A program made the translations under genes and the position numbers. This document shows, piece by piece, positions 1 to 64,000 of a DNA stretch of 64,000 nt (positions within the stretch are counted from its first letter, which is position 1; the number at the start of each line of letters is the position of its first letter). Under the pieces are notes generated by a model. The model did no database searches. It had not been told where the DNA came from and worked only from the letters and a program-made list of their open reading frames with translations. This stretch comes from Lophium mytilinum. Lineage: Eukaryota. The stretch is taken from NCBI GenBank assembly GCA_010093605.1, contig MU004184.1:2405737-2469736 (forward strand), in the 5' to 3' direction.

Positions 1-3000
1 CTAATAGAAGATTAGTTTCTAGATACTTCTTTAAAATAAGGTTAAGAGGAAATTTAGAGTAAAATAGTTTAGTCTATTTAAGATTATTACTACTTATCCT
101 CTTAGTATCTATATACTTTAAACGCCTACTAATTAAGTATTAAAGAACCTTATTTATAGTAATAGGTTAGTAAATGCACGCATTAATACTTATATAAAGT
201 TTTAGAACTAAAAAGACCCTAAATATAGCTTAAAATATTCTAATAATATATTAGAAGATAACTAAGTACTTTAGAACTAAGAGGATTTTAATAACGCTAA
301 TAAAGAGTATGCTACATATTAAGAAGAAGTTAAACCTAGTAATAATACTATTATAGATGTATTAGATATAGATAACGCTAATAGAAAGCTATAGTTTAAG
401 TTTACTATAATTTCTAAAGTAGAATAGAATTAGAAGATTACTAAGTATTAATTAAAATAGCAGCATAAGGGCGTAGAGCTCTTCTAGAAAGAAGAGAAGA
501 ATACTTAGAAACCGCCTAAACTAAAGCTATATTAAATACTAAGAGATTTTAAAGAGAGAGTTCTTAAAAGAGACTAACGGGCTACTAAGAAAAAGAGACC
601 TAAGAAGGGTTAATTAACTATTATACTAGCATAGGTTACTAGCTTTATAGTTATATAATATAAAAATGCAGGTAAAACTACTATAAATACTTATTAGAAA
701 GTTTATATATATAAGCTAGAGATAAGTTAAGATAAGCTTAATATTCTACAGGGAACTAGTAATTATACAGCACCTATAGAATAACCTAATAATATATTAG
801 TACTAGCTATAGATACTAATAATAGAAAGCTATTAAGATTAGCTTAAGATAGTAATAGAATACCTAAGAGTATAAATACTACTACCTAATTACCTAATAC
901 TATATACTAAGATAATAATAAGTATAATAGAGATACTATTATTATATAGCTAAGGGGTAATACTATTATTTAAACTAATAATACTACAGAGCTGCAGAAT
1001 AAAAAAATTAACTTAAGAGCTAAGGATACTAAAATGCGCATAAATAATAAGTCCTTAGATAAAAATACTAACTCTAATATTTAATTAGAGAGCTCCTCTA
1101 GTAGTAATACTAGTATAATAGATATTAAAGATAATAAGAATACTAGTAGTAATTATAAGTTAGATTTAAATAGTAATTTTAATACACCTATAATATAACC
1201 TACCTAAGCTCTTAATATAGAGTTATATAAAAGAAAGTATAAAAGAGCTTAAATAGCACTTCTATTCTAAGCTAATAGAGTATTAGAAGAACTCTATATA
1301 TTTATTATCTAGATTTTCTTTATTAATTTAGATTTAAGCGTTTAATTCTTTATTATTACTTATTTAGCTATATTTTATCTTTAGAGAATTAAAAAGATAA
1401 TAAATTTAAGAACCTATATTAGAGATTAACTAAGCTAAGCTTATACTTTTATTATACTTAACCCTTCTTATATCTAGAAGGGGAGGGAAAATTAATACTT
1501 TTCTATTAATACTAGCTAAGCTAATATACTCTTAGTTCTTCTAGATAGCTATTCTACTACTAAAACTTCTTCTACTAGGACTTCTATAGCTACTACTACT
1601 ACTAGAATAGCTATTATTATCCTTCTAAGGCTATTTTAGAGCAGCGCTCTAAGTTAATATATTTTAACTATACTTACTAGCCCTATTCTCCTAGAGAATA
1701 GTATTTAAAGAGTCTATCTAATACTAAGTAGATTTTAGAGGGGTCTCTCTAGTAGAGTTATTATTATTACTAATAGATAACTAGAATAAGCGGCGGCTTA
1801 ATAGTATATTAGAAGTAGGCTCTTAAAAGCGCTATAGAGAACCTAAAGAAAAATAATAAAAAGTTAAAGAAGTTAGAGAAGTTAAAGGCTAAGTAGAAGA
1901 GGTTAGAAAGTATTACCTTAGACTTTAAGTACTAGAACCTAAAGTAGCTATATTTTCTAAACCTAATACAGCTATAGATAATTACTAAAAGCTAGATCTT
2001 AAACTAGAAGCCTAAGTAGAAGTACTACTAGAGCTCTATAGGTAATATTAAGCTATTAAAGATTTAGAAGTATAAGAAATATCTAGATTATATAGTAGTA
2101 TAGTAGTTTTTTTTTAAATTAATTCTATTAGTAGCTATATAGCTAAGGCTAAGTATACTATATTTTTAGCTAGGTTTTTAAGAGATTCTTAGTCGCGAAG
2201 AGAAGATATAAACTTAGTAATATTATAGTAACCTTATTAAATATAAGCCCTAGTAGTCTTTTAATAAGCTATTAAAGTCTACCCTTCTATAATAGGTATT
2301 AGCTAAGTTTTAAGATACTCTAAAAGTAAAGCTAAACTTACCTTAGAATAAATAAGTCCTCTTACTACCCTACTAATAATATTCTATATAAAATCCTTAG
2401 TAGAGAGAAGAACTATCTAAATTATAAGCCTAAATATATTTACTAAACTAATAGCCTTCTAAGAATATTCTTAAGTAGTAGTTGCAGGCCCTATAGATAG
2501 AAGAAGCCCTAGAATTCTTACTATAATCTACTCTTAAGCCTAAATACTATTTAAGAAGCCCTATAAAGTATAAAGTATAGCTATAGTTCTTATTTAAAAT
2601 TAGTTTATTATTTCTAATATTACTAAGAAACTCTTAAAGTAGTATATTCCTCTAAACTCTACTACTGCCTTTAAACTTTAGAAGGTATTTAGCATAGTTT
2701 AGATAATTAAAAGCTATAGTATAGTATTAGAAGGCTTAAGAAAGTAGAATAGAGTTATTAAAGGCTATTAGCTATATATAGTATAGATTATAGAACCTCT
2801 AAACTATTAAAAGGTTAATAATTAATATAAGTATAATAGTAACTAGATCTTATTAGCTTTATTAAAAGAAAAAGCTAAACTATTATTAAAAACTTACTAT
2901 AGGCCTATAAGGCTTTATAGACTAAAATACCTAAGAATTTATAAAAGCGCGGAACCTTATAACTATAGCTAGGGTCTAAAGAATTATTATCTCTATCTCT

Positions 3001-4140
3001 ACCTCTTTCTAAATAAAGTAAGCTAGAGGCTATAGAACCTAGCTAGGTATTAAGTAATATTATAACGCTAATTTAGAGTAAAAAAAAGTAGCCTAGAAGC
3101 TAAGAGAGAGAAAGTTCTAATAAAAGAATTAATAAAGAAAGATAATAGTAATAAGAAGAGAAGCTATAAGAGTCTTTAATAAACCTTTAAAGTTAAGAGA
3201 AGCTTAAACCTTAAAAAAGAAAGTTAAGTATAGAAGAAAGAGTATAAGAGTATTAAAAAGGCCTTATATATACTTTAGATTCTTAAATCTATTACTTCTA
3301 GATTACTACTTACTACTCTATAACGCACTAATAGCTTCTTAGACCTATATAAGATTATAAGCTTCTTACTAAATTATAAGGAACTTTATAAAATCTCTAA
3401 TAAGCCTATTATTAGCTATTATAGCTCTAATTATATATTAGAACCTAATATATGCTAGCATACTAATATTTATATTACCTTATAATTCCCTCTATTATAA
3501 ATACTTTATAATCTCTTTTAATTCTTTCTTACTATTAAGCTATTAAATATTCTAATACCTCTATTATTTTCTACTAATATAGTAGTAGACCTCTAAAGAA
3601 TTCTAAACCCCTCTTAGATAATATTACTATAATATTACTACCTACTAACGCACCTTTTATAGTATTATATACCCCTAGAAGCTTTAAAGCTTCTAAAAAA
3701 GCTAATAGCCTAATATACTAATAATGCATAGTATAAAGTAGTAAGCGCAACGTGCTATTATAAATATAATTTAATAGTAAATTAGATCTAGAAGAAAAGA
3801 ATATAGAATTCTTAATATATAGTTAATATTTAGATATTATATATATAATATATAAATCTACTATAGAAATACTTTTCTATATAGATCTAGTATAATTAAA
3901 ATCTATATAGGCCTTTCTAATATATATATAGCCTAGCTAGATTTCTATATAGAATTAATATCTATTATTCTCTAAATTCTTATATTATATAATTAGAAAT
4001 ATTATATTTATTCTATATAGGTTCCCTAATAAAAATATAGATATAGGTATAATAAATATACTAGTTTATTAAAGAATACTATAATATAGATTATTATTCT
4101 ATCTATAGTGTAACATTAGAGTAATAAGATGTTAAATATA
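1..4140. mobile_element. RIP-degraded transposable-element block (AT-rich, no ORFs)
   Basis: Strongly AT-rich and saturated with TpA (tag/taa/cta), with almost no CpA/TpG. No ORF >=60 aa in the track. Abrupt return to normal composition at about 4140. This is the classic repeat-induced point mutation signature; the element class cannot be read. Confidence 0.85.
3756..4115. repeat. Probable LTR of a retrotransposon (RIP-mutated)
   Basis: The segment ends in TGTAACA (4109-4115) at the edge of the RIP block. It begins TATTATA (3756-3762), the RIP product of TGTTACA, giving TG..CA inverted ends over 360 bp. No matching TSD and no second copy seen. Confidence 0.45.
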
Positions 4141-4728
4141 GAAGGAAAATTGGCATTTTGTACACGAGATTGTCGATGCGCTAGATGCCTAGCGGCGGAG
4201 ATAGGATTTAGTAACGGTAGCTCATGAAGTTTGTCGTTAGCGCCATTGCCACTCTAGTGCTGGGATAAATAAGGCAAAAAGAGCAGTGAGATGATCCCAA
4301 ATTAAACCGAGAGCCGACGAAGCACGTTATTGCGGTCGAAAGAAGGAGCCTCTCCGTCTGGGTCCTCGACTGCTTCGGGAAACCGTGGCATACTAGGAAA
4401 TGGCCCACCCTCAAGCGAAAGATCGGTTGAGGTGCCGAAATGACAGATGGAAGAACATTGTGGCTGGTGAATGGAAGATGTAAGTCGAATGTGTAGAGCA
4501 GCGTCAGCGAAACTCGAAAACAATTCTTGTGAAGCATTCAAGCTGACTAGTGCATCCCTAGGCGCTCATATTTGAACCACATACGGTTCATCGTTCCTCG
4601 TCTACTAGACTCTTCCTCCTTACCCCAGACAAAACCACCGCACACCCCAATCATTACTCGTCCACCACGTCTTTGTAGAACTCTCCTGCTACGGGAACCC
4701 GATTCAGCCAATAAGAAGAATTACAGTA

Positions 4729-5847
4729 ATGTCGCAGCGCCAGGCTACCTCAAACAAGAATGCTACCAAGCCGGGAAAGGAATGCGCATCTGCAGCATCT
4801 CGAGTTCTACACATTCCCGAGCTAGCGGAGATGATATTCAACGAACTTGGCGACACGACTGACCTTCGCCATTGTGCTATGGTGTGCAGGCAGTGGAAAG
4901 AAATCGTGTCAACCAGCCCAACTCTCCGGCGCCGTATGACTACGTGGTGGCCGGATGGACCACGGGATACATCTCTGATCAATGGCGACTTGTGGAACTT
5001 CTATTATGTCCGCGATCTAACGTTCCACGAGAAGAAGGGAGCGAATACCGCAAACTGCCGGGCCTGGCACGACATCGGTCGCTCTTGGGCTGCCGCTCCG
5101 TTGTACCAACACTCTATTCTCAAGGACAAGAAGTTCAGCGCTTCCGATATATCTATGTGCGTCACGTCGCGGCACAAACGCACTTTCTACCTCTCGTTCA
5201 AACACGATCTCAATGAGCCATTCTTGTCCAGGGGATTCGAATGCGAGACGGCAACCTGCCGTGATTTGCTAATCGCGGCGCCCGCGCCCTTGATCGTAGA
5301 GGTGCGATGCACGTTCTCGAACATCTCCAACTCCTGGGACTTGAAAGCCACGATCTCGAACGCCAACGGTGTCCAGATCGGGGATACGCTCGACTGCTTT
5401 CGCGACCTGGAAGCCCTCGCCAAGCTAGCTAACCGCATGGAGTCGAAGATCAATATCCTCCTTATCATTGGGGGATTGCTACCCTCCCCGGTACAGACCT
5501 TGATCTTCGGCCTCTGGCTTGCGCGCATGGGCTCGAAGTTGCTCATCTTCACGTTCCTCCTGCGGGCAATTGGAGGAAGCCGTCCGCTCTTCGGGCTCCA
5601 ACTCATGTCCCTCTTGCTAGAGCAGGCTCGAGCTGTCGCCAAGGTTTTGCGTCTGCGGTTTGGCCGGAACAAGATCCAATTTCGCGATGGCTATTTGTGG
5701 GGAGTCTTGCCAGCCCTTCCAGGGCTGTTACTCATCGCTGGTGGACCCTTGGGACTATTCTTCTTCGCTAACATGTTTGGCAACATTCTTGTCGCAGCAG
5801 CGGACGCGCTCAGGCTACTTGGCATTCGTGAGAACTCATGGGCTTGA
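4729..5847 (+). CDS. F-box-like protein with hydrophobic (putative membrane) C-terminus, copy 1, intact
   Basis: 372-aa ORF with N-terminal VLHIPELAEMIFNEL..DLRHCAMVCRQWKEIV, an F-box-type motif. Hydrophobic stretches after about aa 240. Paralogous to the genes at 6581 and 12055. Confidence 0.8.
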   Translation: MSQRQATSNKNATKPGKECASAASRVLHIPELAEMIFNELGDTTDLRHCAMVCRQWKEIVSTSPTLRRRMTTWWPDGPRDTSLINGDLWNFYYVRDLTFHEKKGANTANCRAWHDIGRSWAAAPLYQHSILKDKKFSASDISMCVTSRHKRTFYLSFKHDLNEPFLSRGFECETATCRDLLIAAPAPLIVEVRCTFSNISNSWDLKATISNANGVQIGDTLDCFRDLEALAKLANRMESKINILLIIGGLLPSPVQTLIFGLWLARMGSKLLIFTFLLRAIGGSRPLFGLQLMSLLLEQARAVAKVLRLRFGRNKIQFRDGYLWGVLPALPGLLLIAGGPLGLFFFANMFGNILVAAADALRLLGIRENSWA

Positions 5848-6580
5848 TCTGTAGGCCGCTCTGGCGACGAGGAAGAGGCGTTATGGTCTATAAACTTCCC
5901 TTCTAGGTAGCTACGACCTAGTTTGTGGTGCTACAGATCCAATGCTAAATACTTAAGACTTGGTTTCGGTGCTACAAGTCAGGGCATATTGGTATCTAAC
6001 GGTCTCGGTTGGACGTGATATTGTCTTTGGTGCGTTTGAGCCTCAGGCTAACTTGAACGTTTGTGAATTTCGTGAGCCAAACTACCCAAAGCACGCTCAA
6101 TGGTTAATTGCTTGATTGATATAGAGCTGAGGAAGCGGCGCAATCTGGTCAGTTATTCGATAACGAATGTACAGAGCTTGCTATAGATCTAGCAAGGCTT
6201 CTACACGTCTATACATCTAGTTCAACGGCGGCTCAATCCTTACATATGTAAGCGTAGAAGCCGAGAGTTCTTCTATCACGCATCACGATCAGGATTCTTT
6301 AGAAGAGACTGTGTATTGAGTTTCCTTTCTTTCTTTGACTGGGGTGGAGGGGCATAGCTGAAGATTTCATTCACTCAAAACTCTCGACACAAGACGGCCA
6401 GAGAGCCACATATTCACCATTAACTACCGCACTCTACAGCACATAAGAAACCCTGCTTTGGATGCATCTTTCTCCAAATCTTTTCCCCGCAATCAACCTC
6501 TAACACCCCCGCACACTACCGCCCGCCCGACAGGTATTTCTACCACCAGCCACTAAAGTAGACAACAACTCCTCTTCAAC

Positions 6581-7736
6581 ATGGCACCTTTCTTTCCCGG
6601 CAACCTGTTAAAACCCTCCAAGAAGGAAAGTCAGCCTTCTGATCAGGCAGTCGTACCTGCAGTGGGCCAAGTTCTACACACTCCAGAGCTTGCCGAGATG
6701 ATATTCTCCGAACTCGATAACCGCTCCGACATACTCCGATACCATGAGGTGTGCAAGCAATGGAGGAAAATCATTGACACTCGTCCGAAGTTGTCGTGCA
6801 TGCTCTAAAGAAGCATGCCCAAGCGCTACAACTGCCCAGAAAAACCGCAGCTACGCGACCTGACCGATCGAGAAAAGGAGGTACGTATCACGCTGGCATC
6901 GAATGGTGGCACGGCGATAAAGCCCCCGATGCCTCTGCGATGCTATAAACTACCGTTTCTTTGGAACCACTGGAAACTTCTCATGCTGGAGTGTGCCTAA
7001 GGACTCGCATACATTTTATCTCTCCTTCGTCCAAGACCTGCACGACCCTACCTTAGCCCGGGGTTACCGATATGAAAAAGCATCCTGCCGCAATATGCTT
7101 CTCGCGTTCCCACCACCCACGACAGCGATCATTCGATCAGCGCACTTAAGATGTTCTCGTGTTGCCCCTCGTTTCTTGCACTGGACGGCGCAGTCGACAG
7201 ACCAATTTTTCCAAGCCGAAGTCAACAACCCAGACGAGATTCGAGTTGGCGAAATTCTCGACTGCATATACAATTCGGAGAAGATGGCTAAATACACCAT
7301 CTGGGCTCAGTGGAATATCGGAATCTTCATGTCCTTGATGTTCGGGCCCGGCCTCCTCCGGTGCGGCTTTAGTCTCCTCGCCTACCAGCTTCTCCATACG
7401 ACTCCCAAGACCTGGCTCTCTACCTTCTACTCCATGTTGGGCTTTGTCGAGCTCTGCAACTTCATTGTAGTCACTCTCTCGCCCTATAGGTGGGTCCGGC
7501 TAGAGAGCTCTTATCGCTGGAATGTGGCTTTATATAGCTATGTGTACTTCGATTGGGTGTATCTCCAAGTCATCCTCCCGCCTATCCAGGTGGTGATTCA
7601 TGCCCACATGTGGTGCCATGGAAAAGTATCCAAGCAAAACGAAGCTAAGGCGCGGAATTTTACATCCTTGGAAGTCAGCGGTGGAGCTTTATCACTCTTT
7701 CGAATGGTTCATAACCATACCCTGTGGCACGCTTAA
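6581..7736 (+). pseudogene. F-box-like/membrane protein copy 2, interrupted
   Basis: VLHTPELAEMIFSEL..VCKQWRKII, then an in-frame TAA at 6806-6808. The frame continues (6815-7000) and changes frame near 6990 into TFYLSFVQDL..ASCRNML..NPDEIRVGEILDC, matching copy 1. An intron starting at GTACGT (6881) could explain the frame change but not the stop. Confidence 0.65.
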
Positions 7737-8615
7737 GGAATACCGTAGCGAGAATAAATCCATAGTCTATAATCGAATGATTACATCTGTAGCTAGTACT
7801 TGATTTTGAAAAGATCATGTCTGCACTAGAGGTAAGATGTACCTAAAATTGCACGTCTAGCGGCGTGACTTGATACTATTTGGTTTGCATAATGATTCCA
7901 TTAAAGTGGCACACCCACGGATGGAAAGAAACTTATCGACATCACGATCAAGACATGAATACTTATTATCTCACTATTGTTTACACGCCTACAGATTACC
8001 GAAGACATTCACCTCATCGTTTCGGAAGTTAGCACCAACTTAAAAGACGAGGGAAACCCCAAGGGAGGCTAGCCGGCAATTGAGGCAATGTTCGCCTTGG
8101 CTACATACGCAGCAATCTAAAACTTAGGCGTTTCTTTACATACCCACATTGGCTTCTGAAACTCCTTCTTTTCTTTACGTCTTTCGTCTGCATTTCATGG
8201 TCTATTTCTTTTAATCGTGTACCAGTTAATGTTTTTGTACTGTCTCACATATTGCACTCCGACATCATCCACGTTTCCACTCCTCGATATACGTGAAATA
8301 CCACCTACCAGTTGCATCGAGCGGACGACTAAAAGAACCTCCACTATGTTGCCATTGGAGAGCAATTGACAGTCATTATAAAGAAATAAAAGACGAGTAT
8401 AGTCTATGTAAGACCTGCTGTAGTCAAGTATTCTTCAATTCACACTTGAAGGCTTCAATGCCTGCTTTCACTTTTGAGCCTGCAGTCATTTCTTAGATTC
8501 ACTTTCAGTTCTTCTTAGTTTTTTCAAGTCCTTATAACAATGCTTCCATTTTCAACACTCTGTCACTCACACCAACCTCCTGAACACCCGGCTAAATTCC
8601 ACCCCCACCCCCACC

Positions 8616-9191
8616 ATGGCCCTCCGGTTTACCTATCCGCTCAATAAACCCCCCCAATTCGACAAGGAGGTCCTGGGAAAGTACAACGACGGATGCCCCA
8701 TCTGCCTCCGCCCGTTCTCCACCCACGACATGGCCATCCAGATCATCGACCCACGATGTTATCATGTGTTCGGCCATGACTGCCTCGATACTTGGGTCCA
8801 AGCCCGTCCTACCTGCCCGCTTTGCAGACTCAATCTGCTCCCAGCTCCAGTGCTGGTTGCCGCGCTCCCTGTTCCACGTCGGACGCTGAAGGAGATCTGG
8901 AAGAAGCACGAGGACACTGCGAGCAGGGTTGCATTCCTGCTCGCCTGGATGCTGGTACTGTATGTCCTTCCCTCACTTCTTTGCCTTACGGGGCTGGGGC
9001 GTGCTTACATTATCATGCTCGAGATGCTGGCGGTCTCGGCTGTGATGTTTGTATATTTAGGGCCTTGGGTCACTGCTGCTTTGCTCTTGGCAGTGTGTAA
9101 CCCTTGGACTATGATAGCGTTCTTGTGCTGGATGTGTTGGGATGGACCGGTTACTGTGTGGGAGGGCTCAACTACGGTGCATCAACCATAA
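8616..9191 (+). CDS. RING-finger protein with C-terminal transmembrane segments (putative E3 ligase)
   Basis: CPIC..CYHVFGHDCLDTW..TCPLCR RING-type motif followed by strongly hydrophobic helices; 191-aa ORF. Confidence 0.8.
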   Translation: MALRFTYPLNKPPQFDKEVLGKYNDGCPICLRPFSTHDMAIQIIDPRCYHVFGHDCLDTWVQARPTCPLCRLNLLPAPVLVAALPVPRRTLKEIWKKHEDTASRVAFLLAWMLVLYVLPSLLCLTGLGRAYIIMLEMLAVSAVMFVYLGPWVTAALLLAVCNPWTMIAFLCWMCWDGPVTVWEGSTTVHQP

Positions 9192-10780
9192 GGTTGCGTT
9201 AGAGAGATTGAGGATCAGTCCGTGCGTGGCATGTCCTGAAGCTATATACGTTCCTGCCGGTTAGCGTTGACAGCTATGATTTTCTGGGCAGCACTTTTGA
9301 TCCTTGTCCTTAGGATAGATGGGAGGACTGGAACGAAAATAGGATGGTTTAGGCCGTTGTGAGTTCTGCTGGAATGCTAGAGGGATGGTTCGATGCACGA
9401 GGATGTCGAGCTTAAGCTCGAATAAGACTGATCATCACGTAAAGTGACTTCCGAGTTGGAGTCGCGAGCGACGTCTATGCTATATGCTTCGATGGTTGCT
9501 CTGACCATTTTCATTTCAGGGGCGTTTTGGAGGTCAGCATTCTTAGCATAGACCACAAGTGAAGAGGGAGGGCGTAGGATATGGACTCGTGTAAGTCCCT
9601 GGATCGGCGTGCCTACGTTCTCCAGATATTCAAAGTCTGGGGTCTAGAGGTTAACCTCGTGCCGCTGTGAAAGGCAGGGCTTCATGTATAGCAAGACGTT
9701 TCCTAAAGCTGCAGTGAAGTGACCCATAACGAAGCCTACCTCACACGTTTACCATCCTTGAATTCTGTTAGCTGTGAAAGGTACTGCTCTCAGACTAGTG
9801 CCCTTATCTCTCCTACGTCTGATAAGCTGCATCAGACCCCTCAAATCCGTATCAAAATCTATAATCCCATCCTACTAGCTCCAGGTCGGCCTCGGCCTGA
9901 AACTCGCTCGAGTCCCCTATTTCGTGCTTGTATAAAGCGTGACTATTGAGTTGCCGCGAAACATCAAGCCAGGGTGACGGGATTCGCCTAAGGAACCGTT
10001 TCCTGAATATGGAAGGGTGAATGAGATCAAATGCCGGCTTCAGGTCCTAGTATCATGACCTCCATCAGCCAATCGACCTTACAAGAGTTGAATATAGGCC
10101 GCTAAGATACCGACTTCCTGCGTTGGTCGTGATGGGAGTTCTTCTTTCCTCGGGTGATTCCCAGTGCCATGGCTTGCTAATAAAGGGAAGCCGATAATCG
10201 GATAAAAGTGCAGTGGCTCTAACATCGCACAGGGAAATCCCTGCATGTACATGACCATCTAGCTAACGACGAGAGAGAGCCGTGCATTGGAGAGGAATGG
10301 AAGGTTATTATACCGTACAGGGTATGGATAGGGCAGAGGAGAGTATCGGAGAGGTTCAAAAAAGAATAGGAAGGAGGAGTCTAGCAGAAAAATGGACGTA
10401 AGCAGCAGTATCGATGGATAAACGATATCTGCGCAAAAGATCCAGTCTTTCACAAGCATTTTTTTCAAACTATAGGAAAGCTAAGCCCAGTTCATTTCAA
10501 GCTCTAGAACAGCATTTTACTTAACAGTATATTCTTTGCGCTGGTAATGTAGAAAGTGTAATCCCCAACTACGGATCAGTTCCCAAATTAATTTCCACCC
10601 TGAAAATTAGTATGGACAAGGCCAAAAGAAGAACTCCTGAAGCACCGAGTTCACCATTAGACATACATCTAAAGCCATACCCTAGTCGCTCGGTTGTTCA
10701 TGACCGCACATACCTCCTTTCCCAAGTTGATGTATCCACATTGTACGGCGACAGGTCATTTAGAAGCACTTCTTCCAGGA

Positions 10781-12055
10781 TTACGTCGCCTTGTACCTCC
10801 TCCGAAATGCGGTTCGAGCTTCCTCTCCAAGAATCCACGGTCCTTTCAAGGGATTTTCGAGTGCACCAGTGAAGTAGTAGTATACCGACATTATGACAAA
10901 AGTAACAATCATCTCCATCGCTCGTTCCACTTGCATGGATCCAGGTTGCCCCCGGACTTTGTATCGCCCGTAGCGGATGCTCATCATTCGACACAACGCA
11001 TAGATGAGGAACAAGTAGTAACCCCACGAGTCAAGCTGAGAGAGGTAATGCGCAGCGTACACCCAGACTTTCTGCCATTTCGCGTACGGGTTTCCGTGCG
11101 TAAGGATGTCGTACCCGTACCGGAGAGTGGAGACGTAGCCGTCGATAGTCCCACACGGGAAGGCTTTCGCGCCGTAGTACGAGCTTGGGAACTTCCTAAC
11201 GTACTTGAAGACGCGGCGGAGCTTGTGGGGGCCCATGTTGAGCAGGAATGGGACGAGTCTTGGCAGGTAGATGGCAGCGAGAGCGGTGCCGATGTTCCAT
11301 TCAAGAGTTTTTGCTAGGTTCGCGAGCTCTTCCATATCGCGGAGGCAGTCGAGAAGGTCTCCTATATGGACGCCGTCCGGATTTGAGATTTTGGCGGTCA
11401 TGTCCCACTCTCGTGATCGAGCGGTCATGTGCCAGAAGCGAGTGCCCCGGGTAGGGCTGTAGAATCGGCATCGAACGACGAGGTGGGTTCGTGTTGGGAT
11501 CATGACGAACATGTCGCGGCAGGATGCCGTCTTGCATTGAAAGCCGTGGTCCAGCAGACGCTTGGACAGGTCGTGGGCGAGAGAGATACAGATGATCTTT
11601 TCCCGAGGATGTACATACCAAGTAGTAGGAGTATCCCAAGTAGTAGCAGTATCGACGTTGCTGAACACGTGGTTGAAGTCACTCGCCCCCTCTAACAGTA
11701 TGGGACAAATATCTGCAGGCACAGGAGCTTGATAACCTGGTGCGCCAAAACCATACGCAGCCAACATCTTACGGACGATCTTCGGAGAAGCGAGTCGCAT
11801 AGTAGCCACTGGTTGAGTTGCAGGGTGCTGGCGTCTATCTCGCCATGTCTGTTTCCGAATAGCAGGGCTAGTATCTACAATGCTGTGCCACTACTTGCAG
11901 ACTTGGGAACACTGGATCAAGTCGCCCTGGCTGAGGTTGGAAAAGATCATCTCGACGAGTTCGGGGATGTGTAAGGCTGGCGAGGCTTCGTCTGGTAAGG
12001 GCGTGGGCTCGCTCTTGGAGAAGCTGGGGAGGATATTGACGAGGAAGTGCTTCAT
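10781..12055 (-). pseudogene. F-box-like/membrane protein copy 3 with one in-frame TAG
   Basis: ATG at 12055, then LHIPELVEMIFSNL..SQVCK*WHSIVDTSP. The TAG at 11891-11893 sits where paralogs have Q (CKQW/CRQW). The frame continues unbroken into ORF 10781-11809 (ISLAHDL..TASCRDM..ISNPDGVHIGDLLDCLRDMEELA). Confidence 0.75.
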
Positions 12056-13895
12056 GATTGGCAAGCGAAAATGGCGGTAATTGTGGTGGTGTTGAGAGGA
12101 CAGTTGATGTAAGGAGAAGGAGAGGGAATGGAGGCGATTAGGCGGGCATTTAGTATCTACGAAGCCGGTCGCTACATTTGAATGGTAAATCACTAGAGCT
12201 ACACTCGAGTTTCTTCGTAGGTATACGTGAGCTGTAAGAGTGCGGGTGCCCGTGTGTACTACGTGAATGGGGAGATCGAGCGTTGACGCCGCGGAAGTGG
12301 TAGCTTCATATGCAATTTCTGTTCGGCGAACCTTCAACTTGAGCAGAGGCTTATTCATACTTGAGACTTTTCTATAGTAATCTAGTGGACACAAAGTCCC
12401 TTAATTTGGGTGAGTTACTGGCGCACCTTGTGTTGAATGGAGGCTGTACCATCTGATATAAGGCAGAACGCGACATTTATGCACATGGAACGAACCTGTT
12501 TGCTACCGGCAGTGATTGCTCCAGATATTTGTCATAGTGTAACACGTTGTGAGCATTGCCTTCTAATAAACCTTTTCCCAAGATATGCTTGCACGCTCCA
12601 GGCATTGGCTTTCGTTGCTTTCGTGTTCATGCCTCCCCAGCTCATGTAAGAATCTTAACGTAATTATGCACTCGTCTTTAGCCTTTTCGACCAGCATCCG
12701 CGAAAGTACCCGATCATTTGTCGTACAACTGAGGACGTGAACCAGTGGTTTGCGTAATACGCACGTGACAGACCATAGGCTGTAGCGCAGATGGAAGCGA
12801 AACGGTGATGGACATTCACCAAGAATTGTTCTTTGGGTCTCCTTAGTTAAGTTGCGGCTCGAAAAGGAACATATGCAGGCCATGCTAGCCAGCAGCTCTG
12901 TGGAGAAAATCAGACGTTAGGGGAGATATAGCGAGAAATTCTTGCCGCGCGGTGATCCGTTTAACTTTTTACCCTATACGGACGCTGCTCTTACATACCT
13001 CTCCCCTTAGGCGAACAGTCAGCGTATTTCTCTCATTACCTAAGAGGCCAAGCCACTCCAAGCAGTTCAGACCGTTGTAACTTGGAGGCTAGTGTTTTCA
13101 CGGGTCACCAGTATCCTAGCGCTTTCGCGAGCGGATATATCGTTCCGTGGGCCGATCTGCACCCGTCGCCTTCCTGAGGCTGGCAAAGACTGGTTCTGGC
13201 GTGTCTTCAGGTTCCGGATCAGCCTCCGCCCCATCGAAGCTGTTGCATACAACAGCACCATGCTCAAGGTCTTCAGATCCCAGTATGTGCCTTTCTGTCC
13301 GCCAAACTTGAATCCGGGATTACTCAGGCCTTCATCTGCCTCGGCAATGATAATGCCGAACTGCCCTACATCGTCCGCTTCGGATCTCTATTTATCTTCC
13401 TCCTAAGCCGCACCATTCTTAGTATTGTTAGGGATGACCAGGTATCTCCAAGATTGAATCATTGACCGCCACAATGCATTGTTATCGCCGGTATGGCGCC
13501 AATGTTCCTGCATCTGGATTATCTTGTCTGATGATGGAGAGCCCGTTGAGACAGAAACACACCAGGTAGTCAGGAAATCACCAAGACGAGGGTTTTCTGG
13601 ATGTATACGGAACAGTAACGATAGCATTGCTACACCGTCAACATCGTTTTTCCAGCTAAGCTGGTAACCGTATCTAGGTATGATAGTTTCGACTTGTTGA
13701 CAAGTAAAAATGTCAGCTGCTTATAGCTTAACAGACTAGGCATTTATCTTCGCCCAAGAAGACTGCCCACTGGACGCTACATACTCCTATTCCAAAAGAA
13801 AAAAAAGAATAATGCTTCATGTTCGCAGATTGAGGATATTCGAGAGCCATCATCCACACCGCATCCCCCTTCGATCTAGACAGAACAGCCGCCTT

Positions 13896-14862
13896 CTACT
13901 TGCGGGTGCGAAGACTGTAAAAGCTATAACGGAAGGCGCCTTCATTGACAGCAGCGTCGGAGCCAGTCGGTTCGGCATCGTCATCCTCCCTACCGTCTAG
14001 GCTCATCTCATCAGTATCTGCGCCGGTGGCTGTATTAAAGTCAGTGGTTTGCATGTAAGCTTTCCGAGATCTTTTGCTTACGTGAGTCATCGTTGAAGCC
14101 GGGCCGATTCTCGGTTGTGTCATTGACATCCTTTGGGTCTAGGAGTTCACTGTCTTCCTTAGCGTAGGTGGGTGGGTTGTTGATTTCCGTGATGTTGGCA
14201 TCGGTTTGGGCACCAGCGTCATCGGAATCGGCACCAGTGCTGGAGCCCTGTTTCACTTCTGTCCGATGTGAAGCACTAGCGGCCCCTTGGGTGCCATCCC
14301 ATTCTTCGTCTCCGCTGTCTTCTTCGGTGCTGGTGACATCCTCGGTCTCGCTATTTCCCCATGCCAGCCCCATAGCAGCGAAATCAGCATCGGTTTCTTC
14401 GTCTGTGGCTGCAGTCACAACAGGATCCAACTCCTCGACGCTATTGGCGGCAGCAGTCTTAGTATCAGCATGTCTCGGCGCCAACCCCATAGCTACGAAA
14501 TCACCCCGAATCTCTTCCGCAGAGGCTCCAGTAACAAGAGACCTCGACTCCTCCACAGGCTCCGTCCTGCAGACCCGCTCCTCCACCGGAGGGTCCCCAG
14601 AGGTGCCATCCAAAAGCGCTTGTACTGTCGTAGTAGCCAAGGTCCGAGTAGTGCAGAATTCCATCACATCTGCCTCTGAGAGCTCTATAGCATGGACACG
14701 GCGTAGATGGGCGCGGAAAGCAGCGACGCCGTTGAGAAACTTGAAGTCAGGGGTGCCGTTTCCGTTCGTTCCGTTCCCATCGCAAACGCAGCACTCGAGC
14801 TCCGCCCACTGCTGGCCCCCAACGTACACGAAGTGCGGCCAGTTGGATACCTTATACTTCAT
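13896..14862 (-). CDS. Zinc-finger (CxxC..HxxxH) acidic protein, family copy A; intron 14030-14081
   Basis: WPHFVYVG..WAELECCVCDGNG..FKFLNGVAAFRAHLRRVH. A GTAAGC..CTGAC..CAG intron joins ORF 14041-14862 in frame to ORF 13896-14129, ending FRYSFYSLRTRK. Confidence 0.75.
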
Positions 14863-16901
14863 AGTGGTGTTGTTGAGCTCTTCTTGAGTAGAGCAGCAAA
14901 AATATGAAGAAGGAGTAGCTTGGTTGTGGTTAGGATAGGGGCCTCGTTAGGAGTCTGATTTGAAATGTTATGGTGTGGGTGGTGGTGTAGATTGTATAGG
15001 TGTGCGATGAGGAGAAATGTGTGTCTCCAAGGAGAAGAAGAGGTGCTTTAAGTACTTTAGTACATCATGGTCCCGATTCACTGATCAGGTCGCGAAGCAG
15101 CCCTCCAGCGGGCGGGCAAGCTTCTCGTGAATTCTTGTGAGGTTTGGCGCTGGCCGCGCTCTCTGGTGAGCGGAGTCTCATTTGAAGATATAATAGTGAA
15201 TGATTGGTATAAAAGCATTCTGAGAGCATATCGCGTATGTTTATCTTCTCGCATACGCTTCTTTGCGTGTAGGGCTGACTGTGATATTGCAAAGGAGGAG
15301 AAAGTGTAATAGTGAGACCTACCGTCCCTCAGGCTTATATGAAGGCCGCAAACGCGATACGTTGAAGCTTGCTATGAACAAACTGTGGTCGATGCACTTC
15401 TCAATGTCGGATCCCTCATCCTGGACCCAACTTTGCCTTTCGTTCAATGTTTATACGGTTTGGGGCGTCTTGTTACTAAACAATGCATTACATTGGAGTC
15501 AACGCGCTTACCAAATCTATGTTAGGGATTTGATCCTGTACGATTCAATCTTACTGTTAACTCTCGACTGATTTCGTCTAACTCTTAGGCGAACAATCAT
15601 TTAGTGTTCACTGTAAGATTTGAGAGTCTGTGGAGGCTACACGCGGCGGGCGTGGTTTTACCTCTGACAGCTCTGAAGGAAAGGGGCTGTCTTCCTTATC
15701 CTAAAGTCTTGCTGGGAAATATGGTATTAAATTTCCTGGATCCACAACACCATCTAATCTGGCCTGGATCATAAATGCCCATTTCTACAATTGCTATGCG
15801 TGAGCCAGCGTATAGCATGGCCGCCTTAGTCTCCTTACTAGATCTGGGGCCATCTTCGCTCCACCCCTCCCCACACAGTGCCTCAACTCAACTTTCCTGA
15901 CTCACACGTCCACAAATCTTGCATCAGATGTACAAGTCCCCATCCCATGCGTCCCATGCAGGAGCAACCGGGTTTGACATGATCAAGCTGGCCACTTAAT
16001 ACCCCCGGGGTGTCTTGAAGCATCCGACGGTATGGCGAAGCAAAAATCTTTCTCGTGATTGCCCTAGTGTACAATACCATCCCTTTAGCGAGAGGTGGGG
16101 TGGCTCCCATCTTCTTAGACGCACATGCCTTCTCTTGTGTGTGTTCTTATTATTCTTTCCTCTTTCAAACCTGTAAACATGTCCATTGCAAGCGGCGAAG
16201 GGTTCCTTGCTGTCTGAGGTCGCTCATCTATTCTATAGGTCGCCCAAAAAGATGCATATGGGTAGAATTGATGATGGCAGCCAGCGAGGAGAAGGATGGA
16301 CGTTGGAGAATGTGGGGTGGATCACGTGAGCGGCTTGTGGGATGAAGTCGGCATGCCGATGCTGCGATGCCGATCGGCTTTCGGCGCGCCCCGCCATCTG
16401 TCATACTCTGTCATACGCCGAAAACTCGTCCTTCAGGCATCCCGCGGCCGCTCTATCAAGCTTTCCGAGGTCCATCTTTCACGATCCAGCCCGGTGTGCC
16501 GGTATCACGGAAGACGCTGAGAATGAGATGAGTCATGCTGTATTTCTGCTTACTCTTCCCGGTTTGCTGTCACAGTATCACAGTCTACAGGTTCTCGCGA
16601 CGTGCTACTACATGCAGCTAAGCAGTTCCCCGCTCGATTGATGTCTAGGCACGCCCTGCACTCCACATAAGCGGCAGGAGACGTCATGCGGACGGGAAGG
16701 TATAGCTGAGGTGGGGTCTACGCAAACTTCTTCATCGAAAAACCCTGCCAGTCACTCATCCACTGACTCTTCTACTGTCGCAACTGATCTACCATCCTGC
16801 ACACCCATTTCCATACCTCACATCCATTTCAGTTCCTTGATTGCGCTTCATTTGCCTTGCGACAATTGCACAACCCCGCCTGGCCCATTCGTTGAGTCAC
16901 A

Positions 16902-18326
16902 ATGGCCACAACCACCACCACGGCGAACGGCGCTGTTCATTTCACCCAAAATGCGCCCTCAAACACGGCGACAAATCCAGCGACGCCAGAAAACACCTCC
17001 CAAGAAGAGCAAGCCGCCATCCTCGCCTCCGTCATTGCCCTCACAGCCCTCTTCTCCACCACCGTCGAAGCCCTCACCCTCGTCCACCCCTCCGCCTCCA
17101 CCCACGTCCAAAAGCTCGCCCTCACGCGCCTAGGCATCCAGCAAGGCCGCCTCCTCATCTTCGGTGACGCCGTCGGCATCTCCTCACCGCCCGCAAGCAT
17201 CGCAACTCATTTCGTCCCGTCCCACGCCGGCCTGTCGAACCCAGACCCCGAGGCACCGATAAACTTCGGGCCGCGCGATGCACGGCTAGACGAACCCGAG
17301 ATGCGGAAGCAGGTCGAGGAGCGTCTCGATGCCATCGTCAGCAGGCCGGAGAAGCTGGGCCGGGAGGAGCTGATGTCTATGTACGGGCTGAAAGCGCCGA
17401 AGCGGTTGAGCGGCGCAGGGGCGGTGGGCGAGCAGGCAGTCGATATGAACCGCCTTGAAGCTTTCCGCGAGAAGTATGCGCTACTGCAAGATCTGTCACA
17501 CAAGAAAGCGCGGATCCCGCCGAGGCGGGGGATGAGCATGGTGGCGCAGCATTGGACGGTCAAGGATGTGGAGAAGTTTAATGCGTTTATTGGTATGGTT
17601 AAGATGCAGGTGGATCAATTGATTGCTTTGTTTGGCGTCGAGGAGCAGGTGGAAAGGGGGATGAAGATTGATATCAAGAGCTTGGGCTGGCACCCTGATC
17701 TGAGTGGGGCCCAAATGAGGAAGGATTGGAGCAAGCTGAAGCTGATTAGGCAGGCCTGCGAGGGGAACTATCCCGCGTTTGTTCAAGCAACCGACACGGC
17801 GTTGAAGTATATCAACCAAGAGCTGCGGGGAAATGCGAAGCTGCCTCCGTTGGACTATGCGGCGAAGGAGGAGACCCCAACGGCGCCGGCCATCCGTCCG
17901 GAGTCCCCGAAGCGACCGGGGTTGTTGAAGCTGTTTTCGGGGAGTGCCTGGAGCGGAAAGAAGAAGAAGGGCCCGCAAAGGAGTCTGAGTACCGCTGGTT
18001 TGAAAAAGCCCTTAGAAGACACACCGAGATCCATGTCAGAGGACATGCAAAAGGAGTCCTTGGCAGACCTAGAGCCGGTGAGGTCGAAATCGTTGTCTGC
18101 GATGTCAGGAAAGGCTCCGGTCACCATCGATAGCGTCCTGGTTCAATCGAGCTCCAACGACTCAAATGTTCCTGTTGCGGAGGACAATCCGGACGATGCG
18201 CAATATCAACTCTCGCAAGTCGAAACGGCAAAGAGTCTCGTTGATCGACATGATATGTGGGATGGGCCTGGAAGAGTCCCGACCAAGGACATCCGGTGGG
18301 CGGCTAAGAAAAATGCTGAGCGTTGA
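16902..18326 (+). CDS. HeLo (prion-inhibition and propagation)-like domain protein
   Basis: 474-aa ORF. The N-terminus ASVIALTALFSTTVEALTLV..KLALTRLGIQQGRLLIFGDAVGI fits the HeLo pattern (LxxLFxxxVxxxxxI..xRLxxxxxRLxxWGxxVGL), recognised by eye. Confidence 0.7.
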   Translation: MATTTTTANGAVHFTQNAPSNTATNPATPENTSQEEQAAILASVIALTALFSTTVEALTLVHPSASTHVQKLALTRLGIQQGRLLIFGDAVGISSPPASIATHFVPSHAGLSNPDPEAPINFGPRDARLDEPEMRKQVEERLDAIVSRPEKLGREELMSMYGLKAPKRLSGAGAVGEQAVDMNRLEAFREKYALLQDLSHKKARIPPRRGMSMVAQHWTVKDVEKFNAFIGMVKMQVDQLIALFGVEEQVERGMKIDIKSLGWHPDLSGAQMRKDWSKLKLIRQACEGNYPAFVQATDTALKYINQELRGNAKLPPLDYAAKEETPTAPAIRPESPKRPGLLKLFSGSAWSGKKKKGPQRSLSTAGLKKPLEDTPRSMSEDMQKESLADLEPVRSKSLSAMSGKAPVTIDSVLVQSSSNDSNVPVAEDNPDDAQYQLSQVETAKSLVDRHDMWDGPGRVPTKDIRWAAKKNAER

Positions 18327-20005
18327 GTTTATTTTCACTTTCTTTCAGCTTCAAGATACCTCCTGAGGCGTTTTAATTTTGTTTCTTCTTCGACGACTTT
18401 CAGCGTTACTTTTAATATCAACACTTTGACAAAACGAGTCTAAGTTTTCATTTCGTACTCACGTACATTCGCATTTAATGAGCACATCTCTCTACAACGT
18501 CAATTATAATCCGACACACCTCTCATGCCGTTTTTGCATGATCACCGAAGCACATTGCAAAAACGTCCCATTGTATCCATATCCGTTAATATTCAAACTC
18601 CATCGCAAAGCCTAATTTGTCCAAGAAACTCCGCATTCATGAACGTCGAGATAACTAGGCGGCTTGGTGGTTGTGGAATTCTCGATACACGGTTGATATT
18701 TGGATGTCGTGCACGTGATGTATAGATCTACTGGAGAAACGTTTCCTACATAGATCTAGTGTAATTCGAGGCCTGCACGGGCCTCTCAAACGTGTATAAA
18801 GCCTAGCTAGACTCCTACCTAGAATCGACATCTATTGTCCTCCATATTCTTACATCACGTGATCAGAAATATCACAGGGTTTTCGAACCGCCGGTGGATC
18901 ATTCACTAGTATTACGCGGTCCGAGGCCCACCTAAGCACTTTGGAGCTTACTAATATTCTCTCAATTCCAACGGCCGTTTTTCACATCCTTGCTTGAACT
19001 CTAGCCTACCGCACACCGGAATCAGCTGCCTGAGCGTTGTAGCAGCTACGTCGGTCTCCTTTGCTCTCGTTGAGAGAACTCTCAGTGTCTTCGGCTCTGC
19101 TATCAACCTCGTCACGCTAGACCAGCGTCGAATGTCCTCCGAGGCGGCAGAGTCATCTACCGCTTCCCGAGTGTTTGTTCTCGTGCACATTTGTCGCTGT
19201 GGCGTTGCGGGTGGCGAGTCTGCGGTTTTGCTGGAATACGATCGGCTTTTCGGGGGATGAGGGGGTGGGGCCTGACGTGAAGGCGCTCGTTATAACTGGT
19301 TGGGCCAATGTGGTTGGGGTGGTTGTTTTCTATGCGCTCCTGGGCTTTTTAGGCCCGGTTTTGCGGACTGCTGGGTCGATACGGGGTGGTGTGCTGATCG
19401 AAACACCGTGTGATTAGGTAGAACAAACTGGTTAACCGGGTAGGAGAGACCGTAGTCGATTGACGGAGCAAGCAGTTTGTATGCTATATTAGTATGCTAC
19501 TAAGCTCTGTTCGTAGGGTACGCAGTTTCTCGTTCAGCCGGACTGAACTCTAAGATTGGGAGAGTTAGAAAATTATGTAGAGGCCCACTAGACGGTAGAA
19601 GAAACGCGAAGAAACGCAACTTATACACAAGACGTTCTCATGCGTATAGACTAGGTATTCGAAATTTCATCCCCCCCAGGTAGGTCATTGAACGCGGCAG
19701 GCCGCCGTAAATGACGAACAGCTGTATTCAGTGGCGCCGTGTTGTTGCTCACTACTGGAACATTCACATTTCTGGCTCTTGAGGTGAACTGAAAAGCTCG
19801 AAAGGGGGTGCAGTAAATATGTCATCGTTGTTTTCTAGAGGAAGTTTGTTTCTAACAACATCTTCCTTACCACCACCACAAATCACAAGGGAACATTACC
19901 AAACAAGCCAGTCTTCGTGTTCTTTTAAAGTTCATATTCTTGAAGGGAATGCTTCGCTCAAGTACCTTGTTCACGAGGACCGTGTCCGCTAGGAGCTCCA
20001 CTACC

Positions 20006-20900
20006 ATGACCAAAGAACTCCTAGACGAGGCTCTCTCGGCCCCGGACCTCCTCAACCGCTTTAAGGAGATCAAGGGATTGGAAAAAAAGATCACGGAGAA
20101 AGACGAGCAGGTCCAGACGGTGTTCAGAGACCTGATCACGAAGCCACAAACCCGAGCCACGGAGGACGACCTCGCATCGATAGAGCACGTACACAAGGTG
20201 TACCTCGCGCATCTCCTCAAGCTCTCTCTCTCGAAAACTGTATGGCCCTGCCTTATACCCTCTAATTCCCAGCCACTAACTAGGATAGAAACTCCTTTCG
20301 AAACCTCGACTCAGCCTCGCCGACTCCCTCAACCACCCACCTCCCCCTCCTCCTCGGCCTACAGCAGCCCGCCCAAAGCGCCCAGACTGGCCCCATCTCG
20401 TCTACGTCGGGAGCGGGAGGTCGATTGAGCTGCGCTGCTTCTGCTGCCATGGCAGTGGACACGAAACTGACGACGGCCATGGGTTCAAGTATCTCAGCGG
20501 CCTTGTTGGACTCGCCGAACACATCTACAAGGTTCATGGTGCTCAGCTCCCCGTTGCGATACTCCTTAAAGAGTGCGCTGTGCGGAAATTGTCAGAGGCG
20601 GAGGTGCGGGCGTTGTTGGTAGGCGGTTCGGTGTTGCGGCCGATGGTGGAGTGGCCGTGTAAGACTTTGGACGATGGGTAGGTGTTTGTGGGGTTGGCTG
20701 GTGAGCGGTCTGGGTAGATGGGTGAGTGGATGTATCTATATACAGGGGAATTGGACGCACTTATTGACTTCGACCTAGACGAGGATACCGAGACGAGGGG
20801 GGCTGTTGCGGTAGCTGGGGACAGGCAGGTCTGGAACTCTCGAGTCAAGAAACTGCGTGCCACCCCGCGCACGGGGAGCTTTTACCGCAGGAAGAAGTAG
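20006..20900 (+). CDS. Zinc-finger family copy B with N-terminal coiled coil; introns 20240-20288 and probably 20659-20745
   Basis: Exon 1 is MTKELLDEAL..LSKT, followed by a GTATGG..CTAAC..TAG intron. Exon 2 (absent from the ORF track) reads RPDWPHLVYVGSGRSIELRCFCCHGSG..FKYLSGLVGLAEHIYKVHG. A GTAAGA..ACAG intron would join it in frame to ..GSFYRRKK (stop at 20900). Confidence 0.65.
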
Positions 20901-22112
20901 GGGTCGAATCTAAATAGCCCTGAGTAAGGCTTGTGTTGGATGAACACCCTCAGAGCATTAGGTGATGGGGCTAATATTGATACTTCTAATCATGACGTGG
21001 AGGGTGAAGCCTAGTATGTTAAATAGCAATAAGTTGTAGATAACCGTTCGTGTTTGCAACTCGGTCAAGGCTGTGTTATCACTTTCAATGGAGCGTAGCT
21101 GCAGATAGAACGTGTTAGGCGTTACATTGCCTCTTTTGAGACCTCTTTCAATCTGCAATTGAACTGCCAATCAATGCGCCGGGCAGCTAACAATGAACGA
21201 TATCCAGGTCATGCAGCACCCTAAGTATGGTTTCTTTGCCAACCGATCGGCTTGACGGCGTTGCCTGCTCCTTTAGAAACCTGTAAAGCTGCTGTCACTA
21301 CTATGCCGAGAGGAGGGCGGGAGAGGTATTCTCTCATCGGTCTTGGGGCTGCTTCCGACCTTGTCAGCCTTCCCTATTGATAAGATTGCTCTCAATTTGC
21401 TACGTAGTCCCTGGAATCTCAAACTAGACGGGTAAATGTTTGGCCAAGTGGCAAGAGTTTTCGAGAGAATGGCAAATCAACCGGACTGCACTTCGCCATA
21501 TATTGGGCAAGTGATCGAGTCAGCAACCGTTGAACTGATCAAAGATGAAATACCCATGTTCTATTCTATGTTCTCGTTTCTCGAAGTTGTTCATTAGGAG
21601 TAACAAATCGCAGAACCGAAGTGCGGTTAGTTTTATCTATTTTAAGCACGTATTACATCGAGGAGCCTGGGTAATAGACTTTGCCTATATATCCAAGCTT
21701 CATGACCAGTCGAAAATCGCGCTACTAATCTTATATCTTTACTTATTTACTCCTCCTTCATAGAGCCAGCAACAGTGCCAAGAACGATTGACTGTTGCGG
21801 CCTTCCCAACATTCACTTTTAGAATACAATGCGTACAATGTTCACCGGAAATCAGAAGCAGTCAACTCTAGCGACGCTTCTGGGTAAAAGAGAGGCACTC
21901 ACTTTGCGAGGTCTAGACTCTCCAGTGAACTGATATGCCATGATCTGTGATTATTTAAGGCTTTCATCCACTACGAGGCAGGGCTTCTGCACAACAACAT
22001 CCATCGGCCCACCACACACCCAAGCCTTCAAACCACACAACACACAAGGTCCCACTTTGTAGCCATCCTTCCTCTCCAACAACAGCCCAATTCCACCGTC
22101 GGTACCCAAGCT

Positions 22113-22754
22113 ATGAATCGCTCACGCCACGGACGTGCCGCTATGCCGTTCAAGAAGAGGAAGTCTCGGGTGGTCGGAGCCACCGAAGCTGAGATTAGGT
22201 CGGACTTTGCAGCCATGGGCATAATCTTCAAGGAGGTTTCGGTGAATACTCCTGTCCGAGATCGCCAACCTCGTCGCGAAAATAAGGCTGCTGGAGAGGA
22301 GATTAAGACTGAGGTTTCCGCTGCCGATAGCGACGACGACGCCCAGGACCATGAGTACAGCAGCGACCTCGAGGCTGATACCGATCTGGACCCTGAGATC
22401 AATGCAGGAGAGGGCCGTATCGCCTGCACTAGGTCAGGCCATCCATACATCGATCTACGCGATGATGACGGAGGCAACAATACCGATCTCGACCTGGAGG
22501 TCAATGCGGGAGAAGGCCGTATCGCTTATACTAGGTTACGACATCCATACATCGACCGAACCGATGAGGACGAAGACAACGAAGGCGAAAACGGGCAGGA
22601 AATCGGGAGCATGACCGACAATGATGAGATAATGGAGGAAACAGGTTCGGAAGCTGAGGAACCGGCCCACACGACTCTTACTATTCCTGATGTGGCACTC
22701 ATGGCTAAAGCCTACCGGTATACTGACTACTCTCTTCGTCAGCGGAAGAAGTAA
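22113..22754 (+). CDS. Acidic protein related to the C-terminal half of the zinc-finger family (no finger)
   Basis: 213-aa ORF sharing ATEAEIRSDFAAMG with copy A (ASAEEIRGDFVAMG, ATDEETDADFAAMG) and ending YRYTDYSLRQRKK. Confidence 0.65.
   Translation: MNRSRHGRAAMPFKKRKSRVVGATEAEIRSDFAAMGIIFKEVSVNTPVRDRQPRRENKAAGEEIKTEVSAADSDDDAQDHEYSSDLEADTDLDPEINAGEGRIACTRSGHPYIDLRDDDGGNNTDLDLEVNAGEGRIAYTRLRHPYIDRTDEDEDNEGENGQEIGSMTDNDEIMEETGSEAEEPAHTTLTIPDVALMAKAYRYTDYSLRQRKK
22378..22557 (+). repeat. Intragenic tandem repeat, 102-bp period
   Basis: ataccgatct.gacc...gag.tcaatgc.ggaga.ggccgtatcgc...actaggt....catccatacatcga at 22378 and 22480; encodes TDLDxExNAGEGRIAxTRxxHPYID twice. Confidence 0.9.
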
Positions 22755-23406
22755 GCGCTTCAGCAAGGGTGGCAAGCGTTGGCTTTGGCATCGAAGGGGG
22801 TGGCCCGAGGTGTAGGGTGAGTTGAGGGACATAAAACGAGACTGGCCTTTCCCTTCCGTCTTTCTTCAATATACTTACCGCATTTGCTACGTGCTGTTAT
22901 GGCACGAGTTTAGGCGAGGGAGTAGATCCTGGATCAGCGGCAAAGCGGCTCTATAGATATCTTCCCTCTACACGATAATTGAATCATTGAATATGAAGAA
23001 ACTGATTATGAACCTCAATGCTATCTTCTCGAAAAGCCGATCCCATAGTGTGGAAGGTTTTCTCTTGTTTCTTTTTTCCCTATCCGGTACTAAATATTGA
23101 TAAATATCTAGAATGTTTGAGAATGTCGTCGTTGAGAGTAACTACAAAGAGATTTTAACTTCAATGCTTGCCATGTCCCTCTAATTTGTCGACACATTTC
23201 GCAGGCAATCCCCTACTGGTGGAGGTGAATCACCTCATGGGAAATTTCATCTTCCGCCCCAATAGACTCTTTTTTCACAACGGCCACCTTACCACCACCA
23301 CACCACGCACGTCCACGTACCCAGAGGCCTCCAGGTGACCAAAGATACCATCATCCTCCCACGTCCCTCCCTTCAACAGTTCAACCACATAGCCACTGTC
23401 CCTATC

Positions 23407-24129
23407 ATGGACCAACAAACCCCCACCCTTCGAACCCTACCCAAGATCAAGGTCTCTCATTGGCCGCACATCATCTACATCGGCGACCAGAAATGGGCAG
23501 AGCTTGAGTGCTACCTCTGCCACGGCAACGGATCCGACGGAAACGGCACCCACGCTTTCAAGTTTCTCAGCGGCATTACTGCCTTCGGTGTCCACCTCAG
23601 TCGTATCCACGGTGTCAAGCTAGAACACGACGAGATCCAGGCCAAGTGCACCGCTCGAGTCTTACGCCACGCGACATTGGTGGGGCTTTTGAATGGTACT
23701 GCTAGGGCGGCCCCGGTGGAGAAGCGCGGTTGTGAGATGATGACAGTTGAGGAGAAAGAGTCGGAAGTGAGCGTGGCGACCCGCGACGAGATCGACACAG
23801 ATCTCGCGGCGGTGGGACTGGGTGGTGTTGGGCTTGAGGCGTCCTCTCACAATAGCGACGACGAGGTTCCCGAGGACCAAGATGTCACTGGAACGCAAGG
23901 CATTGCTACGGATCTCCATGGGGATCAAGCGGAAGAGCGCGTTGGGGCTGATCTTGAGGTCTATACTCCCGCTTTCGATAATGACGAGTTCGCTGACAAG
24001 GACGAAAGCGATGAGGCCAATGAAGTTGAGGACGCAACGGAGAACGATGGCACCCGGGAACTTCAGGAGGATGCCAACGAAGTAACTTTAGGACAGAAGA
24101 CGAACATCGGGGCTTCGACGATACAGTAG
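23407..24129 (+). CDS. Zinc-finger family copy C (3' end uncertain)
   Basis: ATG at 23407; KVSHWPHIIYIGDQKWAELECYLCHGNG..FKFLSGITAFGVHLSRIHG, ATRDEIDTDLAAVGL and an acidic tail. Closely similar to copy A, in inverted orientation. Confidence 0.75.
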   Translation: MDQQTPTLRTLPKIKVSHWPHIIYIGDQKWAELECYLCHGNGSDGNGTHAFKFLSGITAFGVHLSRIHGVKLEHDEIQAKCTARVLRHATLVGLLNGTARAAPVEKRGCEMMTVEEKESEVSVATRDEIDTDLAAVGLGGVGLEASSHNSDDEVPEDQDVTGTQGIATDLHGDQAEERVGADLEVYTPAFDNDEFADKDESDEANEVEDATENDGTRELQEDANEVTLGQKTNIGASTIQ

Positions 24130-25179
24130 TTGACGCGGCGCTCATAGCTGGTGTTTTCACACCACCGACTATGCTTTCCTCTCGCCAAAAGACCAAGGGC
24201 TCGAGTGCTACATTACTCAGTACCGACGACGGACAGCATACACGGCGTTTCTTATTTCTTGTGTGGGACAGGTTTCAGCTCTTAGCCAATGTCATTCGCT
24301 GGGACTGGGCGAAAGGGCAATACCCAGTGCTGCAAGTCGATACAGCTGTATAGATAGCTTCTCACAATAAGAACTTTGAGTCTTTCTATTAGAACAGGCC
24401 AGCGGGCTTTCCGCGCGCGTGTCTCATTATGTAGCGGCCTTAGTCTTGCCGTCCTCTTCCGAACTACTACACTGATTAGTGAATACCTAGATGTGCCTCA
24501 ACGGCACTGGAGGTGGCTAGATCTTAGGGCTATCAGAGCCTTAGGTATGGAGCCAAAACTTGCCTTCTTCACGCACTGGGCCATGACGTTGCCGAACTCG
24601 CTTAAGGCTCGGCTGCACCATGTGCAACGTCACGTGCATCACATCATCAGACCTCGACCACTTATACTCGCTCATTATAACGTCTGCAGCTCTACTAAGA
24701 GGCTCTACTAAGTGGAGTCGATTTTTAAGAAGTAGTTCATCCACACATGCAGTAAAGAAAATAGAAATCAAACCGTGAACATGAATCTGAGTGGACTGTG
24801 AGTCACAAAAAGGGTCTTTGACAAGGGAGGAATAATACTTGCCAGGCACACTGAGACATCACCCGGGATGATGAACCCTGTGTGAACACTGGCCCACCAG
24901 AGGAAAGTGCTGAGCTTTAACAAGGCGCCTGTGCAAGATGAGTGCGCCCGACCATGAAAGCATATACATTAATACTCGCGTATTTGTTCCACTTCGGGTG
25001 CAGCTTTAACTGACACGTGAAGGATAGATCTCGGCTGGCGAAAAAGGGTCGAATATTTGATCTTCGAGATTCTGGGATGTGTTTAGTGCTGCTTGCTTGC
25101 CTACTGTATGTTCGTCAACTTCTAGGTACAAAGAGTTTGGATTGCCCCCGGACGGACCCGCCAATGAACCATCATCCAG

Positions 25180-26225
25180 TGGTTCCTCCCTAGACCCCTT
25201 ATATCGTTCACCTCGGCGATGTTCAATACATAACCCTGCAGTGCCCCAACTGCCCCCTGACCATAGCAAACATAGACGAGGTGGCTTTCGGGGCATGAGT
25301 CGCCACCTGGAGGTTGAGCATGGTTACAAGTTCTTTTGGGCTTCGTGGCAAACCGATATCGGTGTCCGAGCGAAAGGTGTTGTGGCTTATTGCACAAGGC
25401 CAGCGTGGTTACTAAACCGGCAGCCTGCTGAACTAAGTAGCAGTTTGATTGGGTTGTTATATATATAACGAAGCTTAAACAATTAGACTATTTATATTCT
25501 TAGATTAAACCGTTTAGCCTAGGTTAATATAATCGCGCTTAGCCTATATAACTAAGGTGTTAGATCCTACGCCAGTAGAATCGCGTTCCTCCGCCATCGG
25601 AATGTATCGACAGCCTTACAACCACGGCCCCAGCACCCGTCTAGCACAATACTATAATAATAGAAGTCCACACTAATAACAAGAATTAGTTTCTGCAGGT
25701 TAAATTGCGTTTAGGGCAACTTACTAGGTATTCTAGGCCTCAAAAACGCGCCCCCTTTAGTACACCCCTAACGTTATCCTTCTTAATTAATATAGCCAAT
25801 TAGATCAATTGAATTAATCTAAAATTAGATTTTAATTAGCTATTAGATGGATCTAATTAGACTAACTATAAGTGATATTAATAAGCCGGCCGTCAATCCG
25901 ATTGAGGATTGGCCGGTTTACTAACCACGCTGCACAAAGCCCAGACAGTCAAGACGGTGTATTAGGCTCTTTCTAGCTATAGCACATATAAACAGCTTAC
26001 TAGCTTGAATACTAGAATATAATCCAGAGCATTCCGATTTCGAGTACGAGGGCGAGGGGGATACTGGTGGTGCGTAGACCCATCCAAATATTTGCCAGAA
26101 TGTGACTAATTTAGAACGTAGATGAAAATGAAGACACCACGGACGGGAAGCCCAAGGCCTCTCAGGACGATGAGAAGTAAGAAGAGAGATATGGGTACTA
26201 TTCGTATGCTTCGAGTAAGTGCCTT
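25180..26225 (+). pseudogene. Degenerate zinc-finger family copy D, frameshifted and interrupted by a MITE
   Basis: One frame reads *TPYIVHLGDVQYITLQCPNC (from 25191) and another reads GFRGMSRHLEVEHG..AYCTR up to the MITE. An acidic DENEDTTDG..DDEK*EERYGYYSY stretch follows the element. Confidence 0.45.
25401..25932. mobile_element. Non-autonomous hAT-like DNA transposon (MITE), RIP-affected
   Basis: 21-bp TIRs, 20/21 match: CAGCGTGGTTACTAAACCGGC and GCCGGTTTACTAACCACGCTG. 8-bp TSD cacaaggc (25393-25400) / cacaaagc (25933-25940). TpA-rich interior, no transposase. Confidence 0.85.
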
Positions 26226-26892
26226 TGTTTGGGTTAGATCTCGGCAACCGTTTGAGTGGGCTTGTCACGTATTGGAATGCCATTGGGCAAACGGGCTTCC
26301 TTGAGTCCGTTAGGAGAAGCGCCGAAGCCTCAGAATCGAACTGTGTGCTGCCAGGGCCGTATATCGAGGCTGATCAAGATATAGACTAGAAGCTGTCTTA
26401 AATTAAGCTTCACTTTACAAACGCCCGCTCGTGTATTGCACCTGGTGACTTTTCGGAGACACAAGTTTAATTTTTAGCTTCATGATCATTGCTTTGCAAA
26501 GGTGGGTTACAATTTAGAGCGCTCCTGAAATTACCGTTACGAGGTAGATATGATCTGAAGAGCTTAATGCCTAATATCAAGCCTCGCTTGAGCGCGTATT
26601 GATTCATGAAAAGAAAGACCAACATAGCTGCTCCAAGGCAGTATCGGTCTAGAGCCATCTCAAATTTCGTCTACCATTTGCGCCTATGCCCTGCCACATT
26701 GACCCCGCTGCTTTAGGCCTCGCCCCTGTGAGCCTCCTTAGAGTGTTCCGCATGGCCACAGTCATCGTCCTCTAGAATCGACGTCCCTATCTCATTTCCG
26801 ACCTCGTTGAAGAATGCCGCCCTCATCGCCTTTTCCAGATCCATCTTTGAGATCTCTTTGTCTCTATACTTGATCTTGGAGTCGATTGTTGC

Positions 26893-27357
26893 TTATTCGA
26901 TCGTAGACTGCGTGTACTCGCGCTCCTGAGCCCCGTGGGGAAGACACTGGATCGTGAAAGTATCGTTATCATCGTCCAACTCGATTATCTCTGAGGAGAG
27001 ACTGTTAATATCGAGTTCCTCATTAGAATCCCCAGCGTCATGACCTTCAAGAGCGTCGTCTTTTTCATCGTAGTGGCTAGCGGCGAAGGCGTGGACATCA
27101 CCGCGAAAAGCATCCCATACTTTGGGATGGTCAGACGTCATTCGAGTTCTAAAGCTTGGAATATTCTTACCATTGAGCGCAAGAAGGACGATTGCCAAGA
27201 AAGTCATTACTCCGACCAAGACCGCTACTTCGGGACGCATTGAGAGTTTTTCGAGGAGGCTAGTGCAATTGCAGTGCTCGGGGATAATATCGGTCCAGTC
27301 CCAGCTGGCTCGGCGGCGTTGCTGCATGTCTGCAACAAGTCGGTCGACTTCCTCCAC
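26893..27357 (-). CDS. Small single-TM protein with acidic tail (start uncertain, possibly damaged)
   Basis: ORF with TM segment VAVLVGVMTFLAIVLLALNGKNI and WDAFRGDVHAFAA; TATA-like elements upstream. Confidence 0.45.
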   Translation of the reverse strand: MEEVDRLVADMQQRRRASWDWTDIIPEHCNCTSLLEKLSMRPEVAVLVGVMTFLAIVLLALNGKNIPSFRTRMTSDHPKVWDAFRGDVHAFAASHYDEKDDALEGHDAGDSNEELDINSLSSEIIELDDDNDTFTIQCLPHGAQEREYTQSTIE

Positions 27358-27480
27358 GTTTCAAAGGTCAGTAATCGTCAAGTAAAAGATTAAAACAAGG
27401 AACTTACGAGGATACAGTTGTTGATTTGAGAGGTAAAGACTTGGTGTGGTGTGTTGGGGATAGGGTGTGTGTGGTGGAGC

Positions 27481-27627
27481 GATGGAGGAGTGGAAATTGA
27501 TCGTTAATCTGGGAGGGAGGATGCTGGTTTATATATGCCATCGATGAGTGGAGAGATGGAGGAGTGGAAATTGATCGTTAATCTGGAGGGAGGATGCTGG
27601 TTTATATATGCCATCGATGAGTGGAGA
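27481..27627. repeat. Near-perfect 74/73-bp tandem duplication containing a TATA box
   Basis: gatggaggagtggaaattgatcgttaatctgg(g)agggaggatgctggtttatatatgccatcgatgagtggaga occurs twice (27481-27554, 27555-27627), differing by one G. Confidence 0.95.
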
Positions 27628-28211
27628 GAAGCGACCTCACGCTGAAACAAGGTGAATGTTCTGGCAATGTTCTCGCCTTCATTTTTGAACACGTCGATCC
27701 GTAGATTGCGGACTCATCGCAAGTTACTAGTGACTATTTTCCAACTCGTCTCGGAGAATCTTCTCCTTATTTGGCGCAGTCAGAGCCAAAGCCATAGCCA
27801 CCAGCCCCTCAAGCAAGAAAGCAATATGACTACTTCTATGTTTAAGTTCGAGTTTGTTAAGGAAGGAGAATACCGAGCGCAGCCAGGGTCACCTTCAATG
27901 TTTAGTTTTGCAATTCGAGTCACTCACACAATGGACAAAACCGCCATAAAAGTCTTGCATGCTTGTATTCCCGCTCGCTAGTCTAATAATTCTTTAGCTC
28001 CTTAGCCGTATTACCCAATTGAACCAACATTTCTGCGGCTCATTTTCTTCCTCGGCCAAGGTATGCCCGCTACCGCAGAGAGCTCGCTCTTTGACCTATT
28101 CAAAGTAACCAAAGCACCAAAAAAGATCGTTCAACTCGTCTTCCTCTAGCACCTCAACCAACTCTGGCCCATCGTCGTCGTCATCATGGCCAAAGGCACT
28201 GTTTCCCTCAG

Positions 28212-28760
28212 CTAGCACCGATATTCCGTTATCAGTATTGTCACCAGACCCTGCCCAAGGCCAATAGCCATTGTTTCGAGTTGCATTAAAATGGCACCTA
28301 TAACTCCCAAGAGGTACATATGCCAGTTCATGCGTGCAGTGAAGTTGGTTGTACGTCCTGCGCCACCGTTTGTTGTGGGCTCTTCGACTTGGAGTTTGGC
28401 TCTATCGAAACAATGTTTCGCAACGATATCTGCAGCGAACAGTGCGTAATCGCGGAAGTAATCCCACATCATTCCGAGCTCAGAGGGAGTAGAGCTGCTA
28501 GTGGCAGGGTGCATTGCTGATATATAGTATTTGTTTCTTTCAATAGTCAGTATCATTAGAAGAGGTACACGAACGAAAATGCTTACAAAGTGTTGATATT
28601 TGGCAGGCCACAAGATTGATTGGTAGTGGCGGTGGTGGTGGTGGTGGACAAGACTGTTTCGAAGCAATGAGTGGACTGAAAATAGGAGTGAGCCTTTTAT
28701 ACGTCCATTGGGGGTATCTTCTCGGTTCACCGGGAGAGGAGAGAGCGCTTTCGTCTTCAC
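28212..28760 (-). CDS. Small membrane protein (start uncertain)
   Basis: ORF with hydrophobic segments and WDYFRDYALFAA, resembling the 26893 gene. Confidence 0.35.
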   Translation of the reverse strand: MKTKALSPLPVNREDTPNGRIKGSLLFSVHSLLRNSLVHHHHHRHYQSILWPAKYQHFVSIFVRVPLLMILTIERNKYYISAMHPATSSSTPSELGMMWDYFRDYALFAADIVAKHCFDRAKLQVEEPTTNGGAGRTTNFTARMNWHMYLLGVIGAILMQLETMAIGLGQGLVTILITEYRC

Positions 28761-29099
28761 CTTAGAGCTGTTACTACCGCACCTAACTGTGGCCTAGCCT
28801 TGTCTATAATATTGAGTTTGTAGTGTTCCCAGTTCATCTTTGGGAGTACTACGGTCGAGATCTTAAGTTACTGACACTGGCGAACGCAGTGACTGAGTAG
28901 CCCAATTTCGGCTACACATTGGAGTTCGGATCTAAGAATGCAAAGTGATCTACACATCGGGAGGCAATCTCACCCTGACAATCCCTCTTAACTCCTAGGC
29001 TGCCAGCGACCTAATAATGCCTCGAGGCAACCACTGCGTGCTGCGCAGGACTATCAACGCACTCTCTGTTGGAGTTTCGTCATCACCACGGCCCTTGTT

Positions 29100-29465
29100 C
29101 TAGGTTAAGGGCATCTGATCTCCCTCCCAGTCGCCCGCACCCTCGAATGTCATCTTCTTTAACGAATCAGGGCCGTTCTCCCCCTCAGACTCCTCGTGTT
29201 TTGACACTGACATAGCTCCATAGTATTTGAAGGGCGCATAGCGATCGTGTGCGTCGCGGCGCTTTATATTGCCGCCGAGGTCTTCTGTGGTGTCGGTGCG
29301 GTCAAGTACGCCTTGGGTGATGTTAATACAGTCGCAACGGGGATTGTCACCAAAAATGGTCTTACCAGTGAGGATCACGAGGAGGATGATGCCAGCGAGA
29401 AAGAGAAGTGGATATGCAAGGGTTTTCTCGAAGACCGTCGCAACAAGTGATCCCATTGTGACCAT
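29100..29465 (-). CDS. Small single-TM protein
   Basis: LLFLAGIILLVILTGKTI resembles LAIVLLALNGKNI of the 26893 gene. An upstream GTAAGC..CTAAC..ACAG intron-like segment suggests a lost or damaged first exon. Confidence 0.4.
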   Translation of the reverse strand: MVTMGSLVATVFEKTLAYPLLFLAGIILLVILTGKTIFGDNPRCDCINITQGVLDRTDTTEDLGGNIKRRDAHDRYAPFKYYGAMSVSKHEESEGENGPDSLKKMTFEGAGDWEGDQMPLT

Positions 29466-30050
29466 TGCAGTTGCAAGAAGAGCCAGTGAGTTCGCCCTGT
29501 TATCCGCACAAGGTTAGCTTACCACGGCGATACAGGATTATGCGCGGGCTTACGACGTAGGTTTAATGTTAGTAAGAATAGCTTGATATGGAGACTTGGA
29601 GGTAAAGATAGGTCGATGTTATGATGTAACTTGGTGTTAGTGGAGCGTGATGGCGTCTTGAATGTTAGAAGGTGACCAGGAATTCGTACGTGGAGGTTCT
29701 AGAAATTCACACTCAAACGCACAGTCCCGCCCACGTGACGTGCCTTCAATTTACTCTGCGAGCACTTTGAACATACACCTATACATGAGTAGTATTTATG
29801 TGTCCCATGATTTGTTCTATGCTAGTAATTGCTTTATCGTGAGTTCCTAAGATGTATACATCTAGAACATAACGTTATCTCCCTCATGCTGGGAACAATT
29901 TGTTGTTAGATATTGCCCGCCGCGAAGTTCCCCAAGCGGCTCTTGGAAGATACGCTCTGAGATAAAAATGAGGCTCCTACGTGAGGTCCGTGTCAAGCTA
30001 TCTCTTGGACCGCAGGCAACCCCTTCAGCGCCTGTCGCGCCTTTTCCAAA

Positions 30051-30900
30051 TTACACGTGGGTGGTACCTAGGGGCTCCCAGTCATCGACGACATCTAGGC
30101 CATCGCACAACTCCCAGTTCTCAAGAGCCTCCCGCGTCGGTGTGTCTGCCGTCTCATTCGATTCGCCCTCCTGCTCGCCCAACGCCTTCCTCAACCTTTC
30201 CTTCAACTCCTTAATCTCCTGCGCCTGGCAGTCGTTCTCCCTCTTCTGTTCCTTGTAAATGCCCAGTAGTTCTTTCAGTGCTCCGCCCTTCATCTGTTCC
30301 TTCATATCCCGAACCAGCGTCCCGGCCTCTTCCACAGTCACGATAGTCGTATTCAGTTCGTTTTGACCCCCAAGAAGTGACCGATAATTCACATTTCTCC
30401 GATCCATGTACCTTGTTAGGCATCCGCGGATGACGCCGAGATTGTAACGAACATCTGGAACTCCTCTGAAACCCATCGTCTCGAGCATTTCGCCAGCGAA
30501 GAAGTCTTGTGTCTCCTCTACGATCACGAGGACCTGGCTCAACTGGTTCTGCGGCCCGTAAAGGGTTTTCAGGGTGGCGAGGATGGAGGTGGCGGCAAAC
30601 GAACGAAGCGACGTGTCGTGGGCTATGTGACGGTATGTCTTCACCTGTTCGCGGATGACGGATAAGTGCCAGAGCATGGTATCGAGATTTTCGTTCCACT
30701 GGAGGAACCGCTCCCCCTGTAGCTCTGTGGTGATGTTAGTTATGACACTAGAGATGTGTGCTTCACGAGCTTGGAGTGAATTTACCCTTCGGTGTGGTAG
30801 AAGGCGTTGTAGCATCGATGTACCCACTGGAACTTCCTTCCGCAGCATCAATGTGTCTCTTTGCCAAGAGCGGTATATTGCACTCTTTGGAGGTATCCAT
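30051..30900 (-). CDS. Hypothetical coiled-coil protein; intron 30725-30785
   Basis: ATG at 30900 (MDTSKECNIPLL). A GTAAAT..CTAAC..CAG intron splices in frame to ELQGERFLQW. C-terminal heptads (QEIKELKERLRKAL); TATA near 31041. Confidence 0.65.
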
Positions 30901-31656
30901 GGTAAAAATGAGTAAAGATAGATATTAATAATATAGGTAATTTTTTTACTCAACTACCCCGCGATTCTGCGGTAGTATGGTGGGGTGTGGGCTGAATGGG
31001 TGGGATGGAGGGCAACGAGCTCGCCGGGAGATCGAGGAGCTTTATATAGCTAGCTTTGATACATCTTCGGATTCACCTTTAGATGCAGCCGCGCTGCTCA
31101 GAGTCTTCCGAGTATCCCTAACGCCAGTCAAGTGCCATTGCCCTACAATCGCAGCCCCCCTTGAGCTCTCTTGCTTGTACATGAGCATGAACTTTGAATA
31201 GAGCCAATTTCGTAATACAACTGGCGGCTCTGGCCTTTTCAGATCGGCTCAGGCCTCCCAGATCAGTTCACGGGGAATTCCCCCAAGTTGATCGAATATT
31301 CTAGGAATATTCTAGATCAAGCACGAAGAGCTAGATGATCACCAAGAATGATATAATTTTTAGAGTTGTTTGCCTGTCCTGATTCTATACCTTGTTTGAC
31401 CTATATCGGGAATTTTCATTTTTTATGTGGAGAATGGGATGCTCTCGGATCATAAGAAAAGAATCAAATCCAAAATCTAGGAAATTCCCAACCTCCGAAC
31501 TTCCTGCCAGAGCTAAAATGAGAGCTAGGACCCTCTACAGCCCCATCTCGTCCGTCCCCTACTGTAGGAGTACTCTAGAGGCAGCTCATATCAATGAAAC
31601 CTCGGAACTCACACCCGTTCCCCACCTCGCCTTCTCCGGCCATCTCACCGTGATCT

Positions 31657-32294
31657 TCACTTGGCTGTCTCCTCTACCTTCTCCACAAGACGTGTCTCAT
31701 CCCCCTTGACGCGTCCCATCTCAGCGCCTTTTCCTCCCTTCGCCGCCTTCCTATCCCGGGATAGTGACCACTCAAGCAGATTCAACACCTTCTCGTTCCA
31801 CGATCCCTTATCGAACTCCTCACCGGTGAAGCGCCCTTGGTAACCCGCGAGTTTACCAAGGCCTTTGTTGCTCGCAAACATGCGCACGATGCTCGCTTCG
31901 ATAAGCTCGAGATCCTCCTGACCTTCCATCTCTTTCTGAACGCCCTCGAGAGAGACCCAGTCATTAGGACGTGTAGGTCTGGCCTTCTGGGCGGCGTTGA
32001 CGGGTCTGAAGGTCGCAGCGAGTGGGTTAAGACGAGGCATCGGGTTGGCGGGGGTCGGCTGAGCTATTATGGCTGTCAGCGAGATGATCAGTGGCCAGGT
32101 TGGAAGCAGCTCTTACTGTCGCTGATGAGGATTCTGGGTTTAGGAGGGGGACTGTTAATTCGAACGGCCTTGCGAAGGTTGTAGTATCGCAGAGCCTTCT
32201 TCAGCTGAGCTTGCTCGTCGTGGAATGGCTCTCTCTTCACGTCTTCGAGCTTGGGTTGCGTGTTCTGGATAGTTGGTGGAAGAGCAGTCGACAT
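31657..32294 (-). CDS. PAM2-motif-containing hypothetical protein; intron 32073-32116
   Basis: A GTAAGA..CTGACAG 44-bp intron joins MSTALPPT..ISD in frame to ..MPRLNPLAATFRP, which matches the PAM2 consensus LNPxAxxFxP. Confidence 0.65.
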
Positions 32295-32587
32295 GGTGTT
32301 GGAAGGGGATCTGGATGCGTCATCGACGCGCTGACGGTATAGCATCCGCTTCTATTCAACATCAGACTCTTTCTTCCTTGATATTAAGTGGCGGGTTTGA
32401 ACGTACCAATCTGTCCGGCATAGTGAAGACGAGATTGCAGTAGAAAGAATGAGAAAAGACAGTAGAAAGGCAGATGGATCGTGGCAGGGCAGCTACGTTG
32501 TAGAAGGAATGTGTGAGAGGGCGTTCTTCCAATTCACCGCCTTTATGCTATGCCACAAGAATACGGATGTAGTACACAGTAGAAATG

Positions 32588-32968
32588 AGGCATGCCTTTG
32601 ACAAGTTAGAGACATGCTACCCAGGGTGCTCCTTATGGTGGTGTCGAGAGAGCAAGAACGAAGCTATAACAGCCGCATATTCAGGTTTCAAACTTATGAC
32701 TTGGTACTTCAGAAACGTGGATGTCTTAGTGTTTAAATCAGTACAGTACCTAGACATACAGTTTGGCCACTCCTCACAACTGCTTGGGGTACCCCAGCAC
32801 GCTTTTGAAACTCCAGATACGATGTAAAGGTCAATGCAGAGGGAATTAGGCATCCTTTTGATTAGATAGAGATATGCTACCTAGGGCACTCCTTGCACTA
32901 GTATAGAGAGAGCAAGAGCGAATCCATGGTAGTCTTTTACCCGAGTGCCCAAACTCATGACCTGATAC
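32588..32968. repeat. Diverged direct repeat (260-bp period), with a related copy at about 37956-38570
   Basis: aggcat.c.tttga..ag.tagaga.atgctacc.aggg..ctcctt...gagagagcaaga.cgaa...caaact.atgac.tg.tact at 32588 and 32848. 32753-32830 matches 37956-38031 (gacata..gtttgg...ctcc..acaa.tgcttggggtac.cc...gcttttgaa.ctcca..cgatgtaaa). Confidence 0.7.
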
Positions 32969-33298
32969 TGGAGATTGAATGAGGAGCAGCTGATTTACAC
33001 TGAGACAACTAACCTAAGCTGAAACCGGAGACTTCAAAACTGAATGTTCAGTCGTGATTCTTCAGGTACCCTGAACCAACAAGTTAAAAGTCGAAGAAGC
33101 AGCACAGTTGATCAGGGATATATGATTGGTATAAACCCTGGAGCTATTGAACATGTTCCTTCTCTGCCAAAGCCTTCCCCCACCCAGTCTCTTGGTGTCT
33201 ATGTTGCAAACACTGCTAGCATTTCGCTTGGTAACTCCATCATCTCTGTAGGTAGGCTCACCCTTTTGGCGGCATGCCCCGATATCCGATGAGGTTCA

Positions 33299-34207
33299 TT
33301 AAACGTTTTCCTGACCCTCCGTCTCTTTGTTCACGGAGAGTTGCTCCTCGTCCTCCGAGACGGTCGTCATATACGCCTTCTGCTCATCCTCAACTGTGCT
33401 GTTCCCAGGTACTTCAGCCTCATCGTCTACATCTTGTAATGCCATCTCACGAATGCACGCCTGAACGTAGGGTCTCTTCCACTCTAACCCGTTCTTCCGC
33501 TTTGCACTGATCTCGCGGACAAAGTGTTCAAACAAATTCTTGACAGCGAGTCCGATGGCTTTTCGGTTCTTGTATTTGCCGGCTACGGCCTCTGGCAAGT
33601 ACAAGACCACCGGGCGAATCGAGCTTAAGTTCTTGAATTTCTCTAGCTCAGCCTCAACGGACTGTCTCTCTCTTTTGGAGCCCATTCTGCGGTTGGTCGG
33701 TAGACACGAGAACGCGATGTGCTTCACGCTACGAAGCTGTTGGTCCGTCAATATAGCTGTCAAGGAGGCAAGTTTTGACGACACGTCGTGCAGTCTCTGG
33801 CCTGGCTGAAGAGGCGACCCAGAGAGGTGGGAGTGGACGTGAAGTATATCGACATCGGTATTGAACGCAATTTCGGTGGTATATGCTGGAACCAAGGACG
33901 TCTAGAGGTACAAGACGTGGTCACGCTGCTTGAGCTCTACTCCGACCCTAGACTCTATAGACGCCTAGAGGATGACGACAGTTGGTGGCGCAATTTTTAT
34001 ACCTGCGTTGCCTGTGCCCCGACTTAATGTGACCCATTGCCGTCCTTTGGACTGAAACTCCGGTATTGGTAGTGGTATGCGCTCAAGAGGACTGGCGCTA
34101 TCAGAAGCTCGTGGTGTATGTGTGCTTGCATGCTCAGAGATTTTCTCCACCGCCTCAACGTGCTGTTCGCGGCGCGGTCGACGTTTACCCCGGGTTTTGC
34201 GGGGCAT
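33299..34207 (-). pseudogene. 2EXR-family gene copy with two in-frame TAG stops
   Basis: Collinear with 39974-40840 (RQWVTLSR, IAFNTDVDILHVH, HIAFSCLPT, LQDVDD). TAG codons at 33965-33967 (paralog has Q: IL*ASIESR vs ILQACAESR) and 33902-33904. Confidence 0.8.
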
Positions 34208-34733
34208 GTTCTAGCTTCTTGGACGTCTTTCGGAGCGCAATAGAAGAGTTCGATGCGCAGTAGGATAGGGTGGGGAGCCGCCTAAAGAGGGAGAGCGGGT
34301 TGGAAGTCGTGAGTGGGAGCGCCAAGGAGTGCGACAGGAACAGTTTGACCTAGCTTGATGAATCAAATTCACCGTCCATAGTGTAATCACGTGCCCGGTA
34401 GAGCAAATGGTTTCTTGGCCCCACTTCGCGCAGGAAAAGTGGTTTGTACGTGCTGCTTACAACAGTAACCCCGGAAAAGTAGCTACAAAAACGTTATCGG
34501 ATTCCAATACTGCGCATAAACCTTTATCGTGTGATAGAATCCCAATAACCAATAAGTGTAGACTCCCACCAATATCGGCACGTTAGGAACTGACCAAACT
34601 CATGCTATGATAGGACATACTTCCTTCTCTCCGGAGCCAAACTTTGCTCCTACACTTATCAATATTTTGGTAGCCCTTCTCAGGATATCCCTTGCCAACG
34701 TTGCATGCTCCACCGTATTTATAGGAGCGGTAC

Positions 34734-35686
34734 TCATAGGTCCTTGTGCCAGGCAGCAATCCCCTTCTCCAGATCGTCGAAAAAAGCATCGACTGCTTTA
34801 TTTCGCTCTGCATCATCGTTGATGGATGCCAGATGGGTCTTTGGCTGACGGCCCCAGCCGGACTCGATATGACCGCTGGCAGCCACATCACCCGTAAGAG
34901 TTTCGTCGCTTTTACGCGGCTGTAACTCACTCGGTTCCTGAATGATTTTCTGGGAAGGCGAGGTGCTATACTGTTGTGCCTGCATGTCAACGGGGTGGAA
35001 GTTCTCCACTCCGCCACCACGGATGCCAACTTCAGGCTCTTGCTTCACCACAACCACACTACTCCAATCCTCTTGCTTCACGGCCCCTCCCTGGTCCCTG
35101 TTCATATCAGGTTCTTGCTTGCCCATGAAGCCATCTTCCGGTGACTCGATCTTTAGCCGCTCTGAGTCACCATAATCCATGCCTGGCCGCCATGAATCGA
35201 CCGTCTCTACGCCCATTGCCTGATCCCGGAGCCTCTTCTCATGCTTCTTATGGCGGCGTTTCGCGGTTTTCGCATCCTTCTCAAGCTTGGACGCGCGGTT
35301 TTTGGTCCAGTTGGGACCTGCACCAGGAGGCGGTGCTAGGTCTCGTCAACCGTGATGTTCAAGGTACACTTGGAACGAACAGGTTTACCGATTTCTCCAC
35401 TTATCACACGCGCCAGCTCCTCCTCTCGACGCTGGCTCTGGTGCTCCTTCCAGGCATGGCGAGAGATTCCACCGGATCGGGGCGGTGGTGGCGAGTTCTT
35501 GCGACCGTTGCGCTTCTCTTCCGCCGTCCACTTCCGTTTGCCTTGCTTCTTTCCCGGCTGCCCGTTTACCGTATGTGGAGATGGCGTGCTTGGAGCCCAG
35601 TAAGATAGTCCGAGGAAGTCATCGTTGTGCTGCTCTGGGATGGAGTTGTGATCCTCGTATTCTTTCTTGATGAATTGCTCGTTCAT
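34734..35686 (-). CDS. Basic/acidic hypothetical (probably nuclear) protein; intron 35336-35388
   Basis: ATG at 35686. A GTAAAC..TTGAC..TAG intron joins the two ORFs in frame. NLS-like KKQGKRKW and KRRHKKHEKR; repeated xKxE motifs. Confidence 0.65.
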
Positions 35687-36174
35687 CGTAAGGTGGTTTG
35701 GGAAGTTCTGCGTTGGGCGAGATGTTCCGAAGATTCGTAGTAACGTGTGGGAAGGTAAATTAGTGTCGGAGTTCAAGAGATAAGGGAGAAAAGGAAGTCG
35801 AGTGGAAGTGAGGTCAAAACAGAGCATGCTCGGAAGGAACGTGCCACTCCTAGCGGCTTGGCAAGCACGATGTCACGCGCCAGAAGAATATGAAGGTGAG
35901 AGAGACCCAGCGATTGAACACATCTTCCCAATGACATACAGGGAGATCGTAGAAGTGAGGAAGAAGAAAATATAAACCATATTGAGACGATGCATTGTAC
36001 CCAATGATGAGATAATTTCAGAGGAAGCAATGAAGTTTATCGAAGAAGAGTTCGCGTGTTCGACCACGGGAAATTGAACGGCTTGTCGTATACAGGAGAT
36101 TTTGATCCTCGATCATGGTCGGGGTTGGATCTCTTGCGGACTTCCATACTCAGGGTGTCGCTCGTCACTTCAGC

Positions 36175-36212
36175 ACATCTCGCACCAGGTTATACATCTC
36201 GCACCAGGTTAT
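36175..36212. repeat. Perfect 19-bp tandem duplication
   Basis: acatctcgcaccaggttat occurs twice. Confidence 0.9.
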
Positions 36213-36388
36213 GTCGTGGCCTTTGCCAATCTTTCTATTGAAGTGTAGACTGGAACCGCGTGCTTCCATGTGGAGAGTAGCTTTGAGGCTGAGCCCCAAC
36301 CGTTGCGTCTAGGTTCTTCGAATCTATCCCAAGGCTCCAAGACCTGACCAGCGGAAAGTGATGCCTCGATTATCCGCTAGACTCATTT

Positions 36389-37333
36389 CTATGTAGTAGC
36401 CTTCGCCTTCTCCGCTTCCGCCTTCGTGAACTCATAAAACGCTTTCCCTGCTTCCTCCCTCGCCTTCCCCCTATCCACAAACCACTCAGGCCTCGCAGCC
36501 GCTATCTCACTCTCTAGATCCGTGATTTCGTCCCGATCCACGAGCAAACTGACACCATTCGCATCCAAACCTTTCTCTACCAGATACGCTACCGCGTTCG
36601 CACACGTATAAGCGGAGCTCATATTCACCCCAACCTTCTTCATCTTCGCATCCATCTCTGCAAAAGCTTCCTTCCCAGGCTTATACGTCCCCGGGAACGC
36701 ACCAGGCGTATATGTCATACTTGGTGCCACTAGGCTCACTGCGATGTTGAGCGGTCCTGAGTTTCGTGGTAAAGAGCGTAGCAGGGCGGTGGCCGCGTGC
36801 TTGGACGCGGAGTAACCTGGCATGCCTGAGACGCCTTCGTAGCCAGCCATTGATGACATGATCACGATGCTTCCACCAGAGGGATTCTGGTTCTTCTTGA
36901 GATAGTGGATACCAAGCGCAACCGTGTACATCGTTCCCTTGATATCGATCTCCACCGCGATCATATCCAGCGGTTTTAGGCCCCCCTCGCCATCTTCCTG
37001 AAGATTGAAGTATTGCCCCGCGGGCTCGGCGAGGCCGGCGTTGGGAACAACGATGTCGATGCGGCCAAACTTCTCATATGTGGCAAGAAATGCGGCAGAG
37101 AGGGCGGACCAGTCGGAGAGATTGAGGTTGATGCGCAGGGTACGCGGAGATTCGAGCGGAATCTTGGTTGGCGGCGTTTTTCGGCCGCAGATGAAGGCGA
37201 TGTTGGCGCCAAGGGAGTAGAAAAGCTCTGCGGTTTCGAGGCCAATGCCAGAAGAGGCGCCGGTTATGAGAACCGTTTTACCTTTGAAGGAGTAAGAGTC
37301 GGTGGGGACCTGAATTGCTTCGCCGTTCGGCAT
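36389..37333 (-). CDS. Short-chain dehydrogenase/reductase
   Basis: TGASSGIG, GRIDIVVPNAG and YSASK catalytic motif; 314 aa, intronless. Confidence 0.95.
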   Translation of the reverse strand: MPNGEAIQVPTDSYSFKGKTVLITGASSGIGLETAELFYSLGANIAFICGRKTPPTKIPLESPRTLRINLNLSDWSALSAAFLATYEKFGRIDIVVPNAGLAEPAGQYFNLQEDGEGGLKPLDMIAVEIDIKGTMYTVALGIHYLKKNQNPSGGSIVIMSSMAGYEGVSGMPGYSASKHAATALLRSLPRNSGPLNIAVSLVAPSMTYTPGAFPGTYKPGKEAFAEMDAKMKKVGVNMSSAYTCANAVAYLVEKGLDANGVSLLVDRDEITDLESEIAAARPEWFVDRGKAREEAGKAFYEFTKAEAEKAKATT

Positions 37334-38039
37334 GATGGGCTTTCAGAAGATGTGGTTGAGGGCAAAGGTTCTAGTTGATTGCAGGAGAAAAGTGTGGTTG
37401 AAGCCATTTTCAATGGGACGGATTGGATCGTTATATGTGGACATAGTGGATATGGGCATCGAGGCAAGAACGGATCTGAGTATGTCCGAAACACTCTTCT
37501 TGAGTTCACATCGCTTCTCTATCTTCCGGACGGTTCAGAGTAAGTCCGTCTCCCTACTCTCAGAAGAGTTCCAATCAAGCTTTCCCCGCATAAGAAACTC
37601 CCCCGCGCCTATCACCCCGCACCGTCAATCTTAAATCCTACCAACACAATTTATACTGTTCCGGCGCGATCGCCGGACTTTACCGGGTTTTGGGGGCCGA
37701 ATAGTCCCGGTTTGGGATTCAACCCACCACGACTTCCTGGGAGACTTGGGAAGTAGCAGCACAGTCTGAGTGGGCAATGGGGGTGCTAATTTTCATTTAT
37801 TGGCCATGAACATGAAAGCATGCATTTGATGAGTGGGCTTACTAGCACGTCACGTGACAATCAGGTTCTCATCCAGGCGGCCTTCCCAGAGCTTTCAACT
37901 CGACACAACTCTCGGCTCGACACCAGTGTCGACTGGAATTATCTCAAAGGACTGAGACATAAGTTTGGGCGCTCCATACAATTGCTTGGGGTACTCCGAC
38001 TGGCTTTTGAACTCCAAAATCGATGTAAAAGCTAACCTA

Positions 38040-38466
38040 GGACGAGCCTAATTATCACCCCCCTTTTTGCTACGTATCACCCCCCCATTTTGCTACATAT
38101 CACCCGCCCTGGATTTAGCCTCGCTCCAGCCTGTAACATCTTTCTTCCGCCAGTTAGGCTATTACTTTGGCTATACTAGTGCTTAATAAAAGTTCTAATT
38201 CACTAAAAGCACCGGATCTTTCTGCCGGACAAGCAGGCTCTATTTCTTTGTCCCCAGCAGTCAACCAGCCCTCAAGAATAGCCTTTGTCTACTCCTGAGG
38301 AGAAGGATATTCGTAGTAAAGGAATCGGTTGTGGACCGTGGTAATATGGGGTATGCGGCGTACCATTTAATTAGCAGCTAAGAGGTAGCTATCCAGGCGC
38401 TTTCGTTTGGGAGGGGGAGCAGGGGGTGATATGTAGCAAAAAGGGGGGTGATAATTAGGCTCGTCC
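38040..38466. mobile_element. Non-autonomous TIR element (MITE), 427 bp
   Basis: About 45-bp TIRs (GGACGAGCCTAATTATCACCCCCCTTTTTGCTAC[G/A]TATCACCCCC) with one mismatch. Perfect 8-bp TSD ctaaccta (38032-38039, 38467-38474). Confidence 0.92.
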
Positions 38467-38818
38467 CTAACCTATAGTATGTTGGGCTACCTTTTGACAG
38501 AGTGTCGAATAACCAAGAATGGAGCCAAAGCAGTGCTATGTTTACGTGCTCAGGCCTATAACGTGGTACTATAGGTGCACTCCCTACAAGAGATAATATT
38601 AGAGAGTTTTAGCAAGCGTGAGAGAGATGTTGCAGGCCATTATTAAAGAATAAAGGTATAAATCATCAGCACAGTCAAGCGGTGCGCTACACCCAAACAG
38701 ATAATGGAAGTCGTCACCTGTGAACAGTTTCTATCCATGAGAGAGCGTGAATAATGGTTAATATCTTCAACAAGCAGCACTAAAAGTTATTTTGTTTGCC
38801 CTAGTCTTATCCTTCTCA

Positions 38819-39343
38819 TTATACAATTAAGATTGCAAAGGTTATAAAAGACAAGATGTTCTTCTTCAACCTCCAGCGTAAAGCTAGAAAGCCAATGAAA
38901 AAAAAGGGTGCCAAAGGCACAAGCAGGACCGAACACCTCATGATCTCAGGGTCTACGAGTAGGACACCGCCCACCGATGTTGCCGCGCTCGCTATCCAGC
39001 GCAAGGTTTCAGGGAGGACCCTTATCTCTGCTGCACAAGGCTCGCAGGGGGTCAACTTCCGAGCATCCGCCACGGTCACATTGCGAACAATGAAAACCTA
39101 CAAGAGCCCACGGGCGAGACCCATCAGCGCTGTCTCCATGCCGATGGTGCAACAACATGAAGTGGAACGATACCTGTCCCGGGAAGCAAGGGGGAACGCC
39201 CCAAGAGTGGATGATAGCACCGATTTGAGAGACCAGAGAGCCCGAACCAAAATGGTCTTCGTGAACTCCAGAAACCCAGACCAGGCGTCCGTGCCCTCCC
39301 TTCCCTTCATCGAAAGTGGTGTCCGTTGATGATGATGGTGCAA
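38819..39343 (-). pseudogene. Possible membrane-protein gene with in-frame TAG (start unknown)
   Basis: ORFs 39098-39343 and 38819-39079 are in the same frame, separated by one TAG. Hydrophobic C-terminus; TATA-like site near 39527. Confidence 0.3.
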
Positions 39344-39973
39344 TTCTTGTTTGAAGCTGAAATGCGAAGAAGCTCGAGCGGTAGTTTAGAGGCAATTGCA
39401 GCCCTGATGGCGGTGGGCGTCGAGCATCTACCAAAGACAAGCCAAAGACAAGTCAAAGACAGCGTGTGGCTTGCGAAGCTTGTTGCGCATGAGGAAAAAA
39501 AGTTCTGCTCGGGGGGCCGACGACGTTTTTATAGGCGAGATTCTTGGGGGTGACTAAGCAGCACGTGCGAGAGGCATGACCACAACCTCCAGTCACGAAG
39601 GCGGGGAGTCGCGATCTACGAGAGCGAGACACGTGATTACACTCCGATCTGTGAATTGGCGTCGCCCAAGCGGCTTCTCGCCTGGGTTTTGTGATGTCCT
39701 GGAGTCTGTCCAACCGGCCAGCCTGTTTTCAAGGAGCAACGCTAGTGGCTCTGAGTTACCATCTGGGTCTCTTTAACCACCTCGACACCACTACTTTGGT
39801 GCTTTCGAAGAACGGGATTGAGTGCAACTTTTACCTTGTGCCTATACCTTTCTCTCAACGCTTGTTCACTCGACGCGCTATATTGCGACCTGCTCCAACA
39901 ACTCCACCCCTTAAACCAAAGCCAAAGCCAAACACGGAAGCTTATACTACCAAAACAATCAACGGATACCACG

Positions 39974-40840
39974 ATGCCCCGACATAAGCACCGCCGCACC
40001 CGCCCTCCACCGAAGCGAGACCGTCATATCGAAGCCCTCCCGCCCGCCGACACTATGACTTCTACACCCGGAGTCCCTATAGCGCCCACAGCCCTCCCCC
40101 AAGCTCCTGTCCTTCCCCCCGAGCTCCGCCGCCAAATCTGGCCACAAGCCTTGATTCCCACTCAGCGTCAATGGCTCACCCTCTCGCGCAACGTCGGTGA
40201 CAACACCATCACGATAACGCCTCCGCCTCTTGGTATCCTGCAAGCGTGCGCCGAGTCCCGTAATTTCGCCCGGGAAGAGATGTTAGCGAAAGGCCTCGTC
40301 CTGACCCTGACGACGGCGTGGTGGCCCCTTAGCACACCGAGCGAGATATACTTCAACTATGAGACTGATATTCTCCACGTGCACACGAACCTCGACGGCA
40401 ATCCTCCCAAAGAACCAGGTGCCAGCGAACACAGCGTGGACAGAAAGCTTGCTTCATTGTCCAGTCGGTTGAGCGTCGAGCAGCGGGCTAGCATTAGTCA
40501 TCTGGCAGTCTCGTGCCTGCCGACGACGTACAAGATGAGCATGCAAGAACGGCACGCGGTCGGGGAGCAGTTGCAGTTATTTGAGAATCTGGCCAGTCTG
40601 AGGGTCGTGGTAGTGTATTTACCGGAGGACACGAAGGTAGCTGGGAAGAAGAAGAATTGGAAAGAGCTGGGCAGGCCAGTGAAGACATTGTTTGAGGGGA
40701 TCGTGAAGATGACCACTACGGCGATGAAGCAGAGGTCCGAGTGCTGGGGGCCGTACGTCCAACTTTACGCTCATGAGATTGAGTTGCAGGATGTAGACGA
40801 TAGCGATGATGAGCGGAGGCGTACGAATGCGCGGAAGTAG
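39974..40840 (+). CDS. 2EXR-domain protein
   Basis: LPPELRRQIWPQAL..PLGILQACAESR..IYFNYETDIL is the 2EXR signature; ATG at 39974. Confidence 0.8.
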   Translation: MPRHKHRRTRPPPKRDRHIEALPPADTMTSTPGVPIAPTALPQAPVLPPELRRQIWPQALIPTQRQWLTLSRNVGDNTITITPPPLGILQACAESRNFAREEMLAKGLVLTLTTAWWPLSTPSEIYFNYETDILHVHTNLDGNPPKEPGASEHSVDRKLASLSSRLSVEQRASISHLAVSCLPTTYKMSMQERHAVGEQLQLFENLASLRVVVVYLPEDTKVAGKKKNWKELGRPVKTLFEGIVKMTTTAMKQRSECWGPYVQLYAHEIELQDVDDSDDERRRTNARK

Positions 40841-41842
40841 GATACTGGCTTGTCCAATGAGACTCTATAAATGCCCTATTAGAGAGATAGCTTTCTATGG
40901 ATTTCAAGCCTCGAAGCCTTCGCACTCCCCGTCAAGCAATCTTTCGGACACCTCGCCCGCAAATCTAGCGGATGTGTAAGATTAGTGAAGAGTGGAAGAT
41001 ACCTTATTCTTGCGCGTGTGTCCAGGAGATTTTAGTGCAAGATTTGAAAGATGAAGATAGTCCTCGGGATGTGGAAGTAATACAAGTCGATGTTTTTGAG
41101 GTTGAAGAAGCTGAAAGCCCAAGACTAAGATTGGTCAGGAGCTGCGAATCAACTGCCTAGACTAGAAAAGCTCAAGGCCAACTCTTCATGTCGCATCACT
41201 TGAAAGTGAGCGTTTTGCCTCTGTTTGATCACTTGGAAGAACCCCAGTCTAATCAAGAAAATGATAAAAATAATGTAATCTGTGTAGCGTTCAAATTCAA
41301 ACCTAACAGCAGACGTGGCATGGGAAAAAATGAAGGCCCCTTTGGCAATGTTACGTGTAGAGACGAGTTGTGCAATGCGTAAGGAGTCTAGATCGTAATG
41401 TTTACCTTAACGTACTAACACAAAAATGATCATAGTCCAGTGCTTCTCGCTATATCATTTCCGAATTGAAAGGTGGTGAAAAACCATGTTATATTATGCA
41501 GAGCACCGAGTGGCCAGATGTCATTCAGCCTACAGTATAAGCTTATGAGTTTAGGCAGTCGGGTATACGACAGTTAAAGCTTCACTCTTGCTCTCTAGAT
41601 ACCACTGTAAGGAGCGCTCTACGCTGCATGACTCTACCTAATAAAAGTCCGTGTGGTTTCCACCGCATTAACCTTCACATCGAATACAAGGTTTCGACAG
41701 GTACCCCAAGCAGTGGTAGGGAGTATCCAAACTTATCTCTTTGTACTGCACTTTTAAGCTAAATGACTTACTAAACCATCCCGTGCTCCTTTGAGATCAC
41801 CTAGGGACCTCCAAAAAGATTTTCGAACATAGCCAGCATCCT

Positions 41843-43367
41843 CTACATCTCATACCCATACCGCTCTGGCGCCTGGCCTTTATTCCGCCTCTCAGACCTC
41901 ACCTTCTCCGCCAAATCATAATCCCGCCGCGTCTTTTCGGCTTTCGCTATCTTCTTCGCCGCAATAGCCCTCCGTTCTGCCTTCTCGAGACACTTCGCAC
42001 ATACCCACTTCTCATTCTCCTTGGGTATCTCGGCTTCCTTCATTCCAATACACGGGATATGATACCACTCAACCTCACACTTAACTCCCTGGCACATCTC
42101 GCAGTCTTTCTCAAACACCCCGCAACTCTCGCAGCCCTTGTTCGTATTATCGCACTTGATCATAGTGCCGCCAAAATCGTGGAGCCCGCAGGTGCAGCAG
42201 TGAACCTCACCTACTTGCTCGGTGCAGATAGGGCAGAACCAGTCACGCTCGTCGAGAAGCTGCTCCGGGGTAACGGTGATGCTAATGCAAGAAAGGTGGA
42301 AGAGGGGATCCCCGGGGTGGTTCTGAAATTTACATCGCATCAGCTTCTCTCCGGCGTTTTTGCGACCTTGGCAGAAGCAGTGGTTCTCTAGACTACGGCA
42401 GTCGGCGCAATACCATGCAGTGTTGCCGCGTGGGCGACGGAGAAGACCGGCGCATGATTTGAGGTGGGACGTCTTCTTGCACCATTTGTTGTGGCATGAG
42501 ATGAGGCTCTCGGCTTTCTTCTTCCCGCAATGGCAAGCGGACTCGGCGTTGGGTGGAGCCGTCTGAGCTCCTTCGTTGGTGGTCAGTTTTCCGAAGGAGA
42601 GGGTGAAGTTGGTTGGCGAAGCTTCACGACGGCGCAGGTTTAGGGCGGAGCGATTCGGAGGTTCTGCAGTAGTTCTATCGTACTGTTGTCGAAGGTGAGA
42701 GCGCCGTCGTGCACGATTGGATTCGTCAGTCATTTCCGGACTCCGACTCCTTGTCCGCCAGCTAGGCTGAGCCACCTTGTTCGATCCATCGCGCTTCAGT
42801 GCCTTGAACATATTAAACATCCCGACCTCCCGGTCCCCTAATTCACTAAAGCCACCCGCCTTACTCATCTAAATTACTAGCTGGTTATCCTTGAAGTTCT
42901 TTACGGCGAACTTATTCGTCTGCCAAGCATTTGGATTAAATGTCGTTACAGTTAGTGTAATTGTTCTTCCTGTGCTGCTTTACAATATCTATATACTTTG
43001 CCTTCGCCTCATTAACTTGGCCCTATAGCTGCTCTTAATACTTCTCTAGTTTCTTGCGATATTCGGCCGGCCCATCAGGTTGTGTCCGAAGGCTCTTGAA
43101 TCTAGTGATGTTACGAGCCTTTTTAACCTCCGGCTAAGAGTCAACGGTGTTGAGCAAATATATCTTGCAGAGAAACTTGCGAGAATGTTTACTTACCCTC
43201 GCAGTTGAGTTATGGTCCACGCAGTTCGGAGCGCAGAATGTAGGCTTGGTTATATGAATCTAGTGCTTACATTGGAGTTTGTGATAGTAACCGCTGTATA
43301 ACCAGGGGGTAGTAGTTAGTGTAGTCCTAAAGTTGTGGGTTTTAAGGAAGTGGGCGTCGAACGGCAT
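41843..43367 (-). pseudogene. Multi-PHD family copy 1; 5' third destroyed by RIP, three PHD fingers still open
   Basis: ATG at 43367 gives MPFDAHFLKTHNFRTTLTTTPWLYSGYYHKLQCKH*IHITKPTFCAPNC, matching the paralog N-termini. Stops at 43260, 43134, 43035 and 43023 plus a frame shift. ORF 41843-42868 holds the PHDs. Confidence 0.8.
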
Positions 43368-44598
43368 TATGGCTGTATGGGTGCTACGTGCATTTAGTGG
43401 AGTAGAGACTAAAAGTTTAGGGTATAGGATTGAAGTGGTTGTAGAAAAGTAACGAGTTCAAAGCTAGGAAATAAAGCAACAGAGTAAACGGATTATCAAT
43501 GCACAGGCACCCTAGTGAATTAGAGCACCCTGTGTTATCTTACTAGATGCTCCTTAGCTTCAATGCGCTCTTACTTGTGTTTTAGGGAAATAATGGTCAC
43601 GGTGAATCTGAAGAGGGGCCTTGCATTGTTACGGAAAAAGATAGGGCTAGCTCTTGACTGATCTTGGAGGCTGATTGAAATCAGAGACTCTGATATTCTC
43701 AAGATGGGACGATTATAGAATAGTGTACGGACGGTTACCCAACCATAACTTCTGTGGCTACGACTATGTTCGGAGCAAACCCCGAGACTAGCGGGAAACA
43801 GAGACCTCAGGACAGAGAGTTTACAGGATAGACGAAACAGCTCATTCTTTCACGTTAGTACCTCAAATCACCGTCGAGCGCTTACGCATGCTGATCCTCT
43901 TTTCTCGCCTTCCTTCTCGCGGGTCATAAGGACCATAAAAATATATCAAGCGGAGGCCAGATTAGTACAACGATGAGAGGTGTGCACTTTGGCTTTACCT
44001 CCTTGTTCGATGAGATGTTGTTGGTCCTGCTAGTGAAATAGTCGCTGTATGACCTCATGAACGTAAGCGTGAGCGGGCAAGCGAAAGGTGTAGTGGGCTA
44101 CTAGCCGAGCACATGATCACTAAAACGCAAGCGGCTCGGGCATATTGACAAAGGTATCGATTTCATCACGGTGAGGGTCATGGAGGGCATCAATTTATCA
44201 GATTTATCTCGAAAGCACTTCACATTTAACCCGTTAATCCAACAGAGTAAGAGTCTATTACTATGGAGGTCTTTCGTGACCATAAGATCATAGAGATAGT
44301 AAGCTACAAGGACAAGCCCAGTGCTTCACACTAAGCCCTACAGTTGAGATCAGGGACCTCAAGCCGCCTTGCTTACAGCATCCGAGAACGAAGATTCTGA
44401 AAAGATTGTGAGAAAGCGACCTGTAGCGAGGAATCTGATCACTACTCTCACAAAACCGCGCGTAAAGGCAGTCTCCTTCATCATGCGATTTGGAGAGACT
44501 TGCTCAATAATCGTTCACCGCTATAGCTCTCGGTCCGTCCCGCTAATAAGTTTGTCTGACGCCCCCCCATGAGCGCCTACCATATGTTATCGAGCCGT

Positions 44599-46212
44599 CT
44601 ACTGTTCCATATCCATTTGGCGTATTCCTTGCGCCAAGTCGCCCACATCGACGTCGCGAAATCGCTTCGGTAGCAAACCCTTCGTTGCCCGCTCTGATCG
44701 CCTCAGCCCTGCTACTTCGGGCTTATGCTGTTTCACAGCGCCTTCTTTCGCCTTCTCCGCTGCGAGGCGCTTGCATTGAGCACGGTCTAGGCACTTCCTG
44801 CACTCCCACTTTTCTTGCTTTGGAACTTCCGTCATGCCCACGCATGGAAGGTGATACCATCCCACAGGGCATCGGTCGTCAGAGACTCGGCAAAGCGGGC
44901 AATCTTCATCGTAATGGTCGCAATCTTCACACCCTCGGTTCTCGTATTCACACGCAATCATAGCGATGCCGAAGTCAGGAAGCCGGCAAACACAGCACTT
45001 TGCCGCACCTTTGTTGGCCAAGTCGCAAGAGGGACAATACCAGTCCTGCTTGCCTAGTCGCTGATCTTCCGTGACAGTCAGCTCTACGCAGGATAGGTGG
45101 AACTGAGAGGTCTTGCAGCCACGTCCGTGACAAGAGATTAGTGCGTCCTCTTTGCGTCCACGGCAGTAGCATTGCTCCGGCAGGTCGCTACAGGACGCAC
45201 AAAGCCATCGCCTAGACGGACGCTTCTCAAGCTTAGCGCACGACTTCAAGTGATAGGTCTGCTGGCACCATTTGTTGTCGCAGATGATAACGAACTCTTC
45301 CTTTGAAGATCCGCATGGGCAAACGGACTTTGAGGCTGGGAGATTGGGATTTCGAGTGTCGTTTTTTTCGTATTGGGGCTTGGGTTTCAGCGACATGCTA
45401 TCGAACATGCAATGCATGTCCGTCGGCGAGGCGGAACGGGGTCGCCATTTACCACGTCGGTCATTCTGCGGCTCGTTTGCGAATCGATCGTGCATACGCC
45501 TGAGGCCTCGTCCAGGGGACCGCTGTCGAGTTCCATCCGAGTTTGGATTTGTCGACCGGCCATCTCGACCAGGGCTCCTACTTCGATCGCGCCATGGGCG
45601 TTCAGGGGCGACAGCTTGACGCATTTTTGTGTCCGCCTTTCGTGCGGCTCGATCGAATCGCTCAAGGATGTTGAAATTTTCAGTCTCCTCCAACTCTCCC
45701 AGCCCGTCGATTCCGTTCTTGGTAGTCATGTCCTCCAATCTCGCAGCGAGTTTATCCCCATCAAGGTCATCTACAGCGAATCTGTATTTATCCCATTCCT
45801 TGATCTCGAAAGAGTCGCTACCAACGTAGTACTCCCTCGATTTGTTAATGCCTTCAAAGTACTCCAGTTTGACCTCCACAACACGCCTCCACAGCTTACG
45901 GCGCTCAGCAAGCACTTCTCGAATTCCCTTGCCATTACCGGCAACCAATGGCTTACGTTCCTCGGCCCTAGCAGCCGCCAAGGATTCTGCCACCCCTTCC
46001 CAAGTCTCCATGACCTTAAGCATACATATTACGCAAAGGAACCTAGGATTCTGCTCGTTGCGGGCCATGTGTGGGTAAGGCTCGGAGCAGTTCGGCGCAC
46101 AATAGGTCGGTTGGCTGGTGTGTGCCCAATGACCGCATACCAGCTTGTGGTAATTAGCCAGGAAGATGCAGGGCACGGTCGTAGGCGTGGTTCCAAACTC
46201 CCTTGCTGCCAT
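44599..46212 (-). CDS. Multi-PHD family copy 2 (N-terminal Cys/His domain + 3 PHD fingers)
   Basis: ATG at 46212 (MAAREFGTTP). Three C4HC3-type fingers ending WLCASC, WYCPSC and WECRKC; the third is ING-like (MIACE..GWYHLPCVGM..PKQEKWEC). Confidence 0.85.
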   Translation of the reverse strand: MAAREFGTTPTTVPCIFLANYHKLVCGHWAHTSQPTYCAPNCSEPYPHMARNEQNPRFLCVICMLKVMETWEGVAESLAAARAEERKPLVAGNGKGIREVLAERRKLWRRVVEVKLEYFEGINKSREYYVGSDSFEIKEWDKYRFAVDDLDGDKLAARLEDMTTKNGIDGLGELEETENFNILERFDRAARKADTKMRQAVAPERPWRDRSRSPGRDGRSTNPNSDGTRQRSPGRGLRRMHDRFANEPQNDRRGKWRPRSASPTDMHCMFDSMSLKPKPQYEKNDTRNPNLPASKSVCPCGSSKEEFVIICDNKWCQQTYHLKSCAKLEKRPSRRWLCASCSDLPEQCYCRGRKEDALISCHGRGCKTSQFHLSCVELTVTEDQRLGKQDWYCPSCDLANKGAAKCCVCRLPDFGIAMIACEYENRGCEDCDHYDEDCPLCRVSDDRCPVGWYHLPCVGMTEVPKQEKWECRKCLDRAQCKRLAAEKAKEGAVKQHKPEVAGLRRSERATKGLLPKRFRDVDVGDLAQGIRQMDMEQ

Positions 46213-47469
46213 TTTGCCAGTGGAGTAACGCTTCGACCGGGATGTTGGAGGAGAAAGATAGAATGTTTGGGAGTTGGGATTGACCGATTGAGTGGGGTGG
46301 TGGGTGTGCTGCTCAGTGGATCTGTGTTTGAAGCCGCGGCTCTGTGGTGCGAGAGGTCGCCCTTTGTAGTCCCACGGAAGAGGTGAAATTGAAGAAACAG
46401 ATCCGGCAGCTGCTCTCCGCAACATCCTTGTGCATTCACATGCACCAGAAAGACATATACGCCATTTCTTGACTGTGAATCATCCGGTCGAAAGGATCTT
46501 ACCACTGAAACCAGTGTTATGAACTACGGCAGCCTGATTTTTAAACGGGATGGCGAGCTCGTAGGCTCAGCGACCATCTAGAATGGTTGCCTTTGGAGGA
46601 GAACTGAAGCTTTTTGAGAACCGAAGCTATCATCTCATCTCTAGTTAGAGCTTGGGGTAGTGCGGTGGTATTAAATGCTTATTTCTTGATTCTTCTATTG
46701 CTTTAGGCATCGTTACCATTTAAGCCAGCCTACTCTCAACTTTCTTTACGTCAGGTTGTTATGATTGTAGTGTTAGTGAGCTGAATATATGCTAAGCCGA
46801 ACACTTTGCTGCTCCGTGTGAAGTTTACAACAGCTTTCGGCTTTCGAGATTCTCGATGTAGCGATGACCTCTTGTACATGAAATCCGCCTACGACCACTA
46901 TTAAGGACTTACCAACTTCTAGGGTTGGTCACTAAGAGGTCGATATAGAGCTATGCTCACGGAGCTGCATGATATACAACACATAGAGCCCCTCATGTTC
47001 AATGCACTGAAAGGTATACGGCACTAGAAAGGATATAGCGGCTATCCCACACCAGCGCAGGGACACGGCGCTGAAATATCTGCTTAAGAATGCATTGTTC
47101 AGAGCATGTGTTCTTTGTGGTCGCTCACAGTTTGTCCCTTGCTTGCTTCCAATACGGATCTTGAACATCACATCAGTACTGGCAAACACTTTCCGTCGTC
47201 ATCCACTAAGTCACTAGATCGCAGTCTTGAAGGTAAAGGGCACTGCATACGTAAGGACAATCTACCCAGCAATGAATGAATTATTCTCTAATATCGCAAC
47301 GTTCATATGCCACTTCCCAAACACAGCGAGTTATCGGGAGGATCAAAGATCTATCCGGTGGCGTCGGGCTTCATTACTCCGCCATGAGATCAATGGACTG
47401 CAACTATGGATACATCTTTAAAACATAGTCAAGAATGAGTACCTCTGCTGGGGAGACATAATGCCCTCT

Positions 47470-49158
47470 CTACTTGAAAAGCTTCTGCAAGCCCTCAGCC
47501 AGTCCATCCACATCAAATCCCAGTCGCGCAGGGGCCTTGCCCTTGTTTTCTCGCTCGGACCTCCGCTTCGCTGCTTGTTCAACTTCTTTGCGCTTTTGCT
47601 CGTCTTTTACGGCCTTCTTCGCCTCAGCAACCTTTCGTTTCTTCTTTTCAATGCATTTACCGCAAGTCCACTTCTCGTCCTCACCAGGTACTTCGTCCTC
47701 CTTCATGCCAATGCACGTGATATGGTACCACCCGACAACGCATTTTGAGCTCCGGCAACCAGCGCAGTCGTCGTCATACCGATCGCATTCACCACAGCCC
47801 GTCTGCGAATTCCGGCTCTGACAGTTTGGACAGTCATCGTCATAGCGATCGCATGCATCACAGCTCTTCTTTGCGTTCTCACACTCGACCATCAGGGCCC
47901 CAGCCATGCAGAGTTTGCAGATGCAGTAGTGCTCATGCTCTGCCTTTGCGCACGAGTCTTCCCAACATGCAGGGCAGGACCACACTGCTTCGCCATGGCG
48001 CTGAGCCTGATTAACCGTGCCCTTGACGCAAGAGAAATGAGAGAGTCGGCTTTTGGACTTGCACTCAATGCTCTGACATCGCATAGTGGGTTCGCTGGCA
48101 GGCTTGCGACCACGGCAATAGCAAATGTCCTTCAGCCCTCGGCAGTCGCCGCAGTGCCATCGCCCTTTTGGTTTGCGTAGGAGCCCAGCACAACTCTTAT
48201 AATGGAACCGCTTGCGGCACCATTTGTTGTGGCAAATAATGATGGGCTCCTTGATATCCTTCCCACACTCGCAGTCTACCTTGGGATTGGGTTCGCCTGC
48301 CCTGACCTCTTTTGATACGGTACGATCTGTTCCAGCATTTGGATCCACCGTAAGCTGACCAAATATCTCCATCACATCCGCTCTTAGAGGTGAGATCGAG
48401 CGGCGCCTGTACTTCGGATTGGCGGCCGGATCAACAGCATCTCGATCGTGCATTCGACGTCGAGGCGATCGATCACGGCGTCTTCCCCGCCGGCTACGCT
48501 CGTCATCAGACATACCACCGGGACTCCGACTACGATCGCGCCACGCGGGCTGCGGCACTCGGGGAAGAGATGAAGGCGGAGGCTCGGTCAAGCCCGGGAT
48601 TCCCAGCTCTCGCTTATCTTCCACAACCTTCTTCTTGTCTTTCGAGCCTTCGGAACTAGCCATTGCGGCAGCTGCGACATCATTTTCAAAGTCTCGCCGG
48701 GCAAAGTCGTACTCGAGCCAGTCATCCGGGGAGAACTGGTCGCAGAGTGTCTCGTAGGCCCTGTTGCCAGTATGGCGCTTTATATGCTCGAAGTTCATCT
48801 TCTTAAGGAAATGGTATGCCTGCCACAGGCCATGCAGTTCTTCTTGAAGCTGATGACGATTCTTTAATGGGATCGCGAGCTGAACCCTGACCTGTTCGGC
48901 CTTGGCCTTAACACGGGCTATGTCTGGCCATGACTCCAATTGTTCCGAGAGACAGGCCTCACAAAGAAAGGGGCGGGAGCGTTCGAGTGGGCCACTCGTC
49001 GGGTACGGTTCGACACAATTCTCAGCGCAGTATGTCAAAGTGCTCGTGTGTACCCAGTGCTTGCACTCGAGGATATGATAATGGCCGTAAAAGATGCAGG
49101 GTGTCGTACTAGGCGTAATCCCAAAGTGGGCGGCCTCCATCAGTTTTCCAGACATCAT
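47470..49158 (-). CDS. Multi-PHD family copy 3
   Basis: ATG at 49158/49155; same architecture; YCICK..MVECEN..GWYHITCIGM..WTCGKC; TATA near 49290. Confidence 0.85.
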   Translation of the reverse strand: MMSGKLMEAAHFGITPSTTPCIFYGHYHILECKHWVHTSTLTYCAENCVEPYPTSGPLERSRPFLCEACLSEQLESWPDIARVKAKAEQVRVQLAIPLKNRHQLQEELHGLWQAYHFLKKMNFEHIKRHTGNRAYETLCDQFSPDDWLEYDFARRDFENDVAAAAMASSEGSKDKKKVVEDKRELGIPGLTEPPPSSLPRVPQPAWRDRSRSPGGMSDDERSRRGRRRDRSPRRRMHDRDAVDPAANPKYRRRSISPLRADVMEIFGQLTVDPNAGTDRTVSKEVRAGEPNPKVDCECGKDIKEPIIICHNKWCRKRFHYKSCAGLLRKPKGRWHCGDCRGLKDICYCRGRKPASEPTMRCQSIECKSKSRLSHFSCVKGTVNQAQRHGEAVWSCPACWEDSCAKAEHEHYCICKLCMAGALMVECENAKKSCDACDRYDDDCPNCQSRNSQTGCGECDRYDDDCAGCRSSKCVVGWYHITCIGMKEDEVPGEDEKWTCGKCIEKKKRKVAEAKKAVKDEQKRKEVEQAAKRRSERENKGKAPARLGFDVDGLAEGLQKLFK

Positions 49159-50004
49159 GACGGCGATTGGGCACTTATTACACAATGATGTTACTGGCTG
49201 TCGATTGGGCGTTGTGAAGAAAGGTTGCCGGTGGTGGTGTGGTGTGAAGAGAAGACGGATTCTGAAGAGAACGAACAGAGACCTGGGCGATTTATAGGCA
49301 GGGAAACAAGTGCAACTCACAAAAACCAGTGAATGTGCACTCGATCGTGGGCCCACTCCATGCAATACGTAATTCACTGCGCCAAGCTATCCTTTCATAA
49401 TCTACCCTCAACTTTTCTACAGGAACAAGCCAGAAGTCTGGCCAAAGGTTTGTGCATACTCATTTAGCACTGCATGTACTTACCCCATGGGGTCTTACAC
49501 GTCTAGATACAGTGACAAGTCCCTGGCAGTGTAAACTAGATTGCCCCATGGCTCATTGACTGCTACCTAGCCTGGCCACCCCTCACAGTCCAGGCGGCAG
49601 TGAATCCGTGTGCCGTGACTTGCGGCCTATCATTATAAAATACATATAAGGGACTTCCCGGAGAACTTTTCCGTCTTGAAAAACAACCCATGCTTGACCG
49701 GGTCGAACTAGGACTCAAAAGCAATGTACGCTTGTCTAGGATATCTATGTATACAGACAATGCGGTACAAGAAGACGAGGCAAGGTCACTCAATTCTGGG
49801 AGTTGGTAGACGCAGAGCGCTCGTAAGATACGCAGCGCCAAATAATCTCAGACATTACCTACATTTCGAAGGCTTCCCAGGAGGGATGCAAGAGAATATT
49901 AGTTTTCAGAGACGTAGGTACCTTTGTAGATTATTACAGCCATCAACCTAGTACCTGACCATTATCTAGATTTCACAAGGCAGGGAGTACATCGAAGCCG
50001 TCTC

Positions 50005-51078
50005 TCAGTTCCACAGCTTCTCAATGCCCTCCACCAAGCCCTTCAAGTCGAGCCCAAGCTGTGCGGGAGCGTCGCCCATCACTTCTCGCTCGGACCGGCG
50101 GTGTTCACCCTCATCATGTGTTTTCTTCTTACCTTCATCCTTCGTGGTAATCTGGGCAGCAGGCGCTCCGCGTCCCTCGCGCTCGATGCACTTCGAGCAT
50201 ACCCAGGTATCGTCTTGCCCTGGTTTATCCTCAACAACGCAAGTCGCATGGTACCAGCCAACAGGACATCTGGCCTCTTGACAAGCCAGGCAATCGTTGT
50301 CATAACTGGCACATCCTTCACACCACTTGTCGGCGTTTTCGCATTCGATCACGGGCTCATCGGCTGGCTGATGGCCTCCACAGTAGCAGGCTTCAAGGAG
50401 ACCACGGTCCTCATCGTCCTCCGAGTTCATACCAGGGCTAGGACTGCGATCTTGCCAGGAAGCTTGTGTTACCGGTGCTGGAGCAGCTGGTTGTTCCATC
50501 TCCTTGAACATGGCGAAGGGTCCTAGCGCTCGCTGCTCTTCAGCAGCTTGTTGCTCTTTGCGCTTGATATCTGCAAACGTTCCCGTCCGGACGAATGCGT
50601 CTTCCTCGAGGTCCTTTACTGCGAAATCGTAGTCCGACCATTGGCTAGGCGAGAATGTGTCGCCATGTGTTTCATGAATCGCCTTCCTCCGAAGCTCTTT
50701 GATGTTTTCCTTCTTCATGAAGTCGTAAGCTCGCCAAAGGCCGCGCTGCTTCTCTAGAAGTTGTCGTCGAGTCTCCTTCGGCAGTGCGTTCCCAAGCTCA
50801 GATGTCACCCACTCAGCTTTGGTCTTTGCGTGTACTATATCCGGCCATAGTTCTATCATTTCCATGGCGCACTCCTCACAGAAGAATGGTTGCGAGTGCT
50901 CCTGCGCGTGGGTATCCGGGCACGGCTGACGACAATTCTCGGCACAGAACGTGGGAGCCGCGGTGTGGACCCAGTGGTTGCATCTAAGTCGATGATAGGA
51001 CCCGAAATGTATGCAAGGGGTCGTGCTTGGAGACGTCCCAAAGCTCGTGGTATTGAGTAAATTATGATTCGAAGACAT
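50005..51078 (-). CDS. Multi-PHD family copy 4 (single hybrid PHD)
   Basis: 357-aa ORF with the same N-terminal domain and C-terminal tail but only one finger (CYCGG..VIECEN..GWYHATC..WVCSKC); TATA near 51250. Confidence 0.85.
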   Translation of the reverse strand: MSSNHNLLNTTSFGTSPSTTPCIHFGSYHRLRCNHWVHTAAPTFCAENCRQPCPDTHAQEHSQPFFCEECAMEMIELWPDIVHAKTKAEWVTSELGNALPKETRRQLLEKQRGLWRAYDFMKKENIKELRRKAIHETHGDTFSPSQWSDYDFAVKDLEEDAFVRTGTFADIKRKEQQAAEEQRALGPFAMFKEMEQPAAPAPVTQASWQDRSPSPGMNSEDDEDRGLLEACYCGGHQPADEPVIECENADKWCEGCASYDNDCLACQEARCPVGWYHATCVVEDKPGQDDTWVCSKCIEREGRGAPAAQITTKDEGKKKTHDEGEHRRSEREVMGDAPAQLGLDLKGLVEGIEKLWN

Positions 51079-51975
51079 CCCTGTGGTGAGATCTGTTCTC
51101 GTGCGGAGAAACTATAGTAGTCGAGGTAGTCGAGCCTTCGAGTCCGGAAGGGTTGCGAGAACTCGGTCGTGTGGTGGATAATGTGGTGTGGACGATAGTC
51201 TGTTGGGGTTGAATCTTACGAACGCTACAACTCTGCAGCAGGGGAGGCATTTATATGGTGAACATGTAAAGAACATTCACAGGACATACTCCGTTCCCTT
51301 GTGCACTCAACATTCACCGGTTTGGCCAAGCGTGTACGATCGTGGCAAGGCTTAGCCAAGTGGCGAAGAACAAATCGGATCTCGGGACTAGAGCCCGTGT
51401 CTAGCTCCATACCATGATCTGAGCGGGCCTCGTGTTGAATGTAGGCCATAGCGTTTGACATTAGGCGGAGGACAGCCTAATATACAGGAACGACCCTATT
51501 GTGCTACCGTGAATGCTTGCTGTAGGCGATTGTCAAAATCCAACACTTTGTAAGTATACTATTGGTTCTGAATGCTGAAGTAGAATCAAGTTTGCAATTA
51601 CAAAGATGAGTCGGAGTACCACAAATAGTCGTATAGAGGTGTAGAGATAGTACATGATGATGCATTCAAGCGTCGTTATCCTGTCGCGTCCAGGAAGTTT
51701 GATAGTGAAGAGCGACAGTAGATTCGAATGCATATAAGATCATCAGTCATTGCATTTTCGTCATCTCATCGTGAAGAGATTTTGCAGGGCATTGAGCCTA
51801 CAGGCGGAATGGCTACGCAGGGTATAATTTAAGTTTGTGACAGATCATCCCAAGGAGGACTCGGGTCGTTTGAGGTCCTGATATCTCCGCGCCCTGACTT
51901 TGAGAGTGACTAGATGCGTATGCAGATCGACGAGGATGCAATAATACCTCACAAACTGGCTCAAGATAGCCACTT

Positions 51976-53926
51976 TCACACCTCTTTGCCGGCAACGTGC
52001 TCCTTTTCCACCCCTTGTAGCCTCCTCTCAACCCGTTCGGTGAAGAACTGGTTAAACGGCTTCGTGCAAAACGCGCAGATGATCGCCACGGCCCCGAAAG
52101 CCAGACTAGAGTAGAACACCATATGATATGCCTTCACGTTCCCATCCTGAACCGCCTTCACATATAACGGAACCCTGTCGGCGGCGATCCCGGGGATCTT
52201 TGCGAATGTGGCAACAGCACCCAGGAGTCCAGACTTGATGAGGAGAGCCGTCGATTTCGCAGAGAGGTGGTCTTCGACCGCCAATTTTCTTAACCTGGGA
52301 GGTATCTCATCCGCCTTGGTGCTTGTCAAGACGCTAGAAAAGATAGCGAGAGCCACGCTGCCCAGGGTCGAGCGACATGACCCAAGCAGGCCACTGGCGA
52401 GGCCAAGATCCGCAGGAGGAACGCAGAAGGGCACAGCGACAATGCCTACAACTTCAACGACGCCGACGGCTAGAGCGCCGAGGCAGCAGAAAACGATGGA
52501 CATGGTGCGCGTGGAGGCATCGGCGGCGGCCATAGCACCGATAAAGGCGCACATGAGCAGAGCGGCAATGCGGAGTTGCCAGTGACCGAAGCCGAAGCGA
52601 ACTGTGAAGCCTCCGAGGACTTGACCGAAGGCGATGGAGCCTCCAAGCGTACCAGACATGAGCCCGATCATGACTTGCTTGTTTTCGTAGAGAGAAGTGA
52701 TCATTTGCGGCCAAATGACGGTCAGAGAGTAGTAGAACATCTGCAGAACTGTTAGAGTCAGGCATAAAAAAGCCAGCACTTAGTACGTACGCTTGCGACG
52801 GATGCGACGCCCACAAGCGCCATAAAGCGACCGTTCATAAAAAGGGACATTGGAATGAGAGGGTATTTCAGCGGCATGTATATTTCTGTCACGGTTAGCT
52901 TTTCGTCCATGACGCATTCTGAAAGTATATTTACCATAGAAGGCGAAAGCCACAAGTATAGCAAATCCGACAACGATTGGAACGATGACATGATACGAGT
53001 CCCAAGGATAGAGGCCTCCGCCCCAAGAGAGGCCCAACACGAAGGATGTGAGCCCGCTGGCAAAGAGAACGATTCCTCCCCAATCTAGTTGACGGAGCTG
53101 CTTGGCCATGCTCGTATCCTCGTGGAGCTGCTTGTGTGTTGGAGGATGATAGCAGATAAAGAACAAGATGCCAGACATGGAGCAAGTGATGAGATTGAGC
53201 CAGTAGTTCCAACGCCAACTAAGAGCGGTGTACTGAGCCAGACAACGGGCGATGAGAGGGCCAAAGGCAGCAAGTGGGCATGTTGTGAGAAAGAGGAGGC
53301 CGGTAACAATGCCGCGATGCTTGTTTGCGACGAGTTCCATGAGGACAAAGCTGAAGCAAGTCTGGATGGCTCCAGCAAGGCCCATGAAGACGGTGCCCCC
53401 GAGAATGGTGTTGATGTCCTTGGCAGTGCCATTGATGCATGATCCGATGATTCCAAGTATAGCTCCCGTGATCATGAACCACCGGCGTCTGATTGTAGGT
53501 CAGTAAATGCGCCATAGATCGTGCAATGCTTCAAGAAACCCACCCAAATATGTCGCTCAACCGTCCAACAAGTGTCAAGCCCACTCCTCCACAGAGTGTC
53601 TTTATCACGGGGATCAAGGCATAGTTCGGATCGGGGCCTAGGTCGGCATTGATTATGGTAATGGTATTGGCGGGCAGGATATAGCCTATGATGGGTGAGC
53701 GGGAATCAATTGAGGTCAAACGAGTTATAATACCTAGGTAGAGGCCCTGAGCCATGAATGCAACGGCAGCAACAGATCCAATGAACCGCCAGTTCCGATA
53801 GTAGCCTTCTGGCATATCTTCGAGGTCGCCGCCTCGCGCCTCTTCGGCGATCTCTAGTCGAGTACCATCGGTGGCGTGCTCGATATGGACATTGTGAAGA
53901 GAGGGCTCAAGTTCTTTCTCGTCCAT
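51976..53926 (-). CDS. MFS efflux transporter, TRI12-like; introns 53686-53733, 53489-53543, 52886-52934, 52741-52790
   Basis: GYYRNWRFIGS, INADLGP, GRLSDIFGRRWF, LDWGGIVLF and WGG.YPWDS. Four canonical introns join the ORF pieces in frame. Confidence 0.9.
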
Positions 53927-54661
53927 GATGGCAGCGAAGGAGTAAAGTAAATTCGCAATGGACTTGCTGTACGAAGGGAAGGCGAAGCTTAAGTTTGATG
54001 CAGATCTACATAGTGAGACAGAGTGTTCATATACTATTGCTGGCCAAGGGTGGCGCATGTCCCCAGATTTTTCATCCCCGCACTGGGTAGCTTCGTTAGC
54101 AATTCTGGGGTTGGAAACAACATTCCGGGGTGCTCGATTTCTCGGATAACGATTTGCTGCCTGTTGAATGCATGTTGGCGATCATTTGACACTGCTTAGT
54201 GGCTGGGCGATGATTCATTGCTGGAGGGACCAGTCTACGATAGGTACAGGTACCGCGAGTCAGTGTACTATCAGTAGTCATCGCTGCTGTCCTAGTGTAA
54301 TCGGTGGCATATCACGATGAAGCTGGTGGGTGCGAATGACTTGTAAACGCGCAGGCCATCTACGACACGCCGTTTTCTCATTCGCAGGGTAAAGATTAGT
54401 GGAGAGAAGACATGCGTAGCCTGAGGAGCTACAACATCATGCTTGATAAGTTCTAAAGTCTAGGATGGTTGCAAATACAGAGTTTCGAGACAGATGGAAG
54501 GGGGTTGAGATGGAGGTGAGGCAAGGCAGCTGGAGTCGTGGAATGTGACGCTAGGCCCAATCGGAGTGTGCCAAGCATCCCCCACTTCCTCTCCTCCGAC
54601 GTCCGCAGACCTTCACCCATTCACCCATCTGCATCCATCTCGTACACCACCATGTCCATTC

Positions 54662-55427
54662 TCATACTGACCCCCAGGTCAGCTTCAACCCCACAATGTG
54701 CCACGGAACCACAAACGACGCGTAGTAATTGAAAAGCGCGTCGATGCAGGCCTTGAAGCCTGGCCGCTTCTCGAATTCTTCATGATGTGCCTGTTCAACG
54801 TCAGCACATTTTCGGGGGGCAAAGTCGAGGTTGATTACTCACATCGACAGTCTTCCAGTTGATCAGGAGAATCTGATCCTGGGGGTTCTCAATCTGCGGG
54901 CTAATAAAGTAGCCATCACACCCTGGGTCTTCCTCGAGAACTTTGGTCACCACAGCTCTGAACTGATCATAGTATCCTGATACGCCTCCCTCTACCACCT
55001 TGGTCAAGGCCACCTCGATGGCTGGGCTGTTGAGAATGCTCTTCAACCGGGCGTCACTATCGAGATCGGACGTCCCGAGGAGAGCATGCTGCTGCCATTC
55101 CACTTTGCGCCCATTCAACGCTGGCTGCACCACCTTGTGGAACTTTCCATACGCTGGACTAATGAAAAACGCGTGACTTGATGCTAATGACTCCCACACC
55201 AGCACCAGCACCTGTGTGTACCGCTCCTCATATTTCTTCCCTCGGAAGACTGCTTTTAAGCCCGGAGCACTACCACAGAACCGTTAGTATCTTCGCTGGG
55301 CGCAGGTTTACGTATCAACAAACCTTTGCAATATCTCTATCGCAGGGGCCAAGTCGGCATTGATCTCTTCTTCCGTCGGCGTTGGACGGTGAGGTATGAA
55401 AATTAATTGTAGTGCTTGTTTGGACAT
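54662..55427 (-). CDS. Dimeric alpha/beta-barrel (ABM monooxygenase-like) protein, 3 exons
   Basis: Spliced reading APGLKAVFRGKKYEE..LVWESLASSHAFFISPAY..QIENP..LLINWKTVDAHHEEFEKRPGF, i.e. two ABM-like repeats. Confidence 0.7.
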
Positions 55428-55569
55428 GGTTGGCAACGGTATTCGAGAACTTTCTTGTTTGTGTAACGCTTCCACCCCGGCACTCGTTGAAAGCATATAT
55501 TGCATCTCAAGCATCGAAACCGATAACCGGAGTTGCTTCCCCGCAAGTAGGACGGTCATCGGAGAGAAA

Positions 55570-55593
55570 TTGGCCGAAGACTTGGCCGAAGAC
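55570..55593. promoter_or_regulatory. 12-bp direct repeat TTGGCCGAAGAC x2 in a divergent promoter; candidate Zn2Cys6 site
   Basis: Perfect tandem CCG-containing repeat between divergent genes. The same core recurs at 61905-61914 (reverse) and 63091-63097. Confidence 0.45.
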
Positions 55594-55769
55594 ATTCCGT
55601 CCGTTCTGACAAATCTCAAATGCTTCTCATTGTTTCAAGTTTGCGTGTAGTTCACTCCCAAGAACGACTCTATAGAAGACACAACCATATCTCCCCATTT
55701 CGAAGACCGCAAACCAGTATCTTAGAAGTCGTAGCCTCCATCGCCTTACACAGCCCAAAGACACAAAAG

Positions 55770-56663
55770 ATGGCATCCACAACAACAGCCCCACGGCCTG
55801 GCCGCCTCCAAGATCGCATTGCCATTGTCACGGGCGCCTCATCGGGCATGGGAAGATCAATTGCTCTTACCCTTGCCAGTGAAGGAGCTCACGTGGTTTG
55901 CGCAGACTTGCGGGCGGAGGCATCGCCAAACGGATTCGAAAAGGACATTCACATTCCTACTCACACTGTCATCGCCAACAACGGTGGCACATCTCGATTC
56001 AAGAAATGCGACATGGGGGTACCGGAAGAAGTTTATGCGCTGATAGACTTTACCGTGCAGGTACACAATGACGTATATGCCTATTCGAGGTAGACAGCGA
56101 GACTAACCCAATTCCAGGAGTTCGGTCGGCTAGACATCCTGATCAACAATGCAGGTCTTTGGATGCCGCTCCGCGAGTTCGTTGAGGAAACGGACGAGAT
56201 GTGGGACCGCATGATGGCCATCAACAGCAAAGGCTCGACCATCGCTATGCGACAAGCCATCAAGCAGTTTCTCAAGCAGGACGTCACCAGCTCTGGCTCG
56301 CGCGGTCGCATAGTCAACATCTCTTCCAGCGCGGGTATTACGGCCATCGCACGCGAAGCGACCTACTGCGCCTCGAAAGCTGCCGTGTCGATGCTCACGC
56401 GCGCAGTCGCCCTCGACCACGCGAAAGACTCGATCAACGTCAACGCAGTCTGTCCAGGTGTGGTGCGGACGGCGCTCTCGAGCACGAACTTCAATGACCC
56501 GGAGATCATCAAGAACATGAAGAAGGGCACGCCGTGGCCGCGGCTGGGAGAGCCCAAGGACGTGGCTGGCGTCGTGGTGTTCCTGTGCACGGATGAAGCC
56601 GTGTGGGTCACCGGGCAGAACATCGCCGTGGATGGCGGGTTCACCGTCGGGATCCCTCTGTAG
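55770..56663 (+). CDS. Short-chain dehydrogenase/reductase; intron 56061-56117
   Basis: TGASSGMG, GRLDILINNAG, YCASK and VTGQNIAVDGG. Confidence 0.95.
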
Positions 56664-57443
56664 ACTGACCGCCGCATCATCAATTCAAGCTTCAATCTTC
56701 TCAAGCCTCGCGCACTTCACATTTCAGCCGCGGGTCTTTACGCATCGCCACATGACGACGAAGTCGAGCTTGGCAGGCCAGCAAACAAACCCCGCGAAAT
56801 GCAACTGACCGCGAATATTAGGGTCCATGGCTTTTGACTAGGCGCTGATTCGCTGCTACGTAGCATCCTCTTGAATTGGTCCGGAGCGAGGGTCTTCGGA
56901 CGGACTATTTCTTCCCCGCCTTTGCCCAGCGATCAACGTGCGGAAACTTACCACGTCCAGAAGGTCATTGGACAGCCGACGCCGCCGGATCTCTTCGAGT
57001 GCGGTCTGGTGCATGCGGGGCCCCGACTTGCTGTGCCTGGAGAGCAGCTTTGCTCGAAACTCAGAGCCGGTGCTTGGACGTGCTGGGGCTGCTGGGGCCG
57101 GGCGTGCTTGGGCCTTCACCCCCCGAGTTCCGGCTTCTCCCTGCTCCCTGCGTCTGGCCCCCCAAACCCGCTTCAGACGCGGTTGCATGACTCGAGCCCG
57201 GATTTGGCTGGAGCTCTCCCTGGCCACTCATCTCCACTTTGTGGAGAAGCTGGCACGGCTGGCACGCGGGGTACAGATCGCTGCCCATCAATATTCGCCA
57301 GCGCCGTCTGTCTCTGCTGATATTCACACCACCCGTCTCCCACTCTCTGTCTTTGGTCATCAATTTCTGTGCTCGCTTTGTTTCAATCCACGCAGGGGCC
57401 TCAGACGACCCGGTAGAGCTATCTGCGAGATAAAGTAGTAATA

Positions 57444-60315
57444 ATGGCACCGACTACCGATTCCCAGCCCCAAGCTGCGTTGGCTTGCCAGCTCTGTCGC
57501 AAGTGAGCCTCTTCCCCAGCGCTTTCTCCACCCGCGTCGCGTCTGCAAAGCATGAACCCCTTTCGACCTTGCGTTCTCCTTGCCTCAATTTGAGCATGTT
57601 TTCGCATGCGCGCCGTGACTGAATAGCTGCTGACTTTTAACGCAGGCGCAAAATAAAATGGTAGGTCTGATGTTCTAGCTGCAGTCGCCGCATTTCTGAC
57701 TCCAGTCCCTCCAGTGGTCGCGAGCTTCCTCGGTGCGCAATATGCGTAGGCTCACAGCAAGACTGTCAATACCCACCAGGACCCTTGAAGCCAGGCCCTA
57801 AAATCGGAGCATCGCAGCGAGGTCGCAAACGACAAAAGACCAATCCCTCGGAAGAGAGTTCTTCCCAGCCGCCTCGCAATTCAGATGGCGATTCCACGGA
57901 CGCGAGGGGCCCCAACGCGGATCCCGCGGAATGGGAGAATCGCCCTGCAAACACTGGGGGAGCCAATTCATCACGATCCAACGAGTTTACTGGAAACCAG
58001 GACTTCGCAAATCGCCGCGGCTCCTCCGTTTCGAATACTGAGCTTGGAATCCAAGCGAGGGCTGCACACCGGCCCTCACAAGCGGGACTGGATGGGCGCA
58101 GGCCACTCTCGCCCGCGACCACTCCGTCTACCGGGAGCCCAAGAGACCAGCTGAACATGCAAAGTCTTTCCTTCATCATTCATCCTTCGCACGAAACTTG
58201 CACCCCCGAGACGGCCAAGTCCGATTTCGGAACCCCATCCCGAACAGAACCCGTGACGTTGATCATTGCGCGCACCTGGGTTGCTCTTGGCGTGAAGCCT
58301 CAGGTCATCTATCGATTGTACGTTGCTGAATCCTTTGAAAACGAAGATAATGCCATGCTTACCTCTTTTCTAGGGTCGACTTGTATTTCGAGAATTTTAC
58401 AGCCTTTTCGTTATTTCAACAACCGGTTTTCGAAGTGAAAGCGCAAAATGTCGCCTCATCTCTGCATCTCCACGCTCTCTTAGCTGCCATGTTCTCATTC
58501 GCGGCCCCCTTTTATGTTCCCGACACCACGAGCCCGAACGGCTTCCCCGATCCTGACAACCCTGCTGTACCAAATTCTGAACACTTTGCCGACCTCGCGG
58601 AGAGATTCGTGCAAGAATCGCTCATGAAGCTCGAAGATGAATCGCCGCCCCTCTGTTTACTCCAAGCCCTGATACTAACCACATATCGAAAGCTCATCAA
58701 AGGCGCTCGTGGTCGAGCGTGGAGATCACTTGGTACTTGCGTTCGCCTAGCTTACGAAATGAACCTCCATTTGATCGACTCGGAGGGCATTGGGCGAGGA
58801 GATGCACCACAGTCTCAAAGTCGAGATCAATGGGTAGTAGACGAAGAGCGCCGGCGCGCATGGTGGGCAGTTTGGGAGATGGACACTTTCGCCGGAACTG
58901 TGCGGAGATGTCCAGCCGCAATAGATTGGTCGCAGAACGAAACATACCTCCCCGTCGACGACGAGGCATTCTTTAGCGGAATTCCGAAGCGGAGCTGCTA
59001 CTTGGAAAGAAATGCGATTGACCGATGGAAGGCCTTGCATGAGAGCGGGAACGAGTCCTCGAAAGCCTGGTTCATCATCGTGAATTCTCTCATGCGAGAA
59101 GCACAGATGCTTGCAAGCCCCCGGGGAGTGCCAATTTCTATATCAGGGGCGTCCGATGATCGAGCATCGTCTTCAAGGACTGGCTGGCGCATGCTCCCGG
59201 GCAAAGCTTCTAAAGACGTGTCTGAAAGGCTGGGAGCAATATCGAATGCCCTTCGCTGTATCTCTCTGACGCTCCCACCATCCCTTAAGTACCGGAACCA
59301 ATATTTGAGCTTCGAGTCCACAGGACCCGACGATGCGAATTCCCCGCGCAGGCTGCATAGTGCCATCTACAGCATTCATCTCATGATTGCGCTAGCCAAG
59401 CTCATGATACATCACTATTACGTCTTCTCGGTGCCACCAGAAAACACGCCAACTGTTTCAACTGAGGATCCTACCCACACTACAAAGGAGAAATCTGGAC
59501 ACTGGCAGTATCGGCCTTCTGGACTCGCCCTTGACCAGTACTTCGAAGCCGCCGACGACATCCTCACCATCATTAACAGGAGCCACGAAGACCATGTCCG
59601 CTACGTGAATCCATTCCTAGCAAGCACCGTATGGCTTGCGGCGGCAGCTCAACTTATTTCGAGAGTTTTTGGCTCTCCGAACACGGACGCAAACCTTGCG
59701 AGGTCCAAATTTGAGGTCCTGTATCTGCTGCATAAGCAATTCGTCAACTACTGGGGCATATTCACGGCATTGCAGGAGAACTTGAACACTCTTGAAGCAC
59801 GTCTTGAACGCATCAGCGCACGACTGAATGGAAGTGAAGATCCGGGTTCTCGGCCTATGACTAATGGGCAGAGTTCGCGCCCGAAGACAGCGGCGAGCAA
59901 TCACACAAACCCCAACGACTCGCAGACGGCGTCGAACAACACCACCAATCATGCCTCTCCAAACCTCTACCACATTCCTCGCTCCGAAATTCCCCCATTC
60001 TCGACTATGAACCACCTACAGCTGGTCCAAAGCCCGCGCCAACAGCAGCAGCATCCACAACAACAACAGCAGCAGCAAGAGCACACCATGCACGACCCAT
60101 TTGCTCATAACATTGGAAACTTCCCTTCGTTCGGAGGGGCTCAGCAGAACGAGATGTTGGCCGGATCAATGGATGACCCAAATACGTTCAATGCGATGCA
60201 TGATTCAACTGGCGATATGATTGACGATCTGGACTTCAGCATGAGCCTGGATATGAGCGAGAGCGAGCTGCAAGGGTACTTGGGGGGCGTTTTGTCCGGT
60301 GCATTAATTGGGTGA
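57444..60315 (+). CDS. Zn(II)2Cys6 transcription factor with fungal-specific TF domain, 4 exons
   Basis: Spliced N-terminus ACQLCRKRKIKCGRELPRCAICVGSQQDCQYP; EERRRAWWAVWEMD; poly-Q and acidic C-terminus. Confidence 0.92.
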
Positions 60316-60602
60316 ACAATTCTCTCAACGGCTTTTGGGTTGGGAAAATGGATCGCAGGAGCGGAGACGCGGCATTTGTTTTTGGGCGGCAGCATTGAGG
60401 TTTCTTGCGCTTTGTATTCCTATGAGGAACATCTCTATTTAGCGTCAAATTCGATACCCCGTCTCTTCCATCTTTCCTCCATCTTTATTTATTCTCCTTC
60501 TCCAGGGCCGAGCAATCCCTGTTCGATCTGGCGTAGAGCTCCGATTTCGCATATGTATTTCAGTCCTCAATGAAGAGTGTATCCACCATCGACCTGCACC
60601 AA

Positions 60603-61705
60603 TTAGCAACCCCCCATTACGCAATCGGCATCGGACCCACTCACCGTCAATGCTGTCCCAGTGATGTAGCTCGCACGCTCGCTTGCCAAAAATGCAACCC
60701 CATCAGCGATCTCTTGGACATGGGCCAGCCTGCCCATGGGCGTCTTGTCGATGTTCGGCTTGAGCACCTTCTTGACGGCGTCGGTCACGAGCGGGGTATC
60801 GACGAAGCTAGATCCCTGTATTAGACCGAGAGAACCCTTTTTCCACTAGTTTGTGCGAGGCTGAGTTCGACCGAGCACGACGACCTACCCTGGACACACC
60901 GCGTTAACGCGAACGCCTTTCTTCGCAAAGTCTAGGGCGTCCGTTCGGGTCGGGCCGAGAAGACCTGGTTTGAGATTCAGCGGTTGGAATCGGGTTCGAA
61001 GATTTCTCGAGCCGAGAGGCTTCCGGGGTCTTGCGTACCATGTTTCGACATTGCGTATATCGCGTTTCCGGGGACGACAAGCATCCCCAGCACGGAGTCG
61101 ATGTTCACGATCGAGCCTCGACTGGGTGTTCTCCCGACGCTGTGGGAGTGGTCAGTGCTTCAATCCGGGGTATTTTGGCGGAGGTGGTGGCGGCAGAACG
61201 TACACGGCGTCTGCGCTCACCAACGGCTCTTGCGCCTCCATGATCGCCAGCTCTGCCTTCTCGCACAGCCATGTTCCTTTCAGGTTTATGTTGAGTACGC
61301 GGTCGTAGTCTGAGGAGGGCACTTCAGTCGTTGGTCTTAATTGCGCGCCCACGCCCGCATTGTTGACTGCGTAGTCGATTCGGCCGAATTTCTTGACCGT
61401 GTTGGCGAAGATGCGGTCGATGTCTGTTTCTTTGGTGATGTCGCCTGTGTTTTGCAGCAGCTCGACGTTCGGGAATTGAGCGGCTACAATGGCGGCCGTG
61501 GATTCGAGGGCGGCGGCAGAGATGTCGACGGCCGAGATCTTGGTGCAGCCATCGCGGGCGAATTGGAGGAGTATAGCTGTGCCTATGGCGCCACCGGCTC
61601 CGGTGAGGAAGAGGACGCTGCAAGTGTCAGACGAAATTTCAGGCGAGGTATAATTCAGGTAGAGAGATGGAAAATGGCAATGTACCCGTTCAGAGATAGT
61701 CCCAT
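60603..61705 (-). CDS. Short-chain dehydrogenase/reductase, multi-exon
   Basis: TGAGGAIG, GRIDYAVNNAG, YAMSKH, VRVNAVCPG and TPMGRLA..ASYITG across canonical introns. Confidence 0.9.
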
Positions 61706-62142
61706 TTTGATGGCGGTGCAATGGATAACCTCTGGTCAGAAATCGATGTTTGATATTGGCCCGTTTAGGATCCCGTGCTCGGCAAAAGTCCCGCGTAGGT
61801 AGAGGAAAAAACTGGCGGACAGACCTATGATATCTATTCAAGGGTATGTACAACCGGACTTTCTAGAAGCATTGGCGTATCAGTGGGTACATGCGGGGGA
61901 TCGACTTCGGCCAAACGCCCATATCTACTGTGCTTCTACGTCAGGTACAGGTGGGTTCTCGGGAGGTCCAAGCAGGCGGTCCAATCTGTCATTGGCTACT
62001 CATTCAAGAACACGTGATCAGGCTCGAGTTGTAGCGAAATCGGTTGACTACAAACTTCATGGTCGAATTTCTCAAGGCCAATTCTTCACATATCTAGGTC
62101 CGCTCAAATATCTTTCAAACAACACTACTTCACGTCGACCCT

Positions 62143-62801
62143 CTAGAATGAGAAAGCCTTCTTCGGGTCAATCGACGAGGTGAAATCCGCCTCCCTGGTC
62201 GCCATATTGACCGGGAATGAAACATGCTCGTGCACCCACTTCCACACACCGTTGTCCTTGGAAAGCAGACCGGTGATACGGTAGATCATCTCAAACTCCT
62301 TGTCATCCTTGGACTTCCCGCGGAGTCGCTGGACCATGGTCGCATAGCCGGACGTCTTGGATGTCGCGAAGACTTCTAGGTCCTTGAAGTCGACTTTGGC
62401 GTTCGCGAAGTCTAAAGCAGGGTAAGCAAGTGGCATTCGGGATAATCACTGGGATGAACTGACATGGGAAGGTCTCCTCGAAATGCTCCTTGAAAGCACC
62501 ACGGCCGGTGAAGCCGAAGAGGTCGAATGTGACTACTTCATCGATCTTGTAGAAGGGCTTGCCGGACTCAGAGTCGTCGAGGAAGTCACGGTTCAGGCAG
62601 CGCGCCCATCCCTTGTAGAACTCTAGGATCTCTTCCTCTTCCTTGAGCAGCTCGGGCTTGTGGGACTAGGGGAGACATATGAGTCCAATGACGGGTGATG
62701 CAGTCTTCCGAGATCGACAAACATACCGTGCTAGGAGGGTAGCTCAGGTTCTTTTGAAGGTCCTGGACCGTGGTCAAAGTGTTCTCGTCGAAATAAGACA
62801 T
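62143..62801 (-). CDS. SnoaL/NTF2-like fold protein, 3 exons
   Basis: EVVTFDLFG..GRGAFKEHF..YRITGLLSKDNGVWKWVHEHVSFPV is a SnoaL-like C-terminal signature. Confidence 0.75.
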
Positions 62802-63446
62802 ATTGGAGGTGTAAGATTTGAAAGACTATTGACGGGTTCGGAAAAAAGCTTTCTTGGGTGGATGACAGTGATTTTTACTATCTGCACACTCAGACCTACC
62901 AACATTTATACCTCTTCTCGCTCAAATCTCTCCGCACCCTGCAATACGCCACTGATGCCTGTAACCCCGCATTCTACTTTCACATATGCAATCCTTCCGC
63001 TGCCGGGCCGTTTTTTCAATGTCCATGACCGTGAATGTCACGTGTTTGAAGTCTTGCCGTACCTACAGGGCTACGATTGGACTGCGAAGTTTGGCCGGTT
63101 GAAGTAGACAAGAAGGGTAGTACAGATATTCCAGATGCCGCTCTGGGAAAAATTGTCCCCGGGAGTTCGGGCGCGAGTTTCCCCATGGGGTCGCACGGAT
63201 ATATGCATTCTCCAATGATGGATCTACGCTCGCACAATTGAGTGCACTGCATGATGCAGTACTTCCAGGTTCTCCGTACTTTGTGCCAGCTATGTTGGTC
63301 CACATGCAAAAAGCTCGGAGCCATTCAGATCTGGCCCGGGAACCACGGCGTCAAGGTAATATAACTAGGGATATCACCAGATGTTTTCCCCGGATCGCTG
63401 AGATTAAGTTGACTCTCTTAATACCGAGATATCGGTATATACCATC

Positions 63447-64000
63447 ATGACTCCAACCACTCTTTCCATCATCATCGCCTTGCTCTCCTATGGCGTCTAC
63501 CGAGTTCTTCAGACTGGCAAGCGGGATCCTCGCATGCCCAAAGGGCCGCCGACGCTCCCCATCATTGGCAACCTGCACCAGATTCCTATGACTGGATTCT
63601 ACAAGCAGTCAGTCCCCTTTCTTGTTCTGATTAAAATTACCGAATTGCTGAAATGTGCTCAGACTTCGAGAATGGGGCAAGGAATACAAAGGCATCTATT
63701 CGCTCAAATTTGGGTCCACCAATGTGATTGTATGCGCCGACCGGAAGAGCGTCCATGACATGGTCGATAAGAAAGGCCTGATGTACGCGGATCGGCCGTT
63801 CAGTCATGTTGGACATATGATAACTGGTGGTGATCATATGGTGCTGTCCAGCAATGATCCACTCACCAGAGAAAAACGAAAAGTCACGACGCACAATCTT
63901 TCGGTAAGACTAAATCCCCTCAACACACCTTTCTTTGCTGACCTGTCCTAGCCAAGAAACATCGACGAAAAGGTCGCTCCTATTCAGGAATCCGAGTAAG
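63447..64000 (+). CDS. Cytochrome P450 (5' part, truncated by window end)
   Basis: N-terminal anchor, PKGPPTLPIIGNLHQIP, EWGKEYKGIYSLKFG..YADRP; intron-containing. Confidence 0.9.

Follow-up and report, generated by a model that had tools for sequence, protein, structure and literature searches.

Few histone readers are understood as well as PHD fingers, and the activity that they deliver depends on the domains to which they are fused. The fingers encoded by the locus described here most closely resemble those of the ING/Yng/Png proteins (human ING1-5, yeast Yng1, Yng2 and Pho23, and S. pombe Png2), whose signature CP[VI][GE]W[YF]H..C[VI]G[ML] they keep and whose basic stretch after the finger is also found here. 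Excerpts of two reports name W238, M226 and Y215 of ING2 as cage or binding residues (PMC4225485, in which the tyrosine is printed as 'Y315'; PMC3395697), and an excerpt of the first ascribes a Trp/Met-type cage to the PHD finger of TAF3, an H3K4me3 reader (PMC4225485). In copy 3, one of the four gene copies in our locus, the residues aligned with Y215, M226 and W238 are Y, M and W. The array departs from the ING family in several respects: the ING N-terminal domain (PF12998) is absent from the four ORFs (Pfam, E≤1), there are up to three fingers rather than one and the first has no cage, the last finger (PHD3) carries a four-Cys insert between ligands C3 and C4 that is doubled in copy 3, and the proteins begin with an unrelated putative zinc module and an RS linker. 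The PHD3 of copy 2 also matches the TAF3 finger (E 1.1e-4), although more weakly than it matches ING fingers, and the TFIID or NURF domain context of the H3K4me3 readers TAF3 and BPTF is lacking. A borderline match (E 0.003) of the copy 4 PHD region, Cys insert included, to PHF5A/Rds3, a Cys-rich PHD-like knot of SF3b, is probably driven by Cys composition and does not extend to full-length likeness. As the initial annotation had stated, no SET, JmjC or ING N-terminal domain is found in the four ORFs (Pfam, E≤1), and its view that the architecture is new is upheld in that no full-length match to any characterized family was obtained; a full-text literature search, judged by titles and abstracts, likewise returned no published account of such a family, which may still be in print.

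The four paralogous ORFs lie head to tail on the minus strand of the window (the whole 64,000-nucleotide stretch of Lophium mytilinum DNA that was analysed, to which all coordinates refer). They are 39–49 % identical to one another and align end to end, with 39–45 % identity to copy 1, and their conserved coding blocks repeat at a spacing of 1.9–2.95 kb. The ORFs run uninterrupted for 341–562 codons, in line with the earlier description of four intronless head-to-tail paralogues, and copy 3, read from its second Met, is the deposited 561-aa protein P0026 of the same genome. The other features listed in that description were also seen: the motif FGxxPxTxPCI..YHxLxCxHWxHT..T[YF]CAxNC..FxCxxC, a helix ending in WxxYxFAxxD, an RS-like W-R/Q-D/T-R-S-R/P-S-P block, PHD fingers and a basic tail. 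The N-terminal domain, which had been given as common to all four, is intact in copies 2–4 only, that of copy 1 being decayed upstream of the ORF.

Copy 3 (47470..49158, 562 aa) is the most complete. Its Cys/His module (aa 10–75, 48934..49131) has the invariant residues C21, H28, C32, H34, C44, C48, C66 and C69 and is modelled with a pLDDT of 80; it is followed by a helical hairpin and WxxYxFAxxD segment (aa 76–165, 48664..48933; predicted helices at 78–94 and 101–130) and by the block AWRDRSRSP (48520..48546), of which W, R, S, S and P are the same in all four copies. Three fingers occupy aa 296–339 (PHD1, 48142..48273), 346–398 (PHD2, 47965..48123) and 410–502 (PHD3, 47653..47931), and the basic tail (47473..47652) contains KKKRKV, RRSERxxKGxxPxR and a terminal amphipathic segment. 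Copy 2 (44599..46212, about 537 aa) runs from the N-module and helical part through the RS linker to three fingers and the tail; its ORF extends up to 46425, but the start is probably the Met at 46212, which aligns with those of the other copies. Copy 4 (50005..51078, 357 aa) encodes the N-module, the helices, the sequence SWQDRSPSP, a single chimeric finger and the tail, and its deposited protein, P0028, begins only at Met72. The 341-aa ORF of copy 1 (41843..42868) contains the RSRSP block, PHD1, PHD2, PHD3 with its Cys insert and a shortened tail, and is without the N-terminal domain.

The designation of the fingers as ING-type holds at the level of sequence, with E-values of about 1e-6. The best matches of PHD1 among PDB sequences are to ING2 (2g6q_A, E 9.1e-7, for copy 3), ING1 (2.1e-6) and Yng1 (9.7e-6), and the back half of PHD3, with its conserved CP[VI][GE]W[YF]H, matches ING3 (E 3.2e-6) and ING1 (E up to 1e-5); histone binding by these fingers is putative. 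The C4HC3 pattern Cx1-2C...Cx2-4C...Hx2-3C...CxxC is present in PHD1 and PHD2 of copies 1–3, and every copy has it in its final finger (regular-expression scan and alignment). Against the gathering cut-off of 24 bits, Pfam PF00628 scores 33.2 in copy 1, whose PHD2 is the only one to pass, and 22.0 in copy 2, with no match at E≤1 in copies 3 and 4. When cage positions are mapped onto the ING2 sequence, the last finger has Y/M/W in copy 3, C/M/W in copies 1 and 2 and A/V/W in copy 4, so that M and W are retained in three of the four copies, rather than in all as first reported, while the additional Y noted in copy 3 is indeed at its cage position. None of the three copies with a PHD1 has a full cage there; Y, M and W are all missing from the cage positions of the copy 3 PHD1. 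The Cys-rich insert of PHD3 comprises 20–40 residues between two putative zinc ligands and contains a four-Cys unit; in copy 3 this is present as two tandem CxxC-x6-CxxC units sharing 33 of 45 nucleotides.

An alignment of 26 N-module sequences has 12 invariant columns, eight of which are Cys or His, the others being L30, T38, N47 and F64. All 12 are kept by copies 2–4, which match the profile within the window with E-values of 1.5e-37 (copy 4) to 4.7e-31 and share 39–49 % identity in the N-domain. The ligands follow the order C-H-C-H-C-C-C-C with spacings of x6-7, x3, x1, x9, x3, x11-25 and x2. The domain had been described as unrecognized, and searches of Pfam, of PDB sequences and of known folds all failed to find a relative of the module. 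The predicted N-domain (165 aa; pLDDT 85.3, pTM 0.73) is a beta-hairpin followed by a helical hairpin; Foldseek returned nothing at E≤1e-3 for this model, and every VIA-align row (best Z 8.4) falls on the helical hairpin (residues 60–136), a common arrangement. A predicted homodimer of the N-domain with Zn, for which no controls were included, scored 0.00, a result that speaks neither for nor against dimerization.

The module is not private to the array genes; by sequence it belongs to a wider Dothideomycete family without PHD fingers. A profile search of 1.84 billion protein representatives gave 25 matches at E≤1e-3, consisting of two orthologues and 23 PHD-less module carriers, and those with names are from L. 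mytilinum (KAF2491939.1), Zymoseptoria tritici ST99CH_1E4 (an unnamed product) and Pseudocercospora eumusae (AC578_10410), all Dothideomycetes. These uncharacterized proteins share with the array the pattern P-C-x6-7-H-x-L-x-C-x-H-x3-T-x5-9-C-x2-N-C-...-F-x-C-x2-C followed by helices, and P0012 also has a similar C-terminal tail. They differ in having neither PHD nor any other Pfam family at the curated cut-off (0 of 24), and most are Ser/Pro-rich, 150–440 aa long, and carry the module centrally, with S[RK][IL]P near the end. P0003 has three modules in tandem. A second search with the N-module profile yielded nine matches, none with a precomputed Pfam partner domain, and a scan of metagenome contigs gave 189 pattern matches, of which none was confirmed. 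A word-indexed protein search returned the orthologue cluster alone (one match for full copy 3; one among 8000 scored candidates for a profile of the RS–PHD–tail region), but it missed copies 2 and 4 themselves, its word filter being crowded out, and its blanks say little.

The initial annotation regarded the genes as rapidly evolving, a view that the comparisons made here do not support. Synonymous sites are saturated among the paralogues (pS 0.68–0.95) whereas pN is 0.27–0.58, and for this reason the duplicates are ancient and constrained. Most dN/dS values could not be computed, pS being >0.75, but the seven that could lie between 0.17 and 0.57. In a close relative the orthologues of copies 3 and 4 occur together on one 4280-nt contig and are 88 and 86 % identical, respectively, to their counterparts, with 95 % identity in the putative zinc module and 97 % in the tail (the latter read from P0027). 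The copy 3 orthologue comes in the relative as two separate ORFs, P0001 and P0027, and so must be frameshifted or misassembled.

The explanation that we put forward, with about an even chance of being right, is that these are real, old, lineage-restricted genes that arose when an ING-type PHD cassette joined a pre-existing module family and the fusion gene was then tandemly duplicated. The ancestral family would have combined a Cys/His module for two zinc ions and a helical hairpin with a disordered linker bearing RSRSP and, at the C terminus, a short conserved tail. That the PHD cassette was the part gained is read from few sequences, the word-filtered searches having been crowded out or narrow. 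The present products would be nuclear chromatin adaptors through which the ancestral zinc module is held at the tails of histone H3. The C-terminal, ING-like PHD3 would dock on the H3 N-terminal tail; copy 3, with its complete Y/M/W cage, would bind H3K4me3, and copies 1, 2 and 4, with incomplete cages, would have an altered or weaker preference. PHD1 and PHD2 could make extra contacts with the tail, the basic tail of the protein could keep it on chromatin, and the N-module may recruit the ligand of the ancestral PHD-less proteins, be it a protein or a nucleic acid. Several observations count against this explanation: the Pfam PHD model is above cut-off in one copy of four, a full cage is likewise present in one of four, the Cys-rich insert of PHD3 may affect the peptide groove, copy 1 is half decayed and copy 3 of the relative is split.

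A more specific version, which is possible but which we hold only tentatively, is that the eight-ligand module is a new binuclear zinc-finger fold, restricted to Dothideomycetes as judged from few named members, that captured ING-type PHDs, one with a nested zinc knuckle, and gave rise to paralogous H3K4-methyl readers with graded cages that route some activity to marked chromatin. ING-like PHDs are here fused to a conserved module that matches no domain library or solved structure and is common to unstudied proteins of a fungal class to which major crop pathogens belong. With the module solved and its partner in hand, a new zinc-finger family would be established and a lineage-specific route from a histone mark to an effector could come to light, and the paralogues, which differ in cage residues and finger number, offer a natural series on how the make-up of the cage determines specificity. 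Should the genes be unexpressed or their products not bind, this is simply another lineage-specific family.

It is unlikely, in our estimation, that these are decaying or non-functional lineage-specific orphan ORFs in an array heading for loss, even though part of the array has evidently decayed. RIP-like decay has removed the N-terminal domain from copy 1: in the remnant (about 42869..43367, minus strand) seven in-frame stops precede the ORF, the Cys ligands are lost, and there is a frameshift, the frame differing from that of the ORF; reading the upstream frame further gives 11 stops among 189 codons. The remnant has a TpA/ApT ratio of 1.54, a (CpA+TpG)/(ApC+GpT) ratio of 0.87 and a G+C content of 42.6 %, and the domain profile still matches at 43137–43259 (E 1.7e-7) and 43263–43457 (E 0.009). 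Copy 4 has lost two fingers, PHD1 among them, and the one that remains is a chimera, whose front half matches PHD2 at 12 of 24 residues and PHD3 at six of 24 and whose back half is that of PHD3. The split orthologue in the relative points the same way, as do the variability of the region and a RIP-like block of 25 % G+C at 1–4000. However, three long ORFs and the 341 codons of copy 1 have stayed intact despite saturated synonymous divergence, and the seven stops in about 165 upstream codons of copy 1 contrast with none in its ORF. The putative zinc ligands are all invariant, and between the orthologues the module and tail are conserved at 95 and 97 %, respectively.

A link between RNA processing and chromatin, in which the RS/RD-rich linker would, like an SR-type domain, bring splicing or mRNA-export factors to marked chromatin, or the N-module would bind RNA, seems to us similarly improbable. 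All copies have the WRDRSRSP block, along with other runs of RS and RRR, and RS-x-SP blocks stand beside the N-module in P0012, P0023 and P0025. SR proteins have far more RS dipeptides than the array proteins, in which these are few and the RS blocks short, and no RRM or other RNA-binding family was found (Pfam, E≤1); the block may simply be phosphorylated, or contribute to a nuclear import signal.

We think it quite improbable that the N-module has diverged from a cross-brace finger of the RING or PHD type; if so, the products would be E3 ligases or plain multi-PHD proteins with nothing new. The eight Cys/His ligands include a C-x-H pair, and RING domains make up five of the seven weak rows that the isolated module gave in Foldseek, but these rows have E-values of 3–9, probabilities of 0.01–0.02 and TM ≤0.22. 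VIA-align found none of 48,161 chains at Z≥2, a result that, like the Foldseek rows, concerns a small modelled domain and is compatible with a cross-brace fold. Profile–profile comparison with the PHD profile of the same family gave a probability of 0.4 %, and the order and spacing of the ligands do not fit the C3HC4 or C4HC3 consensus.

That the genes belong to a transposable or mobile element, or to a genome-defence or meiotic-drive system as the initial annotation proposed, is very improbable: tandem multiplication in a variable region adjoining RIP-like DNA, and HeLo, 2EXR and F-box-like genes in the wider window, would suit it, but nothing found supports it. Positions 40800–52000 contain no inverted repeats and direct repeats solely within coding sequence, no 9–12-mer is common to at least three of the four upstream regions, the four ORFs have no transposase, integrase, RT or any Pfam family but PHD at the curated cut-off, copy identities of 39–49 % exclude a recent burst, and the orthologues of copies 3 and 4 are adjacent in the relative.

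The tail motif RRSERxxKGxxPxR resembles CENP-C-type arginine anchors, which engage the acidic patch of the nucleosome, although the spacing differs and we set the resemblance aside. Leads from the ESM Atlas place the N-domain nearest to clusters of unnamed Ascomycota proteins (score up to 0.91), and those for the PHD part go to generic PHD clusters only (≤0.81).

Four long minus-strand ORFs make up the array (41843–51078); they can be aligned throughout, in agreement with the tandem set of paralogues described in the initial annotation. Copy 1 (41843–42868, minus strand) is an ORF of 341 aa, copy 2 (44599–46425, minus) one of 608 aa in which the methionine aligning with the other copies lies at 46212, copy 3 (47470–49158, minus) one of 562 aa and copy 4 (50005–51078, minus) one of 357 aa. 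At the protein level copies 2–4 align with copy 1 at 39–45 % identity across the entire length, and the N-terminal 165 residues of copies 2–4 are 39–49 % identical in pairwise comparisons. Likeness at the DNA level is restricted to short coding blocks spaced 1.9–2.95 kb apart; no inverted repeats were found in the array region, and no 9–12-mer is common to at least three of the four upstream regions.

The synonymous difference proportion between paralogues is 0.68–0.95 and thus saturated, the non-synonymous proportion is 0.27–0.58, and dN/dS lies between 0.17 and 0.57 in the seven comparisons with a computable corrected dS. An exact look-up identified copies 3 and 4 with the deposited proteins P0026 (561 aa) and P0028, both on a 2.48-Mb contig, and a close relative carries the orthologues of copy 3 (P0001 plus P0027) and copy 4 (P0002) together on a single contig of 4280 nt, so that at least the copy 3/copy 4 pair is older than the split. 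Orthologue identity is 88 % for copy 3 and 86 % for copy 4; within copy 3 the tail (97 %), the putative zinc module (95 %) and the helices (93 %) are the best conserved parts, and the PHD fingers are less alike (83–88 % in copy 3, 82 % in copy 4). Given this saturation and constraint between paralogues, and the conservation of the orthologues, the rapid evolution originally proposed is not borne out, and at the level of sequence comparison the data show long-term retention of the array genes instead. The copy 3 orthologue was called as two ORFs, P0001 of 468 aa and P0027 of 78 aa, and the break between them falls in the second CxxC-x6-CxxC unit of the last finger, PHD3, which points to a genuine frameshift in the relative or to misassembly of a short internal repeat.

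Two of the copies are incomplete. The Cys/His domain that had been assigned to the N-terminus of all four is intact in copies 2–4, but in copy 1 it is a dead, stop-ridden remnant outside the ORF, lying upstream in another frame from a methionine at 43367. Seven in-frame stops precede the ORF start, stops make up 11 of 189 codons when reading is continued in frame, and ligands have been lost (for example, PC has become PW, and Tyr stands in place of the second Cys in CxxC). The domain profile still detects the remnant (43137–43259, E-value 1.7×10−7; 43263–43457, E-value 0.009) and matches nothing else in the window besides copies 2–4. Its composition carries a moderate RIP-like signature, with TpA/ApT of 1.54 versus 0.68 in the copy 1 ORF, (CpA+TpG)/(ApC+GpT) of 0.87 versus 1.19, and 42.6 % versus 54.9 % GC. 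Copy 4 lacks PHD1 and has one finger only, the front half of which matches copy 3 PHD2 at 12 of 24 residues versus 6 of 24 for PHD3, while its back half is that of PHD3, as though an internal deletion had joined two fingers. The deposited copy 4 protein, P0028 (286 aa), begins at Met72 and is without the Cys/His module, but since the 71 codons ahead of it stay in frame and the module profile matches the complete ORF (E-value 1.5×10−37), the true start probably lies upstream of the annotated one. Taking the copy 1 remnant and the shortened copy 4 together with the retention of the genes, we consider it improbable that the array is a set of decaying orphan genes.

The PHD cassette is ING-like in sequence. 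PHD1 (copy 3 residues 296–339) matches the fingers of ING2, ING1 and Yng1 (E-values 9×10−7 to 1×10−5), PHD2 is the finger seen by Pfam (33.2 bits in copy 1 and 22.0 bits in copy 2, against a cut-off of 24), and the back half of PHD3 matches ING3, ING1 and ING2 (E-values 3×10−6 to 1×10−4) and keeps CP[VI][GE]W[YF]H..C[VI]G. One source gives W238 and M226 as cage residues of ING2, with the tyrosine printed as 'Y315' (PMC4225485), and another states that the binding of methylated H3K4 depends critically on ING2 Y215 (PMC3395697). Counted along the ING2 sequence, Y215 immediately precedes the first Cys, M226 stands three residues ahead of the third and W238 four residues past the fourth. The residues of PHD3 at these positions are Y/M/W in copy 3, C/M/W in both copy 1 and copy 2, and A/V/W in copy 4, so that the retention of M and W in the last finger, with Y also in copy 3, holds for copies 1–3 but not for copy 4; PHD1 lacks all three. 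In ING2 four residues separate the third ligand from the fourth, whereas PHD3 has an insert there, which brings the spacing to about 43 residues in copy 3 and about 21–28 in the other three copies. A C-x2-C-x6-C-x2-C unit lies in this insert; copies 1, 2 and 4 have it once, and in copy 3 it has been duplicated (33 of 45 nt common to both units). The insert is probably an extra zinc knuckle. PHD3 is followed by a basic helix, then by invariant R-S-E-R and G..P and a short amphipathic end; we take the KKKRKV of the copy 3 helix to resemble a classical nuclear import signal.

Pfam gives no match to the N-terminal module at E≤1. A profile built from the three intact copies (2–4) was searched against 1.84 billion cluster representatives and found 25 proteins at E≤10−3, two of them orthologues and the other 23 proteins of 156–425 aa with the module at varying positions; these 23 are without PHD fingers, and the domain is thus no property of the array genes alone. 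None of 24 proteins scanned reached a Pfam cut-off, five giving sub-threshold chance rows. An alignment of 26 sequences was made from the three domains of the window, P0001 and 22 of the more distant proteins; P0003, with its three modules, and P0002, which has none, were left out. It contains 12 invariant columns, in copy 3 numbering C21, H28, L30, C32, H34, T38, C44, N47, C48, F64, C66 and C69, and as the eight Cys and His among them may serve as metal ligands, the module could bind two zinc ions. The relatives that carry a species name are P0003 of Lophium mytilinum, P0017 of Zymoseptoria tritici and P0032 of Pseudocercospora eumusae, three species of Dothideomycetes, and the ESM Atlas neighbours of the domain are unnamed Ascomycota clusters. 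Since P0003 (KAF2491939.1, 300 aa) consists of three tandem Cys/His modules and nothing besides, the module is able to stand and multiply alone.

Among the relatives sharing the YH-x-L-x-C-x-H form of the motif, RS-x-SP blocks also occur in P0012, P0023 and P0025, and the C-terminus of P0012, with R-S-x-R-x2-K-G and an amphipathic tail, resembles the tails of copies 2–4. No PHD-bearing relatives besides the orthologues were found by profile or word-indexed searches, the latter being weak evidence for absence. The ancestral protein would have comprised module, helices, RS linker and tail, with the PHD cassette gained in the window's lineage, although the date of this fusion and the taxonomic range are judged from a few dozen proteins. 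A link to RNA processing, which RS blocks might suggest, seems unlikely. We note that a distant Ser/Pro-rich subfamily (HxGxPCTxGALDHxLxCGHKV...; P0005, P0006, P0008–P0011, P0014–P0016, P0018, P0019, P0024 and P0029–P0031) has an S[RK][IL]P motif about 10–20 residues from the C-terminus, often repeated near the N-terminus, which may be a short linear motif.

AlphaFold2 gave a confident model of the N-terminal domain from the 26-sequence alignment (pLDDT 85.3, pTM 0.73), with a beta-hairpin (residues 25–42) bearing H28, C32 and H34, a short helix with the C66-x2-C69 knuckle at its start, and an extended helical hairpin (78–94 and 101–130). Foldseek found no match to this model in the PDB at E≤10−3, and the matches of VIA-align (best Z 8.4) all fall on the helical hairpin. 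With the module by itself (residues 10–75, model pLDDT 80), Foldseek returned seven rows with E-values of 3–9, five of them RING domains with TM ≤0.22, and VIA-align found none of 48,161 chains at Z≥2. The module profile reached a best E-value of 8.1 against PDB sequences and a probability of 0.4 % against the array family's own PHD profile. In these Pfam, PDB-sequence, fold and profile–profile searches the module is therefore unrecognised, as first thought. That the N-terminus hides a RING or PHD finger, towards which the five RING rows might point, is quite unlikely.

We favour a reading of these proteins as nuclear adaptors, in which the ING-type finger, aided by the two further fingers and the basic tail, would dock on the tails of histone H3, the family's ancestral binding activity would reside in the putative zinc module at the N-terminus and its helical hairpin, and the RSRSP block would be a likely phosphorylation or import element; to this nuclear chromatin-adaptor reading as a whole we give an even chance. 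PHD-finger readers are a known kind of protein, and what is new here is the undescribed partner module and the nested zinc insert. A match along the whole length to a characterised family or a TE ORF, which the initial annotation had named as refuting its proposal, did not turn up. That the array is a TE or an element of defence or drive is very improbable.

The flanking genes are unrelated, and nothing was seen that ties these six neighbours to the array in function. Directly downstream is a 2EXR-family protein of 288 aa (39974–40840, plus strand; PF20150, E-value 1.3×10−10), a fungal family of unknown function, and directly upstream a split TRI12-type MFS efflux transporter (51976–54058, minus). 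Successive parts of the TRI12 profile are matched by consecutive ORFs at 51976–52740 and 52780–53475, a third ORF (53531–54058) adjoins, and the gene appears to be interrupted by introns. Further away lie a short-chain dehydrogenase (36389–37333, minus), a fungal transcription-factor domain protein (58489–60315, plus) and an F-box-like protein (4729–5847, plus). The same variable region as the array also holds a 474-aa ORF (16902–18326, plus; PF14479, E-value 1.5×10−26) with HeLo, the domain by which incompatibility proteins of fungi form pores and cause cell death. The composition of the window is ordinary for a fungus except in an AT-rich block at 1–4000 (24–25 % GC), where the RIP-type bias is strong (TpA/ApT 1.75, (CpA+TpG)/(ApC+GpT) 0.12); this is probably a RIP-degraded repeat bordering the gene-bearing region.
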